Source: Patescibacteria group bacterium (lineage in GTDB: Bacteria; Patescibacteriota; Microgenomatia; UBA12405). Taken from it: 64,000 nucleotides of DNA. Below the pieces are notes generated by a model. It was given only the letters and a program-made list of their open reading frames with translations. It did not search any database and was not told the DNA's origin. Location of the stretch: positions 10,227-74,226 of the forward strand of contig WARW01000003.1 of the NCBI GenBank assembly GCA_013387215.1. The letters run 5' to 3'. Positions 1 to 64,000 of the stretch are shown here, one piece after another. Positions within the stretch are counted from its first letter, which is position 1. Every line of letters begins with the position of its first letter. The position numbers and the translations under genes were made by a program.

Positions 1-168
1 ATTTTTGTTGACAATCCTCATCCGTTTTCAGAAATCATAAATTATGAATTTATTGCCGAAGAAGTAATCAGGACTATGGTGGGAAGTATCGGATTGGTTT
101 TAGCAGTGCCAGTAACCACTTTTTTAGCTGCATTAATGTTTAGACAAATTAAAAATAAAAATAAGTGA
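1..168 (+). CDS. 3' end of an upstream membrane-protein gene (partial)
   Basis: Open frame from window edge to TGA at 166-168; hydrophobic tail ...IGLVLAVPVTTFLAALMF; family not recognised. Confidence 0.3.
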   Translation: MFVDNPHPFSEIINYEFIAEEVIRTMVGSIGLVLAVPVTTFLAALMFRQIKNKNK

Positions 169-1388
169 AACTAAAAATACTAATAATTGTTTTTTTCATA
201 GTTTCTTTTCTTTTTTTAAGACTTTATCAAATAGATAGGCGGGTAAACTTTTCAATGGATCAGGGTTTGTTTGCTTTAAGAAGCCTACAAATTTTTCAGA
301 ACAAAGAATTAACTTTAATTGGTCCTCCGGCTTCGCCAATAGTCCATACACATCAGTTTTTTCAGGGGCCATTAATTTATTATTCAATGATTTTTATTTT
401 AGGGATATCAAAGTGGAATCCTTTAATATCTTCCTATGTTTTAGTAGGATTAAACCTTATAAGCCTTTGGTTTTTATTCGCTGCTATTAAAACACTGTTT
501 GGAAAAAAGATTGCAGAACTGAGTTTAGTTGTTTATATATTTTTACCAGCATCAATAAATTTTTCTAATTTTTTATGGAACCCAAATTTTCTTTTGATTT
601 TGTTGCCCGTATTTTTATGGTTTTTGAGTAAGTCGATTAAATCTAATAAAATAAAATGGTTTTTAGGTGCAGGTGTAATGGCGGGCATTTGTTTACAATT
701 TCATTTTCAATTCACATTAATATTATTTTTAACTTTAATATTTTTTATTTATAAAAAAATAAAATGGCATGAAATTATTGTCTTTTTGATAGGGATTATT
801 GCTGGCTACTCACCTCTTTTGGTTTTTGATTTGAGAAACAATTTTTATAATATCAAAACAATTTTTGAATGGCTAAGGTTTGGTGGCGACGAAAAATTTA
901 ATTTTCATATTTACTATTTTCTGGCATTTATTCCGCTAATTAGTATAGTTGCAGGAATGATTCTGAATAAATTGAATAATAAATTTATTCAATATGGATT
1001 AATATTAATTCTTATAATCTATTCTTTTTTTACTAAATATACTGAAACTGAAGCCTTTGGAATGCCAAAAGATTGGAGTTATTCAGAATTAGAAAAAACA
1101 AGTAAAATCGTTGAACAAATGGGGACCAATTTTAATGTGGTCAATTTATTGTCAGGCGATACTAGATTTTATTCTTTAAGATATCTTTTAACTAAGGACC
1201 AAAAAAATCCCCGCAATGTGGACTCTTATCAATCGGCTGACGAATTATTTGTGGTTTCGTATGACATGGAAGAAAAGACTTTGAATAATCCAGTGTGGGA
1301 AATTAGCAGTTTTGGAAAAGCGGAAATAAAAAATAAGTGGGAATTAAACAAAAAAGTAAATTTATACGAATTAGTTAAGTCAAAATGA
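165..1388 (+). CDS. polytopic membrane glycosyltransferase-like protein (GT39/ArnT/PMT-like)
   Basis: GTG start overlapping upstream stop; many TM helices; 'NFSMDQG' and 'HTHQFFQGPLIYY' resemble WxDEA / HPPLYY signatures of GT39/PMT_2; soluble C-terminal domain. Confidence 0.5.
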   Translation: MKLKILIIVFFIVSFLFLRLYQIDRRVNFSMDQGLFALRSLQIFQNKELTLIGPPASPIVHTHQFFQGPLIYYSMIFILGISKWNPLISSYVLVGLNLISLWFLFAAIKTLFGKKIAELSLVVYIFLPASINFSNFLWNPNFLLILLPVFLWFLSKSIKSNKIKWFLGAGVMAGICLQFHFQFTLILFLTLIFFIYKKIKWHEIIVFLIGIIAGYSPLLVFDLRNNFYNIKTIFEWLRFGGDEKFNFHIYYFLAFIPLISIVAGMILNKLNNKFIQYGLILILIIYSFFTKYTETEAFGMPKDWSYSELEKTSKIVEQMGTNFNVVNLLSGDTRFYSLRYLLTKDQKNPRNVDSYQSADELFVVSYDMEEKTLNNPVWEISSFGKAEIKNKWELNKKVNLYELVKSK

Positions 1389-1401
1389 AGTTTGATAAAA
1401 T

Positions 1402-1782
1402 ATGGGCATGAATAAAAATGATAAATATACATGTCCCTGCTGTGGTTATAAAGTATTTAACGAACAACCAGGATCATTTGAAATTTGTCCAATTTGTTAT
1501 TGGGAAGATGAAGCAAAACAACTAAGATATCCTAAGGAAACTGGAGCCAATAGAATCAGTTTGATTAAAGCGCAGGAAAATTACGAAAAACACGGCGTGA
1601 GCGATTTAAATTTAAAAATGCTGGTTCGTGAAGCAGATGAAAATGAGGAAAAAGATCCAAACTGGCGAAAGTTAGATTTAAAAAAAGATAAAATTGCTGA
1701 AAAAAGAGACAAGGTAAATATATATCCACACGATTTGACCAGGCTTTATTATTGGGAAGAAAATTATTTAGTTGAAGAATAA
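1402..1782 (+). CDS. cysteine-rich CPCC-family protein
   Basis: 'YTCPCCGYKVF...FEICPICYWEDE' matches the CPCC cysteine-rich domain. Confidence 0.65.
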   Translation: MGMNKNDKYTCPCCGYKVFNEQPGSFEICPICYWEDEAKQLRYPKETGANRISLIKAQENYEKHGVSDLNLKMLVREADENEEKDPNWRKLDLKKDKIAEKRDKVNIYPHDLTRLYYWEENYLVEE

Positions 1783-2399
1783 TTTTTTACAGGTTTATAG
1801 GAAAAGCGATGAATCGGGCAAGGACCGAGTTTTTCTAGACCTTGCTGATGTGATTTGGTGCCATAACCCTTATTATTGACGAAATCATAACCAGGATAAA
1901 GCTTGTCGAATTCAGTCATTTCTTGATCTCTCATGACTTTGGCACAAATAGAAGCAGCGGCCACAGAAAAACAGTTTAAATCGGCTTTAATAACACTTTT
2001 GTAAGGACAATTTATGTCAAGTTTCATATTGCCGTCAATTAAAACAAAATCATAACGATTTTCAAAAAAAGTAATAGCCTTTTCAATTGAACTAATGATT
2101 GCTTGCTGAATACCCAGAGTGTCGATTTCTTTGGAACTGGAAGAAATTACTTTGAAAGGAAAATTACGCTTTTTGATTTCTTGAAAAGCAGACTCTCTTT
2201 TGGAAGGCAAAAGACATTTGGAGTCTTTAATATTTTTTTGAAAAAATTCCAAATCAAAATTATTAGTGTCCAACAGAAATGCACCAACAGCTACTGATCC
2301 AGCCCAAGGACCGCGACCAACTTCATCAATGCCTAGAATAAAGCGGCAATTTTGAGGGATTAAAGATTTTTCATAATTAAAGTCAGGAGTGTTTTTCAT
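1764..2399 (-). CDS. rnhB: ribonuclease HII
   Basis: 'LGIDEVGRGPWAGSVAVGAFLL', 'LIDGN', 'DSKCLLPSKRE' RNase HII motifs; start placed at internal ATG (MKNTPDF), since the longer ORF has a hydrophobic non-conserved leader. Confidence 0.85.
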   Translation of the reverse strand: MKNTPDFNYEKSLIPQNCRFILGIDEVGRGPWAGSVAVGAFLLDTNNFDLEFFQKNIKDSKCLLPSKRESAFQEIKKRNFPFKVISSSSKEIDTLGIQQAIISSIEKAITFFENRYDFVLIDGNMKLDINCPYKSVIKADLNCFSVAAASICAKVMRDQEMTEFDKLYPGYDFVNNKGYGTKSHQQGLEKLGPCPIHRFSYKPVKNYSSTK

Positions 2400-2430
2400 G
2401 GGAAATATTAGGTAAATTGTATAATAGAGT

Positions 2431-4206
2431 ATGAATATTTTAAAGTGGAACCTGGACGACATATTATCTGTTGAAAAATTTGATGAATTTTTTTGGGAAA
2501 TTCAAAATGATATTGGTTATTATCCACAACTAATTAAAAAACTAGACCCTCGAATGGAAGAGGAATTGTTTAAAGAGATAATAGATTTTGATGAAAATTT
2601 GAGCGAGAAAATTTCCAGATTGAGTTATCTGCCTCACTTAATGGAAACTACCAACCAAAAAGACCAGAAGGCTCAAATTTTAAAATCAAAAGCAGACCAA
2701 ATAATTGTTAGCTATGAGGAAGTTTCAAGAAAATTATTTCACTGGCTTAAGGGAAAAAAGGTTAACGAATTAGAGATTTTGGACAATAAAAATGCAGAAA
2801 GACTATTTGAATCGATTCCTGATTTGGAATTTCAACTTAAACATAATCGTGAAGCATCAAAATACGCTTTAAACGAATCTGAAGAAAACATAATTAGCAA
2901 TAAAAATATTAGCGGAATATTTGCAGTCAAAGATTTACGAAGACAAATATCAACTGGTTTTAGATATAAATTAAAGATTAAAAATCAAAAAACAAGAATA
3001 ATTAAAACACAAGCCGAATTAACAAATTTAGCGCACAGCTCTAAACCAGAAGAAAGAAAAGCGGCCTACTTAAGCTTGTTTAAAGAGTATGAAAAAAATT
3101 TAGATAAATTTTTTATAATTTATCAAGCAGTGGTTAAAGATTGGAATTATGAAGCAAAACTTAGAGGTTATGAAAGCGCCATCAGCATTAGAAATTTTAA
3201 TAATCATATTTCTAATGAAGTAATTGAGATGTTATTAAAAACCTGCAGTGAAAATAAATATGTTTTTCAAAAATATTTTAGATATAAAGCAAAAGAAATG
3301 GGGGTTGAGAAATTAAATCGTTTTGATATTTATGCTCCATTTAAGGCTAGGACTTATAAACACATAGAATTTAATAAAGCAAAAGAGTTGGTTTTAGAAA
3401 CATTTAAAGAATTTTCACCCAGTTTTTACAATCAGGCCAAAAAAATATTTGACGATAAACATATTGATTCCCACCCGAATCCAGAAAAAAGAAGCGGTGC
3501 ATTTTGTGCAACAATCAGTCCTAAAATAACTCCTTACATAATGATGAATTTTACAGGTGAAAAAAATGATTTATATACATTAGCTCATGAACTAGGACAC
3601 GGTATTCACAGTTTATTGGCAAATAATCATTATTATTCAAGTCAGCAGGCTACCCTACCTCTGGCTGAAACCGCTTCCACTTTATCGGAATTAATTTTGT
3701 TTGAAAAAACTTATAAAAATGAACACGATTCTAAAGTTAAAAAAACAATGCTGATTGACCAGATAGCAAGTTCTTATGCAAGCATATTGAGACAAAATTA
3801 TTTTGTGCTATTTGAAATTGAAGCCCATAAATTGATTAATTCAGGGTGCAATTCCAGCCAATTGTCGGAATTGTGGCTAAATACATTAAAGGAGCAGTTT
3901 GGGGATAGTGTAGAGGTGGATAGGGTTTTTAAAAATGAATGGGCTTATATCCCCCATATCTTTGATACACCATTTTATTGCTACAGCTATAATTTTGGAG
4001 AACTATTAAGTTATGCTTTGTATAGTAGATATAAAAAGGAAGGTTTAAGTTTTGTTTCTAAAATTGAAACGATATTGAAAAGCGGAGGTTCAGAGGATCC
4101 CGAAAAAATATTAATGAATGCTGGAATAAATATTAAGGATAAAAACTTTTGGCAGAGTAGTTTTGAGATAATAAATGAATGGCAATCTACATTAGAGAAA
4201 TTGTAA
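2431..4206 (+). CDS. pepF: oligoendopeptidase F (M3B metallopeptidase)
   Basis: HEXXH zinc motif 'AHELGHGIHS' and overall M3B PepF-like architecture, 591 aa. Confidence 0.85.
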   Translation: MNILKWNLDDILSVEKFDEFFWEIQNDIGYYPQLIKKLDPRMEEELFKEIIDFDENLSEKISRLSYLPHLMETTNQKDQKAQILKSKADQIIVSYEEVSRKLFHWLKGKKVNELEILDNKNAERLFESIPDLEFQLKHNREASKYALNESEENIISNKNISGIFAVKDLRRQISTGFRYKLKIKNQKTRIIKTQAELTNLAHSSKPEERKAAYLSLFKEYEKNLDKFFIIYQAVVKDWNYEAKLRGYESAISIRNFNNHISNEVIEMLLKTCSENKYVFQKYFRYKAKEMGVEKLNRFDIYAPFKARTYKHIEFNKAKELVLETFKEFSPSFYNQAKKIFDDKHIDSHPNPEKRSGAFCATISPKITPYIMMNFTGEKNDLYTLAHELGHGIHSLLANNHYYSSQQATLPLAETASTLSELILFEKTYKNEHDSKVKKTMLIDQIASSYASILRQNYFVLFEIEAHKLINSGCNSSQLSELWLNTLKEQFGDSVEVDRVFKNEWAYIPHIFDTPFYCYSYNFGELLSYALYSRYKKEGLSFVSKIETILKSGGSEDPEKILMNAGINIKDKNFWQSSFEIINEWQSTLEKL

Positions 4207-4239
4207 TTAAGTGATATAATTTACATGTAAATTAAGGGT

Positions 4240-4278
4240 AATGTTTGTTTATTTCAAACATGAAGTTCATTTTTTATT
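4240..4278 (+). terminator. weak intrinsic terminator candidate after pepF
   Basis: atgtttg-tttattt-caaacat hairpin followed 8 nt later by TTTTTTATT; AT-rich stem. Confidence 0.25.
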
Positions 4279-4337
4279 CATAATTATATTTTTTAATTAA
4301 TTGTTAATAATTAAAAAAATTAAGGTGGTGATAATAA

Positions 4338-4454
4338 ATGAAAAAATTAATGGAAGAAATATTAACAGATAAAAGTGCCCGAAACATGGCTCAAACAGAT
4401 GCTTTATCACTTGCTGTTGAAGAAGTTGGCGATCCATGGCAAAGTATTGCTTAA
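4338..4454 (+). CDS. 38-aa peptide; candidate ComX-like pheromone / RiPP precursor
   Basis: ATG preceded by AAGGTGGTGA, 7 nt spacer (only strong SD seen in the window); product MKKLMEEILTDKSARNMAQTDALSLAVEEVGDPWQSIA, helical acidic N-part, single Trp near C-terminus; immediately upstream of a histidine kinase. Confidence 0.4.
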   Translation: MKKLMEEILTDKSARNMAQTDALSLAVEEVGDPWQSIA

Positions 4455-4485
4455 TAATTAAATTAAAACCTAGAAATTAAAACTA

Positions 4486-5961
4486 ATGCTAAAAACAATC
4501 ATAAACAAATTAATTTCTAGGTTTAATAATTACTTATTTAATTTTTCCCGGATAAGTGATGAAGATTTGAGGCGAAAGGCTAAGATTTTTAATATAATCA
4601 CTTTCTCTATTTTTTTATTGACTTTATATTCTCTTGCGACTTGGATATTTGGTTATTGTTTTATTGATAGATCTTCTGACAGAAATTTTAGCCACATAAT
4701 TCCAATTTTAGTACTTACACTATTGCCAATTATATTGTTAAAAGTTTCCTTATTAGGAAAACCAAGATTAGCAGCTTGGATATTAATATCATTACTATTA
4801 TTGGCTACATTAAGAACTTCTTTAATTTATGGTGTAAATGTACCAATGGCAACTGTAAGTTATGCGCTAATAATTTTTATGAGCGGAATCTTGGTTGGGC
4901 CATTAAGTGCTTTTTTATTAACAATAATAATTTTTGGTTGCTTGTTAAGCATTTTCTTTTCCCACACGTGGCATTTTATTGAGGTATATTCTGATTGGAA
5001 GAATAAATCTTCTGATATATCGGATATTCTGATATTGAATGTTATATATTTGGTCATTGCAATAGTGTCATGGTTATCGAGCCGAGAAGTTAACAAATCA
5101 CTTAAAAATGCTAATTTATCAGAACAGAAAGCTTTAATGTTGGCTGACAAATTACAAAAACAAAATGATGATCTGGAAAAAATAGTAGAAGAAAGAACAC
5201 AAGAACTTAGGGAACATCAATTAAAACAGCTGATGGAAATAAATACGTTGGCTGAATTTGGAAAAATATCAGCAGGATTATTACATGATTTGAAGAATCC
5301 ATTAACGGTAATTTCAATGAATTTAGACAGTATTAATGATTACGTTAAAGACAAAAATATTTTAAGTCAATCGGAATGGAAAAAATTAATCAACAATTCT
5401 TTATTAGCTTCCAGAACAGTGGAATCAATGGTCAGAACTTCGCAAAAGCAATTAATTAATGAAGATACTAAAGTATTATTTGATTTAAAAAAGGAAATTA
5501 AAAATACTTTAATACTTTTGAATACAAGAGCAAATAAGTTTGGGATAGAAATAAAATTTGTATGTAAAGAATCAATAAACATATTCGGTTGTCCAACAAA
5601 ACTGTCTAGAGTTTTAGCCAACCTAGTTGTAAATAGTATAGATGCTTTGAGGGATGCAAAAAGAGATTTTCCAAAAATAACTATTGAAGTTCAGAAAAAT
5701 AAAACTTCAATAGAAATTATGATTAAAGATAATGGCTGCGGTATTAAAGACGAAGACAAGAAAAATATTTTTCAAGCATTATTTAGTACAAAAAAAGAAA
5801 TGAATAATTCTGGTTTAGGCCTATTTATCAGTAAAACTATTTTGGATAGTTGTTTTAAAGGTACTATTAGTTTTAAAAGTACCTGGGGTGAAGGAAGTGA
5901 ATTTTTAATCGATATTCCGGTTTTAAAACAAAATGGAGCAAAAACTAAACAAAGTAATTGA
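4486..5961 (+). CDS. sensor histidine kinase, ~6 TM N-terminal sensor domain
   Basis: N-terminal 200 aa with ~6 TM helices; coiled coil; H-box 'LLHDLKNPL'; N-box 'NLVVNSIDAL'; G1 'IKDNGCGI'; G2 'GLGLFISK'. Confidence 0.85.
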   Translation: MLKTIINKLISRFNNYLFNFSRISDEDLRRKAKIFNIITFSIFLLTLYSLATWIFGYCFIDRSSDRNFSHIIPILVLTLLPIILLKVSLLGKPRLAAWILISLLLLATLRTSLIYGVNVPMATVSYALIIFMSGILVGPLSAFLLTIIIFGCLLSIFFSHTWHFIEVYSDWKNKSSDISDILILNVIYLVIAIVSWLSSREVNKSLKNANLSEQKALMLADKLQKQNDDLEKIVEERTQELREHQLKQLMEINTLAEFGKISAGLLHDLKNPLTVISMNLDSINDYVKDKNILSQSEWKKLINNSLLASRTVESMVRTSQKQLINEDTKVLFDLKKEIKNTLILLNTRANKFGIEIKFVCKESINIFGCPTKLSRVLANLVVNSIDALRDAKRDFPKITIEVQKNKTSIEIMIKDNGCGIKDEDKKNIFQALFSTKKEMNNSGLGLFISKTILDSCFKGTISFKSTWGEGSEFLIDIPVLKQNGAKTKQSN

Positions 5962-7807
5962 TAAAGGAATTGCCTTTTTAACTGATGAATTAGAAAAGAA
6001 TGTATATTTTGGATTTGAAAGCATATTTCCAATGATTTTGGTTTTTGATTGTCTTAATGAAATTGACAATAAAGGCAGCTACTTGATTAAAGCGAAAATT
6101 AAAAAAGTTTTATTGAAAGAGAAAAATGAATTATGGTCTTTTAATTATTGGAAAAGAAAATCGATAAAAAACAAAATAGAACCATATCCTGAGGATCTTG
6201 ATGATACATGTTTAGCACTTAGTGCTTTATATAGATTTGATAAAAAAGTTTTCAAGGGCAATGATCTTGCAAAAATAATTAATCTTTTAATATTGGCGGA
6301 AGAAAAGATAGGCGGCCCATATCGTACTTGGATATTGGCTAAAGAAAAGTCGGAAAAATGGAGTGATATCGATATTGCAGTTAATAGCAACATTGGATAT
6401 TTTTTAAAATTACAAAAAATTAAGTTAAAGAACTTAACTGAATTAATTGAAAATGGAATCATTAAAGACAAAATATATTCCCCTTTTTATAAAGGTGAGC
6501 TGCCCGTAATTTATTTTATTTCCCGTTTTTATAATGGGAAATTAAAAAATATTTTGAAAGAAAAACTTATCAATAAGGCAAATACTAGCGATTCGGCCTT
6601 AGATTTAGCTTTGATAATAAGCAGTTTAATCAGACTCGGTTATAAAAATATAAAAGAAGACTGGGTTAAGAAAATATGTACAAAACAATCCAAATCAGGA
6701 AATTGGATAGGTGAAGATTTTTATTTTTATGTAGACAAATTAAAACAAACTAATTTTATTGGTACTGAAAGCATTAGTACGGCTTTTATTTTGGAAGCTT
6801 TAACTTTATATATAAATCAAAAACTCAAATTTAAAGATCCATTGTTTTTAGAGATTAATGAGTTTAAAAAAGAAACAGTTTTCAGGCTAGAAAAAGTTTT
6901 TGAAAAGCATCCCGATAAATTAAAAAAGGAAATATTAACATTTATCAAAAACTTAGCTTCGAGCAGTGAATCAGAAATGATAATTGCGACGCCATTAATT
7001 GTTTTAAATTCTATCGATACGGAATTAAAGATCAAAATAACAAAAGATTTTATTGTCAAATTAGGACAAATTAATTTATTGGGATGGTGTGCATATACGA
7101 TTTACGACGATATTATGGACAGTGATTCTTCAGGAAAAATGATTCCAATGGCAAATATAATTTGCAGGGAGATGGAATCAATACTAGGCAGTCTTCCAAT
7201 AAACAAGGAAACAGGTTTTTTTAATTTTTCCAAATTTTTATTGCAAAAAATGGAAATAAGTAATTGGTTTGAACAGAATTATTTATGTCTTAACTCTAGC
7301 AATAATACAATCGATGAGTTTGATTATAAAAAGTTAGCCGATAAGTCTTTAGGACATGCATTGAGCTCAGTAGCAATTTTATGTTATTTGAAACAATCAG
7401 TAAGGTCTTTAGAGGTCCGTTATTTAATGAATTATTTTAGATATTTTATTGTTGCTAAACAGATGAATGATGACGTTCATGATTGGTTAGAAGATTTAGA
7501 AAAAGGCCAAATAAACAGTGCGAGTTATGGATTAATAAAATTTTTAGAAAAAAACAATAAAAGTATTTATAAAGAAATCATGAATAAAGAAAATTTAAAA
7601 TTAATTTTTTGGCAAAATATTGTTCCTGATTATTGTAATAAAATAATATATTTTTCAAATAAAGCGAAAAGAGCATTAAACCAATCCAGTTTAATTATCA
7701 ACAAACTATATTTATTGAATTTAAATAATAAGAATGTAGAATTATGTAGAATTGCATTAAAAGAAAGAAAAAATACATTAGACTTTATAAAAAATTACTA
7801 CAAATGA
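5933..7807 (+). CDS. 624-aa protein with isoprenoid-synthase/terpene-cyclase-like Asp-rich motifs (candidate peptide prenyltransferase)
   Basis: 'EDLDDTC' (aa 87-93, DxDDT-like), 'YDDIMD' (aa 391-396, DDxxD), 'NDDVHDWLED' (aa 512-521, NSE/DTE-like, ~120 aa after DDxxD); sits between HK and RR genes, overlapping the HK by 29 nt. Confidence 0.45.
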   Translation: MEQKLNKVIDKGIAFLTDELEKNVYFGFESIFPMILVFDCLNEIDNKGSYLIKAKIKKVLLKEKNELWSFNYWKRKSIKNKIEPYPEDLDDTCLALSALYRFDKKVFKGNDLAKIINLLILAEEKIGGPYRTWILAKEKSEKWSDIDIAVNSNIGYFLKLQKIKLKNLTELIENGIIKDKIYSPFYKGELPVIYFISRFYNGKLKNILKEKLINKANTSDSALDLALIISSLIRLGYKNIKEDWVKKICTKQSKSGNWIGEDFYFYVDKLKQTNFIGTESISTAFILEALTLYINQKLKFKDPLFLEINEFKKETVFRLEKVFEKHPDKLKKEILTFIKNLASSSESEMIIATPLIVLNSIDTELKIKITKDFIVKLGQINLLGWCAYTIYDDIMDSDSSGKMIPMANIICREMESILGSLPINKETGFFNFSKFLLQKMEISNWFEQNYLCLNSSNNTIDEFDYKKLADKSLGHALSSVAILCYLKQSVRSLEVRYLMNYFRYFIVAKQMNDDVHDWLEDLEKGQINSASYGLIKFLEKNNKSIYKEIMNKENLKLIFWQNIVPDYCNKIIYFSNKAKRALNQSSLIINKLYLLNLNNKNVELCRIALKERKNTLDFIKNYYK

Positions 7808-8484
7808 ATATACTATATATAGAAGACGATAAACAATTAGCCAAAACTATCCAACAAAAACTGATTTCTCATTACAATGTTGATATCTCTCCAACTGGTA
7901 AAAAAGGCATCATTTTAGCCGAGAATAAAGAATATGATCTTTTTATAATTGACTACTATCTGCCAGATCAAAACGGAATTCAAGTTTGTAAAAAAATTAG
8001 AGAGGTTGATACCAAAACACCAATTTTGGTTTTTACTACTAACGATACTAAAAAAGATGTGGTTGAAGCGCTTGATGCAGGAGCTGATGATTATTTGACA
8101 AAACCATTTTCTTATCAAGAGTTAGAAGCCAGAATCAGAGCACTTGTAAGAAGAAACAGTCGTAAGCAGCCAACCAAGCAGATAAATGTTGGCAAATTGA
8201 CTATTAAATTGGATGATCAATATATTGTTTTAAACAAACAATATATTAAATTGCCGAGGCAAGAATATATGCTTTTAAAATATTTGACCACAAATAAAGG
8301 AAAATTGGTTTCACGAGAGGAACTCTATGAACATGTATGGGGTAGAGATGATTACTATAATTCAAACACAATAGACGTCCACATAAGGCGTTTGAGAAAA
8401 AGATTAAAAGAACTTGTTGGAGAAAACTGCATTAAGTCGGTTTATGGAAGTGGATATAAAATATATAATTTTCAAGAAGAATAA
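7804..8484 (+). CDS. OmpR-family response regulator
   Basis: Receiver domain (phospho-acceptor Asp in 'LFIIDYYLPD', 'KPF') plus winged-helix output; ATGA start/stop overlap with upstream gene. Confidence 0.85.
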   Translation: MNILYIEDDKQLAKTIQQKLISHYNVDISPTGKKGIILAENKEYDLFIIDYYLPDQNGIQVCKKIREVDTKTPILVFTTNDTKKDVVEALDAGADDYLTKPFSYQELEARIRALVRRNSRKQPTKQINVGKLTIKLDDQYIVLNKQYIKLPRQEYMLLKYLTTNKGKLVSREELYEHVWGRDDYYNSNTIDVHIRRLRKRLKELVGENCIKSVYGSGYKIYNFQEE

Positions 8485-8614
8485 GTGGTTAAAAAAAATA
8501 TACTGACTTGAATTATGAACAAGTATCTTTTATGTTATTTTATACATGTTATGATGATATAATTGTTTATTCCAATACAAATAATATTTAATGTTTCTTT
8601 AAAAGAACAAAATA

Positions 8615-9262
8615 ATGAACGAAAAAATCAAAAAACAACTCACGGCATTTTTTAACAAATATAAACTTATAAAGTATAAAAAGGGTCAAATTCTTTTTAA
8701 ACCAGGTGAGAGAATTAATGGTATTTTATTTGATAAAAGTGGTTACGTAAGAGTCTACACTATCTCAAAAGAAGGAAAGGAAATTACACTACCAATGTTA
8801 AAACCTTTATTTTTCTGTTCTTTAGTCGATGCTTTATTGGGCAAAGAAAACAAATATTACATTGAAGCTATTAGCCCAGTGGAATTATGGCTGGCTCCAG
8901 AAAACGAATTTATGGATTTTATCAAACAAGATCCAGATCTTTACGATAAAATGACCAAATCTATGTTGAATGATTTTATGGATTTAACTAATAATGTTCA
9001 ACAGCTTATTTTTGGGGATGCATACACAAAGATTGCCAGTTTAATATATTCGATGTCAGAAAAATTTGGAGAAATGAAAGGCAAAGAAACCGTCATCGGA
9101 TTTAATACTCCCCACAGAATGTTGGCTAGCATGACTGGGTTAACCAGAGAAACAGTGACTCTACAAATCTTAAAATTACAAAAGGAAGGCTTTTTGTATA
9201 ATAAAGGCCGAAGAATTGTAATTAAAGATATGGAAAAACTCAAAGAAATTGCTCAGGTCTAA
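8615..9262 (+). CDS. Crp/Fnr-family transcriptional regulator
   Basis: N-terminal cNMP-binding-like fold; C-terminal HTH 'RMLASMTGLTRETVTLQILKLQKEGFL'. Confidence 0.75.
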   Translation: MNEKIKKQLTAFFNKYKLIKYKKGQILFKPGERINGILFDKSGYVRVYTISKEGKEITLPMLKPLFFCSLVDALLGKENKYYIEAISPVELWLAPENEFMDFIKQDPDLYDKMTKSMLNDFMDLTNNVQQLIFGDAYTKIASLIYSMSEKFGEMKGKETVIGFNTPHRMLASMTGLTRETVTLQILKLQKEGFLYNKGRRIVIKDMEKLKEIAQV

Positions 9263-9265
9263 TTT

Positions 9266-9700
9266 TTGGTCTATAATTTGTTTATGACTAGTTCAAGTAG
9301 GATTTACAGATCTAAAAATGAGTACATAATTGCCGGTGTTTGCGGAGGTTTGGCGGAACATTTTAATATTGATCCAACCATAGTTAGGATAATTTTTATC
9401 CTCTTAACTTTAGGTGGCGGGAGCGGAATATTAATATATATAATTCTGTGGTTGGTTTTACCTATGGAAGGAAAAAATGAGCCGGATGATTTGAAAGATA
9501 GAGTTAAAGAAATTTCAGAAGAGTTTAAGAATAATTATTCAAATAGAGAAAAGAGAGGTAACTTTTTGGGAATTATAATATTGTTGATTGGCGTAGTTGC
9601 TTTGTTGGACCAGATTCAACCAGCAATAATCAGATGGGATATTTTTTGGCCAGCCGTTTTGATTATGACAGGGTTGTTTTTGATATTTAGAAAAAGATAA
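9266..9700 (+). CDS. PspC-domain membrane protein
   Basis: 'YRSKNEYIIAGVCGGLAEHFNIDPTIVRIIFIL' PspC motif followed by TM helices. Confidence 0.7.
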   Translation: MVYNLFMTSSSRIYRSKNEYIIAGVCGGLAEHFNIDPTIVRIIFILLTLGGGSGILIYIILWLVLPMEGKNEPDDLKDRVKEISEEFKNNYSNREKRGNFLGIIILLIGVVALLDQIQPAIIRWDIFWPAVLIMTGLFLIFRKR

Positions 9701-9859
9701 TAGCTAAAAGCAAGAGGTTTCTTCGTTGGTTTTTAAACACGGCTTGCTTGGTTCACATTTGTTATTTTTCCGAGATTAAAGGGATTATTTCCTTTTACTT
9801 CTTTCTTACATAATTCTAATTTGCTACTTAATTCTTATCAGTAACATTGGAAGTAGTTT

Positions 9860-10279
9860 TTGGTGGAGTTTAATTGTTTTTTGTTTTCTGAAATGATTAA
9901 AAGGATCCTAATAATAATTTCAATAATTGTACTTTATCTAATTCCTAAAAACATTAAATATGATAAAAAAACAAACCCTTCATTGGTAAATAATTCGCAA
10001 GTGATTGTTAGCCAAACCCCCTTAATAAGCAGCAGAGGTATCAAAATAAAAAATATAAATGCCCCTGAGATAATTGGTGTTAACGGAAAAGAAAATTTCT
10101 ATCCAGACCACAGCCTACCTATTAATATAAACAATATCCTATTGATTGGCTCTGCCATATTTATTAGTTCAGGAATTGGTCTTTTAGAAATAGACAATAT
10201 GGTGGCGAGAGTGAGAAATCTTGTTAATAAAATTAACTTTAACGGCTCTTTAGTTAAATTCATTAATAGAATATTATGA
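9860..10279 (+). CDS. hypothetical membrane protein, first gene of GH8/GT2 operon
   Basis: N-terminal TM; ATGA overlap with downstream GH8 gene; no family recognised. Confidence 0.35.
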   Translation: MVEFNCFLFSEMIKRILIIISIIVLYLIPKNIKYDKKTNPSLVNNSQVIVSQTPLISSRGIKIKNINAPEIIGVNGKENFYPDHSLPININNILLIGSAIFISSGIGLLEIDNMVARVRNLVNKINFNGSLVKFINRIL

Positions 10280-11463
10280 ACAAAAGAATTTTGGGCTATT
10301 TATTTATAGTATTAGGGATTGCAGTTTTTGGATATGTTTTGTATGTTAATAGCCAATACATTGATTTAACTCGGCCGTTTTCGTCATATACTTTGTTGAT
10401 TTCTTCATGGGAAAAATATAAACAAGAATTTATAAATAAAGACGGCAGAGTAATTGATTATTCCCAAAGCGGAATTACAACATCTGAAGGCCAAAGTTAC
10501 GCCATGCTTAGATCAGTATATATTGATGACAAAGGCGCTTTTGACCAAGTTTGGAATTGGAGCAAAATAAATCTTAAAAGACCAACTGATAATCTTTTTG
10601 GGTGGAAATGGGGTTTAACCAGTGATAATAAATATGGGTTTTTAGAAAATGGAGGAAGTAATTCAGCTGCCGATGCAGATACCGATATCGCTTTGGCACT
10701 AATATTTGCGGGAAAGCGCTGGAAAAATGATGAATATATAAACCAATCAAAAACAATCTTAAAGGATATTTGGGATAAAGAAACTGGAGTGGCTGCTGGA
10801 AAAAGATATCTGATTGCCGGGAACTGGGCAACTGATGGAAATATGCTAATTATTAATCCTTCATATTTTGAGCCATACGCCTGGAGAATTTTTGCCACAG
10901 TCGACAAAGATCATGACTGGAATAGTTTAATCGGCCCGGCTTATGCTTTATTGACAGATTCAGGAAAAAGTAATCTGGATAAAAATTCATCGGTGGGACT
11001 GCCTCCAGATTGGGTAGAAATTGATAAAACAACAGGTGTTTTAAAGGCACCAAGTTTTGCCAATTTAACCACAAATTATAGTTTTGATGCTATGAGAATT
11101 CCCTGGAAAATTGGATTGGATTATCAATGGAACAAAAATCAGGAGGCTTACAATTACCTGGCTCAATCATTTAAAAAAATATCGGAAATATATGCGACTG
11201 ATGGTAAGCTGCCAACATCACTGTCTCACGATGGACAAATAGTTCAAGATCAAGAAAATCCAACCATGTACGCAACTGCAATTGGTTATTTTATGTTGGC
11301 TGACCCCATAGCAGCAAAAAAAATATATCAAGAGAAAATCCTCAACTTATATTCCAACGACCAAAACATGTTCAACAGCAATCTTCCCTACTATGAACAA
11401 AACTGGTTATGGTTTGGTTCGGCAATTTACAACCACGAAATAAATAGTTTAAGCAATCAATGA
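10276..11463 (+). CDS. glycoside hydrolase family 8 endoglucanase, membrane-anchored (BcsZ-like)
   Basis: N-terminal TM anchor; GH8 signature 'SAADADTDIALALIFAGKRW' (PROSITE GH8-like A-x-D-A-D-x2-I-A-x-A-L-I-x-A-x3-W). Confidence 0.8.
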   Translation: MNKRILGYLFIVLGIAVFGYVLYVNSQYIDLTRPFSSYTLLISSWEKYKQEFINKDGRVIDYSQSGITTSEGQSYAMLRSVYIDDKGAFDQVWNWSKINLKRPTDNLFGWKWGLTSDNKYGFLENGGSNSAADADTDIALALIFAGKRWKNDEYINQSKTILKDIWDKETGVAAGKRYLIAGNWATDGNMLIINPSYFEPYAWRIFATVDKDHDWNSLIGPAYALLTDSGKSNLDKNSSVGLPPDWVEIDKTTGVLKAPSFANLTTNYSFDAMRIPWKIGLDYQWNKNQEAYNYLAQSFKKISEIYATDGKLPTSLSHDGQIVQDQENPTMYATAIGYFMLADPIAAKKIYQEKILNLYSNDQNMFNSNLPYYEQNWLWFGSAIYNHEINSLSNQ

Positions 11464-13010
11464 AATTTAATATAAACAAAGGCCTCCTAGAAAGAGGAAA
11501 AATTGATAAGTCGTTAATAGGGCTTAATTTGGCCATGACTGCTTTTTATTTTTCTTGGTGGCTGACACCGTCGCATATAGATAATAAGTTTTTATATTTT
11601 CTATTGTTTATAGGGGAAATTTATCATATTTTTATGGCCTTAACTTTTTGGCACACAATTGCTCCGGGGCAATTAAAAATTAAAAAAGTGAATAGATCTA
11701 AAAAATTCTTGCCTACAGTAGACATATTTATAACAGTAGCAGGAGAACCAGTAGAAATAGTAAAACAGACAATAAACAAAGTTTTGAACATGAACTATCC
11801 AAAATCTTTTATATATATATTGAATGATAGTTTAGTGGCTAAAAAAGAAAATTGGAGAGAGTATGAATATTTAGCTGAAGAAATGGGGGTTTTTTGCATA
11901 ACCAGAACCGTGTCTGGAGGTGCAAAAGCCGGCAATATTAATCATGCCTTAAAAATAACCACAGGCAAATTAATTGCCATCTTTGATGCCGATATGCAAC
12001 CAAGACCGAATTTTTTATCCAGATTAATACCCTATTTTAGAAACAAAAAGGTTGGTTTTGTGCAAACTCCTCAATATTATAAAAACTGGCAAAATAATTT
12101 GGTTAGCAGCGGCGCATGGGCCCAACAAGAGTTTTTTTTCGGCCCAATAATGAAAGGGAAAGAAAAAAGTAATTCGGCTTTTATTTGCGGAACAAATTTT
12201 TTGATAAGACGAACTGCTTTATTGGAAGCTGGCGGAATGCAGGAGAATAATATTGCAGAGGATTTTTTAACATCACTGTTTGTTCATAATAATGGCTGGC
12301 TGTCTTATTATGTAAACGAAGTGTTGAGTGAGGGTCTGGCTCCAGAAGATATGTTGTCATACTTTAAACAACAACTAAGATGGGCCAGAGGGTCATTGGA
12401 AATCGTATTTACTAGAAATAATCCTCTTTTCAAAAAAAGATTGAGTTGGCACCAAAGGATTGAATATTTATCATCATCTTTGTATTACTTTAATGGAATT
12501 ATAGTTCTAATCGATATTGTAATGCCATTGTTGTTTTTATTTTTTGGAATACGACCAGTAGCAGCTAGCTCCACCTCGTTTGCACTTTTCTTTGTACCTT
12601 TTATATTTTTAAATTTATATTCACTAAGAATGGCTTCTGCCGACAGAATATCCTTTCAAGCATTATCATTCACTCAGTCGTCTTGGACACTCCAAATTTT
12701 GGCTCTAAAATCAATTCTTTTAAAACAAAAAATGAAGTTTGAAGTTACTTCAAAAAGGGCTCTGACTGGAAACTACATAAACTTAGCTTATCCTCATATT
12801 ACTTATATTGTTTTAGCATTTATGGGATCGATCACAGCTGTGCTTAGAGAAGGAATTAACCCATCAGTAATAACAAACATTGCCTGGGTATTAGTAAATA
12901 CAATATTATTTATTCCATTTATTATGGCAGCTTATAAGGCTGAAGGTGTTCCACGACCCAAACTGGAAATCGATCTGGCAACTGAAAATGAAAGAAAACA
13001 TGTCAAATAA
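11460..13010 (+). CDS. GT2 processive beta-glycosyltransferase, cellulose-synthase-like, no PilZ domain
   Basis: 'FDADMQP' DxD, 'VQTPQYY', 'QQLRWARGSLEI' (QxxRW), TM helices flanking the GT domain; ends at 516 aa without a PilZ region. Confidence 0.85.
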   Translation: MKFNINKGLLERGKIDKSLIGLNLAMTAFYFSWWLTPSHIDNKFLYFLLFIGEIYHIFMALTFWHTIAPGQLKIKKVNRSKKFLPTVDIFITVAGEPVEIVKQTINKVLNMNYPKSFIYILNDSLVAKKENWREYEYLAEEMGVFCITRTVSGGAKAGNINHALKITTGKLIAIFDADMQPRPNFLSRLIPYFRNKKVGFVQTPQYYKNWQNNLVSSGAWAQQEFFFGPIMKGKEKSNSAFICGTNFLIRRTALLEAGGMQENNIAEDFLTSLFVHNNGWLSYYVNEVLSEGLAPEDMLSYFKQQLRWARGSLEIVFTRNNPLFKKRLSWHQRIEYLSSSLYYFNGIIVLIDIVMPLLFLFFGIRPVAASSTSFALFFVPFIFLNLYSLRMASADRISFQALSFTQSSWTLQILALKSILLKQKMKFEVTSKRALTGNYINLAYPHITYIVLAFMGSITAVLREGINPSVITNIAWVLVNTILFIPFIMAAYKAEGVPRPKLEIDLATENERKHVK

Positions 13011-14448
13011 ATTACTAGTGCTGATAGTTCTGGTGACATCCCTAATCAGCATTTATTTTCTTTTTACACAATCGATTCGTTTAGATGAGGCTCAATCGAT
13101 ATGGATGTTTACTAAATCGATTCCCGGGATGCTCAAACTTACTTCTCAAGATGTAAATTTACCGCTTTACGGAATAATTATGCATTTCTGGCTGCAGATA
13201 TTAGGAATAAATATTGTTAGAGCCAGATTATTATCTTTGATATTCTTTTTAATAACATTACCAGTTCTGTACCAACTAATAAAAGAATCGAGCGATAGTG
13301 ATCATGCAATTTTAACAGTAGCATTTTTTGCTTTTTCTCCTTTTATTTTGTGGTACACCAGTGAAGCCCGAACTTATACGTTGTTTATATTAATTGCTTG
13401 TTTACAACAATTATATTTTTTACGATTAATCAGAAGTGGTGGAAATAACGGAAAATTTGGTTATTTTATTGGTACTGCACTTGGATTTTATACACATTAT
13501 TTTTTTATTTTCCTTTTAATTGCCCAAATAGTTTTTGTACTGAGTTTAAGAATAGTTAAAGGTAAAAATAAAAATAGGTTAATTAAACGTCACCTAATTT
13601 TAGATTTTGGAGGTTTATTGGTTTTTATTCCTTGGATTTATTATATTTTTAGGACCGGAGGAGCGGTTAACACACAGCCATTAATTCCTATTCCAAACAG
13701 CTATAGCGTGGTGCAGACTTTTGTTAATTTTGTGGTGGGATTTCAATCTCAATCAATTCAAGCAGTCTTAATTTCTCTTTGGCCACTTTCGACTGTAATT
13801 TTATTTTTAATGTTTACACATAGGAAACAAAAATTGGTTAAAAATGTCGAATACTTTTTTTTAGTCACTTTTTTACCGATTATTTTAGTGTTTTTAATAT
13901 CTTTTATAAAACCCATTTTTTTATCTAGATATTTAATTTTAGTGACACCAACATTATTTTTTATAATTGCATGGATAATTTTGAGTAATTCTAAAAAAAT
14001 ATCTTTTTATTTATCGGTATTAATTTTGCTTTTGATGTTTAGTTTTTTAATGTTTCAGAACATTTCGGCAGCAACTCCAAGTAAAGAAAACTATAGTGAA
14101 GTTAGCCAATATTTGAACCAATATACAACACCAGAAGATATTGTGGCAATTACTGCTCCATTTACTATTTATCCAATTGAATACCAATACCAAGGTGAAG
14201 CTAAATTAGTAACAATTCCTAATTGGGATAAATATGTTGAAGGACCAATCCCCCAATATAATTCTGATAATCTAGTTAAACAAATTAATGACTATAAAAC
14301 TCAATATAATCGTTTGTTTGTGGTTTTTTCGTATGATCAGGGATATGAAAATGATATAAAAAATTATCTGGACACACATTATGCCATCATGGGAATGGGA
14401 AAGTTTTCGGACAGTATTGAAATGAGAATCTACAAATTGAGATACTAG
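12988..14448 (+). CDS. GT39-family membrane glycosyltransferase (PMT_2/ArnT-like)
   Basis: 'RLDEAQS' (WxDEA-like), 'DVNLPLYGII' (HPPLYY-like), 'WYTSEARTYTL'; ~11 TM helices; start placed at internal ATG to minimise overlap (long ORF begins 12946). Confidence 0.7.
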   Translation: MKENMSNKLLVLIVLVTSLISIYFLFTQSIRLDEAQSIWMFTKSIPGMLKLTSQDVNLPLYGIIMHFWLQILGINIVRARLLSLIFFLITLPVLYQLIKESSDSDHAILTVAFFAFSPFILWYTSEARTYTLFILIACLQQLYFLRLIRSGGNNGKFGYFIGTALGFYTHYFFIFLLIAQIVFVLSLRIVKGKNKNRLIKRHLILDFGGLLVFIPWIYYIFRTGGAVNTQPLIPIPNSYSVVQTFVNFVVGFQSQSIQAVLISLWPLSTVILFLMFTHRKQKLVKNVEYFFLVTFLPIILVFLISFIKPIFLSRYLILVTPTLFFIIAWIILSNSKKISFYLSVLILLLMFSFLMFQNISAATPSKENYSEVSQYLNQYTTPEDIVAITAPFTIYPIEYQYQGEAKLVTIPNWDKYVEGPIPQYNSDNLVKQINDYKTQYNRLFVVFSYDQGYENDIKNYLDTHYAIMGMGKFSDSIEMRIYKLRY

Positions 14449-14997
14449 CTATTCCCGACAACAATCAAGAATCTTACCAATAACACCACTAACCTTACCC
14501 ATAAAATCTGTTTTATCGGCTTTTAAAGGTTTGTCTGATTTTGATAAAACTGGAGTATCGTTTTTGGTTTCTGATTTAAAGTCGTCAGATTTAAGCATGC
14601 CAAGATTTAGGCCCCAAAAAAGATTGTAGAGGTTATATGATTTTTTGAAAAATTCTTCCGAAGCTTTAATATCGCCCTTGGTTTGAGCTTTGGTACCAAC
14701 CTCCATAAGTCTCATGGAAGCAGCTAAAAGATGTTTACTAATACACCAGACTTCACCCTCATAATCTTTAATAATCATTTTCAAAAGCCCTTTGCGCATA
14801 TCGCGAACTTCATTAAGAAGATCATAATATTTTGTTTTGCCTGTTTTTCCGCCAGAGAAGAAAAGATGTTCTTCAATGGAAATAAGGTTCATGATGGCAA
14901 TAGATAGGTCTTCATCGGAAGACAAATCCAAAGTTTCACCTTTTTCCATTTTTTTAACTTTGTTTAAAAATTGATTAATATCTTCATTATTGGTCAT
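14449..14997 (-). CDS. hypothetical cytoplasmic protein
   Basis: 182-aa ORF convergent with the GT39 gene; no recognisable motif. Confidence 0.4.
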   Translation of the reverse strand: MTNNEDINQFLNKVKKMEKGETLDLSSDEDLSIAIMNLISIEEHLFFSGGKTGKTKYYDLLNEVRDMRKGLLKMIIKDYEGEVWCISKHLLAASMRLMEVGTKAQTKGDIKASEEFFKKSYNLYNLFWGLNLGMLKSDDFKSETKNDTPVLSKSDKPLKADKTDFMGKVSGVIGKILDCCRE

Positions 14998-15014
14998 AGT
15001 TGATTGTACCCTAT

Positions 15015-15470
15015 TTAAAGGTTAAAAATAAGTTTAAAAGCAAGAGTGCTTAGGATTAATAAACTTAGCGGAAAAACAACCCGCTGATAATAAAAAAGAA
15101 CCTTACCGTGGTTGCGTTTTTTGGTGTAAAGATTAATAAAGTTTCCTAAGATTACTGCCACAAGACCTAGAGTTTCACCAAGAACAATTTTATCGATTCC
15201 CAAAATCGAATCCTTTCCACTGATTTGATTAGTAAAACTAAAATAGAACAATGTTAGTCCATATAATATTAAAGATAAAATTATGGGATTTCTTAAAATT
15301 CTATTTTTAAATTTAGAGGCCAAATAGAAAGCGATAACAGTATTAAGACCGCCGATCCAGATATTAATTAAAAGCGAATCAATGCCTAATTTTTCAGCTA
15401 AAATCATACCACCACCAACTGTAACTATACAAACTGGACATTGAGCATAAACTTCTTTGACTAAGAACAT
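15015..15470 (-). CDS. small polytopic membrane protein with CPVC motif, last gene of copper operon
   Basis: 'MFLVKEVYAQCPVCIV' then ~4 TM helices; start at internal ATG to avoid overlap with copA. Confidence 0.4.
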   Translation of the reverse strand: MFLVKEVYAQCPVCIVTVGGGMILAEKLGIDSLLINIWIGGLNTVIAFYLASKFKNRILRNPIILSLILYGLTLFYFSFTNQISGKDSILGIDKIVLGETLGLVAVILGNFINLYTKKRNHGKVLFYYQRVVFPLSLLILSTLAFKLIFNL

Positions 15471-15489
15471 AATAGTATATTTTAACTTA

Positions 15490-18400
15490 TTATTTTTGAT
15501 TGAACTTGTAATAATTGTCAGCAAACTGACGAGGCACAAAATGCATCATATCGAGGCTGGTTAAGTTCTTTTTGGGAAGTCCGGTAATAATAATATTACT
15601 GCCAAAAAAATTGTTTATAGTGTCAAACTTTTTTTGAAAAAGCTTTTCTTTTATCATCATTCGAGCCTCATCGTAGCCAACATAAGTGGATAAATATTTA
15701 GTGCCAGCTACTTCATAATTTGTTTTAAGCGGATCGATAATTGATAATAATTGCTGCGGAATATTGGTTTGGTCATACAAATATATTAGTTTCAAATCGC
15801 CAAGAGCAGTTTCGGTAACTAATATATCACTTTTAGCGGTTAGATTGGCAAAAGATTTTTGATTAAAGATGTGATATTCATCGATCAAAGTTCCAGTTGG
15901 GGCAAGAATACCAACAATTTTAATTTTTGGCAGTCCAAAAAAGTTGGGTATTTCAGAACCAACACCTTTAATTAGGCCTTCTTCAATCATCATACTGGCC
16001 TCTTTAGATCCTAAAATAACATTATTTTCTCCTGATAAATCAAAGTTGCCTGCAGATAATTTTAAAGAGGATGGCAGATTGTCGACTCCTAAAATTAATT
16101 TAGGATTATTTTTGACAAAACCAATTTTTGAAGGATTATTTTTTAAAAGCTCATTTATTTCGGTTTTTATGGATGGCCGAGATTGGATATAGGCAACTAG
16201 ACCAGAATTGGATTGGGCATCAGCTCCCATTTTTGAAGAAAAGCTGGCAAATTCAATAAAAATAAGTAAAAAGAATGAAATCATCACAAAAGGAGCCAAT
16301 TTTGATATCCAATTAAACTTCCCTGGTTTGAAAAATTTTAAGGTTAAAGAGTTAGCCACCACTGAAACCGAAGATAAAGCCATGGCCAGACCTGCAAGTT
16401 CAGGTTTAAGAATTAAACCAATCCCCATCAAAGCACGAGCAGCGATGGGAATTCCCAGAATATTATAAAAGAGAGCAAAGAACATATTTTGACGAATTTT
16501 ACCTACGGTTTGGCGAGAAAGATCTATGGCTGTCAGAACTCCATTTAAATCATTACTGATAATGACAATACTACCTGATTCCATGGCGATATCAGCACCA
16601 CTACCCATAGCAATACCAAGATCAGATTGAGTTAAAGCAGGGGCATCGTTGATACCATCGCCAACCATAGCCACTTTAAAACCAGAATCTTGAAGTTTTT
16701 TGACTTCCTCCGCTTTGTTTTGAGGTAAAACTTCAGCTAATACATTGGTAATACCAAGCTGTTTGGCAATTGCGTCAGCAGTACGGTGATTATCACCAGT
16801 GATCATATATACAGCAATGCCCATTTTTTTAAGTTTGGAAACAACAGCAACTGAAGTTTCTTTAAGTTGATCGGCTACAGCAATTAATCCTAAAACTTTT
16901 TCTTTATTGGCGATAAGCATGGCAGTTTTACCATCATTCTCAAGCCTCTCCATATCATAAGAAGAAGTTAAGGGAATTTGATTCGCTTCCAATAGTTTAC
17001 GATTACCAACATAATAGGTTTGACCATTGACTACTGCTTTAACACCAGACCCAGGGATGGCCTGAAAATCTTCAATCGCATAGTTGATTGCCCCACAAGA
17101 TTGGCTATAACGAACAATCGATTCAGCCAAAGGATGTTCAGATTTTTGTTCGATTGAGTATAGAATTGAAAGAATTGTCTGATCACCTGGAAGATAGTTA
17201 ATAAAATCAGTTACTTCAGGTTTACCTTTAGTGAGAGTGCCAGTTTTATCAAAGACAATAGCTTCCAAATTTTGGGCCATTTCCAGCGGTTCGCCACCTT
17301 TAATTAAAACTCCATATTCAGCACCTTTACCAGTTCCAACCATAATAGAGGTAGGAGTGGCCAAACCAAGAGCACAAGGACATGCAATAACGATAACTGC
17401 CACAAAAGCTAATAAGGCGAAAGTTAAAGAAGACCCAAGCAAAAAGTACCAAATTACAAAAGTAAGGACGGCGATACTAATTACAGCTGGTACAAAAATT
17501 GAGGAAATCTTATCGGCAAAACCTTGAATTGGAGCTTTTGAACCTTGAGCATCTTCAATTAATTTGACGATTTGAGACAAAGCAGTGTCGGCACCAATTT
17601 TAGTGGTTTTAAACTCAAAAGAACCAGTCTTATTGATTGAAGCGGTATAAACTTTTGATCCAATTTGTTTTTCAACTGGTAATGATTCGCCAGTTAGAAT
17701 AGATTCATCAACAGCCGAGTAACCAGAAACTACTTCCCCATCCACAGGAATTCTTTCGCCAGGGCGAACAACAACAGTGTCGCCTACCATTACCTGTTCA
17801 ACAGGAATATCCACTGGTTGGCCATTTTTTAGAATACGAGCAGTTTTTGGGGCCAACCCCATTAATTTTTCAATAGCCTCAGAGGTCTTTCCTTTAGCTT
17901 TAGCTTCGAGCCATTTACCTAATGATACAAAAGTGATTAAGAAGGCGGCGACCTCAAAATAAAGATTGGGGATTTTGGAACCATTTAAGCCAATAAATGA
18001 ACCAGTTTCACTAAAATAATTAAAAAATTCAAATATGCTGTAAAAATAGGCTGTACTTGTGCCTATAGCAACTAAAGAATCCATGGAAAAAGTACGCATT
18101 TTTAAGGCTGACCAAAACCCAGCAAAAAAATTAGAACCAACGTAAAAAAGAACCGGAGTGGCTAATAATAAAGAGATCAATCCGGCGTATGGCATGACGA
18201 TGCTTTTAAATGGAACAGTATTGGTAAAATCGTAGACCATGAATAGAATCATGGGGATGCTTAGGATTAAACCGGTGAAGAATTTTGAAAACCAATATTT
18301 TATTTCCTGTTTTCTTTTTTCGTGCTGATTTTCTGTTTTTTCGTTAGGAAGCGAGGCTTTATAACCAGCTGCTTCAATGCTTTTAATCAAATCATCGATT

Positions 18401-18582
18401 TTGGCTGAACTAGGACTGTATACAACTCTGGCTTTTTCAGTGGCAAAATTAACATTAACCTCATTAACACCATTAACTTTTTTTAAAGACCGCTCGATAA
18501 GACCAGCGCAGCTGCTACAATGCATGCCAGTAATATCCAAATTTACGGCAATATTTTTTGTAGATGGGTTTTGATTTTCCAT
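15490..18582 (-). CDS. copA: copper-translocating P1B-type ATPase with ~285-aa C-terminal extension
   Basis: N-terminal HMA '[12 protein letters not shown]'; '[10 protein letters not shown]'; 'DKTGTLT'; 'GDGINDAP'; 1030 aa versus ~740 for the core, with an extra TM and a soluble tail. Confidence 0.9.
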
Positions 18583-18584
18583 AT

Positions 18585-18803
18585 TTATAGAAGCTGGGCT
18601 GTATAGCCAGAATTTTTTATAATTTTTATTAAATCTTCTGAATTAAGTTTGTCAGAATCAAATTCAACAGTAACTAGTTTTGTTTCTAAATTAGCATCAA
18701 CAGAAATAACACCATTAGTATCTTCTAAGTCCATTTGAATTAATTTTGGACAGGAAGGACAATGCATGTCGGAAACTTTAAATGTATTTTTTTGATTAGT
18801 CAT
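18585..18803 (-). CDS. copZ: copper chaperone (HMA domain)
   Basis: 72 aa, '[11 protein letters not shown]' MxCxxC motif. Confidence 0.8.
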
Positions 18804-18811
18804 GTTGGTTT

Positions 18812-19222
18812 TTAATTAATAACTTCAAAAGTACCCGTGTACATGCCCATGGTGCAACTGAAACGATAGGTTCCAGGTGCAACTGGAGTAAATTCTTTTG
18901 TAACTTGAGAGTTAGGGATAAGATCAATTCGGTCTGAGAAAAGCCCGTGAGAAACAATACTTCCAGCGCAGCCAGCATTGCCAGATGAAGTAATTTGCCA
19001 AACCACTGGTATGTTGGCTTTAATTTTAAAATTGTTTGGAGAATAACCAGCAGCCGAAGCAGTCATCTTAACAATTTGTTTACCATCTACAACTTGAACT
19101 AAGTCAGGGCCAGAAGCTGCATTGGAAACAGAGGGGTGTTTTTGGCTAAATATGAAAAAACCAAAAACAACGATTAAAACTATCGAACCTAAAACATAAA
19201 ATAGATTAGAAATATTTTTCAT
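18812..19222 (-). CDS. membrane-anchored cupredoxin-like domain protein
   Basis: N-terminal TM; C-terminal 'GCAGSIVSHGLF...YRFSCTMGMYTGTFEV' paralogous to the C-terminal domain of the neighbouring fusion protein; alternative TTG start at 19249. Confidence 0.55.
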   Translation of the reverse strand: MKNISNLFYVLGSIVLIVVFGFFIFSQKHPSVSNAASGPDLVQVVDGKQIVKMTASAAGYSPNNFKIKANIPVVWQITSSGNAGCAGSIVSHGLFSDRIDLIPNSQVTKEFTPVAPGTYRFSCTMGMYTGTFEVIN

Positions 19223-19230
19223 AGTTTTTA

Positions 19231-20694
19231 TTAATGATGACAACCACAACCTTTTGCACCAGATTCAATAATAGTTGGGGCTGCTCCAACAGAGTTGATA
19301 TTGCCTGATTTATCAAGCACTTCAAAAGTGCCCGTAACCATGCCCATCCAACAACTAAACCGATAAATTCCAGGAGTGTTGACAGTAAATTCTTTAACAC
19401 TGGTGGTTCCTGGAACTAAATCAATTTGACCGGAAAATAGTTGGCGGGAGATGATGGCATTAGTGCAACCACTAGTGCCCGTATCCTCTATTTCCCATTT
19501 AACAGGTATTCCAGCGCGAACTTTAAGTTTATTTGGAGCATATCCAGCAGATGAAGCTTTAATATGGATGATTTGCTTACCATCAATAATTGGAGGTAAG
19601 TCAGTGGCAATATTTTGAGATATGGTTTTAGGGGAAGTTAGAGATTCCAGATTAGAAACGCCTAAAACTGCCAATTGGGCATTTATATTAAAAAAGGCGA
19701 AGAATAAAACCAGAATTCCGGCAATTATAGAAAACTGCTGAGAAAATTTTGGATTAGAAAAAAGTTTAATACTGGTTAAGCCAATTGTGAGCAGGCCTGG
19801 TAGGGTGCCAATAGCAAATAAGCCCATGATTAAGGCACCTTGTATTGGATTACCAGAAGCTAATGCCAGTGCTTGGACTGTAATAGTAAAACCGCAAGGC
19901 AAGAAAAAGGTTAAAGCTCCCATAATTACCGGAGCAAATTTGCCAGTAAAATTAGACTCGTCTGAAAATCGGCGGGTTAAAGATTTGGGTAATTGAAGAC
20001 GAAATTTTTGCAGAGCTTTTATGCCAAGCATTTGTAAACCCAGAAGAATCATTAAGACAGATACAGCGATCACTAGGCTGGCTGAAAAAAGCGGCGTCAA
20101 TCTGAAGAAATTACCAATTTGGCCCAGAATGGCGCCAAAAGCAAGATAAGATAAAACCCGACCAGTATTAAACAAAAAGTGCGGTTGTAGTTTTTTGACG
20201 GTGGAATCGGAATTTGAATAAAGATTGTTCCATTGTTGAGACAAAGATAAAATAATACCGCCAACAAGAGCCGCGCAACTGGAAAAACCAGCGAGCAGAC
20301 CGAAAAGGAAAAACACAGGTAGAGAACTTTGTGCATTAACTGATATTAAAGAGGAAAATCCAGATTTACCTAATAAAATAAAAACTAAAATAAATAAAAG
20401 GCTAAAAAATAATGAAGAAAAAACATTGAGACGTTTTTTTTCTATTGGGCAAGAAACAGCTTTGGTGTTTTGTTTAGAAAATGGCTTGAGTGAAAACCGA
20501 TAGTTATCTTTTAAAAAGATATCGTTTAAATCTTTTAAAGATATTTTTATATTTCTTTTTGTTTCAAGAGATAAAGTTGACTTAGCTAAGGAAACCTCGG
20601 CTTTAACAACTCCTTGCTGCTTTAAAAGTTTCTTTTCGATTAGAATTTCACAAGAAGGACAATGCAGGCCAGAAATATAAAATAATTGTTTCAT
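19231..20694 (-). CDS. HMA domain - DsbD/CcdA-like permease - cupredoxin fusion with C-terminal GCGCHH tail
   Basis: 'ISGLHCPSCEILIEKKL' (HMA); ~6-8 TM central region; 'SGCTNAIISRQLF...YRFSCWMGMVTGTFEV' (cupredoxin-like); terminal 'KGCGCHH'; start at internal ATG (MKQLFYISG). Confidence 0.6.
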   Translation of the reverse strand: MKQLFYISGLHCPSCEILIEKKLLKQQGVVKAEVSLAKSTLSLETKRNIKISLKDLNDIFLKDNYRFSLKPFSKQNTKAVSCPIEKKRLNVFSSLFFSLLFILVFILLGKSGFSSLISVNAQSSLPVFFLFGLLAGFSSCAALVGGIILSLSQQWNNLYSNSDSTVKKLQPHFLFNTGRVLSYLAFGAILGQIGNFFRLTPLFSASLVIAVSVLMILLGLQMLGIKALQKFRLQLPKSLTRRFSDESNFTGKFAPVIMGALTFFLPCGFTITVQALALASGNPIQGALIMGLFAIGTLPGLLTIGLTSIKLFSNPKFSQQFSIIAGILVLFFAFFNINAQLAVLGVSNLESLTSPKTISQNIATDLPPIIDGKQIIHIKASSAGYAPNKLKVRAGIPVKWEIEDTGTSGCTNAIISRQLFSGQIDLVPGTTSVKEFTVNTPGIYRFSCWMGMVTGTFEVLDKSGNINSVGAAPTIIESGAKGCGCHH

Positions 20695-20710
20695 ACTACG
20701 TAGTGTAGTA
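20694..20710. promoter_or_regulatory. dyad motif TACTAC-N5-GTAGTA abutting start codon of HMA-permease gene
   Basis: TACTACGTAGTGTAGTA, perfect 6-5-6 inverted repeat filling the 23-nt gap between M56 gene stop and next start. Confidence 0.4.
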
Positions 20711-20717
20711 GATGTTT

Positions 20718-21626
20718 TCATTCTTTGCAATGGTCTGATAAAGAGATGTTTTGGTGAGAGAATAAAACTTCGACACATTTGACCAAATGGTTGCATTGAT
20801 AGAAAATTGTAGATTTACCAATAAAGGTAGTAGTAAACAAAATGAGAACCAATAAAAATGAATTTAGGGTAAAGAAGTTTTTGAAATTAGGCTTCTTTTT
20901 ATCAACTAAAACCGAAACGCGTTCATGAAATTCAGAAAAATTATTGAGATAAAAATTATTTCTTGTGTCAGGTTCTTCTATTTTTAACAGAGCAGAAACC
21001 AATGGTGTTTTTGATTTCAATTGAGTTTGGGCATAATTATCACAATTTATTTCTACCAATGCAGAATAATTTTTGAATATCCAGACTTTCTTTGGGAAAG
21101 AAGGTAAAAAGTGGTTGATTAAATCAACAATAAAATCTTTTAAAGGGTCAAAATTAAATTGATGTTTTTGTTCATGAAAAATAATCGCTTCCAATTCTTT
21201 TGGATTAACGGTTTTAATTAATTTTTCCGATATATAGATTTGAGGATTTAAAAAACCTGAAGTAAAGGCAATGACTTCTTTAATTTTGATCAAGTTATAC
21301 TGATTTTGTCTTTTTGATTTAAGGTTGTTTAAAAATTTTTTAGTTAAAAATATTTTATTAAAAGAATAATCGAGAGATTTAAAGAAGCGAAGTAAAAGAA
21401 TAAATAATATTATTCCGGATAAAACATTTATATAAAATGTCGAAGAAATAATTAAGGGAATTAAATTTTGATGATTATTTTTTAGGGCATCTATTAAAAA
21501 TATCAACTGCATCGAAAATCCAGAGAATATCTTTAAAAAGGCGAGTGATAAAAAGGATATGTAAAGAATTCCTAAAGTTAGGATGAATAAAAAAGCTAGA
21601 TTTCTTTGAAAACTGATTTTAGTCAT
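20718..21626 (-). CDS. M56-family (BlaR1/MecR1-like) membrane zinc protease without penicillin-binding sensor domain
   Basis: 4 TM helices, 'IIFHEQKHQ' HEXXH; 302 aa; Cys/His-rich C-terminus 'CNHLVKCVEVLFSHQNISLSDHCKE'. Confidence 0.65.
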   Translation of the reverse strand: MTKISFQRNLAFLFILTLGILYISFLSLAFLKIFSGFSMQLIFLIDALKNNHQNLIPLIISSTFYINVLSGIILFILLLRFFKSLDYSFNKIFLTKKFLNNLKSKRQNQYNLIKIKEVIAFTSGFLNPQIYISEKLIKTVNPKELEAIIFHEQKHQFNFDPLKDFIVDLINHFLPSFPKKVWIFKNYSALVEINCDNYAQTQLKSKTPLVSALLKIEEPDTRNNFYLNNFSEFHERVSVLVDKKKPNFKNFFTLNSFLLVLILFTTTFIGKSTIFYQCNHLVKCVEVLFSHQNISLSDHCKE

Positions 21627-21984
21627 TATTTTTCAAATATTCTTTTAATAACTCAATATCATTTTTATTGTTTTTAATAGTATCGACAAATTGGGAAATA
21701 GCCAACTTACCATATGAACCGACCAAATTGCCGTAAATTCCAGACAGATTAGATTCGATAAACTGATCTTTATTTAAAATGGGAGTATAAAAATAAACTT
21801 TACCTTCTAGTTTTCTTTTGACTATTTTTTTATCTGACATTCGCTTGAGAACAGTCATAATTGTGGTGTAGGCCTGATCCCCTTTTAGACTCACTAGAAC
21901 TTCGGCAGGTTTTAAAGGACGGTTGGACTGCCAAAGGATATCCATTATCTTCTGTTCTAATTCACCAAGCATTTGGGTTTTCAT
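21619..21984 (-). CDS. BlaI/MecI/CopY-family transcriptional repressor
   Basis: 121 aa winged-helix 'LGELEQKIMDILW...PAEV...TIMTVLKRMSDKKIV...KVYFYTP'; no C-terminal Cys metal motif; 8-nt overlap with M56 gene. Confidence 0.8.
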   Translation of the reverse strand: MKTQMLGELEQKIMDILWQSNRPLKPAEVLVSLKGDQAYTTIMTVLKRMSDKKIVKRKLEGKVYFYTPILNKDQFIESNLSGIYGNLVGSYGKLAISQFVDTIKNNKNDIELLKEYLKNND

Positions 21985-21985
21985 A

Positions 21986-22002
21986 TACTACTTAGTGTAG
22001 CA
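21986..22002. promoter_or_regulatory. second copy of dyad motif, 1 nt upstream of repressor start codon
   Basis: TACTACTTAGTGTAGCA (one arm mismatch) in the 47-bp region upstream of the repressor gene. Confidence 0.4.
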
Positions 22003-22031
22003 TATTTTTAAAACTCCATGTTTATCAGTGA

Positions 22032-23420
22032 TTATTGCTTACATTGACCATTGTAGACTGGTGAACAACCAAGTTGGCTGTCGGTTCGCTGGCCAGAAGT
22101 GTCGTCAATATGTTTACGAAGCACTTGTTCTAGCTCATACCCTTTTTGAGGAATGGTGGAGATTAAATTGTTTTGCTCTTTAGGATCGTCATTTAGGTTA
22201 TAAAGCTCTTTGTTGCCGTTTTCTAAAGTTAAAATAAATTTCCAGCCATCTGGAGTCTGATAGGACCTTTTAAATGTATAAAGTCGATAATCAGTTTCAC
22301 TAAATACACTGTGGGCGACAGATTTACCATCAAAAACCGGAGTAAGATCAGCACCTTTTGTCTGTTCAGGAACAGGGTTTTTTATTCCCAATAAATCAAG
22401 CGCAGTTGGAACTATATCGAGAGTGCTTACTAGTTCATTAATTCTTTGGCCTTTGGTTTGGCCTGGTTTGTGAATAGCAAACAAAACATCAACTAGTTCA
22501 CCATAAAGAGTGTGGCCATGATCAAAACGATTATGTTCGTAGAATTCAGTGCCATGATCACTCATAACGATAATAATTGTATTATCCAAAAGTTTCATGT
22601 TGTTGATCTGATCCATAAAGTTTTTGAATTCAGCATCGGTACGATTAATCTTTTCATCATAAATAGCCCGCCAAAAAGCCACATCTTCGGGTGATAGATT
22701 TAAACTTTTACCAGCTAAACCGTCTTCACGAAGTTGACCTTGTTCGGTTGGACTGCCAGTATATTTGCCGTTATATGGCTTTGAAACATAGCGATAATCA
22801 AAACCACCGGCTGGTGCATGCTGCCCGTGAACATCATAGCCATGAAGGAAAAGGAAAAACTGCTTGTTTTTATTCTGCTTTAACCAGTCAACTGCTCTTG
22901 GTATGCTGCCATCGAAACCACCGAAGGTGCCAGTGGGTTCATAATAAGTATCAAAACCTTGACTAAAACCAAACTGCGGCCCAACTCCAGCATCGCCAGT
23001 AAAACCGCCAGTAACAAAACCTTGTTTTTTAAGAATTTCAGCAAGGGTCATGGCATTCGGAGAAAGTTTTTTTAAATTAGAAATAGTTCCCTTTTGGGCT
23101 TTCATATCGTAATCACTAAATTTGTTGACAACTTTATGTTCGGATGGATACATAGAAGTAAAGACAGACATGTGGGTTGGCACTGTCCAAGATGACGGAC
23201 TGACAGTATTGGTAAATAAAGTTGACTTATCAATAAAAGAATCTAAATTGGGAGTCGTGTTCAAAGAATAGCCATATTCATGCAAATGCTTGGCCTGCAA
23301 GCCATCGATCGAAACAAGAATAAGATTATATTTTTTATGAAATAGTTTTGGAGAAATCTTTATTGCAGCAACGGTTAGTAAGCTTAGAACAATGACACCA
23401 ATAAGAAATTTAATTTTCAT
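22032..23420 (-). CDS. membrane-anchored sulfatase-fold (alkaline phosphatase superfamily) protein, divergent paralog
   Basis: Signal/TM; 'TTPNLDSF', 'SSWTVPTHMSVFTSMYP', 'MSDHGTEFYEHNRFDHG' sulfatase-family motifs; lacks KKEGYF tail. Confidence 0.75.
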   Translation of the reverse strand: MKIKFLIGVIVLSLLTVAAIKISPKLFHKKYNLILVSIDGLQAKHLHEYGYSLNTTPNLDSFIDKSTLFTNTVSPSSWTVPTHMSVFTSMYPSEHKVVNKFSDYDMKAQKGTISNLKKLSPNAMTLAEILKKQGFVTGGFTGDAGVGPQFGFSQGFDTYYEPTGTFGGFDGSIPRAVDWLKQNKNKQFFLFLHGYDVHGQHAPAGGFDYRYVSKPYNGKYTGSPTEQGQLREDGLAGKSLNLSPEDVAFWRAIYDEKINRTDAEFKNFMDQINNMKLLDNTIIIVMSDHGTEFYEHNRFDHGHTLYGELVDVLFAIHKPGQTKGQRINELVSTLDIVPTALDLLGIKNPVPEQTKGADLTPVFDGKSVAHSVFSETDYRLYTFKRSYQTPDGWKFILTLENGNKELYNLNDDPKEQNNLISTIPQKGYELEQVLRKHIDDTSGQRTDSQLGCSPVYNGQCKQ

Positions 23421-23493
23421 ATCAAGTAAATCAAATTATATAAATGATATAAGTGTTATATTAAATTTATCTTTTAAAAGCAATAGACCGTAA

Positions 23494-25023
23494 ATGCGAT
23501 TGGGTAAAAAAATATTTATATTTGGTTTGCTGGGATTGATGATAATTGGGAGCGGTTTTTTGATTATTAAAAAAGTATCAAAAAAAACCTGCGATAAATG
23601 CAACATAATGCTTATCGATGTTGATATTTTGAGAGCAGATGAACTTCCCTGCTATGGATATCCCCGAAACACAATGCCAAACATTTGTGAATTTGCCAAA
23701 AAATCAGTAAGTTTTAAAGATAATTATTCGACTTCATATTGGACACTACCAAGTATTTTTTCAGTAATTACTTCACTATATCCAACTTTTCATCAAATGC
23801 AGGTTAATTATATGTTTGCACTGTCGTCTAGAATTCCGACTTTAGCAGAAACTTTACATAAGCAAGGATATAAGACTGTTTATGTGGGACAAAAAGACGA
23901 TTTAATGTCTAGTTATAATGGCGGTTTCCGCGGTTATGATTTAGTAACTCAAGAACCAATTGAAAAAGTAATTGATGAACTTTCAAAAAGTTCTCAACCA
24001 TGGTTTATACATAGGTATATCAGTGAATTGCATATGCCCTATTTATTGCCAGATAATTTAAAACCTGTGGAAGATTTGCCGGTTCCAAAAAATTTACCAA
24101 CTACTTATTACACTTTCGATTTATTTTTTAATAAATATTTAAAAGAACATTACAAAGAAATATTTAAACAGAAAGCAATCGATGAATATAGAGCAATTAT
24201 TTTAGGACCAGATAAGGCAGATGATATTAGTGTGACCAATCTTTTTGATAAATTGAGAGCTGACGATAAAACCATAAATGAATATTTATTAGATGCCTGG
24301 AGACCGAGATTAGATTTTTATTTAAAATCGTTTGACGGAAAAAATCCCCAAGATGTGGCTTATTTAAGAATGATGTATGACACTAAACTAAAATATCTTG
24401 ATGAAAAACTAAAACCTCTTTTACAAAGACTAGACTCGAGTTCATTGTCAAAAAACACTATTACAGTGATTATGTCGGATCATGGTGAAGCATTTGGCGA
24501 GCACGGAACGTTTTCACATGAGGATAATCATTTCACTGAACTATTTTACACTCCTTTAATAATCAGGGCTCCTCAATTTGAAGCAAAACAAGTTGAACAA
24601 ACCACAAATATAGTGGATATATTTCCGACTATTTTAGATTTAACAGGTGAGAAAAAAATTGATATGCATCAAGGGCAATCATTAGTACCTTATATGAATG
24701 GCCAAACTAAAAACGATACTACATTCAGCTTGAGCCAATCAATAGAAGGAACGCTTTTACAAAATAAGAATTGGCTGTACTTTTTACCAAACAGCGCTAA
24801 AGATATGAATGAATCAGAACTCTATAATAAAACCATCGACCCCCTGGAAAAAGTGAATGTGACTGGACAGAATCAAGATTTAGTTAAAACACTTTTTAAA
24901 AAAGCTGATTTATTCCGCTCATACGGAGGGATTGATTATGAAAAAGAAGAAATACCGTTGCCAAACCGGATGAAGTTGGACCCAGATAAAATAGAACGCC
25001 TTAAAAAAGAAGGATATTTTTAA
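23494..25023 (+). CDS. sulfatase-fold paralog 1 (Thr at sulfatase Cys position)
   Basis: N-terminal TM; 'DELPCYGYPRNTMPNICEF', 'STSYWTLPSIFS', 'MSDHGEAFGEHGTFSHE'; C-terminal 'KIERLKKEGYF'. Confidence 0.75.
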   Translation: MRLGKKIFIFGLLGLMIIGSGFLIIKKVSKKTCDKCNIMLIDVDILRADELPCYGYPRNTMPNICEFAKKSVSFKDNYSTSYWTLPSIFSVITSLYPTFHQMQVNYMFALSSRIPTLAETLHKQGYKTVYVGQKDDLMSSYNGGFRGYDLVTQEPIEKVIDELSKSSQPWFIHRYISELHMPYLLPDNLKPVEDLPVPKNLPTTYYTFDLFFNKYLKEHYKEIFKQKAIDEYRAIILGPDKADDISVTNLFDKLRADDKTINEYLLDAWRPRLDFYLKSFDGKNPQDVAYLRMMYDTKLKYLDEKLKPLLQRLDSSSLSKNTITVIMSDHGEAFGEHGTFSHEDNHFTELFYTPLIIRAPQFEAKQVEQTTNIVDIFPTILDLTGEKKIDMHQGQSLVPYMNGQTKNDTTFSLSQSIEGTLLQNKNWLYFLPNSAKDMNESELYNKTIDPLEKVNVTGQNQDLVKTLFKKADLFRSYGGIDYEKEEIPLPNRMKLDPDKIERLKKEGYF

Positions 25024-25068
25024 TAGGTGGTATATTAAACTGATAATTAAAAGTAATAGGCTGTTTTA

Positions 25069-26613
25069 ATGCTCAAAAGAAAATATCAAAAAATTATAAT
25101 CGGAGCGGGATTTATTTTGTTGATTATATTTGGGCTAATAGGACTTTTTAAACGAACAAACAAATTGCCATTTAAAGCCTGTACCAACTGCAACATTATA
25201 TTAATTGATATTGATATTTTAAGAGCTGATGAATTGCCTTGCTACGGATATTCCCGAAATACCACCCCAAACATTTGTAATTTTGCGAAAAAGGGTATGA
25301 TTTTTAATGACAACTATTCTCCATCCTATTGGACTATGCCTAGTATGTTTTCCACAATAACGTCTCTTTATCCAACTTTCCACCGAATCCAAATGAATTA
25401 CACTGAAGCTTTGTCGCCTAAAATTCCAACCCTTGCAGAAACTTTACACAAACAAGGCTACCGAACAATCTATATTGGCCCGGAAGACGACATGTTAAAA
25501 CACAATAATGGCGGCTTACGCGGTTATGATTTAGTGACTCAAGAACCGATTGAAAAAGTGGTAAGCGAATTGTCGAAAAGTTCTCAACCATGGTTTGTGC
25601 ATTACTATAATAGTGATTTGCATGCCCCATATTTATTTAATGAAAAACCTCAATTGATTGATAATCTTCCCGCCCCTAAAAATTTTCCAATTACTTATTT
25701 AGATTTCAGTATTCTTCTAAATAAATATTTAAAAGAACATTACAAAGAAATATTCAAACAGAAAGCTATCGATGAATATAGAGCAATTATTTTAGGACCA
25801 GATAAAGCAGATGATATTAGTGTAACTACTCTTTTTAACAATATTAGAGGCGATAAGAAAATAATGAATGATTATTTATTTGATGCCTGGGTGCCAATAT
25901 TAAACACTTATCTTGGTTCTTTTGATAAAAATAATGCCGATAATGTGGCATATTTACGCATGATATATGATACTAAACTTAAGATAATAGACGATAAGTT
26001 GGGAGCGCTTTTTCAAGAGTTGGATTCAGAAGCACTATCTAAAAACACCATAACAGCAATTTCGTCAGACCACGGAGAAGCGTTTGGAGAACATGGAACT
26101 TTTTCACATGAGGTTAACCATTTCACTGAACTATATTACACACCTTTAATAATCAAGGCTCCACAATTTTCAGGAAAAATAATTAATGAAACCAGCAGCA
26201 ACATTGATATTTTCCCGACTTTTTTAGACTTAACCGGCAGCGAAAAAATTAATAATCAGCAAGGCAAATCACTAGTTTCTTATATGAATAATGAAAATAA
26301 AAGTTTAGAGGGCTTTAGTGTCAGTGAATGTTCGGAAGGAATATTGCTGCAAAATAAAAAATGGTTGTATTTTTTATCAAATGAGGTTTCAGAATTTAAT
26401 AAATCGGAACTTTACGACAGGAAAAATGATCCATTAGAAAAAAATAATGTGGTTGGAAAGAATCCAGAATTAGCTAGATCACTTTACCGACAGGCTGATT
26501 TGTTCCGATCCTATGGCAAAATTGAATATAAAAAAGAAGAGATACCAATTAGTGAGCAAATTAAGTTGGATCCAGAAAAGATCGAACGTCTTAAAAAAGA
26601 AGGCTATTTTTAA
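25069..26613 (+). CDS. sulfatase-fold paralog 2
   Basis: ~70% aa identity to paralog 1; ~108-nt near-identical tract; tail 'KIERLKKEGYF'. Confidence 0.75.
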   Translation: MLKRKYQKIIIGAGFILLIIFGLIGLFKRTNKLPFKACTNCNIILIDIDILRADELPCYGYSRNTTPNICNFAKKGMIFNDNYSPSYWTMPSMFSTITSLYPTFHRIQMNYTEALSPKIPTLAETLHKQGYRTIYIGPEDDMLKHNNGGLRGYDLVTQEPIEKVVSELSKSSQPWFVHYYNSDLHAPYLFNEKPQLIDNLPAPKNFPITYLDFSILLNKYLKEHYKEIFKQKAIDEYRAIILGPDKADDISVTTLFNNIRGDKKIMNDYLFDAWVPILNTYLGSFDKNNADNVAYLRMIYDTKLKIIDDKLGALFQELDSEALSKNTITAISSDHGEAFGEHGTFSHEVNHFTELYYTPLIIKAPQFSGKIINETSSNIDIFPTFLDLTGSEKINNQQGKSLVSYMNNENKSLEGFSVSECSEGILLQNKKWLYFLSNEVSEFNKSELYDRKNDPLEKNNVVGKNPELARSLYRQADLFRSYGKIEYKKEEIPISEQIKLDPEKIERLKKEGYF

Positions 26614-26654
26614 TTAGGTTAATATATAAATAATATATTGAATAAATAAATTAC

Positions 26655-28196
26655 ATGAAGATTCTTTTTTTTAGAGAAAAAAAATACCGCAAGATTATTG
26701 TGTTAGTTGGTATAGCATTAATAATTGGGTTAGTACTTGCATGGAAAAGATTGCCTGAAAAAAAGTGTGAACACTGCAATATTGTAATGGTAGATATTGA
26801 TGTCTTAAGAGCTGATGAGTTGCCTTGTTATGGATATTCCCGAAACACCACTCCCAATATTTGCCAGTTTGCCAAAAAGGCGACTATTTTTAAAGATAAT
26901 TATTCGACTTCATATTGGACTTTACCTAGTATGTTTTCAACAATTACCTCTATGCTACCCACCTTTCATAAGGTGAGAACTGAATTTATCAACAAACTGT
27001 CCCCTGATACAAAAACACTAGCCGAAGTTTTACATAGCCAGGGATATCGAACAGTATATATTGGCGACGGCCAGAATCCTGCTTTATTAACCAAAGATAA
27101 CGGAGGCTTGAGAGGTTACGATATTGTGACAAAAGAACCGATCGAAAAAGTAATTGCAGATCTTTCAAAAAGCTCACAGCCATGGTTTATCCACTATTAT
27201 TTAGTTGATTTACATATGCCTTATTTATTACCAGAAAATGTGAAACCAATGGAAGATCTGCCAGCTCCAAAAAATTTGCCAATAAACCAAACCGATTTTG
27301 ACCGCATGTTAAATACCTATTTAAAAAAGCACTATAAACAAATATTTAATGAAAAAGCGATTGGAAAATACGGCTCGGTTATTTTAGCTCCAGATAAAGC
27401 AGATGATACCAGTGTGACTAAACTTTTCAACGATTTAAGATGGACTAGTAAAAGCATGACTGAATATTTTATTGACAGCTGGAAGCCTATTTTTAATTCA
27501 TATATGGATTCATTTGATAAGAATAATCCCAATGATGTGGCATATATTAGAATGATGTACGATACAAAATTAAAACTGGCTGACGAGCAACTACAATCTC
27601 TTTTTATAAAATTAGAGACAAAACCATTTTCTGAAAATACGATCTCGATAATTATGTCAGATCATGGAGAAGCGTTTGGAGAACATGGAACTTTTTCCCA
27701 TGACAATAATAGTTATACGGAACTTTATCACACGCCGTTAATAATTCGGGCACCTGGACTGCCTGCTAAAATTGTGGACCAAACTTCAAGCAACCTAGAT
27801 ATTTTTCCAACAGTTTTAGACTTAAATGAAATAAAAAAATTAGACAGTTTTCAGGGAAAATCATTAGTGGACAGTGTCAATAAAAAAACAGAAACTAAAT
27901 CATTTAGTCTAAGCGAATATTCTGATGGTGTAATTTTACAAAACCATGACTGGCTGTATTTCTTACCATTTTGGGTTGATAAGTTTGAAAACTCAATGTT
28001 GTTTGATAGAAATAAAGATCCTAAGGAAAAAAATAATGCAGCAAAACAGAATTTAGAGTTAACTCACTTTCTTTATAAACAAGCTGATTTATTGAGATCT
28101 TATAATGGAATTATTTATAAGCCAGAGGAAATTCCAAGCGATATTAAATTAAATCCTGAAAAAATAGAGCGTCTTAAAAAAGAAGGCTATTTTTAA
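26655..28196 (+). CDS. sulfatase-fold paralog 3
   Basis: Same motifs; tail 'KIERLKKEGYF'. Confidence 0.75.
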   Translation: MKILFFREKKYRKIIVLVGIALIIGLVLAWKRLPEKKCEHCNIVMVDIDVLRADELPCYGYSRNTTPNICQFAKKATIFKDNYSTSYWTLPSMFSTITSMLPTFHKVRTEFINKLSPDTKTLAEVLHSQGYRTVYIGDGQNPALLTKDNGGLRGYDIVTKEPIEKVIADLSKSSQPWFIHYYLVDLHMPYLLPENVKPMEDLPAPKNLPINQTDFDRMLNTYLKKHYKQIFNEKAIGKYGSVILAPDKADDTSVTKLFNDLRWTSKSMTEYFIDSWKPIFNSYMDSFDKNNPNDVAYIRMMYDTKLKLADEQLQSLFIKLETKPFSENTISIIMSDHGEAFGEHGTFSHDNNSYTELYHTPLIIRAPGLPAKIVDQTSSNLDIFPTVLDLNEIKKLDSFQGKSLVDSVNKKTETKSFSLSEYSDGVILQNHDWLYFLPFWVDKFENSMLFDRNKDPKEKNNAAKQNLELTHFLYKQADLLRSYNGIIYKPEEIPSDIKLNPEKIERLKKEGYF

Positions 28197-28209
28197 ATAA
28201 ATTTGAAAG

Positions 28210-29727
28210 ATGGATAAAAAAATAAGAAATGTTTTATTGGTTTTGTTAATTTTTGTCGTGGGAACGGCAGTATTTGCATTAATAAAGACTAGGACAAAGA
28301 AAACCTGTGATCATTGCAATATTGTGATAATGGATATTGATATTTTAAGAGCTGATGAATTGCCCTGTTACGGATATTCCAGAAATACGACCCCAAATAT
28401 TTGCCAGTTTGCCAAAAAGGCAACTGTTTTTAAGGATAATTATTCAACTTCTGTTTTAACACTACCAGATATGTTTTCGATAATTACATCTCTTTATCCA
28501 ACTTTTCACCATGTGAACACAGCAACAATCGATAAACTTTCAGCAAACATCCCTACTTTGACTGAGATATTGAAAAAAGAAGGCTACAGGACAGTTTTTA
28601 TTGGAGATAGTGAATATTCTGGAACAATAAATAATCAAAACAATGGGCTAAGAGGCTTTGATATGGTGACACAAGAACCGATTGAAAAGGTAATGGAAGA
28701 ATTATCAAAAAGTTCTCAACCATGGTTTATATATTATTACTCAGGCGACTTACATATGCCTTATTTACTGCCGAAAAACACAAAACCGATGGAAAATATG
28801 CCGGCTCCAAAAAACTTACCGATAAACCAAACTGATTTTGATAAACGGTTAAATATTTATTTAAAAAATCACTACAAAGAGGTTTTTAATAAAAAAGCCA
28901 TTAAAGAATATTCTTCAATAATATTATCGCCAGATAAACCAGCAACTGAACTGTTTTATTCCTTAAAAAGTGACAATGAAAAGATGAAAGAATACTTAAT
29001 CGATGTGTGGAAACCTGAGTTTAACGTGTATATGGAATCATTTGATCAAAATAATTCTTCAGAGGTAAGTTATGTCCGAATGATTTATGATACAAAGTTA
29101 AATTTAGTTGATAATAAACTTGAAAAGGTGCTTAAAAAACTGGACACAAAAGAATCAATAAAAAATACGATTACTTTAATTTCATCAAACCACGGAGAAA
29201 GCTTTGGAGAACATGGAAATTTTTCCCATAATTTTAGTCCTCACTCAGAACTTTATTACACTCCATTAATAATTAAAGCGCCACAACTTAAGGCAAAACA
29301 AATCCAAAATACTTCAAGTAATATGGATATCCTACCCACAATTTTGGATTTAACTGGAATAAAAAAGTTAGACAGTTTTCAAGGAAACTCATTGATCGCT
29401 AGTATTAATCAAAAAGAAAACTTAGAAAATTTTGCCATGAGTGAATATTGGGGAAATATAATTTTACAAAATAAAAAATGGCTATATTTTTTACCAGCAG
29501 AAGCTAAATACATTGAGCAATCAATGCTTTTTAATAAAGAGAATGATAAAGATGAAAATACCAATGTGTCGATGCAAAATACAGAACTAGTAAAGATGCT
29601 TTACAAAAGGGCGGATTTGCTACGTTCTTATAGTGGAATTAATTATAAAATAGAAACTATTCCTACTAATGAAATAAAAATAGATCCTGAAAAAATTAAG
29701 AGGATTCAAAAAGAAGGATATTTTTAA
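28210..29727 (+). CDS. sulfatase-fold paralog 4
   Basis: Same motifs ('SSNHGESFGEHGNFSH'); lacks KADDISVT segment; tail 'KIKRIQKEGYF'. Confidence 0.7.
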   Translation: MDKKIRNVLLVLLIFVVGTAVFALIKTRTKKTCDHCNIVIMDIDILRADELPCYGYSRNTTPNICQFAKKATVFKDNYSTSVLTLPDMFSIITSLYPTFHHVNTATIDKLSANIPTLTEILKKEGYRTVFIGDSEYSGTINNQNNGLRGFDMVTQEPIEKVMEELSKSSQPWFIYYYSGDLHMPYLLPKNTKPMENMPAPKNLPINQTDFDKRLNIYLKNHYKEVFNKKAIKEYSSIILSPDKPATELFYSLKSDNEKMKEYLIDVWKPEFNVYMESFDQNNSSEVSYVRMIYDTKLNLVDNKLEKVLKKLDTKESIKNTITLISSNHGESFGEHGNFSHNFSPHSELYYTPLIIKAPQLKAKQIQNTSSNMDILPTILDLTGIKKLDSFQGNSLIASINQKENLENFAMSEYWGNIILQNKKWLYFLPAEAKYIEQSMLFNKENDKDENTNVSMQNTELVKMLYKRADLLRSYSGINYKIETIPTNEIKIDPEKIKRIQKEGYF

Positions 29728-31292
29728 TGAAAGGCTTTTTAAGTAGAAAAAAACTTTTGTTGCTAGCATTATTGATTTTATTGTCGATAGTAATTGGTTT
29801 TGGATCGTGGACTTTTTATAAAAAAACAGAAAATAAGTCCGAAAAAAAGTGCGAGAATTGCAACATAATGCTTATTGATATTGATATTTTAAGAGGTGAT
29901 GAATTATCCTGTTTGGGATATTCCCGAAATACCACCCCAAACATTTGTGAATTTGCCAAAAATGGAGCTGTTTTTAAGGATAATTATTCGACTTCATATT
30001 GGACTCTTCCAAGTATATTTTCAACCATGACTTCTTTGTATCCGACTTTTCATGGGATGCAAAATGCAGGCAAGGATATTCTCTCTCCAAACATTACAAC
30101 TTTGGCTGAGGTGTTACATAAAAAAGGATATATGACGGTTATGGTAAACGGAAATAAAGATACAATGCAAATGCTGTTTGGCGATAATGAGGGTTTGAGA
30201 GGCTTTGAAATGGTTACAGCTGATCCGGTTGAAAAAGTTATAGATGACTTATCAAAAGACAATAGACCTTGGTTTATTTATTACTATAACTCAGAGCTGC
30301 ACTTTCCATATTTATTGCCAGAAAACACAAAACCGATGGAAGATTTGCCAGCTCCAAAAAATTTACCAATAAACCAAACTGATTTTGATACTTTACTAAA
30401 TAAATATTTAAAGACTCATTATACAGAAATATTTAAGCCAAAGATAATTGATAAGTACGGTTCGATTATTTTAGGGTCAAATAAAGAAGATGATATGGGT
30501 ATGGTGAAAATGTTTAATACTTTAAAAGCGGATCCTTCAAAAGTAAGCGAATATTTTATTAATGACTGGAATGCAAATTACCAAACTTACATGGAGTCGT
30601 TTGATCAAAATAATCCATCTGACGTTAAATATGTGCGAATGCTTTACGATACAAAATTAAAATTACTTGATAATAAAATGGGAAGTGTTTTACAAAAATT
30701 AAATTCGAAACAGCTTTCAGAAAATACAATCACAGTTATTACTTCAGACCATGGAGAAAATTTTGGAGAACATGGTTTTTTTACCCATATTGCCGATTTT
30801 CATTCCGAAGTGTTTTATATTCCATTAATTATTAAATCACCCAACATTTTACCGACAACAATCGAGCAAACAACAAGTAATATTGACATATTCCCTACTC
30901 TTTTAGATTTAACTGGCATCAATAGCCCGGGCGGACTACAAGGGATTTCTTTAGTTCCGTATATTAATAATCAGCACACAGAAAAACAATCATTTGCTAT
31001 GAGTGAATATTGGGGAAATGTGATTTTAGAGAATCATGATTGGCTGTATTTTTTACCTAAAGATGAGCAAGGTGTAGTCAAACCCACGTTCTATGACAGA
31101 ATTAAAGATCCGGCAGAAAAAGAAAATGTCATAGATAAATATCCTGAGATGGTAAATTCCCTTTATAAACAAGCCAGCCTGCTTCGCTCTTATAATGTTT
31201 TCTATGAAAATAAACCAATAGTAAAACCTGATGTAATCAAAAACATTGATAAAGTAAAATTAGATCGATTAAGGAAAGAAGGTTATTTTTAA
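29727..31292 (+). CDS. sulfatase-fold paralog 5
   Basis: TAATG start/stop overlap with paralog 4; tail 'LDRLRKEGYF'. Confidence 0.75.
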   Translation: MKGFLSRKKLLLLALLILLSIVIGFGSWTFYKKTENKSEKKCENCNIMLIDIDILRGDELSCLGYSRNTTPNICEFAKNGAVFKDNYSTSYWTLPSIFSTMTSLYPTFHGMQNAGKDILSPNITTLAEVLHKKGYMTVMVNGNKDTMQMLFGDNEGLRGFEMVTADPVEKVIDDLSKDNRPWFIYYYNSELHFPYLLPENTKPMEDLPAPKNLPINQTDFDTLLNKYLKTHYTEIFKPKIIDKYGSIILGSNKEDDMGMVKMFNTLKADPSKVSEYFINDWNANYQTYMESFDQNNPSDVKYVRMLYDTKLKLLDNKMGSVLQKLNSKQLSENTITVITSDHGENFGEHGFFTHIADFHSEVFYIPLIIKSPNILPTTIEQTTSNIDIFPTLLDLTGINSPGGLQGISLVPYINNQHTEKQSFAMSEYWGNVILENHDWLYFLPKDEQGVVKPTFYDRIKDPAEKENVIDKYPEMVNSLYKQASLLRSYNVFYENKPIVKPDVIKNIDKVKLDRLRKEGYF

Positions 31293-31298
31293 AAACAG

Positions 31299-32831
31299 AT
31301 GAAAAAAAAGATAAGTTTATTATTAATTGGATTAATGGTTTTTTTTACAATCGCTGCTTTTTTAATAAAAAAAGAAGTTATTAATAAACCTAAAATCTGC
31401 AAGCATTGCAATATCATGCTTATTGATGTGGATGTATTGAGAGGAGATGAATTGCCCTGCTATGGATATTCCCGAAACACCACCCCAAACATTTGTGAAT
31501 TTGCCAAAAATGGAGCTGTTTTTAAGGATAATTATTCGAACTCAATAATGACGCTGCCAAGTATGTTTTCCACTATCACTTCGCTTTATTTAACTTTTCA
31601 TAAAGTAGAAGTAAGTTTTGCTGATAGACTTTCGATAAAAATACCAACTTTAGCAGAGACATTACAAAAAGAAGGATATAGAACTGTATTTATAGGCAAA
31701 AGCGATGACCCTTCCACACTAAACCAAGAAAATGGAGGTTTACGAGGTTATGATTTAGTGACTCAAGATTCAATCGATAAGGTTGTGGACGATTTATCAA
31801 AAAGTTCTCAACCTTGGTTTGTGCACTACTATAATTCAGATTTACATATGCCCTATTTATTGTATGATGGCATGAAACCAATGGAAAATTTGCCAGCTCC
31901 GAAAAATATGCCAATCAGTTATTCGGATTTCGATAAACTGTTAAATACTTATTTAAAAAAACATTCAACTGAAATATTTAATAAAAAAGCAATTGAGGAA
32001 TATTCATCAACAATATTGGCACCAGATAAAGAAAACGATGTGAGCGTGACCCAGCTTTTTTATACCCTTCGCAATGATCCTAATAAAATGAAAAAATATT
32101 TAATTGATGGCTGGAAACCGATTTTTGATTCTTATATGGGATCGTTTGATAAAAATAATGAAAAAGATTTGGCTTATTTAAGGATGATGTATGATTCTAA
32201 TCTTAATTTGGTGGACAAAAAGTTGGAGCCAGTTTTGAATAAATTAAAATCAAAATTATTAGCAAAAAACACTATAAGTATATTTATGTCAGACCATGGC
32301 GAAGCTTTTGGTGAACACGGAACTTTTACTCACGACTACAACCATCACACAGAGCTATTTTATACACCATTAATAATTAAAAGTCCTAGTTTTTCAGGAA
32401 AAGTGATTGACCAAACTACAAGTAATATCGATATTTTTCCAACTATTCTCGAACTTGCAGGAATTAGAGACCCAGGTGTTTTACAAGGACAATCGTTGGT
32501 TCCGCATATGAAGGGAGTGGCCGAAAATTCAAGACCATTTGCCATAAGTGAATATTACAATGGCACGGTTTTACAAAACCATAACTGGTTTTATTATTTA
32601 CTGAACAGTGAAAATATTGAAAATTCGATACTTTATGACAAAATAAATGATCCTTTGGAAAAGGATAATGTATCTTTAAAACATCCAGACTTAACAATGA
32701 ATCTTTTCAAACAAGCAGATATTTTGCGTGTATATAATAGAAATTATAATAAGGAAGAGATTCTAAGATCCGAAAAGACTGGATTAGATCAGACAAAAAT
32801 AAAAAGGATTCAAAAAGAAGGATATTTTTAA
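31299..32831 (+). CDS. sulfatase-fold paralog 6
   Basis: 76-nt tract near-identical to paralog 5 (SRNTTPNICEFAKNGAVFKDNYS); tail 'KIKRIQKEGYF'. Confidence 0.75.
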   Translation: MKKKISLLLIGLMVFFTIAAFLIKKEVINKPKICKHCNIMLIDVDVLRGDELPCYGYSRNTTPNICEFAKNGAVFKDNYSNSIMTLPSMFSTITSLYLTFHKVEVSFADRLSIKIPTLAETLQKEGYRTVFIGKSDDPSTLNQENGGLRGYDLVTQDSIDKVVDDLSKSSQPWFVHYYNSDLHMPYLLYDGMKPMENLPAPKNMPISYSDFDKLLNTYLKKHSTEIFNKKAIEEYSSTILAPDKENDVSVTQLFYTLRNDPNKMKKYLIDGWKPIFDSYMGSFDKNNEKDLAYLRMMYDSNLNLVDKKLEPVLNKLKSKLLAKNTISIFMSDHGEAFGEHGTFTHDYNHHTELFYTPLIIKSPSFSGKVIDQTTSNIDIFPTILELAGIRDPGVLQGQSLVPHMKGVAENSRPFAISEYYNGTVLQNHNWFYYLLNSENIENSILYDKINDPLEKDNVSLKHPDLTMNLFKQADILRVYNRNYNKEEILRSEKTGLDQTKIKRIQKEGYF

Positions 32832-32838
32832 AAAATAA

Positions 32839-34227
32839 ATGAAAAAAAATTATTTTTATATAGTTTTGGCAATTTTTAGCGGATTAATGATGTTCCCCCA
32901 ATTGATGATTAAGTACCCTTCTTTAATTGATGATGGAGTTAATTTTTTAACAGTAAAAAACAATAATTTTTTTCAAATATTTTGGCACCAACTATTTATT
33001 GATGAAAGAACAAGACCATTACAACTGATTTTTAGAAAAATACTTTTTGAAATTTGGGGATTTAATATATCGGGGAATTTTTTGGCTTACACCTTATTAC
33101 TTTTTGGAGTTGGGGTTATGGTTTGGAAAATTTTGGAAGGCATATTTAATGACAATAAAATAAAATGGTTAAGCCTTTTACTGTTTACTTTACCAGGAGT
33201 TTATGCGAATTTTTATCGTTTAGGCACAGATGAAACTATACAATTATTTTCAATTTTGGTAGTTATTGCCTTAGTAATCAGAAAGAAGTGGAAATGGGGC
33301 ATGATTGTGATGTTAATAAGTTTATTAACGAAGGAAACTTCTATTTTATTTTTGATGGCTCTTTTAGTGTTTTATTTGGTAAACAAACGAAAAAAAGAAG
33401 CGGTTTGGGGTGTGATTGGAGCTGGATTATTTATTTTTTTAGTCTGTTTTAAATATCAGTTTTATGAATCGGCAACATATATCCGAACTGGAGAATTATC
33501 TTGGAAACATATAATGTATAGTTTTACCTCTCACCCAGTCTTGGCAATACTGGTGATTGTTTTGCCAATTTTACTTTGGATAAAAAGAAAGGCTTTGGGA
33601 GAAAGAAATGCCTTATTAATGGCCTTATTAATTAGCAGTTGTATTGGAGAAATTGTAATTTGGGATGTAAGACAGGAATACTACTGGTTAATAATAGAAG
33701 TATTAATCTCGATTGGAATTGCGATGGCTCTTAGTCAAATAAAATATTGGCCGTTAATGCTGGTAATGTTGGCGTACTTAAATTTTAATAACACCATGTA
33801 TGAGATTAAGTATTGGCACGGAAAATATCTGAAAGACGAAGTCTTGGTTGAATATTTACTCAACAAAAATTGGAAAAATACAAATGTTTATATAGACGAT
33901 AATGATTTTGAAGAAAACGATAAGATACGCTATTATATTAGTTCCTGGAACACTGGGGCAAAAAGTATTTATCCAGATACTGATATTTGGCTAGTAAATC
34001 AAACTAAAAAAGATAGAAATTATTTTATCGAAACAGCCAAAAATTCAATTAAGCTATTTAACGAAAATAAAACCAATAGCGTTTTGATTTCAAATAATGA
34101 AGAAGATTTATATAAAATGGGAAAAGAACTTTCAGTTGATTTTCAGCAAGCAGCTAGAAAAATATGCGGAAAGTCATGGTTGCTTTCTAATCCCGATTGT
34201 TTTTTGATTATTGAAAAGAATCAATAA
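32839..34227 (+). CDS. polytopic membrane protein, ArnT/GT39-like glycosyltransferase candidate
   Basis: ~10 TM helices, 'FIDERTRPLQLIF', 'LLTKETSILF'; 7 bp after last sulfatase-fold paralog. Confidence 0.45.
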   Translation: MKKNYFYIVLAIFSGLMMFPQLMIKYPSLIDDGVNFLTVKNNNFFQIFWHQLFIDERTRPLQLIFRKILFEIWGFNISGNFLAYTLLLFGVGVMVWKILEGIFNDNKIKWLSLLLFTLPGVYANFYRLGTDETIQLFSILVVIALVIRKKWKWGMIVMLISLLTKETSILFLMALLVFYLVNKRKKEAVWGVIGAGLFIFLVCFKYQFYESATYIRTGELSWKHIMYSFTSHPVLAILVIVLPILLWIKRKALGERNALLMALLISSCIGEIVIWDVRQEYYWLIIEVLISIGIAMALSQIKYWPLMLVMLAYLNFNNTMYEIKYWHGKYLKDEVLVEYLLNKNWKNTNVYIDDNDFEENDKIRYYISSWNTGAKSIYPDTDIWLVNQTKKDRNYFIETAKNSIKLFNENKTNSVLISNNEEDLYKMGKELSVDFQQAARKICGKSWLLSNPDCFLIIEKNQ

Positions 34228-34236
34228 TAATTCGAT

Positions 34237-34704
34237 TTACTTGATTGCTTTTTCGCGATGACAGACCAAATTCTGTTGGTGCTTCTTTTCTAAATAATCA
34301 GGAATAGATTGGGCAGTTTTTTGATAATAGCTATAGATGGCTTCAGTGAGAGCGTCAGCGGCTAAAAGGGAACAATGAATTTTGACAACCGGAAGATTGT
34401 CGAGAGCTTTGATAACATCTTGATTACCAATTTTTAGAGCATCTTCAAGAGTCTTGTTTTTAGCCAAATCAGTGACCACACTACTGGTAGCAATAGCAGC
34501 AGCGCAACCAAGGGTCTCGAATTTAACATCTTCAATAAATTCTTTGCCTTCCGAATTTTTAGAAATTTTTAAATATAGTTTCATAACATCACCGCAAGTC
34601 AGATTGCCAACCTCGCCAACTGCGTCCGCATTGCTAATAGAGCCAAAATTATGGGGATTTCGAAAATGTTCTAAAACTTTTGGAGAGTAAGATAAATTGG
34701 TCAT
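34237..34704 (-). CDS. Fe-S cluster assembly scaffold (NifU/IscU/SufU-like)
   Basis: 'GNLTCGDVMKLY', 'LGCAAAIATSS', 'KIHCSLLAADAL' three conserved Cys. Confidence 0.85.
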   Translation of the reverse strand: MTNLSYSPKVLEHFRNPHNFGSISNADAVGEVGNLTCGDVMKLYLKISKNSEGKEFIEDVKFETLGCAAAIATSSVVTDLAKNKTLEDALKIGNQDVIKALDNLPVVKIHCSLLAADALTEAIYSYYQKTAQSIPDYLEKKHQQNLVCHREKAIK

Positions 34705-35864
34705 AGTTTAAATGGAGATAAAATTCTAAATTTATTAATAACTTGAGGAATGACTTCTAGAAGATAATCGATCTCTTCTTCCGTAGTCCAGCGACCAATA
34801 CTAAAACGAAGTGAACCGTGAGCCTGGTGGGCTTTTAAACCGGTAGCTAATAGAACATGGCTTGGCTCCAAAGAGTTAGAGGAACAAGCAGAACCAGTTG
34901 AGCAAGCAATACCGGCAAAATCGAGCTGAAGCATCAAGGACTCCCCTTCAACTTTTGAGAATGAAATATTAATATTATTTGAAAGCCTTTGAGTTGGATG
35001 GCCGTTTAGATAGCTGCCTTCAATAGAAGTTAAAATACTATTAATTAATTTATCGCGAAGTTTAGTCAATCTTTCTGTTTCTTGGGGCATTTCTTCAATA
35101 CAAAGTTCAGCTGCCTTGGCAAAGCCAGCAATTAAGGGCACGTTTACAGTGGAGGAACGAAGGCCATATTCGTGACCACCACCATGTAGAAGCGGTTCAA
35201 TTTTAGTGCCTGATTTTATATAAAGAAGAGCTACTCCTTTGGGACCATAAATTTTGTGTGAAGAAGCGGTTAATAAATCTAAATTCATTTTTTGAACATC
35301 AATTGGGGTTTTTCCAAAACTCTGGGAAGCGTCAGTGTGAAAATAGACTTTATTTTCTTTACAAATTTTACCGATGGCTTCCAAGTCCTGAATAGTACCA
35401 ATTTCATTGTTGCCATGAATTATGGAAACTAAAATTGTATCGGGGCGAATAGATAATTTTAGAGCTTCAAGATCGATCAAACCAAATTTATCGACTGGCA
35501 CTTTAGTAATTTCAAAACCCATTTTTTTAAGCCAATTAGAGCTTTCAACAATACAATCGTGTTCAATTGAAGAAATAATAATATGCTTGCCTTTTTTTTG
35601 ATTGGCAAAAGCAATACCCTTTAAAACAGTGTTGTTAGATTCGGTTGCAGAACCAGTAAAAATTATTTCTTGAGGCTTAGAATTAAGAATTTTAGCAAAA
35701 GTATTTCGACTTTCTTCCACAATTTCTGAAGCTTTCTGGCCAAAGGAATGAAGCGACATGGTGTTGCCACAAAAATCGAATTCAAATAATGGCAACATGG
35801 TCTTTAACACCCGAGGGTCTAAAGGAGTTGAAGCAGCATAGTCGAAATAGATTTGTTTATTCAT
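34701..35864 (-). CDS. cysteine desulfurase (NifS/IscS family)
   Basis: PLP-lysine motif 'SSHKIYGPKG'; active-site 'STGSACSS'; 4-nt overlap with scaffold gene. Confidence 0.9.
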   Translation of the reverse strand: MNKQIYFDYAASTPLDPRVLKTMLPLFEFDFCGNTMSLHSFGQKASEIVEESRNTFAKILNSKPQEIIFTGSATESNNTVLKGIAFANQKKGKHIIISSIEHDCIVESSNWLKKMGFEITKVPVDKFGLIDLEALKLSIRPDTILVSIIHGNNEIGTIQDLEAIGKICKENKVYFHTDASQSFGKTPIDVQKMNLDLLTASSHKIYGPKGVALLYIKSGTKIEPLLHGGGHEYGLRSSTVNVPLIAGFAKAAELCIEEMPQETERLTKLRDKLINSILTSIEGSYLNGHPTQRLSNNINISFSKVEGESLMLQLDFAGIACSTGSACSSNSLEPSHVLLATGLKAHQAHGSLRFSIGRWTTEEEIDYLLEVIPQVINKFRILSPFKL

Positions 35865-36258
35865 TTTCAGAAACTAAACTTAATAACGAAATAGAATTTA
35901 AAGTGGCAATAAAACCGTCTTGAATTTTCTTCCACATTCTTTGGGTTAAACATTTTTGACTGTCGGGACAATTAAAATGACCATCAACACATTTAACAGG
36001 GGTAAATTTGCCTTCTAACGATTGCATGATTTCGCCAACGGTAATATTTTTTGGTTCACGGCTTAAAGTGTAGCCACCAAGTACTCCCCTTTTAACAGTG
36101 AGTAAGCCGTCTTTTTTAAGTTTAGAAAATATTTTTTCTAGGTATTCAAAAGGAATTTTTTCCACATCAGATATTTCTTTGGTTGAGCAACATTTGTTGT
36201 GCAAAGCTAAATAAGCCATTGCTTTGAGCCCATAACGGGAACGGGTTGATATTTTCAT
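35857..36258 (-). CDS. Rrf2-family transcriptional regulator (IscR-like)
   Basis: 'MKISTRSRYGLKAMAYLA' HTH; Cys cluster 'KCVDGHFNCPDSQKC'. Confidence 0.8.
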   Translation of the reverse strand: MKISTRSRYGLKAMAYLALHNKCCSTKEISDVEKIPFEYLEKIFSKLKKDGLLTVKRGVLGGYTLSREPKNITVGEIMQSLEGKFTPVKCVDGHFNCPDSQKCLTQRMWKKIQDGFIATLNSISLLSLVSENE

Positions 36259-36283
36259 AAAACTGGACTAATTTAGTCCGATT

Positions 36284-36910
36284 TTATATAGAAACGGAAA
36301 GCTTGTCAACAAGATAGTTGTCGATGATTGGTTTAAATTCGAGATAGTTTTTAAAAATTATTCCATTAATTCCCAGTTTTTGAGCAGCCTCAACATTTTC
36401 AGGCTTGTCATCAATAAATATAATTTCCTCTGGTTTATAATCTCCGTACTGAAAAATATTTTGATAAATTTCTGGATTTGGTTTTCGTTGATGAACAGCC
36501 CAAGATAAGATAGAGTAATCAAAATAGGGTTCGATATATTTTTTAAAATAATTGCCAATAAAGTTTTCGGTGTTAGAAAGGCAAGCAACTTTAAGACCTG
36601 ATTCTTGGATGGTTTTGATTAAATCAAGCATGTTTTTATCAAGGTATGAATTGAAAAGGTCGGCGTTACCAAAAATGTCGTCTATTTTTTTCATGAAATC
36701 TTTGGGGTCAACACTGGGGGCCAAAACCTTAAACCAATCTTCGATCTGGGTTTGTCCAGTTTCAAAACCAAGATAGACTTTTTCGTATTCATTTCGAAAA
36801 TCATTAAAAGAAATGTCAGCTAAAATCGACCAAGATAAAAATAATTGATCGAATAAAGGGCGAAATTCCCAAATAACATTACCAATATCAAAAACATAAA
36901 ATTTGATCAT
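36284..36910 (-). CDS. HAD-superfamily hydrolase
   Basis: 'YVFDIGNVIW' motif I-like, 'IFIDDKPENV' motif IV-like. Confidence 0.6.
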   Translation of the reverse strand: MIKFYVFDIGNVIWEFRPLFDQLFLSWSILADISFNDFRNEYEKVYLGFETGQTQIEDWFKVLAPSVDPKDFMKKIDDIFGNADLFNSYLDKNMLDLIKTIQESGLKVACLSNTENFIGNYFKKYIEPYFDYSILSWAVHQRKPNPEIYQNIFQYGDYKPEEIIFIDDKPENVEAAQKLGINGIIFKNYLEFKPIIDNYLVDKLSVSI

Positions 36911-36953
36911 GGGAAAATTTTAAACTAGAGCCAGGAAAAAGTATAATACTTGT

Positions 36954-37496
36954 ATGACAGATGAAGAGATTGTTAAGTCGATTCAAGACGGAAATAAAGA
37001 AAACTACGAACTAATTGTTGAGAGATATGAAAAGAAATTGTTTTTTTATATCAAAAAAATGATCAATCAGCCGGCGGAAGAAGTTGAGGATGTGCTACAA
37101 GAGGTGTTTATTAATTCATATATAAATATTCAAAGCTTCGACACTAAAAAAAAGTTTTCGAGCTGGATTTATAGAATTGCCCATAATAAAAGTGTTGATT
37201 ATATTAAAAAGGTTAAATTGAAAATCAAAATATGTGAAGATGACGATTTGTTTGAAGAAAACAATAAATTAATTGAAGACGTTTTGGTTGAAGAAGAAAA
37301 TAAAACTCAAGTGTTTAGATCAATTAATCTTTTGGAAGAAAAATACAAAGAAGTAGTTCTTTTGTATTATTATGAAAATAAAAGTTATGAAGAAATTTCG
37401 GAAATATTAAGAATACCAACAAATAATGTTGGGGTAATGCTTTTTAGAGCCAAAGAAAAATTAAAAGTTTTTTTAAAAAATTATGAAAAAAACTAA
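36954..37496 (+). CDS. ECF-type RNA polymerase sigma factor
   Basis: Region 2 'FSSWIYRIAHNKSVDYIKK', region 4 'YEEISEILRIPTNNVGVMLFRAKEKL'. Confidence 0.8.
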   Translation: MTDEEIVKSIQDGNKENYELIVERYEKKLFFYIKKMINQPAEEVEDVLQEVFINSYINIQSFDTKKKFSSWIYRIAHNKSVDYIKKVKLKIKICEDDDLFEENNKLIEDVLVEEENKTQVFRSINLLEEKYKEVVLLYYYENKSYEEISEILRIPTNNVGVMLFRAKEKLKVFLKNYEKN

Positions 37497-37914
37497 ATTA
37501 GAAAAACAAATAATGGAAAAAATTGAAAACAAAGAAATAAAAATGAAATCAAAATGGTGGTTTTTTGCTAAAACCACAAGTTTAAGAGGAATAATTTTGC
37601 TCAATATATTACTCTGTTCAATAATATTGTCAGCTACTGTTTATCTAGTAAGTTTAAAAACTCCACTGGAACTCTTTTCATACGGAAATATTGGCATGGA
37701 AATATTTTTTAATGATTTCCCATATATTTGGCTTATTAGTGCTGTTGTATTAATAATAAGCGGAACAATCTTACTATCGAAAGTGGGAGATAACTATCGA
37801 AAAACAACAAAAACAGTATTGGCTATAAATATTGTTTTTATAATTATCGCAACTTTGATTTTTGGATTACTAAAAAACTCTTTTAACTTAGAAAGTTGGC
37901 TCGGTAGATTTTAA
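37483..37914 (+). CDS. membrane protein, putative anti-sigma factor
   Basis: 14-nt overlap with sigma gene; 3 TM helices; no family motif. Confidence 0.35.
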   Translation: MKKTKLEKQIMEKIENKEIKMKSKWWFFAKTTSLRGIILLNILLCSIILSATVYLVSLKTPLELFSYGNIGMEIFFNDFPYIWLISAVVLIISGTILLSKVGDNYRKTTKTVLAINIVFIIIATLIFGLLKNSFNLESWLGRF

Positions 37915-38178
37915 TTCTTTATCCAATTGATCAAATTGAAAATTTAAGATAGTTTCATTTGTGCCATCAAGATCTTTCATTAGCTGTTCATCAGTTTCTT
38001 TTATAGTTTGAATGTTGTTTTCTTGATTAATTTTTTCGAGTTTAGTGTCTATTTTATTATCGATTTTGTTTAATATTTTTAATTCTGTTTTATCTTTAAA
38101 GGAACAAGCAGAAAGAAAAATTGTAGAAAAAGCCAAAACCGGAATAATAATTTTGTATTTCATTAAATATGATAACAA
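37888..38178 (-). CDS. small lipoprotein
   Basis: Signal peptide with lipobox 'FLSAC'. Confidence 0.4.
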   Translation of the reverse strand: MLSYLMKYKIIIPVLAFSTIFLSACSFKDKTELKILNKIDNKIDTKLEKINQENNIQTIKETDEQLMKDLDGTNETILNFQFDQLDKELKSTEPTF

Positions 38179-38210
38179 AAAACTGCCACTAGTTTAAACT
38201 AGCGGCAGTT
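38174..38210 (-). terminator. intrinsic terminator of the 38227..38835 gene
   Basis: Minus-strand RNA: aacugccgcuagu-uuaa-acuaguggcaguu (13-bp stem, one G-U) followed by UUUUUGUUAUC. Confidence 0.55.
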
Positions 38211-38226
38211 AACTATTGACTAATAA

Positions 38227-38835
38227 TTAAGCTTTTACAATAAGTCTTAATGAATCAGTTAAAATCTTTCGAAGAGAATTAAGATCGGTTCTGACTAAAG
38301 TAGCAGGGGCCTTTAATTCAGCAGCCAATGTTTTTGGAGTGGCTGTGGTAGATAATTCATTGAATTTTGCTGTAAAAGCAGCTAAATCTTTTTGATAAGT
38401 TGCTTCGGCGGCGGTAAATTCTGCTAATTTTGCAGTAGCAGCTGTAACATTTTTACCTTGAGATTGTTTTTCGTTTAGTCTGGCGGTTATTTTAGCTTGG
38501 GTTTGAACCAAAACATTATGCCTATTATTAAATTCCTTTAACATAGCAGAATAAATTGCATCAATTCTTTTTTTCTGCATGGCTAATACTTGTTCTTTTC
38601 TAGCTGCTTTTTCGGCATTGGCCTGAACTTTTAAAGCTTGTCTGTCTTGGACAGCAGTGGTTTTTATTTCCTTTATTTCGGCTTGACCAGTTTTTCTAAC
38701 ATCTTTAAGTTCCTGTCTCATTTCTTTTCTAATTCCAGTTGGGGTGGCACTAACAGTGTCAGCAGCAAAAGATGGAGTGGCTAAAACTAAAAACATTAAA
38801 CTAGTAAGCGAAAAAATGATTTTTTTATTGCACAT
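38227..38835 (-). CDS. secreted Ala/Lys-rich coiled-coil protein
   Basis: Signal peptide with 'SFA|AD' site; helical repetitive Ala/Lys/Gln-rich body. Confidence 0.45.
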   Translation of the reverse strand: MCNKKIIFSLTSLMFLVLATPSFAADTVSATPTGIRKEMRQELKDVRKTGQAEIKEIKTTAVQDRQALKVQANAEKAARKEQVLAMQKKRIDAIYSAMLKEFNNRHNVLVQTQAKITARLNEKQSQGKNVTAATAKLAEFTAAEATYQKDLAAFTAKFNELSTTATPKTLAAELKAPATLVRTDLNSLRKILTDSLRLIVKA

Positions 38836-38906
38836 ATTTTGAATTTAATAATTTATAACTTCAATAATTGATACGACAAGCTAATTAAAATATTACAAGC
38901 AATTTT

Positions 38907-39749
38907 TTATTTCTGACAATGCGGACAGTAAAAGGTGCCACGTCCACCAAGCTTAATTCTTTTAATAGGAGTTTTACAAATCAAACAAGGCTCTCCGTCA
39001 CGCTGATAAACCCGAAAATTAAATTGGTTTTGACCACTAGAACCATCAGGCCGAATATATTTATTATCTTTAGCTGTGGAACCTCCTGCTAAAATCGATT
39101 CTTTCATTATTTGGATTAAAAATTTACGAAGCTTGGTGGCTTTTTCTGAACTTATTTGATTGGATGGAGTCTGGGGATTAATTTTAGCTAAAAATAAGGC
39201 ATCGTTAGCATAAATATTACCAATACCGGCAAATTTAGATTGATCAAGCAAGACTGATTTAACTGGTCTTTTAGAGGTTTGGAGTTGTTGAAAAAAATAT
39301 TTGAGAGTAAAGTTTGAATCCAAAATATCACGCCCCAGGTTTTTTTGAGATTTTTCAAGATTCTCCGGGGTAAAAATTTTGACCCAGCCAAACTTGCGCT
39401 GATCATTAAAAAATAATTTGGACCCATTAGAAAAAGTGAAAACGAGTCTGGTTGATTTATTAGGTAAAATTGATTTGTCTTCTTTTGGGGTCGGGTGTCC
39501 AAAAATAAATTCTCCTAAAATAATTTGACCGGTCATTTTTAAATGAAATAGAAGGACTAAATTATTTTCCAAATGAATCGAAAGTTGTTTGCCAATGCGA
39601 GAGGTTTTAATGATTTTCTGGTTTTGGGCTAATTTAGGATCCCCAATAAAAGATTTGGGAGTGAGAATTTCAATATTGGAAATAGTTTTACCAAGAAGAT
39701 GACCGTCTAAAAACTGACGAACAACTTCAACTTCGGGAAGTTCTGGCAT
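38907..39749 (-). CDS. mutM: formamidopyrimidine-DNA glycosylase
   Basis: N-terminal 'MPELPEVEVV'; C-terminal zinc finger 'CLICKTPIKRIKLGGRGTFYCPHCQK'. Confidence 0.85.
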   Translation of the reverse strand: MPELPEVEVVRQFLDGHLLGKTISNIEILTPKSFIGDPKLAQNQKIIKTSRIGKQLSIHLENNLVLLFHLKMTGQIILGEFIFGHPTPKEDKSILPNKSTRLVFTFSNGSKLFFNDQRKFGWVKIFTPENLEKSQKNLGRDILDSNFTLKYFFQQLQTSKRPVKSVLLDQSKFAGIGNIYANDALFLAKINPQTPSNQISSEKATKLRKFLIQIMKESILAGGSTAKDNKYIRPDGSSGQNQFNFRVYQRDGEPCLICKTPIKRIKLGGRGTFYCPHCQK

Positions 39750-39753
39750 ATCC

Positions 39754-40677
39754 CTATCTTATCAGATCATCCAGGTCAATATTGGTGACCGTTTCGCTTT
39801 TTCCAAGACGATAAAGAGCAACTCGAGTATCAGCTAATTTGTCTTTTAAAAGGCTTAAAGAATTTAAAAATATCTGAGTGGAACCTAGATAGCCAATGAT
39901 AAGGATTAATCCAGAAATATTTTTAGTCCCCTGATTGACTTCAAAAATCAAATAAAGCAGAGCGGCAGAATAAAAACAAATAGAAATATTTTGAAGTGTG
40001 AACCATTCAATAAAATTCCAACTACAAATTTTTTGATGAACCCGGTTATATTGTTTTTCTTCAAGATCGATGTCGTTAGTGCCTTGAAGCCGAGCATAAT
40101 AAGCTTCGACTTTGGCATTTTGAAGATTTTTTAAGTAAATATAGCGCTGGGTGGTGTAGACATCGACGAAAAAGTACACAACAATATAGACTATTTCAAA
40201 AATAAAGATTTTAAAATCTAAGAAAAATAAAATTAAAGGTGTAGCGATTAAAGAGACCACACTGTCGACTCCAGGCTGACGAATTAGTTCAAGCGTCAAA
40301 CGAACAGCTTCAGAAAAGTTTCTGATAGCCTGGATGGCTTCAAAACGAGCTGATTTGTTTTTTAATTCAAGATCGGGAATTAAAAAATTATGAACTTCAA
40401 ATTGAATGCCACTAATAAGATATTCCAGTTTATTAATAGACAGAAGACGGGTGAAATTTTCCAAAAGATAAATAATAAAAATTAGGGCAACTAGATATAA
40501 AACCGTAGAAAAATTAGATTTATTCTCGACAAGAGCGATGATCTGTGAAAATAAATAGATGGAAAAAATGGGAAAAAGAGCTGAGATAAAGCGAATAAAA
40601 AACCAAAAGAAAAAAGAACCTTTATGACTGATGAATTTTAAAATAAATTTTATTATATTTCGAGTTTCCGGAGTCAT
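39754..40677 (-). CDS. ABC exporter transmembrane domain only (no ATPase domain)
   Basis: 6-TM type-I exporter-like TMD, 307 aa, ends where NBD would begin; next gene 4 nt downstream is mutM. Confidence 0.45.
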   Translation of the reverse strand: MTPETRNIIKFILKFISHKGSFFFWFFIRFISALFPIFSIYLFSQIIALVENKSNFSTVLYLVALIFIIYLLENFTRLLSINKLEYLISGIQFEVHNFLIPDLELKNKSARFEAIQAIRNFSEAVRLTLELIRQPGVDSVVSLIATPLILFFLDFKIFIFEIVYIVVYFFVDVYTTQRYIYLKNLQNAKVEAYYARLQGTNDIDLEEKQYNRVHQKICSWNFIEWFTLQNISICFYSAALLYLIFEVNQGTKNISGLILIIGYLGSTQIFLNSLSLLKDKLADTRVALYRLGKSETVTNIDLDDLIR

Positions 40678-40728
40678 TATTTAAATGATACTAAAAAACA
40701 GGTGTAGAAGTAAAAACTAGATGATAAA

Positions 40729-41688
40729 ATGGGAAATATGCCAGAGACAAAAGAAATTTTTGACACAATTATTGTGGGATCAGGTCCAGCCGGATTAACA
40801 GCTGCAATTTACAATATTAGAGCAGCTTTAAAAACCGTGGTAATTGCGGGAAATCAGCCAGGCGGACAATTAACCATTACCACTTATGTTGATAATTATC
40901 CTGGTTTTCCAACCGGAATCGGCGGAGTTAAATTGATGATGGATATGCAGGCTCAGGTGAAAAATTTAGGCGGTGAAATTCGCCAAGGATTAGTAAAAGA
41001 AATTCAAAAGAAAGACGGTGTGTTTGAAGTATGTTTTAATGATGAGTCAATTCTTAAAGCCAAATCGGTGATTGTGACAACCGGCGCCAGCGCTAAATGG
41101 TTGGGACTTCCAAACGAAAAAGAATTAGTAGGTAGAGGTGTCAGCGGATGTGCAACTTGTGATGGAATGTTTTTTAAAGATAAAATTGTGGCGGTGGTTG
41201 GCGGTGGAGACACGGCTTGCGAAGATGCAGTGTTTTTAACAAGATTTGCCAATAAAGTTATTTTGATTCATCGACGAGACAAATTCCGAGCTGCACCAAT
41301 GGAGCAAAGCAAAGTGTTTGAAAATAATAAAATTGAAACTTTATGGAATACTGAAGTTGAAGAGATTATAGGAAAAGATAAACTAGAAGCCATTAAAATA
41401 ATTAATAATCAAACCAAAGAAGAAAAAGAAATTCAAATTAATGGACTATTTATGGCTATAGGCCATGATCCGGCTACTCAATTTATTAAAGATTTGGTTG
41501 AATTAAAAGAAACTGGGCAAGTTGTTGTGGGTAAAAATCAAAACTATCCAACCATGACTAACGTTGAAGGTTTATTTGCAGCTGGTGATTGTGCTGATGA
41601 TGTTTACAGACAAGCAATAGTGGCAGCGGGAAATGGCTGCAAAGCAGCCATTGATGCTCAACATTGGCTGGAAAATCAAGAAGCTTAA
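40729..41688 (+). CDS. trxB: thioredoxin-disulfide reductase
   Basis: 'GSGPAGLTAAIY' FAD site, redox 'CATCDG', 'GGGDTACEDA' NADPH site. Confidence 0.9.
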   Translation: MGNMPETKEIFDTIIVGSGPAGLTAAIYNIRAALKTVVIAGNQPGGQLTITTYVDNYPGFPTGIGGVKLMMDMQAQVKNLGGEIRQGLVKEIQKKDGVFEVCFNDESILKAKSVIVTTGASAKWLGLPNEKELVGRGVSGCATCDGMFFKDKIVAVVGGGDTACEDAVFLTRFANKVILIHRRDKFRAAPMEQSKVFENNKIETLWNTEVEEIIGKDKLEAIKIINNQTKEEKEIQINGLFMAIGHDPATQFIKDLVELKETGQVVVGKNQNYPTMTNVEGLFAAGDCADDVYRQAIVAAGNGCKAAIDAQHWLENQEA

Positions 41689-42893
41689 ATCAATTTTTTG
41701 ATTGATTTAATAAAGTTGTCTTTAGAAAAACAATCGGCTCGATTAATACAATTTTGAGATATTTTTTGAGAATCTTTTGGAGTTTTAGTAAGTTTTTCCA
41801 ATTCTTGGATTGCCCTAGCACAAGATTCCGGAGTTAATTTATCAAATAAAACTCCGGTTTTACCATCAATAACAGTTTCAGCAGTTCCACCACTTTTAAA
41901 ACCAACAACAGGACAACCAAAAGACATGGCCTCTACCGGAACCATGCCAAAATCTTCATTGTCGGAACAAAACAGAAAAGCTTTGGCTTGGAAATATAGT
42001 TTTTCTTTTTGTTCTTGATTTACTTCACCTAAAAATTCAATGGTGGGGCCAGAGATATTTTTGAGTTCATCCATAAACCCAGCAAAATCACGGCCAAATA
42101 TTTTTAATTTAAGATTCAATTGGTTGCAGGCTTTAATGGCAACATCATAACGCTTAGCTCTAGCTAGTCTGCCGCCTGCTAAAAAGTATGACTCAGATAA
42201 AATTTGGCGGTGCTCGCTACCTTCGGGCTCGACTTCGTTTCGCGTTCGCTGTGCTCCTGAAATTTTATTCTTCGTATTAACGAGCTTCGCCATTTTTGGA
42301 ATTTCTATAGGAGGATTTATAACTATACTGTTTTTACGGTAAAATTTTTCAATGCGGGCGGCAGTGGTTTGAGAATTGGCAATAAATTGATCGACGTTTT
42401 GGGCAAATCTAAAATCTAAAAATCTTAAAAAGTGATTTAAGAATTGAACTATAAAATAAATAAATTTGTTTTTGGTTAAAACTCTGGCAGTGGGCAGACC
42501 ATATAAATAACGAGGCGGAGTGTGGCAATAACAAATTAATTTAGCTTGTTTTTTGTTTAAAGCATTTGGAAAATAGGCACCAGTGGCGGAACTGATAATC
42601 AAGTCGTAATCAGAAAAATCAAAAGAATAAAAAGCTAGCGGCGAAAATAAACGAAGCGGACTGATTATTTTTCTGGCAAAAGGTATAAATTTAAAAAAGC
42701 TTTGATGAATACGACCCGCCCATTTTTTTTGAAGACGATTTTGATGAGGACCTAGAAATTTTGGGCAATAAAGTGAAGTGTAAATCGGAGCATCGGGAAA
42801 AATATCGGAAAAAGTTTCTAGAACTGACTCGGCTCCCCCAAATTCTTTTATATAATCATGAACTAGGGCTATTTTGAGTTTAGTTTGGGTCAT
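41685..42893 (-). CDS. GT4-family glycosyltransferase with GC-rich in-frame insert
   Basis: C-terminal 'FGMVPVEAMSFGCPVVGFKSGGTAETV' GT4 motif; 42207-42257 GC-rich segment encoding 'GAQRTRNEVEPEGSEHRQ'. Confidence 0.7.
   Translation of the reverse strand: MTQTKLKIALVHDYIKEFGGAESVLETFSDIFPDAPIYTSLYCPKFLGPHQNRLQKKWAGRIHQSFFKFIPFARKIISPLRLFSPLAFYSFDFSDYDLIISSATGAYFPNALNKKQAKLICYCHTPPRYLYGLPTARVLTKNKFIYFIVQFLNHFLRFLDFRFAQNVDQFIANSQTTAARIEKFYRKNSIVINPPIEIPKMAKLVNTKNKISGAQRTRNEVEPEGSEHRQILSESYFLAGGRLARAKRYDVAIKACNQLNLKLKIFGRDFAGFMDELKNISGPTIEFLGEVNQEQKEKLYFQAKAFLFCSDNEDFGMVPVEAMSFGCPVVGFKSGGTAETVIDGKTGVLFDKLTPESCARAIQELEKLTKTPKDSQKISQNCINRADCFSKDNFIKSIKKLI
42207..42257. repeat. GC-rich element copy inside GT4 coding sequence
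   Basis: 'ggtgctcgctaccttcgggctcgacttcgtttcgcgttcgctgtgctcc' shares 'gtttcgc(g/t)ttcgct' + 'gtgctcc' with element B; ~60% GC in an AT-rich gene. Confidence 0.45.
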
Positions 42894-42896
42894 AAA

Positions 42897-43847
42897 TTAA
42901 AATAAACTGGTTTGGTTGGGGTCTTCATTTTTTTTGCTTGGTTTGACAATATTATTGTTTTTTTCAAGACGTGCAATTAATGATTTAAAATTATAAGACT
43001 TAAAAACAGCAATTAAGTTTTGCACACAAGTATCACACCATTTAGCATCTGATAATTTAAACTTAAGTGGAATATTATAAACCAAAGTAGCTAGTTTTTG
43101 CGAAAGGTAGGCGTTTTCTTTACCAGAAATTAATTTTTCTTTAAGGCTTGGCTTAATGTTGTCTATATTTTTATAAATATTATCGAGATTTTGATATTCG
43201 GTCAGAAGATCAATAGCAGCTTTAGGGCCGATTCCAGCAACACCTGGATAATTATCCGACATATCACCCATTAAGGCTTTAAGATCAACAACTTGAGTCG
43301 GAAGCACTCCAAGTTTTTCTTTGACTCCTTCGGAATTGATGGTTTTTGTTTCCGAAAGACCACGAATAGGCATAAACAATTCAACTTTTGGCCCAACTAA
43401 CTGCATAATATCTTTATCGCCAGTAATAATGGTGACATTGTCAATAATTCTTTTTTTAGCACCAGTTTGGCTGACTTTTATTTTATTTAAGGCTTTTTTA
43501 GTAATGGTGGCAATTAAATCATCGGCTTCAAAACCACCAATGGCAAAATTAGGGATTTTGGCCTCCTCAAGACTTGATTGAAGCTTCGGAAATTGGCTGA
43601 TCAAATCCATGTCGGCAGGTTTACGTTTCGCACGATAACCAATAAATTCCTCATTGCGAAAATTAGGACCAGGCGAATCGAGACAAACAATTAAATAGTC
43701 CGGTTTTAAGGTGTTAACTGCTGTTAAGATCATGGAATAAAATCCATATAAAGCATTAACCGGCTCGCCGTTTACAGTTAAGGGCGGAATAGAATGATAG
43801 GCACGATGGATGATTGCATGACCATCAACAATGATAAGTTTGGACAT
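42897..43847 (-). CDS. 5'-3' exonuclease (Pol I N-terminal domain-like FEN)
   Basis: 'LIIVDGHAIIHRAYH' and H3TH-like region; 316 aa, no polymerase domain. Confidence 0.8.
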   Translation of the reverse strand: MSKLIIVDGHAIIHRAYHSIPPLTVNGEPVNALYGFYSMILTAVNTLKPDYLIVCLDSPGPNFRNEEFIGYRAKRKPADMDLISQFPKLQSSLEEAKIPNFAIGGFEADDLIATITKKALNKIKVSQTGAKKRIIDNVTIITGDKDIMQLVGPKVELFMPIRGLSETKTINSEGVKEKLGVLPTQVVDLKALMGDMSDNYPGVAGIGPKAAIDLLTEYQNLDNIYKNIDNIKPSLKEKLISGKENAYLSQKLATLVYNIPLKFKLSDAKWCDTCVQNLIAVFKSYNFKSLIARLEKNNNIVKPSKKNEDPNQTSLF

Positions 43848-43876
43848 AAGTTAGTTTAGCAGGTAAAATTTAGGTA

Positions 43877-44782
43877 ATGGAACAACACGCGATTCCACAG
43901 CAGATTTCGTCCTACGAATTTAAATTAGTGGGAGAAATGACGCTAAAACAGTTTATTAAGGCAGCGGCGGGAATTATCCTGGCACTATTAATTAACGCAA
44001 CCAAATTAATTATTATTGTTAAGTGGCCTTTAATGGCAGTTTGCGCTGGAGGCGGATTACTTTTAGCTTTTGTTCCTTTTGAAGACAGACCGCTGGAAAC
44101 CTGGGCAGTAGCTTTTATTAAATCGATTTATTCCCCGACTGTTTATATTTATAAAAAAAGAGCAAGTAAAAATTGGCTAGAAATTGATTTGAATAATATT
44201 ACAGATACAGATGGTGCTGAAACAAACGATGACGAAGAAGTACTAGTGGTTAAAGATAAAACTAAAGTAAGAGAATTTATTCAATCACTGCCTTCAGTTA
44301 AAAGAGAAGTAAAAGAAGAAGTTGAAGAAGTAAAAGAAGTGAAAAAAGTACAAGTACCAGTGAGCAATCCTCAAGTGCAAACCCAAACAGAGGTGGTTAA
44401 AAATATACAAAAGACTGAGGATTGGCATGATCAAAAAACTAATTTGAATTTAAAAACCGAAAAACTCGAAGCGACAGGAAAGGCAAATTTTGGAGCAATA
44501 CCAATGCCTGATATTCCAGAAGTTCCAAATATAGTGGTAGGAATGGCGATGGATAGCAATGGTAAAATTGTGGACGGAGTGATTATTGAAATCCAAGATG
44601 AACATGGTAATCCTTCAAGAGTATTAAAAACCAATTCTTTAGGACAATTTAAAACTTCAACTCCATTAGCTAATGGAAGATATTTATTAGTTTGTGAAAA
44701 AGAAAATTTCAGTTTTGATAGGGTCAATATTGATGTTAAGGGTGAGATTATTAAACCGATAAGGATTATTGCCAATAATTAA
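43877..44782 (+). CDS. PrgI/VirB3-like T4SS membrane protein with C-terminal CarboxypepD_reg-like beta-sandwich
   Basis: N-terminal 'LKQFIKAAAGIILALL...PLMAVCAGGGLLLAFVPFEDRPLETW'; C-terminal 'SNGKIVDGVIIEIQDEHGNP...TNSLGQFKT...ANGRYLLVCEKENFSF'. Confidence 0.45.
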   Translation: MEQHAIPQQISSYEFKLVGEMTLKQFIKAAAGIILALLINATKLIIIVKWPLMAVCAGGGLLLAFVPFEDRPLETWAVAFIKSIYSPTVYIYKKRASKNWLEIDLNNITDTDGAETNDDEEVLVVKDKTKVREFIQSLPSVKREVKEEVEEVKEVKKVQVPVSNPQVQTQTEVVKNIQKTEDWHDQKTNLNLKTEKLEATGKANFGAIPMPDIPEVPNIVVGMAMDSNGKIVDGVIIEIQDEHGNPSRVLKTNSLGQFKTSTPLANGRYLLVCEKENFSFDRVNIDVKGEIIKPIRIIANN

Positions 44783-44816
44783 TATATGATTAAAATATTA
44801 GTTATAAAAAAATAGT

Positions 44817-45524
44817 ATGGCTACCGATCCACTTAAAATTGCCATTAAAGGTACAACTCAAGACCATTTGCCCATCGAAGATGTGGTTGATGGAGTGGTG
44901 ATTTTGAAAGACGGATCATGTGCGATGGTAATGCAGATATCTTCCGTCAATTTTGATTTGTTATCAGAAAAGGAACAATCGGCTTTGGTTTTTGCTTATG
45001 GCGGAATTTTAAATTCTTTGAACTTTCCAATTCAAATAATTATCAGATCAAACGCTAAAGATGTGTCGGTTTATCTTAATAATTTGAAAGACGCCGAAGA
45101 AAAACAAAGCAATTCTCTTTTGAAACAAAGAATTCAACTATACCGAAAGTTTGTTGAAGAAACGGTTAAAAAAAATGATGTGTTATCAAAATCTTTTTAT
45201 GTGGTGGCTCATTTTTCTGCGTTGGAACTGGGAATAAAAAATGCCGGCAAGCAAACATTGAGCACTATTCTGCCTCCTTTAGGAAAATCGCGTTCAACAG
45301 AATTACCATTTTCCAAAGATTATATTCTAGATAAAGCAAAAGCTAGTTTGGAACCGAAAAGAGATCATTTAATGAGATTGTTTTCCCGATTAGGATTGGA
45401 AATTAAACAATTAAACACCAAAGAATTAATCGAACTGTATTATAAAATTTATAATGAAGAAACGGCTGTAAATCAGAAACTGCAAACACTGAATTACAAT
45501 GCACCAATTGTTACCACTAAATAA
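44817..45524 (+). CDS. hypothetical protein, T4SS-cluster associated
   Basis: 235 aa between PrgI-like and VirB4 genes; no family recognised. Confidence 0.4.
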   Translation: MATDPLKIAIKGTTQDHLPIEDVVDGVVILKDGSCAMVMQISSVNFDLLSEKEQSALVFAYGGILNSLNFPIQIIIRSNAKDVSVYLNNLKDAEEKQSNSLLKQRIQLYRKFVEETVKKNDVLSKSFYVVAHFSALELGIKNAGKQTLSTILPPLGKSRSTELPFSKDYILDKAKASLEPKRDHLMRLFSRLGLEIKQLNTKELIELYYKIYNEETAVNQKLQTLNYNAPIVTTK

Positions 45525-45525
45525 A

Positions 45526-48213
45526 ATGAGTATTTTAGATAAATTAATTAAAAAACCGGCAGCTGCACCAAGTACTACTCCAAGTACAACCCAAACTGAT
45601 CCCGTTGAAGAGACCAAACCTTTTACTGAAGGATTAGTGTCGACAAAAGATATTATTGCCCCATCTGCCTTAGAAGTTGATTTTAATCATTTAAGAATTG
45701 ATAATAAATATTACCGAACTTTGTTTGTGGCTGGATATCCAAGATTTGTGGGTATTAATTGGTTGTCGTCTTTGATTAACTTTGATGCTTCTTTGAATAT
45801 TGCTATGTATGTTTATCCAACAGACGGCAAGGCAATTTTGGATGATTTGAGGCGAAAAGTAACGGAAATGGAGGCAGAAATCAGCACTGACATTCAAAGA
45901 GGTAGAGTGGTTAATCCAGCAACACAGGCTAAACTTGAAGATGCATTAAATTTGCAAGCAGATTTAGTAAAAGGTGAAGAAAGATTTTTTCAATTTGGAC
46001 TTTATATTACGATTACTTCAGATTCAAAAGAAGAATTAAACAGAATCAATAAAAATTTGGAAGCAGCTTTGGGATCACTTTTAATTGTGAGCAAAAAAGC
46101 TACTTTGCAAATGGAAGAAGGATTTGTGACCACTCTCCCCGCTTGCGACGATAAACTGCAAATTACCCGAAACATGGATACGACTTCACTAGCCACTACT
46201 TTTCCATTTGTGTCTTCTGATTTATCAGATGATAAAGGAATAATGTATGGAATTAATGCCCACAACGGGTCTTTAGTTATCTTCGACCGATTCTCGATGC
46301 AAAACTACAATTCAGTAGTATTTGCAACTGCCGGTGCCGGAAAGTCTTACATGATAAAACTTGAGGCATTAAGATCTTTAATGCTTGGTTCAGAAATAAT
46401 TGTAATTGATCCAGAAAACGAATATAGAGATTTGTGTGAAGCAGTTGGCGGACAATATATTGCCTTTGGATATGGTGAAGTTTCAAAAATTAATCCTTTT
46501 GATTTATCTTTGGTAGAAGAAGATGGTGAAAATGCTTTAAACAGCAAAGTTTTAAGTCTTCATAAACTTTTCAAAGTGATGATTGGAGCTATGGATCCAA
46601 TTGAAGAATCTATCCTAGATAAGGCAATTATGGAAGCTTATAAAGCTAAGGGAGTGACACCAGATCCAGAAACACAAAAGAGAGAACCCCCGTTGATTGA
46701 AGATTTATATAAAGCATTAATCGGGATGGAAGAACAAAAAGCCCAAAGTTTGGCTGCCCGATTTGAAAAATTTATTAAAGGTTCGTTTGCTGGAATATTT
46801 AATCAAAAGACAACAGTTAATTTGACTAATCCGTTTGTGGTTTTTGGAATTAAAAATCTTGAAGATGCTTTAAGACCAGTAGCTATGCAAATTATTTTGG
46901 ATTACATTTGGACAGTAGTTAAAGCAACTTTAAAAAGAAGAATCTTAGTGGTCGATGAAGCTTGGTATTTGATGCAATATGATGATTCAGCAGAGTTTTT
47001 AAGAGGAATAGTAAAAAGAGGCCGAAAATATTATTTAGGAGTAACAACAATTACCCAAGATGTGGATGATTTTTTGAAAACTAGTTATGGAAAGGAAATT
47101 GTGACTAACAGTGCTATCCAAATTCTTTTAAAACAACATAGTGCGGCAATTGATCAAATCGGTGAAGTTTTTTATTTATCGGAAGGAGAAAAACAATTAT
47201 TATTAAGCGCAGATAAAGGTGAAGGAATATTTTTTGCCGGTCAAAATCATGTGGCTATTCGAGTTATCTCTTCCGATGACGAACATCAATTAATTACTTC
47301 CAACCCAGAAGAGGTTTTAAAAATTAAAAAAACCCAAGCACAAGCTCAAGATTTACCCAAGCCTCCAGTGTTTCCTCCAATAAAAGAAAGTCCTGTGGTT
47401 AATGCTCAGCCAATCAATAATCCAACTCCGATAAATAAACCAATAATTGAAACTAAACCGGAAATTCCTATGACTCCTCCAACATTAGTTGTTGAAAAGG
47501 TAGTGGAAATTAAAATGCCAGAAATTAAGACTCAAGAGACAAATAATGTCAATCCAAGCCCGGTAATAAATAATCCGACACCAGTAAGTCCAACTGTTTT
47601 ACAAACTCCAGCAAGCAATTCTGGGAATCGACCAGAAGTGGTAGTTTTAGATTTACAACAAAGAATTAATGAACTTGAGGAAAAAGAAAAAATAGAATTA
47701 AAAGAACATCAAGAAAAAGAAGAACAAATTAAGCAGGCAAACCAAACACCGGTGTTTACAAAAGAAGGTGAATTGCCAAAGTATCAAGATATATTTAAAA
47801 CACCAAATCCAGTTCAAACAAACCAACTTCCTCCTCTGCCAAAATTAGACCAACCAGTAAATAATAATGTGATTTTAAAAACGGAAACAATTGGAAACTC
47901 AACAAATAATTCTCAATCAAATAATTTGGAAAACAAAAAACCAATCTTTTTGAATCAAGTTGAACAAAAAATTCCGCAGCCACCACAACTGGCCAAAAAA
48001 ATTGTGCCAGAATTTGTGGCGCCAACTCAAAAAACTCCAAGCCAATCTCCTACTCCGACAAGTGAAATAAAACTGCCACCAGTAAAAGCAGCTTCGATTA
48101 ATCCAATACAAACTCCGATTGCAAAAGTAGAAACTCCTAGCACTAATACAGACAAACCTAAAGAAGAGAAAAAACTGAATTATGATGATATTTTTGGTGA
48201 CGGGATTGTGTAA
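45526..48213 (+). CDS. VirB4-family T4SS ATPase with ~300-aa Pro/Thr/Gln-rich C-terminal tail
   Basis: Walker A 'ATAGAGKSY', Walker B 'ILVVDEAWYLM'; low-complexity proline-rich C-terminus; start at internal ATG (MSILDKL) abutting upstream stop. Confidence 0.85.
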   Translation: MSILDKLIKKPAAAPSTTPSTTQTDPVEETKPFTEGLVSTKDIIAPSALEVDFNHLRIDNKYYRTLFVAGYPRFVGINWLSSLINFDASLNIAMYVYPTDGKAILDDLRRKVTEMEAEISTDIQRGRVVNPATQAKLEDALNLQADLVKGEERFFQFGLYITITSDSKEELNRINKNLEAALGSLLIVSKKATLQMEEGFVTTLPACDDKLQITRNMDTTSLATTFPFVSSDLSDDKGIMYGINAHNGSLVIFDRFSMQNYNSVVFATAGAGKSYMIKLEALRSLMLGSEIIVIDPENEYRDLCEAVGGQYIAFGYGEVSKINPFDLSLVEEDGENALNSKVLSLHKLFKVMIGAMDPIEESILDKAIMEAYKAKGVTPDPETQKREPPLIEDLYKALIGMEEQKAQSLAARFEKFIKGSFAGIFNQKTTVNLTNPFVVFGIKNLEDALRPVAMQIILDYIWTVVKATLKRRILVVDEAWYLMQYDDSAEFLRGIVKRGRKYYLGVTTITQDVDDFLKTSYGKEIVTNSAIQILLKQHSAAIDQIGEVFYLSEGEKQLLLSADKGEGIFFAGQNHVAIRVISSDDEHQLITSNPEEVLKIKKTQAQAQDLPKPPVFPPIKESPVVNAQPINNPTPINKPIIETKPEIPMTPPTLVVEKVVEIKMPEIKTQETNNVNPSPVINNPTPVSPTVLQTPASNSGNRPEVVVLDLQQRINELEEKEKIELKEHQEKEEQIKQANQTPVFTKEGELPKYQDIFKTPNPVQTNQLPPLPKLDQPVNNNVILKTETIGNSTNNSQSNNLENKKPIFLNQVEQKIPQPPQLAKKIVPEFVAPTQKTPSQSPTPTSEIKLPPVKAASINPIQTPIAKVETPSTNTDKPKEEKKLNYDDIFGDGIV

Positions 48214-48249
48214 GTTTTAGGTCTGAATGATTGATATAATTTGTATAAA

Positions 48250-48283
48250 CAGTGCCTTGTTAATATCTAACACTGTTTTTTAC
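48250..48283 (+). terminator. possible terminator/attenuator after VirB4 gene
   Basis: aacagtg-N16-cactgtt followed by TTTTT; large loop, weak. Confidence 0.25.
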
Positions 48284-48316
48284 GCTTTTGTAAATTTTAT
48301 TTATATCTTGTAATAA

Positions 48317-51300
48317 ATGCCAGATCTAGCGACTGCTCAGAAAAATCCGATTGAGAAAAAAATAGACTACTTAAATGCGAGTGAAATTTCGACTCCTGAA
48401 GAAGCTATTGAGGTATTAAGAGAACTAAGAAATATTGGTGGAAAATTAATTAAAGGAAGTGTTCTTGAAAAAAGTATTGAGAATTATTTAGGCGAACTTG
48501 AGGTTTATGATGTGCCAAGCGTTATTGAAGCATTGAAAGACTTTGAGACAAAGACGGATGATAATTTTGATAAAGCGGCAGTTCCAGTCGCAAAAATTGA
48601 TGAATTAGTAGACGAATATGAAGAATATCTAGAAAAAGGATTTGACAGTGAAGAGGCTGCAGATAAAATTTATAAAGAAAATAAGGGATTAATTTCAAGA
48701 AAAACTATTGATAGTTTTGTTCAAAGACAACGAGAAATTTTTGAAAACAATTTAAAGAAAGTAAATGAAACTAAAAAACCTTTAACTCAGGAAAAATTAA
48801 TCGATTTAAATAAATACCGACAAGAAAGTGAAGCGACAACTCAAAACATAAAGACAGGTTTTAATGAAAAAGATAATAATTCCGAAAATAATGTAATTGA
48901 TTTAGGGAAATATAAGCAAAATACGATTGATGATTTTTATGATTTAAAACCAGACGTAAAAGAAAATAAAAAATATGATTTAAAACCAGAAAATAAAGCG
49001 AAAAAAGTTATTGATTTGGACTCATATATTCAAGGAAAAGAAGAGGTTGAAGATATAACTACTAATACTGATGCAGGAAAATATGAATCAAATAAAAATA
49101 AAGTAGAAGAACAAGTTGAAATAATCAGTAAAGAACAATTTAAATTTGAGAATAAAGTTGAAGAAGAATTATTAAAGTATCAAAAACAAGACATAAAATC
49201 AGACAGCAGTGTTGATGAAAAAGTAAAAGAAGAATTAAAAAAAGTATCAAGAGATATTTCAAAACAAACATTCGAATCTGTAGTTTTAAACGAAAAAGAT
49301 GTGGATATAGAAACAGTTGATAGAGTTGTAGAAAAGATAAGCGATGAATTGCCTTACTCCATAATTAAACCAGAAGAAAAAGAAACATTTAAAGCTAATT
49401 TAAAAGAAGAAATTGAAGTCGTTACCGCTAATATTGCCGTTGAAGCAAAAACTGAGGAAATTAGCCAGAAAATAATTTTAGAATTAAAGAAAGACGAAAG
49501 AACCGAGGAATTAATTAAGAGAAACAGCGACGTTGTTGAAAATAAAATCGAGACAGCAGTTAAGAATGTAATTTTAGGCGAAGAGGTTGTTACTAAAACA
49601 GAGCAAATAAATGACTTAAATTCCGAAATTATTAGGATTCTAAAAGAAGAAGATGTGAGCGACTTTAAACACGAAGCTCCAGTAAATAAAACCGCCATAA
49701 AAACAATCGATTTAGAATTAAATAAATGGGTAGAAACAAATAGAGAAACGGTTCAAGATTTTAGAGGCGATCATCTTGAAAAAATAATTGATCTTCAAAT
49801 CCAAAAAGAAAATCCATATTTAAGCGAAGAACAAAAAGTCCAAGTCCAAAAATATAAACAATTAATCAGAGAAATATATTATTCCGACAGCACACTTGAA
49901 AAATATAAAAATGATGCCGTAAATAATGCCTCTAAAACTAATAGTCCAGGACAAATAAATCAAGCTTGGACCGATTTAAAAGGAATAACAAATTTACTTA
50001 AAAAAAAGCCTGGGGATGTTAAAGATATTTTTAAAAGATATGATGACATTAAAAAGGGACTTGGCAATATTAATTTACCTTTTGATATTAAAGAATGCCG
50101 ATCTTTTGAGAATATTGCAAATGTTTTAACTAATCCCCAAATTAACGTTTTATTTGGAAAAGCGCAAAAATACATTACTTATCTAGAAAAATTAGATAGC
50201 TTTTCAGGAGGACTTTTGGGAAAAGCCGGAATGAAGGGGGCTAATTATATTATAGAGAGAATTGGCAACCAGGCAGTAAAGGCTTTTGCAGAAAATTCAT
50301 TAAAAATAATTGCAGAAAAAGGTTTACAGGAAGGTTTTGGAATTGTATTGAGAGGAATTTTAAGTGGTGGTGTGCAAGCTGGTGCTAGCGCAGCCGCCAG
50401 CGGAGCTGCAGTAGCAGGTGGAGCAGCGGCAACAGGAGTAGCAGTAGTCGGAGGGGCGGCTTTATCAGCAACAGGAGTTGGAGCAATTGTAGTAGCGGCA
50501 GCGACAGTTTTAGGAGTAGTAAAAAAAGTTGTTAATAAAATAAAAGATGGGATTTTAAAATCTTTAGGGATTGAGTCTGGTTTATTTGGAGCTAAACAGT
50601 TTTTTCAGGATAATTTTGGTAAAGGTTTAGGTGGAATATTAGGTAAAGGAGTAGAGTTAGTAGAATTATTAGTAGTAGGAACCATTGCTTTGGTTGCAGC
50701 TGTTTCAGCAGCAGCAGTCGGCCCAATAATAATTGCCTTTTTTGTGGGATTATTTGGATATCAAATGCTTCAAGGACACACTGTTTCCAGTTTAGTTCCA
50801 CCAACCACACTCCAAGACAGCACAGATATAAATGAGGAAGGCGGACAAGTTTTTGATCCAGGCAGTGTTCATAGTTTAAATTTAAGTTTTAATGTGCCAG
50901 TGGTAGGCGCTGAGTTTACTCGAGCGGATTTAGTGAATGTGGCCCAATCATTATTGGGATTACCTTATTTTTGGGGCGGAAAATATCCTCATAAAGGAGC
51001 AAACCCTAGCTGGGGGCAATTAAAAACAGTAACTGCTGATAAGAGTTGGTCAACCGGACTCCAAATTCCATCAGGATTAGATTGTTCTGGATTCGTTGAT
51101 TGGGCTTATTTTCAATTAACAGGCAGACAAATTTCAAACGGCGGCGGATCGGCAGATATCTGCAATTTAGCGGCACCAGTGGCTAGAGCAAGCTTAAAAG
51201 CTGGAGATGTGGGTTGTATGGATGGCCATGTAGCATTGTGTATTGGAACTGATCCGACAGATGGAGAGCCATTATTTATCCAAGCTGTTGGTCAAAGATA

Positions 51301-51430
51301 TAGAGATAATTCAAAAGGGTTGGTGGCTGGTCAAGTTTTGATATTAAAAGAAGGGATAGAATATAATGGTTATGTAGGACCTACTTTTACTAGTTACGGA
51401 CGACCAAATGTTACTTTTAAGGATAATTGA
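48317..51430 (+). CDS. large T4SS-associated cell-wall hydrolase: acidic coiled N-region, Gly/Ala-rich TM core, C-terminal NlpC/P60 domain
   Basis: 'GLDCSGFVDWAYFQLTG' catalytic Cys, 'GHVALCIG' His; hydrophobic Gly/Ala-rich segment aa ~650-800. Confidence 0.7.
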   Translation: MPDLATAQKNPIEKKIDYLNASEISTPEEAIEVLRELRNIGGKLIKGSVLEKSIENYLGELEVYDVPSVIEALKDFETKTDDNFDKAAVPVAKIDELVDEYEEYLEKGFDSEEAADKIYKENKGLISRKTIDSFVQRQREIFENNLKKVNETKKPLTQEKLIDLNKYRQESEATTQNIKTGFNEKDNNSENNVIDLGKYKQNTIDDFYDLKPDVKENKKYDLKPENKAKKVIDLDSYIQGKEEVEDITTNTDAGKYESNKNKVEEQVEIISKEQFKFENKVEEELLKYQKQDIKSDSSVDEKVKEELKKVSRDISKQTFESVVLNEKDVDIETVDRVVEKISDELPYSIIKPEEKETFKANLKEEIEVVTANIAVEAKTEEISQKIILELKKDERTEELIKRNSDVVENKIETAVKNVILGEEVVTKTEQINDLNSEIIRILKEEDVSDFKHEAPVNKTAIKTIDLELNKWVETNRETVQDFRGDHLEKIIDLQIQKENPYLSEEQKVQVQKYKQLIREIYYSDSTLEKYKNDAVNNASKTNSPGQINQAWTDLKGITNLLKKKPGDVKDIFKRYDDIKKGLGNINLPFDIKECRSFENIANVLTNPQINVLFGKAQKYITYLEKLDSFSGGLLGKAGMKGANYIIERIGNQAVKAFAENSLKIIAEKGLQEGFGIVLRGILSGGVQAGASAAASGAAVAGGAAATGVAVVGGAALSATGVGAIVVAAATVLGVVKKVVNKIKDGILKSLGIESGLFGAKQFFQDNFGKGLGGILGKGVELVELLVVGTIALVAAVSAAAVGPIIIAFFVGLFGYQMLQGHTVSSLVPPTTLQDSTDINEEGGQVFDPGSVHSLNLSFNVPVVGAEFTRADLVNVAQSLLGLPYFWGGKYPHKGANPSWGQLKTVTADKSWSTGLQIPSGLDCSGFVDWAYFQLTGRQISNGGGSADICNLAAPVARASLKAGDVGCMDGHVALCIGTDPTDGEPLFIQAVGQRYRDNSKGLVAGQVLILKEGIEYNGYVGPTFTSYGRPNVTFKDN

Positions 51431-51869
51431 TCAAATAATTGAATTTGTTAAAAAGCATAAAATAATTTCTGGAATTTTGGGAGTTTTACTATTTTTTTTA
51501 TTACTCCAATTAAACAACCCTAAAACCCAAACAAAAACCAAAACTGAAAATCAAAATAAAATTGATCAAAATAATAGTTCAGAAACAGTTAATTTAAAAG
51601 ACCACCTTCTCCCCACTTTATCAACTGCAAAAACAACCCCTGAGCCATTTGATATTACCAACAGTGATCCCCAATATCCTTTAGAACAATTTTTGCCATA
51701 TGAAGGTAAAGGATTTACGGTGGAAAAATATTTAGCGCCATTAGTATTGGAAGTGAAGGTAAAAAATAAAGCTGATATTTCAAATATTGAACCGTTATTA
51801 AAAGCATGGTTAAAAGATAAAGAGCTAATTAAGGGCGAAAATAAAATCACTTGGAAATACGGTGAATAG
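51408..51869 (+). CDS. hypothetical membrane-anchored protein
   Basis: N-terminal TM then soluble domain; no motif. Confidence 0.35.
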   Translation: MLLLRIIDQIIEFVKKHKIISGILGVLLFFLLLQLNNPKTQTKTKTENQNKIDQNNSSETVNLKDHLLPTLSTAKTTPEPFDITNSDPQYPLEQFLPYEGKGFTVEKYLAPLVLEVKVKNKADISNIEPLLKAWLKDKELIKGENKITWKYGE

Positions 51870-51897
51870 TTTTTGGGAAATATAATATAATTTTAAT

Positions 51898-52326
51898 ATG
51901 AATCTTTTTCAGTTCGTAAAGAAATATCAATTGATTTTAATTTTAAGTTTTATAGCAATAAGTTTGTTTATAATTAAATCGGTTTACGGATATAAAGATT
52001 CTGGAGTGAAACCAGAAATTTCTATCTCGCCTACTCCATCGGCTTCAGCTGAAATTTCACCAACAAATATCCCAACAATTCCTGTTTCCAGCTCAAGTTC
52101 TAAATTAAAAACTTCTATTATTAAAGAAGTATCAAAAAGTGCAACAAATAAGTTAAAATTACCCTACTCTTCAAAAAATTTTATTGTTCAAGAATTTGAT
52201 TCGGTTAATACTTTTAAAGTAAAACTATTGAATCCTGATAAGGCAGTTGTTATACAGGAAATAATAAAATGGCTGGAGAAGAATGGATTAAATCCAGTAG
52301 ATTACCAAGTAGTTTTTGTTAATTAA
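51898..52326 (+). CDS. hypothetical membrane-anchored protein
   Basis: N-terminal TM, Ser/Pro-rich linker; no motif. Confidence 0.35.
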   Translation: MNLFQFVKKYQLILILSFIAISLFIIKSVYGYKDSGVKPEISISPTPSASAEISPTNIPTIPVSSSSSKLKTSIIKEVSKSATNKLKLPYSSKNFIVQEFDSVNTFKVKLLNPDKAVVIQEIIKWLEKNGLNPVDYQVVFVN

Positions 52327-53441
52327 TCTTGCAAACGGACAGGCATGATGATGTGGGTGAATTGAGGATCAGATTGGTCATGAAAACAGCCAGGAGTTAA
52401 TGGTTCATTTAATTCAATTAAAATTTCTTGGCTTTTACAAACATTTAGGAAATCAGATAAGAATTTATAATTAAAAGCAATTTCTAAAGTTTCCCCTTCT
52501 ATCTTAGATTCAATTGAAGCTTTGTTTTGACCAACTTGAGGAGCATTGGCGGTAATATCGATGGAATTAGTTTTAATATTTAATTTAATAACATTAGCTG
52601 ATTCTTTAGCAAAAACTGAAGCAATTTTGACTGCTTGAGTAAATTCATCTTTATTTAAAAATAATTTAGTAGTGAAAGATTCAGGAATAATTCTTTTATA
52701 TTCCGGATAATCCCCTTCAATAAGACGGGAAACCAACTCTACGTCGTCTAGAACGAATACAACTTGGTGACCATCAGGTGTTAGCCCTATTTTTATTTTC
52801 TTGGCGTTTTTAGCAAGTTTAGTGACTTCGATTAAACTTTTTGCCGGAATTAAGAAAGTAATTTGGTCAGAATTTAAATTTATTGGATTGACGAGTTTAA
52901 TACTTTTAAAAGAAAGTCTAAAACCATCGGTGGCAGCTAAGGTTAAATTATCTTCAGAAAATTGACAAAGAATAGCAGTTAAAGCTGGTCGAGTGTCATC
53001 GGTGGCAGCGGCAAAGGCTAGTTGGGTAATAGCTTGATTTAAAATAGACAAATCGATTTCAAAGGAAGTGTTTGGATCGATACTTGGAAATTCAGGAAAA
53101 TCAGCAGCACTAACAGTGGTAAAACTTGATTCAGATTTAGCAGAAGAAAGAGTAAGTAAATTATTCTCATTTAAAGTGAGGTCGACTTTACCTGAGGAGA
53201 GATAAGAAACAAATTCTGTAATCTCTTTGGCTGGGATAGTTATACTTCCCTCTTCTTCAATTTTGGCACCAATCCAATAATTAATACTCAACTCTAAATT
53301 AGTAGCTGAGAGTTTAAGACGACCATTATCAGTAGATAAGAGAATGTTATTAAGAATAGGTAGTTGTGACTTAGAAGAAACGAACCGAGACACATTACTT
53401 AGGGCAGTTGTAAGATTCTCTTGTAGAAGGGAAAGCTTCAT
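52323..53441 (-). CDS. dnaN: DNA polymerase III beta sliding clamp
   Basis: 'MKLSLLQENLTTALSNVSRFVSSKSQLPILNNILL' typical DnaN N-terminus; 372 aa; downstream of dnaA. Confidence 0.9.
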   Translation of the reverse strand: MKLSLLQENLTTALSNVSRFVSSKSQLPILNNILLSTDNGRLKLSATNLELSINYWIGAKIEEEGSITIPAKEITEFVSYLSSGKVDLTLNENNLLTLSSAKSESSFTTVSAADFPEFPSIDPNTSFEIDLSILNQAITQLAFAAATDDTRPALTAILCQFSEDNLTLAATDGFRLSFKSIKLVNPINLNSDQITFLIPAKSLIEVTKLAKNAKKIKIGLTPDGHQVVFVLDDVELVSRLIEGDYPEYKRIIPESFTTKLFLNKDEFTQAVKIASVFAKESANVIKLNIKTNSIDITANAPQVGQNKASIESKIEGETLEIAFNYKFLSDFLNVCKSQEILIELNEPLTPGCFHDQSDPQFTHIIMPVRLQD

Positions 53442-53701
53442 TGGCTTTATGTTATCAACAAATTAACAAAGTTTAAAGCTCTTAATAAAATTAAATATTT
53501 ATATCAAGAATAGTAGTAGGTATTAGTAGGGAGAGTGAATAAGTGGAGTATTTTTTAATTTGACCGAAAATTTGGCAATTTTTAAATAAAATAGTGGTGG
53601 AAAGTATTAAAATGGTTGTAGTAGTGGTGAAAAAAGATGTTTTTATCTTATAAGGTAAACTTGAGTTTGGGTAAGTTTCGGGGGAAAAGACAAAATTAAA
53701 A

Positions 53702-53743
53702 TGTGGATAAGTTTGTGGATAAGTGGAATCCAAGTGTGGAAAA
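53702..53743. promoter_or_regulatory. DnaA-box cluster in dnaA-dnaN intergenic region (oriC part)
   Basis: TGTGGATAA at 53702-53710 and 53714-53722 (perfect reverse complements of TTATCCACA), TGTGGAAAA at 53735-53743; AT-rich flank 53442-53700. Confidence 0.6.
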
Positions 53744-53755
53744 CTTCAGACAGGG

Positions 53756-55117
53756 TTAGAAAGCACTTTTAATTTGGTTGATAAGTTGTCTGAGTTGTGG
53801 ATTAGTGGAAAAATCAGTGCTGACTTTGTCACGGGCGTGCATAATACTGGTATGGTCGCGGCCACCAAGCAAATGCCCTACTTCTTCAAGGGGTAAATTT
53901 ATTTCTGTTAATAAAAGATAAGCAGTGATATGGCGGGCGGAAACTAATTCTTTTTTACGGCTTTTTCCGCAAAGATCACTAGTTTTTATATTAAAATGTT
54001 TAGCACAGATAGAAATTATATGGCGAGGAGAAACCTTTTCAGAGCTGACAGAAAAAATCGAACTAGAATTAGGATTAGTTTGAGGGTGTAAATAATTTTC
54101 AATAAAATCCACATCAATCATACTGACTCGTTGGGCCATGGATTGAACAACAACCTCTTGGAGTTTACCTTCAATTTCACGAATATTTGCAGGGATATTA
54201 TTAGCAAGAACTTGAACGGCTTCAGGAGTTATTTGAACGCCTTTTTCTTCGACTTTTTGATTAATAATAGCGACCCGCATTTCATAGTCAGGAAGCTGAA
54301 TATCGACGGTTAATCCCCCCATAAACCGGGAAACTAAACGATCTTCAAGGCGATCGATTTCACTAGGCTTGCGGTCGGAAGTTAAAATTACCTGTTTTCC
54401 GGCCATATGAAGAGCATTGAAAGTGTGGAAAAATTCTTCTTGAATATATTCTTTGCCAGCAATAAATTGAATATCATCAACTAAAATACAATCAAGTTTT
54501 CGATATTTATCTTTAAACTGATTCATGTTTTTAGATTTGAGAGCGCTTATCAGTTCATTACTAAAGGTTTCGGCGGGAAAATACTTAATTTTCATGTCAG
54601 GAGAATGCTTTAGAAGTTCATGGCCAATAGCCTGCATTAAATGGGTTTTACCAACACCGACTCCACCCCAAATAAAGAATGGGTTGTAAGAAAGACCAGG
54701 ATTTTTAACAATACCTTGAGCGGCAGCATAGGCAAAATTATTACTATTGCCGACAATTAAGGTTTCAAAAGTATATTTAGGATGAAGACAAGAGAAATCG
54801 ATAGTGTTTTTTTGAGGAGAAAAGGAGAAAAGCGGGGCGGAAGTGCTGTCTACTATAGAATCCCCTTTTGGGGCTTCCTGGATAATAAAATTTAAAACAT
54901 TACTGGATTTAGTTTGGTTATCAAGGGCACTTTTAAAAAGATCGTAATAGCGTTTATGATTAATATCAACTAAATAAGAATTAGGACAAGCAATAATAGC
55001 AATATTATTTTCAATACTGATTAATTGAGTTTTGGCAACAAAAGTTTGGAAGACAGCGGGAGCTAGAACTATTTTAAGTTCCTCTTGTGTGTTTTTCCAA
55101 ATTCTTATCAAATCCAT
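53756..55117 (-). CDS. dnaA: chromosomal replication initiator
   Basis: AAA+ Walker A 'GGVGVGKTHLMQAIGHE', 'ILVDDIQFIAGK', C-terminal DnaA-box-binding 'HTSIMHARDKV'. Confidence 0.9.
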   Translation of the reverse strand: MDLIRIWKNTQEELKIVLAPAVFQTFVAKTQLISIENNIAIIACPNSYLVDINHKRYYDLFKSALDNQTKSSNVLNFIIQEAPKGDSIVDSTSAPLFSFSPQKNTIDFSCLHPKYTFETLIVGNSNNFAYAAAQGIVKNPGLSYNPFFIWGGVGVGKTHLMQAIGHELLKHSPDMKIKYFPAETFSNELISALKSKNMNQFKDKYRKLDCILVDDIQFIAGKEYIQEEFFHTFNALHMAGKQVILTSDRKPSEIDRLEDRLVSRFMGGLTVDIQLPDYEMRVAIINQKVEEKGVQITPEAVQVLANNIPANIREIEGKLQEVVVQSMAQRVSMIDVDFIENYLHPQTNPNSSSIFSVSSEKVSPRHIISICAKHFNIKTSDLCGKSRKKELVSARHITAYLLLTEINLPLEEVGHLLGGRDHTSIMHARDKVSTDFSTNPQLRQLINQIKSAF

Positions 55118-55196
55118 AATTATTTTTGTTTTATAAAGGCATTAATATGCCTATTTTTAGGCAGGAAATAAATTAACTTCGGGGCAGAGATTTAAG

Positions 55197-55228
55197 TTAT
55201 CCACATTATAATAAAGTAGTTTTCCACA
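55197..55228. promoter_or_regulatory. DnaA boxes upstream of dnaA
   Basis: TTATCCACA at 55197-55205 (perfect), TTTTCCACA at 55220-55228. Confidence 0.55.
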
Positions 55229-55323
55229 AAAGAAAAGATGTCAGTTTAGGGATATTAAAGTCATTTTAATACAAATTCAGATTAATTACAAAAGTGGCGG
55301 TTGTTTATGATAAAATACTTTCT

Positions 55324-55461
55324 ATGTCTAAGCAAACTTTTCAACCAAAAACTAAAAAAAGAACCAGAGTTCACGGATTTTTAAAAAGAATGATGTCTCA
55401 TGACGGCCGAAACGTTTTAAAAAGAAGAAGAGCTAAAGGTAGAGCAAAACTAACGGTATAA
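55324..55461 (+). CDS. rpmH: 50S ribosomal protein L34
   Basis: 45 aa [45 protein letters not shown]; below track size cut-off; classic position before rnpA. Confidence 0.85.
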
Positions 55462-55468
55462 TTAGTGA

Positions 55469-55810
55469 ATGCTAAAGAAAATTAACCGGATTAAAAGCAA
55501 AAAAGATTTCGGGGAGATTAAAAATCGAGGGGTAATGTATCATTCCCCTCTTTTTAGTTTTGTATATATAAAATCAGAATTAAACGATCTAACTCATACT
55601 CAATTCGGTTTTATAATTTCTAAAAAGATTTCCAAAAAAGCTGTAGATAGAAATAGAATTAAAAGATTATTATCCTCCAGCCTGCAAGATAACTTAGAAA
55701 AATTTAAAAATAATTTAAAGGGAGTATTTTTAGTAAAGAGAGTGATTTTAGAAAAAGACCAAACGGAAATTAATCAGGAAATTGAAAAACTAGCAGATAG
55801 AATACAATGA
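55469..55810 (+). CDS. rnpA: RNase P protein component
   Basis: Basic 113-aa protein following rpmH; 'FGFIISKKISKKAVDRNRIKRLL' RnpA motif. Confidence 0.8.
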   Translation: MLKKINRIKSKKDFGEIKNRGVMYHSPLFSFVYIKSELNDLTHTQFGFIISKKISKKAVDRNRIKRLLSSSLQDNLEKFKNNLKGVFLVKRVILEKDQTEINQEIEKLADRIQ

Positions 55811-56010
55811 AAAAAATAGTTTTAAAAATACTTGTCTTTTATAAAAAATACCTGTCTTACGGGTATAATTGTAGATTTATCCCAACATGTTCGGAATATA
55901 CATATGAAGCCGTGGAAAAATATGGTGTAATTAAAGGAATGGGTTTAGGAATAAGAAGAATATTAAAATGTCACCCATGGGGTAAAAAAGGAATAGATTT
56001 GTTAAAATAG
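55807..56010 (+). CDS. yidD: membrane protein insertion efficiency factor
   Basis: 'CRFIPTCSEYTYEAVEKYGVIKG' YidD signature. Confidence 0.8.
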   Translation: MKKIVLKILVFYKKYLSYGYNCRFIPTCSEYTYEAVEKYGVIKGMGLGIRRILKCHPWGKKGIDLLK

Positions 56011-56016
56011 TAACTT

Positions 56017-56796
56017 ATGAATATTTTTATTGCACCGTTTGTGAACGCCCTATTTGGAGCCTACTATTTAGTAGGAAACTTAGGTTGGGCAATTATTTTG
56101 GTAACCATTTTAATTAAATTAATTTTGATTCCATTGGTTATTCCCAGTTTAAAAACCGCTCAAAAACAACGATTATTACAGCCAAAATTAAGTAAATTAA
56201 AAGAAAAATACGGCAATGATAAACAAGCTATGGCTAAGGCGCAAATGGATTTGTATAAGCAGGAAGGAATCAATCCAATGGCCGGATGTTTGCCCCAAAT
56301 ACTTCAAATCGCCGTATTACTTTTATTCTTCTCTGCTTTCAATATGGTGACTCAATATTCTGAGGGTAAAGGCAGTATGGATAATATTAATAATAATTTA
56401 ATTCAGAATTTTAAGATCAATCATGATTTTAAATTTGATGTGAACTTTTTTGGTTCGAATTTAACTCAAGTGCCTTCAAAGATTTTTTCACAAGGAATTA
56501 GTTTGAGTTTAGTTTTACCTTTAATCCTTTTATTGGGATCAGGTTTATTGCAATTTTGGAGTGCTAAATTAATGATGCCAGCTCCAAAAGCTGATGAAAA
56601 AATTGCTAAAGCAACTGCTGATAAAGAGGATGATATGATGGCGGCAATGAGAACCCAATCAACCTATCTTATGCCTTTAATGACAATTATTATTGGCTGG
56701 AATTTTTCATTAGGTTTATTGCTGTATTGGTTTGTTAATTCAGCGGCAATGATCGGTCAACAATTAATCTTTAATAAATTTTCAAAAAATAAATAG
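56017..56796 (+). CDS. yidC: YidC/Oxa1-family membrane protein insertase
   Basis: Short Gram-positive-type YidC; 5 TM, conserved 'MxxxQPxL..LKEKY' region and C-terminal TM bundle. Confidence 0.8.
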   Translation: MNIFIAPFVNALFGAYYLVGNLGWAIILVTILIKLILIPLVIPSLKTAQKQRLLQPKLSKLKEKYGNDKQAMAKAQMDLYKQEGINPMAGCLPQILQIAVLLLFFSAFNMVTQYSEGKGSMDNINNNLIQNFKINHDFKFDVNFFGSNLTQVPSKIFSQGISLSLVLPLILLLGSGLLQFWSAKLMMPAPKADEKIAKATADKEDDMMAAMRTQSTYLMPLMTIIIGWNFSLGLLLYWFVNSAAMIGQQLIFNKFSKNK

Positions 56797-56841
56797 TAAT
56801 ATTGGGGATTAAAACTCAATAATGCATGGTAAAATAGCCCT

Positions 56842-57312
56842 ATGGATAACAAAGAAAGAAATGAAAAAATCTTAAAGATCGCTTGTGATCTTTTGGAAAA
56901 AATGAATTTTGAAGTAGAAAAAGCCTTCGTTGAGGATGTGGAAGGAGAGGAAGATCAAGTTTGGGTGGGAGTAACTGTGAAAAATCCAGGCGGTTTGATT
57001 GGATTTAGAGGCCGAAATTTAGCATCAATTCAAATTTTAATGTCGATGATTGTTAAGACTCAAGTCGATGAAAAGATCAGAGTGCTTTTGGATGTAAATA
57101 ATTATCGCGGTGAACAAAAAGTCAGATTAGAAAATATGGTAAAAAGTTTAGCTGAAAAAGTAATCCAAACCGGAATACCTGTCAGTTTAACTAATATGAG
57201 TTCGTATGAAAGAAGAATTTGCCATATGGCAGCTTCAAATATTGAAGAAATAGTGTCGGAGTCTGAGGGTGAAGGTGAAGAAAGACACGTAGTAATAAAA
57301 CTAAAGGCATAA
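56842..57312 (+). CDS. Jag/KhpB-like R3H RNA-binding protein
   Basis: KH-like then R3H region ('ERRICHMAA'); conserved position after yidC. Confidence 0.7.
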   Translation: MDNKERNEKILKIACDLLEKMNFEVEKAFVEDVEGEEDQVWVGVTVKNPGGLIGFRGRNLASIQILMSMIVKTQVDEKIRVLLDVNNYRGEQKVRLENMVKSLAEKVIQTGIPVSLTNMSSYERRICHMAASNIEEIVSESEGEGEERHVVIKLKA

Positions 57313-57334
57313 AATATTTATGCTAAGATAGGGC

Positions 57335-58552
57335 GTGGTTGAAATTCGGCAAAAAATAAGCAGTTGGCTGCTTTTCATATTTTTATTTTTAATTCCAACT
57401 CAATTAGGAAAACATTTTTGGCCGGATTGGAGTTATATTTTGGGAATCAGAATCGATTTTTTATCCCCTACTTTGTATTTTTTAGATTTAATTTGGATTG
57501 GATTATTTTTAATTAATTTCAGTTTTGAAAAAATTAAAAGAATTTTAAAATGGGAATATTTTTTATTGACCCTATTTGTGGGAATTAATCTATTAGTAGC
57601 GGAAAATAAGGGCGTGGCTGTTTACCGGTGGCTTATTATTTTACAAATTATTTGGACTATAAATTTTTTAAAAAGCCAAAAAAATGAAGTTAAAAAATAT
57701 CTTTTTAAAATTATTCCAGTTTGGATTATCGGTGAAAGTATTTTAGGTTTGAGCCAGATGGTTTCTGGTGGAAGTTTAGATGGTATTTGGTATTTTTTAG
57801 GAGAAAGAAATTTTAATATTAATACAGTTGGGATTGCCCAAATGTCAATATTTGGGAAAGGAATTTTGAGAGCTTATGGAACTTTTTCCCACCCAAATAG
57901 TCTAGCGGGATTTGTTTTGTTAAGTTTGGTTTTATGGATTAGATTTAAAAGCAAAATAAAAAATAAGGTGTGGTGGTGGACAGTTTGTTGGTTTGGAATT
58001 TTAGGAATTATTATTAGCGGCAGCCGATTAATATGGTTTTTAGCTTTGATTTTGGGATATTATTTTTGCTGGCAAAAGATAAAAAATAAAAAGAAAGCCG
58101 TTGGTATAACTTTAATAAGTTTAGGGGTTTTAATGATGCTAAGCGCTGTAATTATTAATAAATATCCTTTAAATAATTTGATTGGAGGCTGGGATAAAGA
58201 AAGTTTTAGTAAAAGATGGGATTTGAATGTGGCGGCTTTTAAAATGATTCGTGGTTCGTTGTGGACTGGAGAAGGATTAGGAAACTTTATTGTTGAATTA
58301 CCTAGGTACGAAAAGAACAATTCTTTGTTGCAGCCGGTTCATAATATTTTATTGTTGATAGTTAGTGAAACTGGACTCTTAGGTTTAGGACTTTTAGGAT
58401 TAAGCTTAATTAATTTTTATAAAAATAAAGTTGGGAAAATTTCCGATAAATTGATTTTAATTTTGATTTTAATAAGTGGAATGTGGGACCATTATTGGAT
58501 TACCCTGCCCCAAAATTGGTGGCTTTTAACCGTGGTGTTGGGAATAATATAA
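57335..58552 (+). CDS. O-antigen ligase-like (Wzy_C family) membrane protein
   Basis: ~10 TM with large loop 'SRLIWFLALILGYY' and 'FSHPNSLAG' typical of O-antigen ligase family. Confidence 0.6.
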   Translation: MVEIRQKISSWLLFIFLFLIPTQLGKHFWPDWSYILGIRIDFLSPTLYFLDLIWIGLFLINFSFEKIKRILKWEYFLLTLFVGINLLVAENKGVAVYRWLIILQIIWTINFLKSQKNEVKKYLFKIIPVWIIGESILGLSQMVSGGSLDGIWYFLGERNFNINTVGIAQMSIFGKGILRAYGTFSHPNSLAGFVLLSLVLWIRFKSKIKNKVWWWTVCWFGILGIIISGSRLIWFLALILGYYFCWQKIKNKKKAVGITLISLGVLMMLSAVIINKYPLNNLIGGWDKESFSKRWDLNVAAFKMIRGSLWTGEGLGNFIVELPRYEKNNSLLQPVHNILLLIVSETGLLGLGLLGLSLINFYKNKVGKISDKLILILILISGMWDHYWITLPQNWWLLTVVLGII

Positions 58553-58587
58553 ATAAAAAGTCAGGATAGGAATGGTAAAATTGATGG

Positions 58588-59805
58588 ATGTTAAAGAAAC
58601 CGATTATTAATACGGCAGTACAAGTGTTTGGTAAAGGAATTACTGTTTTAATTAGCTTGGTAACAACCGGTATTTTGACCAGAAAATTAGGACCGGATGT
58701 TTACGGCAGTTATACATTAGTAACTTCGGTGTTTATTATTCTTGATTCTTTGGCGGATTTCGGCACAAAAATTATTGGTGTCAGAGAAGCATCTTTGAAA
58801 ACTGGCAAAGAAAGAGAAAATATTTTTATTCAAGCAACCTGGCTGAGATTAATGACTTCAACAATTGCCTTTTTAGTTGGACTTTTGGTGATATTTTTAT
58901 GGAATGGATTTGCGGAAATTAGAATTGAATCGTTAGTTTCTTTATCGATGATTTGGTTCACTTCAATTGCGGGGAGCTTAGAAATCGTGTTTCAAACGAA
59001 ATTGAGAATGGATTTGAAAGTATTAATTGATATCGTATTCCCCTCTTTATTTTTGATTGCCCTTTTAAGTTGGAATAAACCAATTACTTTATTGTGGGTG
59101 TTTGGAGTTTATTTGCTAGCCAGAATCATTAGTTTAGTGTTTGGAATCGGATTGGTACGAGAAGTGTTTAATTTGGAAGCAATTAGATCAATAAACTGGG
59201 TATTTTTGAAAAAATTTTTGAAAGAATCTTGGCCAATGGGAATGTATTTAATCGTATTTGCCGGTTATGACCGGGCTATCGATTCCCTATTGATTCAAAA
59301 ATATATCGGCATTAAAGAAGTCGCTTTTTACGGTTTGGCTTATAAAATCTATTCTAATTTAATCCAACCGGCTTATTTTTTTGTGAATAGTATTTTTCCT
59401 TTGATGTCTTCTGAAACCACAGAAAGAAGAAAATTGTTTAAATCTTCAACTTTACTAATCGTTTTAGGTTTGATTTTACTCATTCCAACAGTTTATTTAC
59501 TCTCCCCTTTTATTATTAACGTGCTTGGAGGCGCTAGTTTTGCACCATCTATTCCGGTTTTAAGGGTGCTTTTAATTGCTTTGGCTTTCTCATATATCGG
59601 CCACTTGGTTGGATTTACTTTGATTGCTAAAGGCGGGCAAAAAGATATTTTGATTTTTAGCTTAATTTCGTTAACAGTGAATATTGCTGCAAACCTATGG
59701 GCGGTTCCCCGCTATGGAATGATGGGTGCAGCGGTGGTGACAGGCATAACTGAAGCTACTAATTGTATTTTGATGAGTTGGAGACTTTGGAAAAAGGCTA
59801 GGTAG
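58588..59805 (+). CDS. MOP-superfamily polysaccharide flippase (Wzx-like)
   Basis: 12-14 TM, N-terminal 'VQVFGKGITVLISLVTTGILTRKLGPDVYGSY' typical of polysaccharide biosynthesis/flippase proteins. Confidence 0.7.
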   Translation: MLKKPIINTAVQVFGKGITVLISLVTTGILTRKLGPDVYGSYTLVTSVFIILDSLADFGTKIIGVREASLKTGKERENIFIQATWLRLMTSTIAFLVGLLVIFLWNGFAEIRIESLVSLSMIWFTSIAGSLEIVFQTKLRMDLKVLIDIVFPSLFLIALLSWNKPITLLWVFGVYLLARIISLVFGIGLVREVFNLEAIRSINWVFLKKFLKESWPMGMYLIVFAGYDRAIDSLLIQKYIGIKEVAFYGLAYKIYSNLIQPAYFFVNSIFPLMSSETTERRKLFKSSTLLIVLGLILLIPTVYLLSPFIINVLGGASFAPSIPVLRVLLIALAFSYIGHLVGFTLIAKGGQKDILIFSLISLTVNIAANLWAVPRYGMMGAAVVTGITEATNCILMSWRLWKKAR

Positions 59806-59813
59806 TGTTTTAT

Positions 59814-59892
59814 ATTTAGCTTTGTAATTTGCAGTGCTCGAGCCTTCGTAATATCCACTCAGATACTGCGCGCTTAAATAACAAAGCTAAAT
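59814..59892. repeat. GC-rich hairpin element A1
   Basis: Perfect 12-bp IR atttagctttgt / acaaagctaaat flanking 55-nt GC-rich core with 'gcagtgctcgagccttcg'. Confidence 0.6.
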
Positions 59893-59911
59893 TTATTCCA
59901 TTTTTTTTAGA

Positions 59912-59971
59912 TCGTGATTTGCGGTACTCACGCGTTCACTTTGTTCACATGATTCCGTTCCTAAATCACGA
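59912..59971. repeat. GC-rich hairpin element A2
   Basis: 9-bp IR tcgtgattt / aaatcacga flanking core 'ctcacgcgttcactttgttcacatgattccgt'. Confidence 0.6.
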
Positions 59972-60318
59972 CCTAAAATAATATACATTTGATATATTCC
60001 CCTAGCTAAAATAATGACGTTTTTACAACGTGAAAACCCCTAAAATCAGTACTGTGCTGACATTTTTTTGATAGAAAATTTTTTCTTTTCAAGATTCCCC
60101 TCTCGGAACCAGGTTCGATTTTGAAAAATACCATCTGAACTCGTTTGTATTTACATTAAAAATACTTACATATATCTATAATCACGTCATTACATTTTTT
60201 CACGTTACTCCTTATAATTAATTAGCTTGGTTATGACTATTTTTGGCAAGTAATAACCGCATAATAACCGATTTATTACCGTAAGAAAATAGTAAACATT
60301 TAAACTAAAATAAGTAGT

Positions 60319-63300
60319 ATGAACTCCGATTTACCAAACGCTTTAATTATTGGAATCGGACATTTTGCTGCTAAAAAACTAGCCGAAGAAATTGTAAGTA
60401 AAGACATTAACGTGGTAGGAGTGGGGGAATATGTGGATGGGTTGAATGAGATTAAGAATTTCAATTATTTTGCTAATTTAGAGGAAGTAGAGGGTAATTT
60501 TAATTATGTTTTTGATTTTAACGGGGATCTTGGAGCTTGGAATAATTTAGTGGAAGAAAGTGAAAAAATAACCATAATTTGCATTAATAACCAGTTGAAG
60601 TCAGAGCAATTGCAAGGCCAGTTGAAAAACAATAAGTTGAATTGGCGATTGGTGGAAGCTAATGGAGTATATGGGCCGGGGATGGATGATAATGAAGAAA
60701 GCAAAGATACTGGATTTTTAGTGGCGGCTTTTAAACAAGCAGTACTTAATAAAAATTTATTGCTGCCACCAGTAGAGGATAGATTTAGGTTGTTGTGTGT
60801 GGAAGATTTGGTAGATGCAGTTTTAAGAGCAAGTTTTTTGTCCGGAACTGAAGAAGAAATTTATACGTTAGCGGGAAGTGAAATTAATTCAGAAATATTA
60901 GCCGGCGTTTTGATAAACGAGGCTAAGATGACAAGGTATAAGGTGATGCAAAAAAAGATGGAACTTTTGGAATGGGATGAAAAGAAAATTTTGGAAACTC
61001 AAAAGAAACTGAGATGGCAGGCAAGGATTGATTTTAATGATGGAGTTAAAGAAACGTTGCAATATTTTTTTGTAAAAATAGATGAAGAAAGTAGAAGAAA
61101 ACCTGAGAAAAAAGAAGTGAAGAAAACAGTAATTTTGCCGGAAGTTGAAGAAAAAAGAGAAAGCCCTAAAAAATCATTTGAAGTAATTGTGGAAGAAAAA
61201 ATTGAAGAAGAACCGGTAAAAATAATTGAAGAGGAAGAAGTAAAAGAGGTGGAAAAGCCAATAGAAAAGGAAATAATTAAGAAAGAAGAAAAAAAAGAGG
61301 AACACCCAACTCATATTTTTAAACCATTGTCGTTTGAAGAAAAAAAAGAAGAAGAAGCAGTTTTGGTTGAAGAAATGGACGATTTTAGTCAATTTGTGGT
61401 AAAGAATTCAAACATGAGACAGGCAAGAAGCGAGCCGGTTGAGGAAAGTAAACCAGAAGAGAAAAAACCAGAAATAATAGAAGAAAAAAGAACGGAAAAG
61501 AAGAATAGAAGACCAAGCTTAAAAATAAAAATAAATAAGAAAGCCTTAATTTTTGCGATTGTTTCAGTATTAATTGTGGTTTTAGCCGTGCCAGTCGGTT
61601 GGGGAATCTCGACTTATAAGGCTTGGAAAAGCATAAATGAAATATCAGTTTTGACTAAAAATAAAAAGTATACTGAAGCTGAAAATTTGGGAAATAAGCA
61701 TTTGATTAAACTGAGAACGATTGATGGAAAAATTGACGATTGGGGATTAAATCAATTTGCGGGAATGCGGCATTATCAAACTGTTATTAAAGCGGAAGAA
61801 GAAGCATTGGGACTAGAAAGCAAATTGGTTGAATTGGCCCAATCGGGAGATGAAATAAATGATGCGATTTTTAAAAACAAAGCCATAGATTGGGATAAGG
61901 AATTAAATTCAGTTTCGGGAAATTTAGATGATGTTTCAAGCAAAATCGGAGTGCTTCAAGCCAGACTGAGTGGAGATTGGGAGTGGCTGCCAATGAGATG
62001 GAGAAGCGGACTGCAGAAGAAAATTGCTGACCTGAATCAAGGCAAAAAATATATTGAGTTATCTTCAAAAGCAATAAAAATTGCTCCGGACTTTTTGGGT
62101 TTAGATGGAAAGAAACGAGAATATTTAGTTTTGCTTCAAAATGAAACAGAAATAAGACCTGGCGGCGGATTTATTGGCTCATATGGGCTTTTGAGTTTCG
62201 AGAAGGGAAAGCTTTTAAATTTTGAAATCAAAGATGTTTATGAGGCTGACGGCCAGCTGAATGGACATGTGGAACCACCAGAAGAAATCAAAAATTATTT
62301 GGGAGAAGCCAACTATTATATGAGAGATGCAAATTGGAATGCTAATTTTCCAGATGCAGCAGTTGATTTACAATGGTTTTTAGACAAGGAAACTGGCAAA
62401 AAAGTAGATGGGGTGATTGGAATTAACTTGGGAGTGGCAAGAGCAGTTCTTGGGGCTGTTGGAGAGGTATTTGTCCCTGATTTTAAAGAAAGGATTAATA
62501 AAGATAATTTGTATGAACAAGCAGAATTTTATGCCGAAACAAAATTTTTCCCAGGATCAACTCAAAAGGCAAGCTTTTTGGGAGGTTTAGGAAAACAATT
62601 ATTTGATAATATTCAAAACCTAAAAGCTGATCAGAAATTAAGTTTAGTGGAAGCCTTAATCGACTCTTTGCAAAAAAATAATATGCAGATTGCACTTAAT
62701 AATAAAAATTCTGCCAATGTTTTGGCGGATTTGAATTGGAATGGAGCCATATATCAGGGAAAATGCGGAGTGGAGGGTTGCATTAGTGATTATCTGTATG
62801 TGGTTGAAGCTAATTTGGGAGTAAATAAAGCCAACTACTTTTTGTATCGAACCATGGAAGAAACAGTTGATTTTTCCAACCAATCTTTAAGCCGAGTATT
62901 AAAAATCAATTATGAAAATACGGCTAAAAATGCTAATTGGCCAGGCGGTGACTATAAAAACTATATGAGAATTTATTTGCCAAGCAATGTCAATTTGTCA
63001 CAAGTAAGTTTGATTGATACCAATAATCCAACATCTAAAAAAACATATTCTGATGGGGAGTTGAAAATAAGAGAAATTAATGGAAAAAAAGAAATTGGTT
63101 TTCTGATGACAGTGCCAGTTTCGACCAAAAGAACTGTGGAAGTCAGATATTCAACCGGAATTGATTTGAGTAAAATGAATAAAATTTCTTATGTTAATTA
63201 TTTTCAAAAACAATCAGGTTTTGGAGATACAGGTTTGGTTACTTTAATTTCATATCCACCAGAATGGCAGGCAGTTCAAGTGCAACCTACTGCTAGTTTA

Positions 63301-63372
63301 GTGGGAGGAAAACTATTGTTTAATTCTAAATTGGATCAGGATATTAAGATGGGGATTGAGTTGGACAAATAA
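60319..63372 (+). CDS. large membrane-anchored protein: Rossmann-like N-domain, Lys/Glu-rich linker, TM, C-terminal DUF4012-like domain
   Basis: 'LQNETEIRPGGGFIGSYGLL' and following region resemble DUF4012; 'KKEE'-repeat low-complexity linker aa 250-400; single TM 'ALIFAIVSVLIVVLAVPVGW'. Confidence 0.5.
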   Translation: MNSDLPNALIIGIGHFAAKKLAEEIVSKDINVVGVGEYVDGLNEIKNFNYFANLEEVEGNFNYVFDFNGDLGAWNNLVEESEKITIICINNQLKSEQLQGQLKNNKLNWRLVEANGVYGPGMDDNEESKDTGFLVAAFKQAVLNKNLLLPPVEDRFRLLCVEDLVDAVLRASFLSGTEEEIYTLAGSEINSEILAGVLINEAKMTRYKVMQKKMELLEWDEKKILETQKKLRWQARIDFNDGVKETLQYFFVKIDEESRRKPEKKEVKKTVILPEVEEKRESPKKSFEVIVEEKIEEEPVKIIEEEEVKEVEKPIEKEIIKKEEKKEEHPTHIFKPLSFEEKKEEEAVLVEEMDDFSQFVVKNSNMRQARSEPVEESKPEEKKPEIIEEKRTEKKNRRPSLKIKINKKALIFAIVSVLIVVLAVPVGWGISTYKAWKSINEISVLTKNKKYTEAENLGNKHLIKLRTIDGKIDDWGLNQFAGMRHYQTVIKAEEEALGLESKLVELAQSGDEINDAIFKNKAIDWDKELNSVSGNLDDVSSKIGVLQARLSGDWEWLPMRWRSGLQKKIADLNQGKKYIELSSKAIKIAPDFLGLDGKKREYLVLLQNETEIRPGGGFIGSYGLLSFEKGKLLNFEIKDVYEADGQLNGHVEPPEEIKNYLGEANYYMRDANWNANFPDAAVDLQWFLDKETGKKVDGVIGINLGVARAVLGAVGEVFVPDFKERINKDNLYEQAEFYAETKFFPGSTQKASFLGGLGKQLFDNIQNLKADQKLSLVEALIDSLQKNNMQIALNNKNSANVLADLNWNGAIYQGKCGVEGCISDYLYVVEANLGVNKANYFLYRTMEETVDFSNQSLSRVLKINYENTAKNANWPGGDYKNYMRIYLPSNVNLSQVSLIDTNNPTSKKTYSDGELKIREINGKKEIGFLMTVPVSTKRTVEVRYSTGIDLSKMNKISYVNYFQKQSGFGDTGLVTLISYPPEWQAVQVQPTASLVGGKLLFNSKLDQDIKMGIELDK

Positions 63373-63382
63373 ATTTTGTTTC

Positions 63383-63478
63383 GTTTTGAGATTTCCGGTG
63401 TCCTCTAAAAGGACTCGCTTCGCAGCGCTCACGCGTTTCGCTTCGCTCACATGATTGTGCTCCGTAGAATCTCAAAAC
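63383..63478. repeat. GC-rich hairpin element B
   Basis: Perfect 11-bp IR gttttgagatt / aatctcaaaac; core shares 'ctcacgcgtt' (63428-63437) and 'tcacatgatt' (63446-63455) with element A2. Confidence 0.6.
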
Positions 63479-63545
63479 TTCACTTTATATCGTGCTAAAA
63501 ATTTCTTTTGCTTCGCCAGCATTATTTGATTGATAAAATAGGGAT

Positions 63546-63839
63546 ATGAAAATGAAAAAAGTGGTGGAGAATTTTAGATGTGAAAATTGCGGTTTTGAAA
63601 TGAAAGGCGATGGCTGTACTGATCATTGCTCACAGTGTTTATGGGGAAAACATGTGGATGAAGCAGTGCCTGGCGATAGGTTAAGCGGTTGCAAAGGTTT
63701 GATGGAGCCGATTAGAACCAGCTATCAAAATGATAATTTTAGAATTTATTACAAGTGCACTAAGTGTAATCATGATTTTTGGGTTAGGGAAGGCAAGGAT
63801 GATAATAGAGATAAATTAATTGAATTGAGTGGTAATTAA
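63546..63839 (+). CDS. RNHCP-domain-like zinc-ribbon protein (8 Cys)
   Basis: 'FRCENCG...GCTDHCSQC...GCKG...YKCTKCNHDFW' eight cysteines in four pairs. Confidence 0.5.
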   Translation: MKMKKVVENFRCENCGFEMKGDGCTDHCSQCLWGKHVDEAVPGDRLSGCKGLMEPIRTSYQNDNFRIYYKCTKCNHDFWVREGKDDNRDKLIELSGN

Positions 63840-63860
63840 TTAACAAGTAAATAAATTTTT

Positions 63861-63920
63861 GCTACGAATTTTTTTCTCCCTCAATGCGTTACCGCGTTGA
63901 AACTCGTAAAAAATTGTAGC
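63861..63920. repeat. GC-rich hairpin element C (degenerate)
   Basis: Imperfect IR gctacgaattttttt / aaaaaattgtagc around 'ctccctcaatgcgttaccgcgttgaaactcg'. Confidence 0.4.
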
Positions 63921-64000
63921 CTTAAATTTACTTCGAGAATAGAATTAATTGCGGAATAAAATCGGTTAATATACGGTAATATTTTTATCAGTTAGCTATA

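Follow-up and report, generated by a model that had tools for sequence, protein, structure and literature searches.

A candidate peptide-pheromone cassette in Patescibacteria with a predicted two-domain cyclase–prenyltransferase

The window, a 64,000-nt stretch from a Patescibacteria group bacterium (GCA_013387215.1 WARW01000003.1:10227-74226), contained four co-oriented genes on the plus strand. They encode a putative precursor peptide (4338..4454; 38 aa, MKKLMEEILTDKSARNMAQTDALSLAVEEVGDPWQSIA), a sensor histidine kinase (4486..5961; 491 aa), an enzyme (5933..7807; 624 aa) and an OmpR-family response regulator (7804..8484). The kinase and enzyme genes overlap by 29 nt and the enzyme and regulator genes by 4 nt, the latter pair being translationally coupled. 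This arrangement had been described from the DNA alone (hereafter the sequence-only reading), and all of its coordinates and overlaps held.

The peptide gene is preceded by a Shine-Dalgarno sequence, AAGGTGGTGA (4322..4331, plus strand), located 6 nt before the ATG and matching AAGGAGGTGA at 9/10 positions. As the sequence-only reading had claimed, it was the only good match among the 47 gene starts in the window; the others scored 3–8/10, and most of these 46 shared no exact stretch with the anti-Shine-Dalgarno complement. In related loci, peptide genes scored 7.4/10 on average, regulator genes 4.95 and random positions 4.87, and the strong Shine-Dalgarno of the peptide gene was kept in about half of the loci. 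Further upstream lies a direct repeat with an 11-bp period, TTCAT-N6-(A)TTCAT (4266..4281, plus strand), a candidate binding site for an OmpR-type regulator whose function in autoinduction is inferred. An alignment of upstream regions showed the repeat to be conserved between the window and two other loci (L001, L002), and a further locus (L082) carried a triple TTCAT repeat upstream of its peptide gene. Of the 19 plus-strand matches to the TTCAT box in ~1 Mb of loci, five lay upstream of a peptide gene at a distance of no more than 200 nt. Among the loci, the box was not found outside the window's lineage and L082, and its presence upstream of the peptide gene in four loci is the only evidence on autoinduction.

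The 38-aa product contains a single Trp, fifth from its end, in agreement with the sequence-only reading, and matched nothing in Pfam (E ≤ 1) or NCBIfam. A profile search recovered a homologue of 33–41 aa directly 5′ of the kinase gene, at a median gap of ~45 nt, in 70 of the 71 related loci with DNA available 5′ of that gene; the 71st held a peptide copy without a canonical start codon, found by eye. Over all 85 loci, the profile matched in 73, every time directly 5′ of the kinase gene. The small Trp-containing ORF beside the kinase gene was conserved across very divergent relatives, and no orthologue without the peptide was found. The family consists of a conserved leader (MKxLxKKxLTDKxARN), a variable middle with a hydrophobic segment in many members, a Pro-Trp and a 4-residue tail. 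Residues M1, L9, R15 and W34 are invariant, and the Trp lies 1–7 residues from the C-terminus in all 72 readable peptides. Judged by its sequence conservation, which exceeds chance, the 38-aa ORF is a real gene. The suggested echo of ComX in its Asp-Pro was not meaningful, since the conserved feature is Pro-Trp and the Asp is not conserved.

The set conserved in the related loci was exactly peptide, kinase, enzyme and regulator. In at least 76 of the 85 loci, the gene directly 5′ of the enzyme gene encoded an orthologous kinase. The regulator gene was within the cassette in most loci, usually in first position: the order regulator–peptide–kinase–enzyme occurred in at least 54/85, while peptide–kinase–enzyme–regulator is the order of the window's own lineage. 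The enzyme family comprises ~1,500 clusters at 50% identity, nearly all from Patescibacteria, and the four-gene cassette is widespread in these mostly uncultured, tiny cells. One operon brings together the small peptide gene, a polytopic kinase gene that follows it immediately on the same strand, and a regulator gene, which is the layout of a peptide-based three-component autoinducer cassette. The peptide gene also immediately precedes the kinase gene in comX-comP, and agrD-agrC and comC-comD have the same layout.

Hydropathy of the kinase agreed with the membrane sensor of about six helices that had been proposed for it: ~6 transmembrane helices with short loops (aa 34–199) are followed by a coiled coil and the Pfam domains HisKA (PF00512, weak) and HATPase_c. 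The regulator was likewise confirmed to be of the OmpR type because it combines Response_reg (E 2e-25) with Trans_reg_C (E 1e-23). Alternatively, the kinase could respond to a different stimulus and do no more than regulate production.

The AlphaFold model of the enzyme (pLDDT 93, pTM 0.87) consists of two domains. The sequence-only reading had anticipated an alpha/alpha barrel in aa 1–300 and an isoprenoid synthase fold in aa 300–624, and both are predicted by the model. The three Asp-rich motifs listed in that reading were present at their reported positions, and no other part of a 48-sequence family alignment is as conserved; in this alignment, D90, D392, D396, Q510, D513, H516, D517 and D521 are invariant. 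The N-terminal domain (aa 1–300; 5933..6832, plus strand) is a single-domain (beta) class II terpene cyclase, and its D88-L-D90-D91-T92 (DLDDT, aa 88–92; 6194-6208) is the DxDD general-acid motif. It has the features of single beta-domain cyclases of the MstE/AsDMS type, namely a 12-helix alpha/alpha barrel, the middle Asp of DxDD and no gamma domain; its ~300 aa leave room for only one barrel. The stretch PYPDDLDDT is almost invariant among family sequences that are only 27–57% identical overall, and the domain is rich in conserved aromatic residues of the kind found in class II active sites, which together argue for catalysis by this domain.

The C-terminal domain (aa 301–624; 6833..7807, plus strand) is predicted to be a prenyltransferase with a trans-isoprenyl-diphosphate-synthase fold. 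It carries a conserved DDxxD, the first Asp-rich motif D392-D396 (DDIMD; 7106-7120), and a conserved Q-x-x-DDxHD, formed by Q510 and the second motif D513-D521 (NDDVHDWLED, aa 512–521; 7460-7495). Sequence similarity to any synthase was marginal (hhalign probability 15%, E 0.002), and the assignment to the isoprenoid (trans-polyprenyl) synthase fold comes from the predicted structure. PF00348 matched neither the window enzyme nor any of the 48 family members, and NCBIfam gave no match for the window enzyme at E ≤ 1. The region of aa 300–411 is where GGKxxR and RRG lie in canonical synthases, yet no Lys or Arg in it was conserved at ≥70%; K471-S472 is the only resemblance to the synthase KT motif in the domain. 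A role as a chain-elongating trans-isoprenyl diphosphate synthase was considered and rejected, given the absence of PF00348 and of the basic motifs that bind isopentenyl diphosphate (IPP) and diphosphate.

A canonical polyprenyl synthase gene (PF00348, E 1e-38 to 1e-59) was co-operonic with the cassette in 17/85 loci, either translationally coupled to the enzyme gene or placed between the regulator and peptide genes. Residues G47, K48, R51 and R98 are invariant in these true synthases. No polyprenyl synthase was found in the 64-kb window, which leaves the source of the donor in this organism unverified.

The sequence-only reading had proposed a module like ComX/ComQ/ComP/ComA. An analogous cassette is indeed present, but its resemblance to ComQXPA is one of analogy and not of homology, as none of the four proteins is related to its Com counterpart at the family level. 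Both are four-gene, one-strand cassettes with overlapping genes, in which a short precursor with a Trp close to its C-terminus is encoded immediately 5′ of a polytopic kinase and accompanied by a modifying enzyme with an isoprenoid-synthase fold. The gene order differs, as do all components. ComX (PF05952) has 52–73 aa with the Trp within 5–10 residues of the C-terminus, whereas the peptides here have 33–41 aa and no PF05952. ComP combines HisKA_3 (PF07730) with 8–10 transmembrane helices, in contrast to HisKA PF00512 and ~6 helices, and ComA is of the NarL/GerE type, not the OmpR type. ComQ is a single-domain protein of the PF00348/ComQ family, whereas the window enzyme has two domains and no PF00348 match. 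The double size of the ComQ candidate is explained by its N-terminal half, an additional class II cyclase domain with DxDD. The second Asp-rich motif is degenerate in ComQ and StheQ but intact here, so catalytic details may differ. The 2014 census of ComQXPA found none outside Firmicutes, while the hosts here are Patescibacteria.

Other parallels exist for the enzyme. In PalPXQ of Paenibacillus alvei, whose Pal cluster also contains a histidine kinase, and in StheQ/StheX of Sphaerobacter, a Trp prenyltransferase with a synthase fold adjoins its precursor. PalQ and StheQ lack a cyclase domain, and their target Trp is the last or the second-last residue: StheQ modifies a Trp in the latter position and PalQ needs a strictly C-terminal Trp, whereas 1–7 residues follow the Trp here. 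The precursor PalX is also longer (~100 aa, with a nitrile-hydratase-type leader) than the 33–41-aa peptides. The cyclases MstE and AsDMS (drimenol synthase) differ in acting on small molecules (geranylgeranyl-dihydroxybenzoate and FPP), and the fusion partner of AsDMS is a phosphatase, not a prenyltransferase. The drimentine pathway of Streptomyces resembles the chemistry proposed below, in that a Trp indole is farnesylated and a class II cyclisation then turns the farnesyl chain into a drimane, but its substrate is a cyclodipeptide from a cyclodipeptide synthase, its enzymes are separate and belong to other families, and no signalling system is known to be attached to it.

The fused prenyltransferase-cyclase RiPP maturases ChrPC and NctPC first attach a prenyl chain to Trp and cyclise it afterwards (PMC13290415, summarising Hubrich et al. 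2024, Chem 10:3224). According to that source, the ChrPC transferase domain has a trans-isoprenyl-diphosphate-synthase-like fold, the NctPC cyclase domain is MstE-like, all characterised synthase-fold peptide prenyltransferases (ComQ, PalQ, ChrPC) act on Trp, and in known Trp prenyltransferases the indole NH is proposed to be bound by a conserved Gln that shortly precedes the second motif. By its domain content, the window enzyme is of the ChrPC type: a transferase domain of the same fold, with Asp-rich motifs and a Gln upstream of the second, shares a single polypeptide with a class II cyclase domain bearing the DxDD general acid. In the available part of PMC13290415, no kinase or regulator is mentioned for ChrPC or NctPC and their precursors are not described; the cassette here is centred on a kinase and regulator and has a 33–41-aa precursor of its own family. 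Since the N-terminal half is a class II cyclase, the predicted product is a peptide with a cyclised terpenoid, closer to those of the fused maturases than to that of plain ComQ.

We propose, with a probability of roughly 0.6, that the cassette is a self-contained peptide-pheromone system of Patescibacteria that works like ComQXPA but is built from different protein families, its chemistry and sensing being inferred. Aided by a strong ribosome-binding site, the precursor would be produced in excess and then recognised by the enzyme via the conserved leader; this contact, like the role of the peptide as substrate, is inferred from synteny and precedent only. In the C-terminal domain, Mg2+ bound by the two Asp-rich motifs would ionise a prenyl diphosphate, and the invariant Trp close to the C-terminus would receive the chain on its indole. 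The donor, probably C15 or C20, would come from a canonical polyprenyl synthase such as that co-operonic in about a fifth of loci. In the inferred order of events, the chain, once attached, would insert its distal double bond into the N-terminal domain, where protonation by Asp90 of DxDD would set off a cyclisation cascade and leave the peptide with a bi- or polycyclic terpenoid. The modified peptide would next be exported and probably lose its leader, by machinery that has not been identified: no exporter or leader protease was conserved in the cassette across loci. Inside the membrane, the adjacent kinase would detect the lipopeptide through its six-helix bundle and then phosphorylate the regulator; the latter probably feeds back on the cassette via the TTCAT-N6-TTCAT repeat, an autoregulation that is likewise inferred, and may control further genes.

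The same chemistry could instead serve a secreted bioactive lipopeptide (an antimicrobial, a host-membrane perturbing agent or an episymbiont attachment factor), with the kinase and regulator controlling production or immunity, as NisRK does for nisin. We consider this unlikely, though not negligible. Known cyclo-prenylated ribosomal peptides came from natural-product genome mining and not as pheromones (PMC13290415), Patescibacteria live attached to hosts, many of the peptides have the hydrophobic middle segment, and ABC exporters occur near the cassette, if only in ~8 loci. Nevertheless, no immunity or transporter gene conserved with the cassette was found across the related loci, and the conserved peptide–kinase–enzyme–regulator set is the minimal autoinducer layout. 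In nisin-type systems, too, the peptide signals to its own kinase, so this explanation differs in ecological role rather than in mechanism.

Very improbable is an assembly-line synthase of a free terpenoid, for instance a polycyclic membrane lipid, in which the C-terminal domain builds FPP or GGPP and the N-terminal domain cyclises it, as in fungal PvCPS, the two-component system regulates it and the peptide is an unrelated kinase accessory. No family member matches the polyprenyl synthase Pfam model, GGKxxR and RRG for IPP binding have no conserved counterpart, the separate synthase in 17 loci would be redundant, and the invariant Trp at a fixed distance from the conserved leader in 72/72 peptides would be left unexplained. 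The slightest chance is given to a ComX-like, linear prenyl-Trp pheromone with the N-terminal barrel as a scaffold that binds peptide or lipid but has no catalytic activity: alpha/alpha barrels frequently lack a catalytic role, such as the beta domain of plant class I synthases, and cyclisation leaves the mass unchanged and cannot be inferred from sequence, but the near-invariant PYPDDLDDT, invariant D90 and conserved aromatic residues stand against it.

The sequence-only reading of the locus as a signalling module was supported overall. It would have been refuted by an enzyme without a synthase-like fold, by a small ORF not conserved or transcribed in relatives, or by kinase and regulator orthologues with a defined non-peptide ligand and no adjacent peptide gene, and none of these was encountered. 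The cassette looks like a previously undescribed peptide-pheromone system in Patescibacteria. More tentatively, and with slightly worse than even prospects, the Patescibacteria (CPR) may broadly possess their own cell–cell or symbiont–host signalling, in which cyclase-prenyltransferase fusions place a polycyclic terpenoid on a C-terminal Trp of ribosomal peptides that dedicated six-helix kinases read; if true, no autoinducer system would have been described in this superphylum before, and no earlier pheromone would carry a cyclised terpene.

The 38-aa precursor peptide was encoded on the plus strand at 4338–4454 (MKKLMEEILTDKSARNMAQTDALSLAVEEVGDPWQSIA). It was followed in the same orientation by a histidine kinase of 491 aa (4486–5961), a 624-aa ORF (5933–7807) overlapping the kinase gene by 29 nt, and a response regulator of 226 aa (7804–8484) overlapping the 624-aa ORF by 4 nt. 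The four co-oriented genes described in the sequence-only reading thus agreed with the ORFs of the window in their coordinates and overlaps. The kinase matched the Pfam families HisKA (weakly) and HATPase_c and the regulator matched Response_reg and Trans_reg_C (OmpR type), while neither the peptide nor the 624-aa protein had a Pfam match. Hydropathy indicated approximately six transmembrane helices with short loops in kinase residues 34–199, and mostly five or six in the orthologues. The G+C content across the window was 26–38%. No Rfam families were found in the window, and its scan for promoters and terminators yielded only background levels.

The first lead on the peptide gene came from a divergent relative of the 624-aa protein (37% identity), whose gene was the last of four, after those of a regulator, a 36-aa ORF and a kinase. 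The position of the 36-aa ORF 5′ of the kinase gene prompted a systematic search of related loci, 80 from species-representative genomes and four from assemblies. A profile built from 28 peptides and run against all six-frame ORFs matched one ORF in 73 of 85 loci (E < 0.01), nearly always on the strand of the enzyme and directly 5′ of the kinase gene. Among the 71 loci with 200 nt or more of sequence upstream of the kinase gene, 70 contained the peptide, with a median gap of approximately 45 nt. Since profile matches recurred across loci, a spurious ORF was ruled out, and the small Trp-bearing ORF first noticed from the sequence proved to be a real gene with conserved synteny. The exception, in related locus L032 (4298–4414), was a recognisable in-frame copy ending in KKLLKKVFINKVIRDTMAISAFVVIIMETTLVWS and a stop codon, without an ATG, GTG or TTG start upstream; a start at another codon, an error in the sequence and decay of the copy are all possible explanations. 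In two Saccharimonadales loci (L058 and L083), the profile and kinase matches lay on the strand opposite the enzyme gene, which suggests a rearranged, divergently oriented form of the cassette. This is uncertain for L083, in which the peptide match ran into masked sequence and overlapped the kinase match.

Peptides of the family were 33–41 aa long. A Trp was located 1–7 residues from the C-terminus in all 72 readable peptides, usually as Pro-Trp. M1, L9, R15 and W34 were invariant in the alignment, the leader read MKxLxKKxLTDKxARN, and the middle and the tail after the Trp varied, leaving the near-C-terminal Trp as the only invariant core residue. A signal peptide was ruled out, as the middle region was polar in many lineages, including that of the window; a Pro directly after the would-be cleavage site is also expected to block signal peptidase I. 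Precursor variants ending in Trp-Glu-Cys-Cys (L022, 4374–4490) and Trp-Cys-Cys (L014, 4267–4377) were observed, and the C-terminal Cys pair in these lineages hints at further modification or a disulfide.

The peptide gene was preceded by AAGGTGGTGA (4322–4331), a 9/10 match to the Shine-Dalgarno consensus AAGGAGGTGA. As had been remarked from the sequence alone, this was the only good match among the 47 gene starts of the window, most of which had none. Peptide genes matched at a mean of 7.4/10 positions, regulator genes at 4.95 and random positions at 4.87; scores of at least 8/10 were reached by 35 of the 73 peptide genes, and the strong contrast recurred in about half of the related loci. 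The strong ribosome-binding site of the peptide gene is a family trait. Further upstream, the window (4266–4281) and related loci L001, which derives from SRR22184556, and L002 had in common the direct repeat TTCAT-N6-TTCAT, whose period is 11 bp; in all three it was followed by a conserved TAATAAT-like element. Another locus (L082) carried three such repeats between the regulator and peptide genes. The repeat had 19 plus-strand matches in approximately 1 Mb of loci, five of them within 200 nt upstream of a peptide gene. OmpR/PhoB regulators typically bind tandem repeats spaced by one helical turn, so autoinduction through this repeat is plausible but unproven.

The 624-aa protein was a member of a well-conserved family, with 52 close database clusters, and profile and single-sequence searches for homologues gave an identical set of 51 proteins. 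An exhaustive profile search of 1.84 billion representatives yielded 1,477 clusters at a threshold of E ≤ 1e-30 and 3,212 at the looser E ≤ 1e-3; the top 150 clusters were all full-length (about 640 aa). Relatives were encoded in 358 species genomes, nearly always within the same four-gene cassette. The titles of these genomes were overwhelmingly those of Patescibacteria (Saccharibacteria, Levyi-, Davies-, Shapiro-, Roizman-, Morani-, Colwell-, Taylor- and Doudnabacteria), and a few bore other, unverified phylum labels. The three Asp-rich motifs picked out in the sequence-only reading were all near-invariant in the family alignment. The N-terminal half contained PYPDDLDDT (D90 invariant) and EGGPYRTW. 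The C-terminal half contained GWxAYTIYDDxxD (D392 and D396 invariant), KSLGH and (K/R)Q-x-x-DDxHDWxxD, with Q510, D513, H516, D517 and D521 invariant. Four homologues carried a precomputed PF28380 annotation.

An AlphaFold2 model of the enzyme from the family alignment had a pLDDT of 93 and a pTM of 0.87. The structural neighbours of its C-terminal domain (aa 301–624) were all polyprenyl synthases, with no cyclases among them, which supported the isoprenoid-synthase-like fold proposed for this half. No family member matched PF00348. In profile–profile comparison with true synthases only the second Asp-rich region aligned (probability 15%, E = 0.002), where Q510, D513 and D514 coincided with the Q, D and D of the synthases, and the relation inferred from sequence is marginal. 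A class I terpene cyclase, with NDDVHDWLE read as an NSE/DTE motif, was rejected: Terpene_syn_C_2 was found in only 1 of 48 members, the second motif aligned to the FQxxDD of the synthases, and the structural neighbours were not cyclases.

The peptide gene lies immediately 5′ of the kinase gene, as it does in agrD-agrC and comC-comD. The same holds for comX-comP (2014 ComQXPA census), and the Trp of ComX is likewise within 5–10 residues of the C-terminus (2014 ComQXPA census), while that targeted by StheQ is second from the C-terminus. The cassette differed from ComQXPA by the census criteria in that its enzyme lacked a PF00348 match; its peptide also lacked a PF05952 match, its kinase was of the HisKA rather than the HisKA_3 (PF07730) type, and its regulator was OmpR-type rather than GerE-type. 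The initial comparison with ComQXPA therefore held by analogy, in that the cassette would work in a similar way, but not for the proteins, none of which belonged to the Com families in Pfam tests; judged by these families, it is not a ComQXPA member. All characterised synthase-fold peptide prenyltransferases (ComQ, PalQ and the P domain of ChrPC) act on tryptophan, and all have a Gln shortly before the second motif for which binding of the indole NH is proposed (PMC13290415). ChrPC and NctPC are fused prenyltransferase-cyclases in which Trp is prenylated first and the chain then cyclised, the cyclase domain of NctPC resembling MstE (PMC13290415). By its structure the enzyme qualifies as a fused maturase of the ChrPC type, an assignment that rests on domain composition and not on sequence comparison with ChrPC.

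We consider it most likely, with a probability of roughly 0.6, that the cassette unites a prenyl-Trp pheromone system with a prenyltransferase-cyclase maturase, a reading by analogy in which both the chemistry and the sensing are inferred. Based on the ChrPC/NctPC-like domain composition and the adjoining peptide with its near-C-terminal Trp, we propose five steps. The C-terminal domain would prenylate Trp34 guided by the leader, and the attached chain would be cyclised in the N-terminal domain (aa 1–300), started by D90. The product would then be exported, probably with removal of the leader, and detected by the six-helix kinase, which would pass a phosphoryl group to the OmpR-type regulator. 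Prenylation before cyclisation is chemically sensible because the diphosphate loses its allylic character on cyclisation, for instance to drimenyl diphosphate, and would then be poorly suited to alkylation. The same chemistry could serve another role, with a bioactive lipopeptide as the product and the two-component system as the regulator of its production; this is a possible, clearly less likely explanation.

In canonical synthases GGKxxR is invariant, as is an Arg that follows the first motif, and no Lys or Arg was conserved at 70% or more in residues 300–411 of the family alignment, which argues against chain elongation with IPP. When all neighbouring ORFs were clustered across loci, the most recurrent extra gene was a canonical polyprenyl synthase (PF00348, E 1e-38 to 1e-59), present in 17 loci, with an additional fragment in L067. 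In most cases it either shared 4 nt with the 3′ end of the enzyme gene or lay between the regulator and peptide genes; one co-operonic example is at 7947–9005 of L025, and none was found in the 64-kb window. The presence of a distinct donor-producing synthase in the operon is consistent with the C-terminal domain acting as a transferase. An assembly line for free terpenoids, as in PvCPS, is improbable, as it is opposed by the missing IPP-binding motifs, by the co-operonic polyprenyl synthase, which would be redundant, and by the invariant Trp of the peptides. Prenylation without cyclisation is slightly less credible still, given the near-invariant DxDD region.

Other nearby genes encoded ABC exporters (approximately eight loci) and a Crp-like regulator (seven loci). 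An M3 oligopeptidase (PepF-like) was located immediately upstream of the cassette only in the window (2431–4206) and its close relatives L001 (2474–4273) and L002 (1406–3187). It is therefore not part of the conserved cassette and was rejected as the processing protease, yet degradation or processing of the peptide by it is possible. Immediately downstream of the cassette (8615–14448), a group conserved in L001 encoded a Crp-like regulator, a PspC/LiaF-like membrane protein, a GH8 glycosidase, a GT2 cellulose-synthase-like glycosyltransferase and a PMT_2 protein; these genes make up an exopolysaccharide or envelope cluster, a possible target of the cassette regulator. Elsewhere in the window, a tandem array of seven ORFs of about 460–520 aa each (22032–32831; one on the minus strand, 22032–23420, and six on the plus strand, 23494–32831) was followed by a PMT_2-like membrane protein (32839–34227). 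Three scanned ORFs of the array matched the sulfatase family PF00884, and the other four were inferred from similar size only; such an expansion was unexpected for a small, streamlined genome. The region 45499–51430 encoded a TraG/VirB4-like P-loop ATPase of 904 aa and, after it, a protein of 1,037 aa whose C-terminus carried an NlpC/P60 domain; the pair resembles components of a type IV secretion or conjugation-like apparatus. Two further genes were ordinary, one for a copper-type P-type ATPase bearing an HMA domain (15490–18582, minus strand) and one for a 1,017-aa DUF4012 protein (60319–63372, plus strand).

In the literature, we found no paper linking Patescibacteria to such a cassette, to peptide pheromones or to terpene-modified peptides, with the genome-mining figures of Hubrich et al. 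2024 not excluded. ComQXPA-like loci were found only in Firmicutes (2014 census), and prenyl-Trp pheromones were thought confined to that phylum until 2026, when a preprint presented StheQ from Chloroflexi as expanding ComQ-like systems beyond it (2026 preprint). The cassette would extend these pheromones to a distant superphylum, via convergent assembly from different protein families. For chemistry, the family would represent a large, compact and untapped set of enzymes (approximately 1,500 clusters) that add terpenes to peptides and cyclise them, with a clearly delimited substrate of 35–40 aa in each case. Its interest lies in how widely the cassette occurs in a superphylum about whose regulation and communication there is essentially no knowledge; to our knowledge, almost nothing is known of how Patescibacteria regulate density sensing, host recognition or attachment. 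Patescibacteria have tiny genomes and have shed most biosynthesis. That genomes so streamlined retain a module dedicated to isoprenoid-peptide signalling would imply an important role in episymbiotic life, which might be density sensing, host recognition or the control of attachment.

Follow-up and report, generated by a model that had tools for sequence, protein, structure and literature searches.

The window analysed here, 64 kb of DNA from a candidate-phyla (CPR), Shapirobacteria-like bacterium, carries a minus-strand unit of copper genes headed by a repressor gene and a membrane protease gene (Table 1). The original prediction had described seven tightly packed genes controlled by a BlaI/BlaR1-type repressor-protease pair. 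All seven open reading frames were confirmed with their coordinates and strand, but the unit comprises eight genes, with inter-gene spacings of -8 to +23 nt. The eighth, encoding a 182-residue protein, is always found together with the gene for the CPVC protein, is syntenic with it in the 6 related loci whose sequence extends that far, and is probably the final gene of the operon. The claim about control stands as regards the BlaI-family repressor and its protease, and is extended by the finding of two promoters with operators, one for this pair and one for the structural genes.

Table 1. Features of the copper unit, in the order of transcription
Feature	Coordinates	Strand	Basis
Operator O1 and repressor-protease promoter, minus-strand sequence TGCTACACTAAGTAGTA	21986..22002	-	matrix 28.4 bits
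BlaI-family winged-helix repressor, 121 aa, 0 Cys	21619..21984	-	PF03965
M48/M56 membrane zinc protease without sensor domain, 302 aa	20718..21626	-	HEQKH, Pfam M48
C-terminal tail of the protease, residues 272-302, candidate metal-sensing element	20721..20813	-	sequence
Operator O2 and structural-gene promoter, minus-strand sequence TACTACACTACGTAGTA	20694..20710	-	matrix 27.4 bits
HMA - DsbD_2/CcdA-like membrane domain - CupA-type cupredoxin fusion, ends GCGCHH	19231..20694	-	domain search
Membrane-anchored cupredoxin, C...CxMxM (CupA-like)	18812..19249	-	ORF and domain search
CopZ-type HMA copper chaperone, 72 aa	18585..18803	-	profile matches
CopA, P1B-type Cu(I) ATPase, 1030 aa	15490..18582	-	TIGR01511, E 4.7e-190
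Conserved membrane protein, 151 aa, N-terminal QCPVC, no known family	15015..15470	-	conservation
Conserved helical protein, 182 aa, C-terminal CCRE, no known family	14449..14997	-	conservation, synteny

Operators, promoters and structural genes

In the 64 kb there are just two copies of the 17-bp palindrome TACTACA-N3-TGTAGTA, located on the -10 elements of the two promoters. The shorter palindrome CTACN5GTAG is likewise seen twice in the window as against 0.16 expected, which exceeds chance. Using an operator weight matrix built from other genomes only, the two sites (Table 1) stand far above all others in the window, the best of which scores 13.6 bits. At O1 the -10 hexamer TACACT (21999-21994) is of the extended TGn type and the repressor ATG lies 9 nt downstream, and the transcript is therefore probably leaderless. 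At O2 the -35 element TTGCAA lies inside the final codons of the protease gene, with TACACT at 20707-20702 as the -10 element and the ATG at 20694, 7 nt past it. A site at the O1 position was found at every related locus. Considering 31 distinct operator sites together, a perfect TTGACA is located 16-18 nt upstream of the in-operator TACAnT in 17, nine further sites have an extended TGn -10, and the distance from the -10 to the ATG is 7-9 nt in most.

The longest open reading frame of the fusion gene spans 19231-20796, its true start being almost certainly ATG 20694. The best matches of its cupredoxin domain are the metal-binding domain of Streptococcus pneumoniae CopA (4f2f) and CupA (2mry), with the C...CxMxM site aligned. 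The separate cupredoxin gene starts at TTG 19249 or ATG 19222. CopA shows the CPC, YN and MxxSS motifs and has a C-terminal extension of ~270 residues (15493-16320) to which no family is assigned. For the CPVC gene the longest open reading frame is 15015-15539, and the true start is probably 15470.

The repressor, the protease and its C-terminal tail

The repressor belongs to the BlaI/MecI/CopY winged-helix family, matching Penicillinase_R (PF03965) at an E-value of 4.5e-23 (82.2 bits, cut-off 22.6) over residues 6-118 of 121, so that both DNA-binding and dimerisation parts are covered. Its sequence matches in the PDB include Mycobacterium tuberculosis BlaI (2g9w) and Staphylococcus aureus BlaI (1sd4) and MecI (1okr). 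The alignment with S. aureus BlaI extends over the full length and places Q98-F99 (encoded at 21688-21693 on the minus strand) opposite the N101-F102 cleavage site; in 15 distinct repressor orthologues F99 is invariant and is preceded by Q or N. The absence of the CxCxxxxCxC tail was predicted correctly: the protein contains neither this tail nor a single CxC, and indeed no Cys at all. Direct copper binding by repressor homologues, which would speak against the prediction, finds no conserved Cys or His to rest on among the 15 orthologues. An internal CxC is found at alignment positions 69-71 in five of them and a single Cys there in others, and some family members could thus bind Cu(I) directly.

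The repressor and protease genes share an 8-nt overlap. The protease carries the motifs HEQKH (residues 151-155; 21162-21176) and VEINCD, and 85 sequences share H151, E152, H155, E192 and D196 without exception. The Peptidase_M48 score of 31 bits is above its own cut-off, and the Peptidase_M56 score of 27.3 bits falls slightly below the cut-off of 31 bits. The AF2 model puts the catalytic domain between helices 62-101 and 249-271; the protein thus has the zinc site of the M56/M48 proteases (clan MA), with HExxH and a downstream Glu in a domain between membrane helices. Its best structural match is BlaR1 (8exp/8exq); a profile search of PDB sequences with the protease returned no BlaR1 chain. 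As had been proposed, a penicillin-binding (class D beta-lactamase-like) sensor domain is lacking, with no Pfam match to one in the 302 residues. Considering also that only 31 residues follow the last membrane helix, identity with the beta-lactam sensor-transducers BlaR1/MecR1 was rejected.

The Cys/His-rich segment noticed originally, CNHLVKCVEVLFSHQNISLSDHCKE, is exactly the end of the protein, and these 31 residues show the pattern C278-x-H280-x3-C284 ... D298-H299-C300. Since K/R-rich segments flank the protease domain, the tail is predicted to lie outside the cytoplasm. Loss of the tail residues in orthologues would have weakened its proposed role; instead, across 26 sequences of 27-54 % identity the only 16 invariant positions include C278, H280 and C284 along with the zinc ligands, and at least 90 % of the sequences retain C300. 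Amongst the ~68 closest cluster representatives, roughly 50 have CxHx3C right behind the last membrane helix. A few orthologues deviate, with H280 replaced by Tyr in one and the third Cys absent in another.

Related loci and a proposed circuit

As had been suggested, related genomes were examined for the repressor-protease pairing, which was present in 13 other distinct loci, where the two-operator layout around the pair is repeated and the pair adjoins either HMA/CopA/CupA-type genes or the CPVC and 182-residue protein genes. The operators flank the pair in every related Shapirobacteria-type locus, and the link to copper genes persists at protease identities as low as 28 %; one further related contig stops at the protease gene. 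An unrelated deltaproteobacterial subfamily has a different Cys/His tail (CxxxHC...CxxHC) and operators of the form TTCTACA-N3-TGTAGAA, and its pair precedes OEP-CusB/CzcB-RND (CusCBA-type) metal efflux genes in the three loci examined (3/3).

With moderate confidence, we regard the eight-gene operon as a copper detoxification unit run by a repressor-protease pair akin to BlaI/BlaR1 and PetR/PetP. The original reading of a BlaR1-like proteolytic circuit, with a metal-sensing tail and a repressor that would not itself bind copper, is supported because operators lie on both promoters, the Phe is invariant, the protease matches BlaR1 in structure and the neighbouring genes are copper genes. A dimer of the repressor would bind the two operators, each masking the -10 hexamer and start site of a leaderless promoter, O1 controlling the repressor-protease pair and O2 the fusion protein, cupredoxin, CopZ, CopA, CPVC protein and 182-residue protein. 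This repression step is well supported, both by the sequence and by the comparison of loci. The co-translated protease would have its catalytic domain in the cytoplasm and its tail outside the membrane, at the position of the beta-lactam sensor of BlaR1. From the conserved residues we infer the sensing step, in which Cu(I) or another thiophilic metal would be bound by Cys278, His280 and Cys284, with His299 and Cys300. By homology, the last membrane helix may then relay the signal and activate the protease, which would cleave the repressor between Gln98 and Phe99 of its dimerisation helices, thereby freeing both promoters and inducing copper export.

An alternative is that the tail acts as a thiol-redox sensor, where its cysteines are oxidised by copper-catalysed chemistry or by general extracellular disulfide or oxidant stress and a disulfide activates the protease, copper being an indirect signal. 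Firmicute relatives (Rummeliibacillus and a Planococcaceae MAG) lack the tail and have thiol-disulfide oxidoreductase genes downstream rather than copper genes, the pair and a CTACA-N3-TGTAG-type site preceding DsbA/BdbD-, DsbB/BdbC- and TlpA/ResA-like genes; thiol chemistry is therefore a candidate for the signal in common. A third operator in one locus (L020) adjoins a DsbA-like gene, the O1 region of two others (L002 and L014) is common to a divergent DsbA-like gene, and the fusion protein itself includes a CcdA/DsbD-like thiol-relay domain. However, a Cys2His(+Cys/His) metal site accounts for an invariant His and an odd count of conserved Cys better than a disulfide switch does, the regulated CopA, CopZ and CupA-type cupredoxins are Cu(I)-specific, and heavy-metal RND pumps are the targets in the deltaproteobacterial subfamily. 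Redox sensing by the tail is thus plausible but unlikely.

Copper might also be sensed by a partner (the CupA-like cupredoxins, CopZ, the QCPVC protein or the 182-residue CCRE protein), which passes metal or signal to the protease or the repressor. The CPVC and 182-residue proteins are conserved at 51-83 % and 64-75 % identity, respectively, versus 28-53 % for the protease, and their genes come directly after O2 in L002 and L014; in S. pneumoniae, copper is exchanged between CupA and CopY (PMC5646241). Nevertheless, we consider a partner sensor improbable: the CPVC and 182-residue protein genes were not seen in L017, L009, L012 and L013 (short or cut-off contigs), the invariance of the tail residues would need a separate explanation, and the partner genes sit under an operator, so their products should be scarce before induction.

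That the repressor itself senses cytoplasmic copper as CopY does, leaving turnover or a second input to the protease, appears highly improbable. CopY_TcrY is its best NCBIfam match (E 8e-12), and there is the internal CxC of five orthologues, but the window repressor is Cys-free and the repressor gene always overlaps a protease gene. The score of 45.5 bits misses the TIGR02698 equivalog cut-off of 121.95, the operator does not conform to the cop box (KACANNTGTA / RNYKACANNYGTMRNY), and the box TACANNTGTA has zero occurrences in the 64-kb window. CopY/TcrY identity was rejected on these grounds, and the comparison with characterised CopY and BlaI sequences leaves the protein in the BlaI family. 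A non-metal signal, for instance an antibiotic or damage to the cell envelope, with the cop neighbours reflecting a general stress regulon, might be entertained given the 5425 cluster representatives of sensor-less M56 proteins (E<=1e-3), most of them uncharacterised, but is very doubtful in view of the copper genes adjoining the pair at 13/13 other distinct loci, the placement of operators right on the cop promoter and the second lineage tied to metal RND pumps.

Known switches and the place of this locus

The concept of a copper-dependent BlaI/BlaR switch is already known from cyanobacterial PetR/PetP: in Synechocystis sp. PCC 6803, experiments showed that the regulator is degraded in a manner that depends on copper and on the protease (Garcia-Canas et al. 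2021; bioRxiv 10.1101/2020.07.31.226407). Like PetR, the repressor belongs to the BlaI family, lacks the Cys motif of CopY and has the conserved Phe of the BlaI cleavage site; identity is only 31 % over 72 residues of the DNA-binding domain. The operators are alike too (xACA-N3-TGTx), both 3-nt-spaced inverted repeats, GACA-N3-TGTC for PetR and TACA-N3-TGTA here. By its description, PetP shares the overlapping gene, the four-helix M48/M56 protease and the lack of a beta-lactam sensor domain. Its suggested Cu ligands are two Met in the TM2-TM3 loop (bioRxiv 10.1101/2020.07.31.226407); these are absent from the window protease, whose loop, DALKNNHQN, is not conserved, and which instead has the invariant Cys/His tail past the last membrane helix. 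PetRP switches plastocyanin versus cytochrome c6, copper homeostasis genes being stated to lie outside its control (PMC10141476), whereas the targets here are CopA, CopZ and CupA-type genes, not petE/petJ, in Patescibacteria rather than Cyanobacteria and with no photosynthetic genes present.

With S. aureus BlaI/BlaR1 and MecI/MecR1 the locus shares the repressor fold, the N/Q-F scissile position, TACA/TGTA half-sites and an autoregulated repressor-protease pair. It differs in the length of the protease (about 585 residues in BlaR1), the operator spacer (3 nt versus 2 nt), the gene order, with the repressor first, then the protease, co-directional with the targets, and in these targets, which are metal genes instead of beta-lactamase or PBP2a. 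As in the CopY-CupA-CopA operon of S. pneumoniae and the CopY/CopR operons of Enterococcus and Lactococcus, a BlaI-family repressor stands ahead of a CopA ATPase, and the S. pneumoniae operon also has CupA-type cupredoxin chaperones with a C...CxMxM site. CopY operons have two operators each, as here (PMC7253601), and CopY binds Cu(I) or Zn via C-terminal CxC motifs, with no proteolysis; the window repressor, in contrast, is Cys-free, is partnered by a protease and has an operator other than the cop box. The likeness to the CusRS and CopRS two-component systems is functional only, a membrane sensor of extracytoplasmic copper acting on efflux genes, as the proteins are unrelated and phosphotransfer takes the place of the irreversible repressor proteolysis proposed here.

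If the proposed circuit is right, the locus would be a copper-efflux variant of a switch so far demonstrated only in cyanobacteria. More tentatively, sensor-less M56 proteases with short, extracytoplasmic Cys/His-rich tails, together with BlaI-type repressors that bind CTACA-N3-TGTAG, may constitute a widespread, uncharacterised class of transmembrane metal sensors. Such a class would replace CopY, CsoR, CueR or two-component systems in the control of metal efflux, its targets being CopA operons in Patescibacteria and Cus/Czc RND pumps in Thermodesulfobacteriota, and the tail would provide protease-based sensing with its first defined metal-binding site.

Gene content and limits of the copper operon

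All seven minus-strand open reading frames of the original prediction were found in the window (G+C ~32 %), whose relatives are Candidatus Shapirobacteria (Patescibacteria/CPR) MAGs. The unit does not end with these seven genes, however, as an adjoining gene for a 182-aa protein is read as an eighth member, and two gene starts were moved; for the fusion gene the start is almost certainly the ATG at 20694, and for the CPVC gene it is probably 15470. The repressor and protease genes overlap by 8 nt. Against Pfam, the protease passed the M48 model and fell narrowly under the M56 cut-off (27.3 bits vs 31). The P1B Cu-ATPase, CopA, matches TIGR01511 (E 4.7e-190) and its sequence shows CPC, YN and MxxSS motifs. 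Within the fusion protein, the cupredoxin part found its best matches in the metal-binding domain of S. pneumoniae CopA (4f2f) and in CupA (2mry). The two Cys and CxMxM of this CupA-type site are aligned in register, and therefore the metal of the operon is Cu(I). The fusion protein has kept both CcdA-type membrane Cys (SSCAAL and LPCGF) and ends in GAKGCGCHH (19231-19260). Its sequence suggests a thiol relay or a Cu(I) relay across the membrane.

Features of the copper operon, its operators and related loci (window coordinates, except where a locus or an alignment is named)
Feature	Position	Strand	Description
Repressor	21619-21984	minus	121 aa; Pfam Penicillinase_R, 82 bits
Protease	20718-21626	minus	302 aa; HEQKH, VEINCD motif downstream
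HMA-DsbD_2-cupredoxin fusion		minus	structural gene
Cupredoxin		minus	structural gene
CopZ		minus	structural gene
P1B Cu-ATPase		minus	structural gene
QCPVC membrane protein	15015-15470	minus	structural gene
Eighth gene	14449-14997	minus	182 aa, C-terminus CCRE; syntenic with CPVC gene in other genomes
Palindrome at O1	21988-22000		3 nt upstream of repressor ATG
Palindrome at O2	20696-20708		within the 23-nt gap from protease stop codon to fusion-gene ATG
Repressors with internal CxC (L007, L008, L012, L019, L020)	alignment 69-71		between winged helix and dimerisation helices
Deltaproteobacterial loci	L021 187-7567; L022 5570-12918; L023 5586-12685		heavy-metal efflux genes behind pair
Firmicute loci	L016 8269-11400; L015 8545-11482		Rummeliibacillus suwonensis; Planococcaceae MAG

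It had been proposed to look for the repressor-protease pair upstream of cop genes in related genomes. This search was made on 13 distinct loci besides the window, drawn from L001-L014 and L017-L020 (L006 was omitted, its contig ending at the protease gene), and copper-associated genes adjoin the pair in all 13. The pair is directly followed by the HMA-DsbD_2-cupredoxin gene, CopZ and CopA in 11 of them, an order kept in L017 at 28 % protease identity to that of the window.

The genes for the QCPVC membrane protein and the helical 182-aa protein, with its invariant EVWC and C-terminal CCRE, travel together in the window, in L001 (9210-10226, in the order CopZ, CPVC gene, 182-aa gene) and in L002 (9230-10253), and are more conserved than the regulators. 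They have their own operator in L008 (15517) and stand directly behind the second operator in L002/L014, with cop genes just upstream; it is possible that both belong to the core of the regulon. CopA has a C-terminal extension of ~270 aa (15493-16320, residues ~755-1030), consisting of one extra hydrophobic helix and a soluble region with two similar segments, each containing NFFG. Most CopAs from Shapirobacteria (1016-1127 aa) share it at 76-80 % identity; the CopAs of L011 and L017 (780 aa in the latter) lack it. Pfam at E ≤ 10 gave no match to this extension, nor to the CPVC and 182-aa proteins.

Elsewhere in the window, seven tandem paralogues of the sulfatase/alkaline-phosphatase superfamily (22032-32831; 462-521 aa each, one on the minus and six on the plus strand) are flanked by PMT_2-type glycosyltransferases (12946-14448 and 32839-34227). 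At 45499-51430, a P-loop ATPase of 904 aa resembling TraG/VirB4 stands before a protein of 1037 aa that has an NlpC/P60 domain at its C-terminus; the two may represent a conjugation or type IV secretion-like module.

Paired operators over predicted leaderless promoters

The palindrome CTACN5GTAG occurs twice in the 64 kb against 0.16 expected, once before the repressor gene (O1) and once before the fusion gene (O2). Every related locus fetched has one such site 5' of the repressor gene and one 3' of the protease gene. A weight matrix built on 26 distinct sites from other genomes only (consensus TACTACA-N3-TGTAGTA) gave 28.4 bits to O1 and 27.4 bits to O2, against 13.6 bits for the next match down in the window. 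A perfect TTGACA lies 16-18 nt upstream of TACAnT in the left arm at 17 of 31 distinct sites, and an extended TGn -10 takes its place at another 9. The distance from -10 to the start codon is 7-9 nt in most of the 31; where the script scored it as zero, the ATG falls within the spacer. With this spacing, each operator overlies a -10 element together with the transcription start of a predicted leaderless promoter, and as read from the sequence this is classic repressor geometry.

Repressors of the BlaI/MecI/CopY family recognise TACA/TGTA half-sites (PMC7253601). Between their half-sites, the window operators have a spacer of 3 nt, as does GACA-N3-TGTC, the site of PetR from the copper-dependent PetR/PetP switch of Synechocystis sp. 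PCC 6803; in the cop box it is 2 nt. A search of the window for the cop box, TACANNTGTA, gave no matches, and hence the operator is not a CopY box. The reading of O2 as an RNA terminator hairpin was rejected, the stem being of 5 bp with no T-run and with -35 and -10 elements present. The third-best matrix match (60300-60322, TTAAACTAAAATAAGTAGTATGA) runs into the ATG of a 1017-aa DUF4012 protein; having in common with the operators no more than the right half-site and the leaderless promoter layout TAAAAT-N7-ATG, it is unlikely to be one.

Repressor, protease tail and the nature of the signal

The repressor indeed lacks the CxCxxxxCxC copper tail of CopY, there being no cysteine anywhere in its 121 aa. 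Direct binding of the CopY type is further disfavoured by the finding that no Cys or His is invariant among 15 distinct repressor orthologues. An internal CxC (PCSCK; P-C-S/T/L-C-K), absent from the window protein and present in 5 of the 15, may be an extra direct Cu(I) site in some lineages. The orthologues share the motif AI[S/A][Q/N]-F-V[D/E]; a full-length alignment places Q98-F99 on N101-F102 of S. aureus BlaI, and the conserved Phe of PetR falls at F99 as well. The repressor shows 31 % identity to PetR in the DNA-binding domain and 25 % to S. aureus BlaI over 110 aa, and its best PDB sequence match is M. tuberculosis BlaI (2g9w); it is about equally distant from all three.

An AF2 model of the protease (85-sequence alignment; pLDDT 93.2, pTM 0.89) had BlaR1 as its best PDB structural match with either method (probability 1.0 and TM 0.41 in Foldseek), while the protease profile searched against PDB sequences gave weak HtpX and Ste24 matches only and did not find BlaR1. 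The relationship, as it appears from the model, is visible by structure only. Since K/R-rich segments lie on both flanks of the catalytic domain, this domain would be cytoplasmic and the 31-residue tail outside. The sensor of BlaR1 is located outside the cytoplasm, and from the sequence and this known topology we infer that the tail lies where BlaR1 has its sensor.

The tail (residues 272-302) is the Cys/His segment which the original prediction had put forward as the copper sensor. It proved to be conserved, with C278, H280 and C284 invariant and C300 present in at least 90 % of 26 sequences of 27-54 % identity, in which 16 positions are invariant in total, zinc ligands included. In a profile search of the full library, the cluster representatives retrieved numbered 81 at E ≤ 1e-30, 1096 at E ≤ 1e-10 and 5425 at E ≤ 1e-3. 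Amongst the ~68 closest, ~50 have CxHx3C directly after the last membrane helix, nearly all of these with a later Cys, often as HC; in more distant representatives the tail is of another Cys-rich kind or is absent. Two short helices are formed within the tail in the model (pLDDT 80-92).

Support for metal sensing by Cys/His-tailed M56 proteins comes from a subfamily in Thermodesulfobacteriota/Deltaproteobacteria MAGs (376 members at E ≤ 1e-15), whose proteases have a CxxxHC...CxxHC tail and, in the first outer loop, a further two Cys. All 3 loci examined have OEP, CusB/CzcB and RND pump genes behind the BlaI-like gene and the protease gene; TTGACA-TTCTACA-N3-TGTAGAA-TATAAT precedes the repressor gene, and another site follows the protease gene. 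The pair of L023 stands after COX1-3 and SCO1.

A thiol-redox signal in place of metal is a live alternative, as Firmicute pairs, in which the protease has no such tail and Cys/His occur in an early loop, stand with ACTACA-N3-TGTAGT sites upstream of DsbA/BdbD-, DsbB/BdbC- and TlpA/ResA-like genes. Rummeliibacillus is cultivable, and this switch class could be tested there. A third operator copy in L020 (13905-13917) adjoins a divergent Thioredoxin_4/DsbA-like gene, and in L002/L014 a DsbA-like gene (L002 6728-7632) is divergent from the repressor gene, the O1 region being common to both; the regulon may therefore include a thiol oxidoreductase of extracytoplasmic location.

The best-supported model is proteolytic derepression. 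The repressor would sit on O1 and O2, a step strongly supported by the comparative data, and repression at both operators is very likely. Extracellular copper would be bound by the tail; Cys2His sets are established extracytoplasmic copper ligands, for example in Sco proteins. The signal would pass through the last membrane helix and activate the protease, which would cut the repressor at Q98-F99, and both promoters would fire. For these later steps the grounds are conservation and the homology to BlaI/BlaR1 and PetR/PetP. That the M56 partner cleaves the repressor is likely, and that a thiophilic metal is the signal is fairly probable; for the tail as the sensing element, the chances are about even or slightly better.

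Relation to known switches and implications

To our knowledge, copper efflux regulators described to date are direct metal binders (CopY, CsoR, CueR) or two-component kinases, and PetR/PetP, which controls an electron-carrier swap, is the only protease-based copper switch. It is the closest system to the window pair, PetP having no sensor domain and PetR no CopY site; the pair nevertheless differs in regulon, proposed ligands and phylum, the two loop Met proposed as ligands in PetP being absent from the window protease. Degradation of PetR was demonstrated to depend on copper and PetP (bioRxiv 10.1101/2020.07.31.226407). According to a 2023 review, PetRP drives no copper-homeostasis response and what BlaR homologues do in other bacteria is still to be elucidated (PMC10141476); a 2026 review states only that copper activates PetP, with sensing still unresolved. 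Beyond the PetR/PetP literature, no BlaI/BlaR-type control of copper or heavy-metal efflux was found in open-access papers. Since defining features of both were tested and are absent, the locus is neither a CopY system nor a β-lactam BlaR1 system.

The locus and its relatives point to a protease switch in control of metal detoxification in at least two further phyla. The candidate sensor (CxHx3C...HC), predicted outside the membrane, is concrete, invariant and open to mutation, the operator is defined and the promoters have a leaderless layout; this makes the sensing mechanism directly testable. The findings may also aid annotation of the thousands of 'M56 family metallopeptidase / BlaI' pairs now read as β-lactam-resistance regulators, including those in organisms with few recognisable regulators such as CPR bacteria.

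Follow-up and report, generated by a model that had tools for sequence, protein, structure and literature searches.

The window (i.e., the whole stretch of 64,000 nucleotides that was analysed) contains on its reverse strand a string of genes with a repressor and a peptidase at its head, in which cupredoxin and chaperone genes precede the gene of a copper pump (Table 1). The CopZ-like HMA gene next to the pump is present in related loci too. The small cupredoxin-like protein encoded beside it (18812..19249) exhibits a CTMGM motif and a single transmembrane (TM) helix at aa 16-34. The HMA-DsbD_2-cupredoxin protein possesses seven predicted TM helices, which would place its cupredoxin part on the side opposite to its HMA domain; its gene is co-conserved with the pump and the attached domain, DsbD and cupredoxin parts being found in 46 of 112 related loci and, furthermore, in the archaeal locus L032. 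An Rfam scan of the entire window yielded no RNA family.

Table 1. Genes and features of the pump locus, with positions in the window
Feature	Position	Strand	Basis
Penicillinase_R (BlaI/CopY-type) repressor	21619..21984	-	Pfam; head of gene string
BlaR1-like M48/M56 peptidase	20718..21626	-	Pfam; head of gene string
HMA-DsbD_2-Cupredoxin_1 fusion protein	19231..20796	-	Pfam
Membrane-anchored cupredoxin-like protein	18812..19249	-	Cupredoxin_1, E 2.8e-10
CopZ-like HMA chaperone gene, immediately upstream of pump	18585..18803	-	PF00403, E 2.4e-16
Whole gene, Cu(I) P1B-1 ATPase + ninth TM helix + extracytoplasmic domain (location predicted)	15490..18582	-	single ORF, 1030 aa
N-terminal HMA metal-binding domain, aa 16-75	18358..18537	-	PF00403, E 4.4e-19
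Eight-helix P1B core with A, P, and N domains, aa 86-750	16333..18327	-	motifs + AF2 helices
Short Lys-rich cytoplasmic loop M6 to TM9, aa 751-757 (FKPGKFN)	16312..16332	-	
Ninth transmembrane helix (TM9), aa 758-786	16225..16311	-	hydropathy + AF2
Low-confidence linker, aa 787-797	16192..16224	-	pLDDT <50 in AF2 models
Extracytoplasmic domain (predicted), aa 798-1030, MacB/LolC-ECD-like fold, Cys-free	15493..16191	-	AF2 + fold searches
Repeat 1, aa 854-907, beta-alpha-beta-beta	15862..16023	-	hhalign + conservation
Repeat 2, aa 961-1017	15532..15702	-	hhalign + conservation
Stop codon of the 1030-aa pump gene	15490..15492	-	

The product of the pump gene is a complete P1B-1 (Cu+/Ag+) ATPase of the CopA type. 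Its HMA domain carries the CxxC motif as CSSC at aa 22; the catalytic motifs are TGE (aa 297), DKTGT (aa 445), and GDGIND (aa 641), and the metal-site motifs are CPC in M4 (aa 401), YN in M5 (aa 706), and MALSS, i.e., MxxSS, in M6 (aa 734). CPC, YN, and MxxSS together form the signature of Cu(I) pumps in the Arguello classification. The full-length AF2 model of the protein reaches a pLDDT of 81.7 and a pTM of 0.71, and the core helices extend in AF2 over aa 86-119 (MA), 126-148 (MB), 167-193 (M1), 209-241 (M2), 351-381 (M3), 386-422 (M4), 680-714 (M5), and 727-750 (M6). Besides HMA, Pfam identifies E1-E2_ATPase (E 7.4e-60) and Hydrolase (E 1.9e-40), and the protein scores 633 bits with TIGR01511 (cutoff 397) and 658 bits with TIGR01525 (cutoff 346). 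With the E. coli CopA equivalog model NF007952 it reaches 628 bits at a cutoff of 1316, such that the pump of the window is not an equivalog of E. coli CopA.

A first-pass annotation, made from the sequence alone, had set the end of the ATPase core at around aa 740 and described an in-frame continuation beyond it. Both points agree with the present data: TIGR01525 spans aa 167-748 and NF007952 aa 9-754, and the two protein segments quoted in that annotation (aa 756-781 and aa 853-898) belong to one ORF, of which 15490-16350 comprises aa 745-1030 and the stop codon. The pump thus departs from the layout in which eight TM helices are followed by a cytoplasmic C-terminus: it exhibits a ninth helix (aa 758-786), after which come around 245 further aa. 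The loop leading into this helix is preceded by a further Lys at aa 749. TM9 is the most hydrophobic segment of the C-terminal part, with a Kyte-Doolittle peak of 2.21, and forms a helix of 29 residues in both AF2 models (pLDDT about 77-89), which bears out the extra TM helix of the first-pass annotation.

Concerning topology, the 12 residues ahead of TM9 contain on average 3.76 K+R and 0.03 D+E among 29 fused relatives, and the 15 residues past it contain 1.28 K+R and 1.38 D+E. This distribution, with a positive-inside bias before the helix and an acidic one after it, argues for a location of the domain outside. An N-terminal signal-anchor is found in about 59 cluster representatives of the separate-gene form described below, Cys is absent from the domain in 99 of 101 family members, and the fold class matched by the domain is extracytoplasmic in all structural relatives. 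The domain (aa 798-1030) is thus predicted to lie on the outer face of the membrane, where the ninth helix had already led the first-pass annotation to place it. The linker begins with SSxM, which is kept among the fused forms; its pLDDT below 50 in the full-length model (about aa 786-797) leaves undefined how the domain is placed relative to the pump.

The domain itself is modelled with a pLDDT above 90 over most of its length and is an internal tandem duplication of a beta-alpha-beta-beta unit. Alignment of repeat 1 with repeat 2 by hhalign gave a probability of 99.35% (E 6.3e-21), and an HMM of the repeat matches the two units in the window with 80.9 and 83.0 bits, whereas no second copy of the domain was detected with it elsewhere in the 64,000 nucleotides. 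The duplication had been missed in the first-pass annotation. Conserved residues are G858, E861, A862, M864, M865, G875, G883, G891, T896, D901, and H904 in repeat 1, and G969, E972, A973, M976, D987, G994, D1011, and H1014 in repeat 2; the corresponding motifs are EAxMM and TxTxxDxxH. Across 101 sequences, conservation in both repeats amounts to 92-95% for E, 94% for M, 89-96% for T, 99-100% for D, and 86-91% for H. In divergent members, the Met positions are replaced by Leu or Ile and the His positions by Tyr, Asn, or Ile; all four Met/His positions are retained in 80 of the 101 members, and losses of Met and His are loosely correlated. Such replacements are what buried hydrophobic positions would also tolerate.

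Fold searches with the domain retrieved the same three-dimensional fold as that of MacB_PCD, the extracytoplasmic domain (ECD) of type VII ABC systems, and judging from these structural matches the family appears to be distantly related in fold to the MacB/LolC-type ECDs. Concerning sequence profiles, the domain of the window has no match in Pfam (E<=1, also E<=10) or NCBIfam (E<=1). Twelve of 67 family members match MacB_PCD (PF12704) with 14.5-24.8 bits (best E 7e-6), i.e., below its gathering score of 27 bits, and FtsX (Pfam) was found neither in the domain of the window nor among the 67 members. In hmmsearch runs against PDB sequences, neither MacB nor LolC was retrieved at E<=10 by A2 and A4 (profiles of the whole domain) or by A6 (profile of the repeat unit), whose sole matches were chance ones (E>=0.15), and profile A1 retrieved only CopA again, via the M5-M6 columns included in it. 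The probabilities below 0.1% obtained with hhalign for A2 and A6 against E. coli LolC and MacB come from single-sequence targets and constitute a weak test.

Despite the fold shared with the ECDs of MacB, LolC/LolE, YknZ, YbbP, HrtB, and YtrF, there are differences in organization: a single helix lies ahead of the domain, which itself forms the C-terminal end of the protein, such that the domain is no TM1-TM2 insertion in a four-helix FtsX permease and lacks the second stalk helix. The porter subdomain of type VII ABC ECDs comprises two beta-alpha-beta motifs on either side of an inserted subdomain. The motor beside it is a P-type instead of an ABC ATPase; the domain has no ABC partner, and all 89 informative loci have a P-type ATPase fused or adjacent. 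Furthermore, the domain stays below the Pfam threshold, the duplication can still be recognised in its two halves (E 6e-21), and EAxMM and TxTxxDxxH are conserved in its family. The MacB/FtsX-like character put forward in the first-pass annotation therefore holds for the fold, whereas it does not extend to a Pfam-level MacB_PCD assignment or to an FtsX permease context.

Related loci were searched with a six-sequence alignment of the domain. The family (203 clusters at E<=1e-3 among 1.84 billion representatives) is small and unannotated, database entries reading 'hypothetical protein' or bearing no name, and it occurs only with Cu-ATPases; the number of informative loci without a pump is 0 of 89. 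The in-frame fusion is found in each of the 23 bacterial genome loci whose contig is long enough (23 species genomes) and in 43 of 80 metagenome loci, such that the same fusion, which the first-pass annotation had proposed to look for, does exist in related genomes; lineages with the fused form are Shapirobacteria, Gracilibacteria, SR1, and others, and the junction-bearing loci are 28-68% identical. In DPANN archaea, the domain is a separate protein of around 270 aa that brings its own membrane anchor at the N-terminus, and its gene invariably lies immediately next to that of an ordinary Cu-ATPase of 727-800 aa; in the three archaeal genome loci (3/3) it lies beside an HMA-P1B ATPase of 727-750 aa. 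A separate gene with an adjacent ATPase on the same strand, mostly at most 100 nt apart or overlapping, is also found in 20 of the 80 metagenome loci; the other 17 have flanks below 1 kb each and were hence counted as uninformative. The archaeal form beside the pump was not known to the first-pass annotation. Matches of around 170 aa that seemed to stand alone as free half-domains were rejected: in the loci of two of them, P0010 and P0019, the whole ATPase gene is in fragments, which we read as frameshifts in those assemblies and not as counter-examples.

This occurrence only with Cu-ATPases, either fused (Patescibacteria) or beside the pump (DPANN), points to a dedicated outward-facing pump module, and the constant fusion or adjacency suggests that metal pumps can have a helper part on the outside that has not been described before; in archaea, the separate form would be physically associated with the pump. 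We consider it somewhat more probable than not that the domain is an outward-facing accessory module of the Cu(I) P1B-1 pump, possibly an acceptor or dock for Cu(I). The C-terminus of the pump would re-cross the membrane via TM9 and display a folded domain of around 245 aa on the outer face, where the helix would hold it above the pump and the domain could take over Cu(I) leaving the exit site, either through the conserved Met, His, Asp, and Glu residues of the two repeats as putative ligands or by serving as a dock for the extracytoplasmic cupredoxin proteins encoded alongside. In this way, copper that has left the cell would be handed on and neither rebound nor allowed to re-enter. A precedent for such a hand-off is E. 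coli CopA, which passes Cu(I) to the periplasmic His/Met protein CusF (PMC7558416). More tentatively, the domain may constitute an obligatory extracytoplasmic subunit of Patescibacteria and DPANN P1B pumps that was recruited from a MacB-type ABC periplasmic domain, internally duplicated, and couples the pump to Cu(I) handling outside, e.g., by hand-off to DsbD-maintained cupredoxins; this fuller version is possible but clearly less probable.

The strict linkage to the pump would be explained equally well by a purely structural or assembly subunit that helps the pump to be stable, to fold, or to reach its place in the membrane without ever contacting copper; the residues conserved in the repeats (Met, His, Asp, and Thr) would then be core or loop-capping ones. 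Substitutions of Met by Leu and of His by Tyr in divergent members would fit such a role, MacB-type ECDs are not metal binders, and the P1B pumps served by PacL require it in order to accumulate (PMC13460109). For a scaffold alone, however, it is unusual that Asp (99-100%), Glu, and Thr are nearly invariant in the two repeats, and the neighbourhood is rich in candidate extracytoplasmic copper-handling proteins, such that we regard the structural explanation as a serious though doubtful one. Movements of the pump between E1 and E2 might instead pass through TM9, the outer domain doing mechanical work such as activating a partner or driving copper out across the wall or S-layer. This would suit the fold class, which is that of type VII ABC mechanotransmission (MacB/LolCDE/FtsEX), and the long helix of aa 758-786 on which the domain hangs; yet a single connecting helix contrasts with the two stalk helices per monomer and the dimer of MacB, the linker is predicted to be flexible, and the archaeal domain is on a separate polypeptide, all of which renders mechanical coupling improbable.

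Even less probable, and in our view very unlikely, is a hydrophobic segment that does not span the membrane and leads into a cytoplasmic regulatory or metal-sensing C-terminal domain, as in some eukaryotic P1B pumps. Cytoplasmic C-terminal metal-binding domains are indeed the known P1B pattern (PMC10654040), whereas the segment in question is a helix of 29 residues with a hydropathy of 2.21 and a strong charge bias on its two sides, the separate-gene homologues start with a signal-anchor, the domain is Cys-free, and its structural relatives are all extracytoplasmic. An assembly join or frameshift fusing two genes, finally, might be suspected from the separate genes that are real in archaea and from the fragmentation of the gene in some assemblies, but is refuted for practical purposes: neither a stop codon nor a composition break is present at the junction, the ORF runs uninterrupted through the region near 16350 where the first-pass annotation had advised verification, and the identical in-frame junction M6-KPGK-TM9 is conserved in 66 independent loci from varied samples and lineages, including those with code 25.

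P1B pumps are described as proteins of eight TM helices with cytoplasmic terminal domains only (PMC7558416, PMC10654040), an overview of accessory subunits gives none for them (PMC10654040), and the only partner described in PMC13460109 faces the cytoplasm. The literature searched mentions no metal P-type ATPase that carries an outward appendage of this kind, in line with the statement of the first-pass annotation that none was known to it. The partner mentioned, PacL (DUF1490) of Actinobacteria, which belongs to CtpC, CtpG, and CtpV, is a small, single-pass, operon-encoded protein and a precedent for dedicated membrane partners of heavy-metal pumps; equally to the domain studied here, it is membrane-bound and always occurs together with a P1B ATPase (PMC13460109). 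The PacL domain, however, is cytoplasmic, largely disordered, contains Glu/Ala repeats, and binds the cytoplasmic metal-binding domain of the pump, whereas the domain of the window is a folded alpha/beta domain predicted outside, and DUF1490 (Pfam) has no match in 67 family members. Concerning CusF and CopC, the domain is likewise proposed as an outside acceptor of Cu(I) from CopA, with putative Met/His ligands and not Cys (PMC7558416), but these proteins are soluble and OB-like or Ig-like, whereas the domain is tethered and of a different fold; no known copper chaperone is among its fold-search matches, and CusF, CopC, and PCuAC are absent from its Pfam matches as well.

The general architecture is similar to that of the beta subunit of Na,K- and H,K-ATPase, KdpC, and CDC50, in which one TM helix (two in CDC50) bears a sizeable outward domain on the pump (PMC10654040). 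The layout of the archaeal separate-gene form is exactly that of Na,K-ATPase beta/KdpC-type subunits; the likeness is functional, without any relationship in fold or sequence. If the fuller version of the proposal, with recruitment from a MacB-type domain, is true, this would be the first case of a metal pump with an outward-facing subunit, and also the first in which a P-type instead of an ABC motor serves a MacB-type domain, i.e., a MacB-type extracytoplasmic module reused by a different motor class. Beyond CopA and CusF of E. coli, the fate of Cu(I) once it has reached the outer exit is little understood, and an exit-side domain tied to the pump in fused and split forms would offer a ready system for studies of metal release and hand-off. 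The domain constitutes, furthermore, a new family to annotate and a trait that CPR and DPANN, both of them ultra-small and episymbiotic, have in common.

The pump gene is one open reading frame on the minus strand, 1030 aa long in the ORF listing of the window, and its product is a copper pump of the standard type, with the full Cu(I)/Ag(I) motif set (CSSC 22, TGE 297, CPC 401, DKTGT 445, GDGIND 641, YN 706, MALSS 734) and scores of 658 bits for TIGR01525 and 633 bits for TIGR01511, each exceeding its own cutoff. The whole-pump NCBIfam models stop at aa 748-754, close to aa 740, where a first-pass annotation had seen the P1B-ATPase core end and the frame run on into an extra transmembrane helix and an extra domain; both strings quoted there lie inside the single ORF. 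Directly beyond the last core helix (M6) follow the Lys-rich loop KFFKPGKFN and a segment whose peak hydropathy (2.21) is the maximum of the C-terminal half of the pump. The 245 residues from there to the C-terminus gave no match in Pfam and NCBIfam scans. The full-length AlphaFold model (pLDDT 81.7, pTM 0.71) contains the eight expected core helices, the added ninth helix (TM9), a low-confidence linker and a confidently folded alpha/beta domain, such that the extra helix is borne out by hydropathy and model alike.

Parts of the pump (aa) and genes around it (window positions; genes 1 to 8 from upstream to downstream, same strand as the pump)
Feature	Position	Strand	Remark
HMA domain	aa 16-75		Pfam/NCBIfam
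E1-E2_ATPase domain	aa 243-421		Pfam/NCBIfam
Hydrolase domain	aa 440-652		Pfam/NCBIfam
TM9	aa 758-786
Linker	aa 786-797
C-terminal domain	aa 798-1030
Repeat 1	aa 854-907
Repeat 2	aa 961-1017
Gene 1			Penicillinase_R (BlaI/CopY-type) repressor
Gene 2			BlaR1-like M48/M56 peptidase
Gene 3	19231..20796	-	HMA-DsbD_2-Cupredoxin_1 fusion protein
Gene 4			membrane-anchored cupredoxin, CxMxM motif
Gene 5			CopZ-like HMA protein
Gene 6	15490..18582	-	pump
Gene 7	15015..15539	-	small membrane protein of ~five helices, CPVC near N-terminus
Gene 8	14449..14997	-	182-aa soluble protein

That the fusion is an artefact, such as a frameshift or assembly join near 16350, against which the annotation had cautioned, is ruled out by the one open frame and by recurrence across related loci; a composition break was looked for at the ATPase/domain junction, and none was found. 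Scanning a single genome for each species gave 30 loci from Shapirobacteria, other Patescibacteria, Gracilibacteria, SR1/Absconditabacteria, bins labelled Peribacteria and three DPANN archaea. At all 23 bacterial loci having enough contig, the domain stands in one open frame (948-1345 codons, stop to stop) with a CPC/DKTGT ATPase, so that related genomes do share the fusion; among the scan loci, those of Shapirobacteria are closest to the window (63-66% identity in the domain). The last 286 aa of the pump, searched against 5.8 billion proteins, returned just 20 matches, nine of which are ATPase C-termini cut by contig ends and sharing loop, helix and domain.

Two matches of ~170 aa (P0019, P0010) were rejected as stand-alone half-domains, the whole ATPase gene being in pieces at both loci, which we read as frameshifts in those assemblies. 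At two cop loci (L001 on a 1.6-Mb contig, L002 on a 24-kb contig) nearly all genes are split into short ORFs, as would be expected from indel errors in the two assemblies, and the protein-database entries from them look like free-standing half-domains. In the recoded lineages (Gracilibacteria, SR1 and bins labelled Peribacteria; loci L009-L012, L014-L018, L020 and others) UGA must be read as Gly (table 25) for the fused ORF to stay open. Trp stands at invariant Gly columns of the repeats in several public entries (P0016, P0025, P0028, P0066), which we take for UGA rendered as Trp by gene callers.

Concerning the fold, the AlphaFold model of the domain alone is confident (pLDDT 88, pTM 0.76), and the first 27 Foldseek matches all belong to the fold class of MacB/LolC-type extracytoplasmic domains, the statistics being weak (E 6e-3 to 0.1, TM 0.25-0.34). 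The window protein's own domain is without any sequence-level match; in individual Pfam scans of 67 family members, MacB_PCD (PF12704), the periplasmic core domain of these transporters, was the commonest match by far (12 members, best E 7e-6), with individual matches of 14.5-24.8 bits, below the gathering score of 27 bits. Neither MacB nor LolC was retrieved by family profiles from PDB sequences, and in hhalign the family gave no match with LolC or MacB of E. coli, each entered as a single sequence. It is thus fair to state that the domain has the fold class of the MacB-type domains with a recurrent sub-threshold sequence signal, and for these two reasons it is probably a distant homologue of MacB_PCD, although not a member by curated criteria. 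The resemblance to MacB/FtsX-type domains seen in the annotation therefore stands for the fold class and fails for the PF12704 threshold and the FtsX permease context: unlike MacB-type systems, the domain comes without FtsX permease, second stalk helix or ABC ATPase.

The MacB-like domain is internally duplicated, with two copies of a beta-alpha-beta-beta unit of ~55 residues, matching each other in profile-profile comparison (probability 99.35%, E 6.3e-21, 59 columns) and scoring 81 and 83 bits with a repeat HMM, which found no further copies in the window. Both align to MacB_PCD profile positions ~120-198 of 207. Their consensus is G-x-x-E-A-x-M-M-x-x-E-x-L-(4)-G-D-x-I-x-x-F-F-G-(4)-I-x-G-I-L-x-x-T-x-T-x-x-D-x-x-H, with conservation over 101 family members (repeat 1/repeat 2) of 97/97% for the first Gly, 92/95% for Glu, 94/94% for the second Met, 96/89% for Thr, 99/100% for Asp and 91/86% for His. 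The Porter/Sabre architecture of MacB has been described as two beta-alpha-beta elements around an insert (PMC5985334), a layout that the two units here may resemble; in the present domain the duplication is still recognisable between the halves. A second Shapirobacteria variant (L031, 3715..6558; 948-codon open frame) has a shortened domain with a degenerate second repeat (GFSQAQMGSVLKDFFG ... DMMYFV), which is thus able to decay. In a high-GC relative (P0115, a metagenome fragment of 638 aa), ~260 aa more with the motifs FLHEHP and VMHTHP and without Pfam match follow the domain and would be a second outside appendage of the same pump.

In the fused forms (n=29), Lys+Arg and Asp+Glu number 3.76 and 0.03 on average in the 12 residues ahead of TM9, and 1.28 and 1.38 in the 15 that follow the helix; in the separate forms, too, positive charge is higher before the anchor than after. 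Because of this bias, the absence of Cys from 99 of 101 domains and structural relatives that are extracytoplasmic domains only, the domain is predicted to face outward, an indirect but consistent indication which agrees with the placement outside the cell in the annotation.

At the three archaeal loci the domain forms its own ORF of 268-278 aa, in which a hydrophobic anchor comes after a short, charged N-terminus, and which directly adjoins an ordinary HMA-P1B ATPase of 727-750 aa (with a 4-nt overlap of the two genes in L032). Searching 1.84 billion cluster representatives with a profile (E<=1e-3) yielded just 203 clusters. Among 168 collected proteins, 150 of them matches listed in that search, about 59 are anchored separate forms of ~250-280 aa, about 30 are visibly linked to an ATPase, and the remainder are fragments. 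With the separate form as seed, a metagenome scan gave 80 loci: 43 are fused in frame; 20 are separate with the ATPase adjacent on the same strand, mostly <100 nt apart or overlapping, the pump lying mostly upstream (downstream in L040, L058, L061); 17, each with a flank <1 kb, are uninformative. No informative locus of either scan has the domain without pump. That domain and pump are obligately linked, whether fused or split, argues strongly for the two working together; the domain's helix would hold it on the pump.

The domain would act at the exit side, and we favour that it takes or relays exported Cu(I), either through its conserved Met/His/Asp/Glu positions as putative ligands, Met/His-type ligands serving CusF outside the cytoplasm (PMC7558416), or by serving as a dock for the cupredoxins encoded nearby. 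The strongest alternative is a subunit that does no more than stabilise the pump, with parallels in Na,K-ATPase beta, KdpC and CDC50 (PMC10654040) and in PacL, the cytoplasm-facing partners of mycobacterial P1B pumps (PMC13460109); in divergent members Leu can replace Met and Tyr can replace His, which is compatible with such a role too. MacB-like mechanotransmission is possible, but counting against it are that one helix alone joins domain and pump, that the linker is flexible and that archaea have the domain as a separate protein.

Among the neighbouring genes, that of the CPVC protein shares 50 nt with the 3' end of the pump gene; the protein is without Pfam family, and L003, L005, L006 and L031 have a homologue (51-55% identity) close to their pump. 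The 182-aa protein, without family match, is kept near the pump in L005, L006, L031 and L078 (49-65% identity). DsbD_2 and cupredoxin parts are conserved together with the pump and its domain in 46 of 112 related loci of bacteria and archaea, including L032, where 822..2612 is the archaeal counterpart of the window's fusion protein. The latter carries CWMGM and, at its C-terminus, GCGCHH. Of its seven predicted TM helices, one lies ahead of the six-helix DsbD_2 region, which would place the cupredoxin across the membrane from the HMA domain. The fusion protein suggests a thiol-reducing membrane module maintaining the copper site of an outside cupredoxin.

Reviews describe P1B pumps with eight helices and cytoplasmic terminal domains (PMC7558416, PMC10654040), and accessory subunits for other P-type families only, with cytoplasmic PacL for P1B (PMC10654040, PMC13460109). 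As the annotation had supposed, no paper was found in which a P1B ATPase carries a domain or subunit outside the cytoplasm, and database entries for the family bear at most the name 'hypothetical protein'. The protein is a copper pump of the standard type to which a module, predicted to face outward and new to the literature covered, has been added; the module represents a new domain family, probably a distant relative of MacB_PCD, its functional role being a prediction.

Elsewhere in the window, eight consecutive ORFs of 460-520 aa (22032..34227; the first on the minus strand, the remainder on the plus strand) form a tandem paralogue array, unusually large given the small genome; Pfam assigns the two that were checked to its Sulfatase family (E ~1e-36), one more is visibly a paralogue, and the others were judged from size and position only. 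A P-loop ATPase of the TraG/VirB4 kind (904 aa) and, after it, a protein of 1037 aa whose C-terminal domain is NlpC/P60 are encoded at 45499..51430; the pair resembles a portion of a type IV secretion or conjugation-like module.

Follow-up and report, generated by a model that had tools for sequence, protein, structure and literature searches.

Why should two copies of the inverted repeat TACTAC-N5-GTAGTA lie directly against the start codons of two genes in a copper-handling locus of a Patescibacteria group bacterium? A sequence-only reading of this DNA had proposed that they serve as the operator for the BlaI-family repressor of this locus or, alternatively, RNA hairpins that occlude translation initiation. 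Here, we propose that both copies are operators for a repressor dimer, built into sigma-70-type promoters of leaderless mRNAs, and we assign to this model a probability of about 0.75. The window, that is the whole stretch of DNA that was analysed, is 64 kb long, and the features under discussion are collected in Table 1.

Table 1. Genes, putative operators and predicted promoter elements of the locus, in window coordinates.
Feature	Position	Strand	Remarks
Putative operator A	21986..22002	minus	Coding strand TGCTACACTAAGTAGTA; end 1 nt before repressor ATG (21984)
Predicted extended -10, TGc-TACACT, in operator A	21994..22002	minus	From sequence reading
BlaI/MecI/CopY-family repressor	21619..21984	minus	121 aa; PF03965, E = 4.5e-23
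M48/M56-type membrane metalloprotease	20718..21626	minus	302 aa; HEQKH; overlaps repressor gene by 8 nt
Weak predicted -35, TTGCAA	20725..20730	minus	17 nt upstream of operator B -10
Putative operator B	20694..20710	minus	Coding strand TACTACACTACGTAGTA; final A (20694) shared with the permease ATG
Predicted -10 hexamer, TACACT, in operator B	20702..20707	minus	7 nt before ATG
HMA + DsbD_2 permease + cupredoxin fusion	19231..20694	minus	487 aa; first gene of the putative second transcription unit
Cupredoxin-like protein	18812..19249	minus	Close after permease gene; alternative start ATG 19222
CopZ-like HMA copper chaperone	18585..18803	minus	
CopA-type P1B ATPase	15490..18582	minus	1030 aa; long C-terminal extension; start 2 nt past CopZ stop

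Both copies were recovered, and copy A indeed lies 1 nt upstream of the ATG of the PF03965 gene, at the predicted promoter from which the repressor itself would be expressed. On the coding strand, the copies run into their genes as TGCTACACTAAGTAGTA-T-ATG (repressor) and TACTACACTACGTAGT[A]TG (permease). The contact of copy B with its start codon is closer than had been described, base 20694 being itself the A of the ATG at which the permease starts (MKQLFYISGLHCPSC); the N-terminus of the permease aligns with orthologues that start at the ATG of the motif. Copy B had also been said to fill the whole gap between the M56 and permease genes, which is not the case: 7 nt (20711-20717) remain before the M56 stop codon (20718-20720). 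With at most one mismatch, TACTACNNNNNGTAGTA gave exactly two matches in the 64 kb where 0.05 were expected, and none of 100 shuffled sequences contained two. These figures rule out a chance origin of the pair and uphold, even at this tolerance, the earlier statement that the window holds no other copy. At two mismatches, four more weak matches appear (at 8034, 20816, 45573 and 60303; 1.03 expected in total). The one at 20816-20832, inside the M56 gene, is considered a chance match and has no counterpart in orthologues at one mismatch or less.

The dyad is an inverted repeat whose half-sites have a core of the (T)ACA/TGT(A) type (TACTACA...(T)GTAGTA). Orthologous loci were selected by protein homology and not by the motif, homologues of the locus being found in Shapirobacteria/Collierbacteria, and the closest Patescibacteria loci carry the dyad at the starts of the same two genes. 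Indeed, in L001-L011 its end falls on the repressor ATG or 1 nt ahead of it, and a second dyad lies on the permease ATG about 1.3 kb downstream wherever the contig reaches that far. Counterparts of operator A at repressor starts were found in L001-L011, L047, L050, L053 and L058. Across all loci, 18 N5 sites are located where a BlaI gene starts and 13 where a permease gene starts, 11 of the latter with the same 1-nt overlap onto the ATG. Motif positions 3-7 and 13-17 are invariant among 17 distinct orthologous sites, and the 5-nt spacer is also constrained, its first three bases being conserved as ACT, or AAT in orthologues.

The dyad accompanies PF03965 genes not only in Patescibacteria but also in Actinobacteria, in one Chlamydiales MAG and in MAGs labelled Aquificales. 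The actinobacterial comparison rests on three blaI loci from this analysis (L054, L056 and L077), in which TAC[T/G]AC-N5-GT[A/C]GTA is found 20-90 nt upstream of blaI, often in multiple copies and sometimes in threes in divergent intergenic regions. Because orthologous loci keep the dyad at both gene starts, its half-sites recur at blaI in other phyla and its geometry resembles that of the PetR and BlaI_0696 sites of the same family, its assignment as the operator of the operon's BlaI-family repressor, first put forward in the sequence-only reading, is strongly supported by these sequence comparisons.

A feature that goes beyond this earlier observation is the predicted -10 box at motif positions 4-9, which read TACACT or TACAAT in 30 of 32 N5 sites. 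Upstream of it, a TTGACA-like -35 box is found at a spacing of 16-18 nt in 22 of 31 orthologous sites, and 5 other orthologous sites carry a TGn extended -10. The orthologues that are devoid of a -35 box (L001, L005, L011 and L053) also read TGCTACA[A/C]T, and all five TGC sites are without a -35 (Fisher p ~7e-4 by hand calculation, on sites that are not phylogenetically independent). Operator A likewise has no -35 box upstream, only the TGn, and the TTGCAA of operator B, a 4/6 match to the -35, lies within the 3'-terminal part of the M56 gene. With such elements, the predicted promoters of the window are weaker than those of the orthologues.

The ATG follows the -10 box after 7-9 nt, with 7 nt for copy B and 9 nt for copy A. 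The 9-nt gap is shared by copy A and 5 other repressor-start sites; there, a strictly leaderless start is less certain and a 2-nt leader is possible. The claim that this genome lacks Shine-Dalgarno (SD) sequences holds for the window, where an SD-like motif precedes only 1 of 53 gene starts. In addition, a TAnnnT ending 5-8 nt before the ATG occurs at 25 of the 53 gene starts, versus 9.8% of other ATGs (p = 3e-12). Both dyads combine a -10 box 5-9 nt upstream of the ATG with a -35 (B) or a TGn (A) and no SD. Since SD motifs are absent and the -10 box is close upstream of the ATG, the transcripts are probably leaderless, and we infer a transcription start site at or near the ATG. Thus, each dyad probably sits in a promoter from which transcription apparently begins at the ATG, and the operator probably covers the -10 box, the predicted start site and the start codon. 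That the promoters are leaderless would explain why the dyads lie at start codons, a point that the sequence-only reading had not seen.

The case for these promoters rests on the orthologues and not on a generic promoter scan. In such a scan of the region, sites were no more numerous than in shuffled sequences and both predicted promoters were missed, because TACACT with either TTGCAA or TGn falls below its thresholds. A strict search for TTGACA-N16-18-TAnnnT in the window alone returned too few sites to be of use, and the positional -10 enrichment test given above was used instead.

The presence of a -10 box within the dyad raises the question of whether the motif merely marks strong leaderless promoters, or is bound by some unrelated regulator, rather than being the target of the BlaI-family protein. 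Motif positions 4-9 are indeed the -10 box, and GTAGTATG occurs at one further apparent leaderless start (60314-60321). However, this additional occurrence is within chance (0.63 expected, with at least two in 15 of 100 shuffles), and the other 23 gene starts of the window that have a -10 box 5-8 nt upstream do not carry the dyad. Moreover, neither the outer TAC nor the GTAGTA arm is a promoter element, the dyad follows PF03965 genes across several phyla, and its half-sites agree with the TACA/TGTA core of the family (PMC7253601). Altogether, we find it hardly credible that the dyad is unrelated to the repressor.

The same data bear on the RNA hairpin, in which a 6-bp stem and a 5-nt loop would hide the start codon in the mRNA and control translation. 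The 17-mers fold at -4.4 kcal/mol and their 46-nt contexts at -7.1 and -9.1 kcal/mol (z-scores of -2.7 and -4.3), copy B would be included in transcripts that read through from promoter A, and the scarcity of SD sites in this genome would suit such a control. Nonetheless, the stem of the 17-mer is weak, and none of its 6 pairs is changed on both sides among the 17 distinct sites: three pairs are invariant and the others vary one-sidedly or lose pairing, with no compensatory changes, while A7 and T9, which lie unpaired in the loop, never vary. A start at the ATG, as predicted from the -35 and -10 boxes, would leave the left arm untranscribed from the proximal promoter. The distance of the actinobacterial dyads from blaI and their occurrence in threes correspond to the behaviour of an operator. 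Finally, no relevant Rfam match was obtained, the only result with E <= 1 being a sub-threshold snoRNA model within the repressor gene. This part of the sequence-only reading is therefore not retained, and we regard translational occlusion as very improbable.

We return to the operator and to its relation with the CopY box, from which the dyad had been said to differ. The canonical cop box TACAnnTGTA (TACANNTGTA) has no match in the 64-kb window, nor has a 16-bp (N4) version of the dyad, and the gap from TACA to xGTA at the window sites is 3 nt and not the 2 nt of the cop box. The difference is real but had been overstated, as the half-sites are of the same TACA/TGTA type with one extra spacer base. 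In related Patescibacteria, 16-bp TACTACAnnTGTAGTA sites include the cop box TACAnnTGTA. Even orthologues that are fairly close may have N4 in place of N5, as does L012 with 61% identity, which makes the exact recognition geometry less certain. A rule assigning N5 to protease-partnered repressors and N4 to Cys-rich ones fails, since the protease-partnered L012-L016, L020 and L041 have N4.

How the repressor would be released can be approached from its sequence and its neighbours. Its best NCBIfam match is TIGR02698 (CopY), at 45.5 bits, far under the cut-off of 121.95, so that the equivalog level is not reached. The closest solved structure is 2G9W (E = 4.9e-10), which we take to be M. tuberculosis BlaI, and both have the AYTT[IV]M helix in common. 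The adjacent protease passes the M48 profile (PF01435, 31 bits) and stays under the 31-bit gathering threshold of the M56 profile (PF05569, 27.3 bits). No penicillin-binding sensor or transpeptidase domain is present in its 302 aa, which end about 30 residues past the last hydrophobic segment. Its C-terminal tail carries CNHLVKC (tail peptide STIFYQCNHLVKCVEV...), and a CxHLxxC tail is present in the window protease and in 11 orthologues. A repressor gene followed by an overlapping M48/M56 protease gene with HExxH is the arrangement of a proteolytic module.

It might be that the operator and promoter model is valid but that derepression occurs by direct binding of metal to the repressor, as in CopY. 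The regulon is the classic cop set (CopZ, CopA, HMA proteins), such operons are under allosteric Cu(I)/Zn(II) control by CopY-type regulators (PMC11672702), and TIGR02698 does top the NCBIfam matches, though from far below its cut-off. Against this, the repressor contains no cysteine among its 121 aa (its C-terminus reads ...LLKEYLKNND) and hence has neither the CxCx4CxC nor the CxC that defines CopY/TcrY (PMC11672702). In addition, an M48/M56 protease gene always follows the repressor gene in this clade, overlapping or adjacent, and related repressors without a protease gene have an N-terminal Cys cluster instead. Direct metal sensing by this repressor appears unlikely to us, and removal of the repressor by the protease upon a copper signal is, from this analysis, the most likely route of derepression.

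In the model that we favour, the BlaI-family repressor (gene at 21984-21619) would bind each dyad as a dimer. The proposed order is a -35 box, which reads TTGACA in orthologues and TTGCAA at copy B, followed after 14 nt by TAC-TACA[C/A]T-NN-GTAGT-ATG; the left half-site would overlap the -10 hexamer, and the right half-site would span the predicted transcription start up to the start codon. A repressor placed over the -10 box and start site would therefore keep RNA polymerase off both promoters, copy A serving for autoregulation of the repressor-protease pair and copy B for control of the permease, cupredoxin, CopZ and CopA genes. Because there are no SD sites, an uncoupled gene would need its own 5'-terminal AUG, therefore its own promoter and, with it, a second operator. 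In SD-less Patescibacteria, the -35, the -10, the repressor dyad and the start codon may be fused in this manner, each translationally uncoupled cistron having its own copy.

For derepression, a copper signal would lead the sensor-less M48/M56 protease to remove the repressor, following the logic of BlaI/BlaR1 and PetR/PetP; copper as the inducer is suggested by the nature of the regulated genes. Copper efflux may thus be controlled by proteolysis instead of a metal-binding repressor, with a minimal M48/M56 membrane protease as the sensor. The CxHLxxC tail, which comes after the last transmembrane helix, at the place of the penicillin-binding domain of BlaR1, may be a new copper-sensing element. 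The full combination, a fused module of ~36 bp for each uncoupled cistron together with proteolytic copper control through the CxHLxxC-tail sensor, is a tentative reading to which we give less than even odds.

The closest known system is the cyanobacterial PetR/PetP pair (Synechocystis slr0240/slr0241), and the switch is of an ordinary kind with an unusually compact layout. PetR, compared here by description, is also a BlaI/CopY-family regulator without the CopY Cys motif; its gene is likewise overlapped by a downstream M48/M56 protease gene with HExxH and no beta-lactam sensor domain, and its regulon is copper-related. PetR has the core GAC-N5-GTC, or GACA-N3-TGTC, and undergoes copper-dependent, PetP-dependent degradation (10.1101/2020.07.31.226407). 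The core geometry xAC-N5-GTx is common to both systems (TACA-N3-xGTA here), whereas the half-site is GAC for PetR and TACTAC here. While PetR/PetP switches between plastocyanin and cytochrome c6, the genes here serve to export and handle copper (HMA-permease, cupredoxin, CopZ, CopA). PetR has its sites 75-118 bp from the ATG, between the two promoter boxes at petE and on the -35 at petJ, which it activates; in contrast, the operator here belongs to apparently leaderless genes and extends over their -10, predicted start site and start codon. The suggested copper ligands of PetP are two Met in the TM2-TM3 loop, and the candidate here is the C-terminal CxHLxxC tail.

Other members of the family show the same elements in different combinations. 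M. tuberculosis BlaI (Rv1846c), paired with BlaR (Rv1845c), resembles the present repressor through the nearest structure and the recognition-helix sequence given above; its protease partner is also without a sensor domain, and its regulon, from Sala et al. 2009, is reportedly not a cop operon. Actinobacterial BlaI operators are alike in sequence but differ in their upstream, often multiple positions and in a spacer that is not kept as a -10 box. In C. thermocellum, BlaI_0696 recognizes a GTCTAT-N5 inverted repeat, the same hexamer-N5-hexamer layout as in our dyads (PMC8457756).

The cop box of CopY/CopR is TACAnnTGTA, extended to RNYKACANNTGTMRNY (16 bp) (PMC7253601). CopY/CopR share with our system the protein family, the ACA/TGT half-site core, the operator at a cop-operon promoter and the presence of two operators per operon. 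They differ by the extra spacer base here (N5 between hexamers) and by their operators serving one promoter, whereas ours would serve two promoters ~1.3 kb apart; the repressor also differs from CopY by having no C-terminal Cys metal site and by being protease-paired. The BlaI-BlaR1 and MecI-MecR1 systems of Staphylococcus/Bacillus are similar in associating repressor and membrane zinc-protease genes, in autoregulation and in dyads that overlap promoter elements. However, unlike BlaR1 and MecR1, the 302-aa protease has no penicillin-binding sensor domain, as is also the case for PetP; operators there are TACA-N2-TGTA within longer palindromes, and targets there are for beta-lactam resistance but for metal handling here.

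Most Candidate Phyla Radiation (CPR) bacteria have not been cultured, and the literature searched yielded no account of promoters, operators or leaderless translation in this group. The locus offers a comparatively supported example of the sigma-70-type consensus TTGACA-N16-18-TAnnnT at work in CPR bacteria, of leaderless gene starts as the apparent default, and of a putative repressor site directly atop the -10 box, start site and start codon. It would also extend the protease-coupled, copper-responsive BlaI-type switch, so far experimentally represented by cyanobacterial PetR/PetP, to copper efflux and to a distant phylum, and the protease tail is a testable candidate sensor motif.

In practice, the 19-nt string TACTACAMTNNGTAGTATG with an upstream TTGACA can serve as a finder of regulon members and of true start codons in metagenomes. 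The repressor is an example of such a start-codon correction: its database entry begins at Met5, and the conservation of the MKT start among orthologues favours Met1. Among the 107 unique exact sites obtained from a scan of metagenomes, 32 had a -35 box, and 30 of these 32 open long ORFs. The downstream ORFs that could be classified are BlaI-like, HMA-permease or CopZ-like, and the other downstream ORFs, where they too have a -35 box, are represented by DsbA-like thioredoxins and DUF1573.

All six genes of the cop region are on the minus strand, and both dyads lie where the sequence-only reading had placed them, at the starts of the repressor and HMA-permease genes. A search for TACTACNNNNNGTAGTA at ≤1 mismatch gave exactly two matches in 64 kb, copies A and B, against 0.05 expected, and 0/100 shuffles contained two matches, in line with the earlier statement that the window holds no further copy. 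The claim that copy B fills the gap before the permease gene and touches its ATG was right for the start codon, whose A is the last base of the dyad, but 7 bases separate copy B from the protease stop codon. The public-collection protein identical to the repressor P0001 (sources ncbi, lgn) is 117 aa long, with a start at Met5 (window 21973-21984); the conserved MKT N-terminus and the operator distance argue for Met1, at 21984, as the true start.

Coordinates of the dyads, genes and predicted promoter of the cop region
Feature	Position	Strand	Details
Dyad copy A	21986-22002	minus	coding strand TGCTACACTAAGTAGTA-T-ATG; repressor start
Dyad copy B	20694-20710	minus	coding strand TACTACACTACGTAGT[A]TG; permease start
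Copy B predicted promoter	20730-20725; 20707-20702	minus	TTGCAA, 17-nt spacer, TACACT, 7 nt, ATG
PF03965 (penicillinase-repressor family) protein	21984-21619	minus	121 aa
M48/M56-type membrane metalloprotease	21626-20718	minus	302 aa; HEQKH; 8-nt overlap with repressor gene
HMA domain, DsbD_2 permease and cupredoxin domain fusion	20694-19231	minus	487 aa
Cupredoxin-like protein	19249-18812	minus	
CopZ-like HMA protein	18803-18585	minus	
CopA-type P-type ATPase	18582-15490	minus	1030 aa

Homologous loci were chosen through protein homology to the repressor, the motif playing no part in the choice; the homologues belong to Patescibacteria, chiefly Candidatus Shapirobacteria and Collierbacteria. 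The 11 nearest loci (L001-L011, 54-65% identity) keep the dyad at both gene starts: its last base at the repressor gene is the A of the ATG or lies 1 nt before it, and a second dyad is found about 1.3 kb downstream, on the HMA-permease ATG, in every contig reaching that far. Coding-strand matches with the five-base spacer (N5) in these loci are all at the starts of repressor, permease or cupredoxin-like genes. Considering all loci, N5 sites mark the starts of BlaI-type genes 18 times and those of permease genes 13 times, 11 of the latter overlapping the ATG by 1 nt as in copy B. Positions 3-7, 9 and 13-17 of the motif are invariant among 17 distinct site sequences.

The dyad also appears to have a promoter built into it. 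In 30/32 N5 sites, TACACT or TACAAT occupies motif positions 4-9, a good predicted -10 hexamer, and in the orthologues 22/31 sites have a TTGACA-like hexamer upstream of it at a distance of 16-18 nt. Five sites, copy A among them, start with TGC, giving a putative extended -10 element (TGcTACA[A/C]T), and all five are without a -35 box (Fisher p ~7e-4, calculated by hand on sites that are not phylogenetically independent). Most sites have 7 nt between hexamer and ATG; the TGn class has 9 nt. In several orthologues (e.g. L004, L007, L009, L010), the protease stop TGA lies within the -35 TTGACA of the permease promoter, so that the gene end overlaps the next promoter.

In the window, TAnnnT ends 5-8 nt upstream of the ATG at 25 of 53 confident gene starts versus 9.8% of other ATGs (binomial p = 3e-12), neighbouring distance bins holding 7-12 genes each. 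An SD-like motif is present at 1/53 of these starts, which agrees with the earlier remark that SD sequences are generally lacking. Taken together, the first gene of an operon in this organism appears normally to be transcribed without a leader. Genes further downstream are closely packed or overlapping (8 nt shared by the repressor and protease genes; CopA starting 2 nt past the CopZ stop); for the most part, the genome appears to depend on leaderless mRNAs and tight gene coupling. Leaderless first genes would account for the dyads adjoining start codons. The permease gene, which starts 23 nt from the protease stop, would be uncoupled from the protease gene and require its own 5′-terminal AUG, and thereby a separate promoter and operator, which may explain why the operon has two dyads. 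Beyond the sequence-only reading, dyad, -10 box, start site and start codon would be combined into a single compact module, the genome being leaderless and SD-less. As a separate observation, TGn often accompanies the -10-like hexamers at window gene starts (e.g. TGGTAAAAT at ~56830 and 58575).

The comparative evidence, from conserved placement to half-sites at blaI genes in other phyla, strongly supports the earlier proposal that the dyads are operators of the BlaI-family repressor. Because they abut start codons, they had also been envisaged as RNA hairpins occluding translation initiation. However, a hairpin formed by the 17 nt has little stability (-4.4 kcal/mol), no compensatory double changes are seen in the stem across orthologous sites, where variation is one-sided or pair-breaking, and two “loop” bases are invariant because they are part of the -10 box. 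The left arm would moreover stay untranscribed from the proximal promoter. No relevant family was found in Rfam, the sole match at E ≤ 1 being a sub-threshold snoRNA model within the repressor gene. In Actinobacteria, the same half-sites are located 20-90 nt upstream of blaI genes, with three TACTAC-N5-GTAGTA copies in the Aeromicrobium loci L054 and L056 and TACGAC-N5-GGTAGTA in the Mycobacterium locus L077; a Chlamydiales MAG (L071) has a 16-bp TACTAC-N4-GTAGTA 12 nt upstream of the blaI start. The hairpin alternative is thus not supported, and the distribution of half-sites across phyla looks like the behaviour of an operator co-evolving with its wHTH protein. Among solved structures, 2G9W (M. 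tuberculosis BlaI; E = 4.9e-10) comes nearest to the repressor, and the AYTT[IV]M helix is common to both. The three perfect Aeromicrobium sites (~4900-4980) occupy the space separating blaI from a divergent gene that starts MEVLDLARWQFGITTVYHFFFV and presumably resembles cytochrome bd subunit I.

Scanning metagenome contigs for the exact pattern TACTACAMTNNGTAGTATG returned at least 107 unique sites. Among the matches listed, 32/107 have a TTGACA-like -35 box at 17-nt spacing, and a long ORF opens at the motif ATG in 30/32 sites with this box and 36/75 without. Classifiable downstream ORFs among these matches encode BlaI-type repressors, HMA-permeases and CopZ-like proteins, while representatives of the other ORFs with a -35 box are DsbA-like thioredoxins and one DUF1573 protein with a CGC motif; the whole is a coherent metal and thiol-stress set.

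Locus L012 (61% identity) has a 16-bp version of the dyad at both the repressor and permease starts. Such four-base-spacer (N4) sites, TACTACAnnTGTAGTA, contain the cop box in other Patescibacteria, where -10 boxes and start codons are likewise fused to them. N4 sites accompany protease-partnered repressors (L012-L016, L020, L041), which rules out a simple pairing of N5 with protease-partnered and N4 with Cys-rich repressors, as well as a second BlaI-family clade (L017-L042; second genes in L002, L007, L008, L009) whose members carry a Cys cluster at the N-terminus (MNCDCHCNGKC...), lack a neighbouring protease gene and often have a 16-bp TGCTACAATTGTAGTA-type site at their own start codon. 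Since N4 sites occur with both repressor types, spacing is labile in evolution and no simple indicator of the partner. Second-clade repressors may be CopY-like direct metal sensors with the metal site at the opposite protein end.

The defining feature of CopY is a C-terminal CxCx4CxC or CxC site (PMC11672702); the window repressor has no cysteine and scores 45.5 bits against TIGR02698 (cut-off 121.95); judging from its sequence, it is not a CopY. The canonical cop box TACAnnTGTA, with its extended form RNYKACANNTGTMRNY (PMC7253601), has no match within the window, and the dyads, alike in half-site core, are one spacer base longer, as expected from the earlier distinction between the two. Their hexamer-N5-hexamer geometry is that of C. 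thermocellum BlaI_0696 (GTCTAT-N5 inverted repeats; PMC8457756) and cyanobacterial PetR (GAC-N5-GTC / GACA-N3-TGTC; 10.1101/2020.07.31.226407). PetR belongs to the BlaI family of regulators and lacks the Cys site of CopY; PetP, whose helix positions are given in the same preprint, is an M48/M56 protease without beta-lactam sensor, encoded by an overlapping gene downstream of PetR, and PetR degradation depends on copper and on PetP (10.1101/2020.07.31.226407). PetR/PetP is the closest functional analogue of the window pair. The two differ in half-site sequences, in regulon (a petE/petJ switch versus copper efflux and handling), in operator position, which in the window would be on top of the -10 box, the start site and the ATG where genes are leaderless, and in the candidate sensor.

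The protease tail (~30 residues past the last hydrophobic segment; window 20718-20810) carries CxHLxxC in the window (CNHLVKC) and in 11 orthologues (L001, L003-L012), and distant relatives have CPxDxxCxxxC in the tail. In BlaR1, the extracytoplasmic sensor (penicillin-binding) domain follows the last hydrophobic segment. By homology with this topology, the tail would stand in place of that domain, and we hypothesise that it is a candidate metal- or copper-sensing element. Altogether, these features suggest a version of the BlaI/PetR-type protease-coupled repressor switch, in which the repressor would bind the dyads of leaderless genes, copper would be the signal and proteolysis would relieve repression.

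Elsewhere, AACTAAAATAAGTAGTATG (60303-60321) is found where a 1017-aa ORF (60319-63372) begins, with a -10-like TAAAAT, 7 nt and then ATG; the right half-site GTAGTATG is present and the left absent, and the match is within chance (2 occurrences versus 0.63 expected). In the CopA-type ATPase, Pfam ATPase and hydrolase domains finish near residue 686, followed by a C-terminal extension of ~340 residues with no domain match. Positions 22032-34227 hold an array of about 8 paralogous genes of 460-520 aa each; the minus strand carries one of them (22032-23420) and the plus strand a tandem series of seven (23494-34227). The first copy, the one searched against Pfam, has a Sulfatase/phosphodiesterase match; the others were judged related by eye from translations and upstream sequences, and at least three plus-strand copies, apparently all seven, end in ...KKEGYF.
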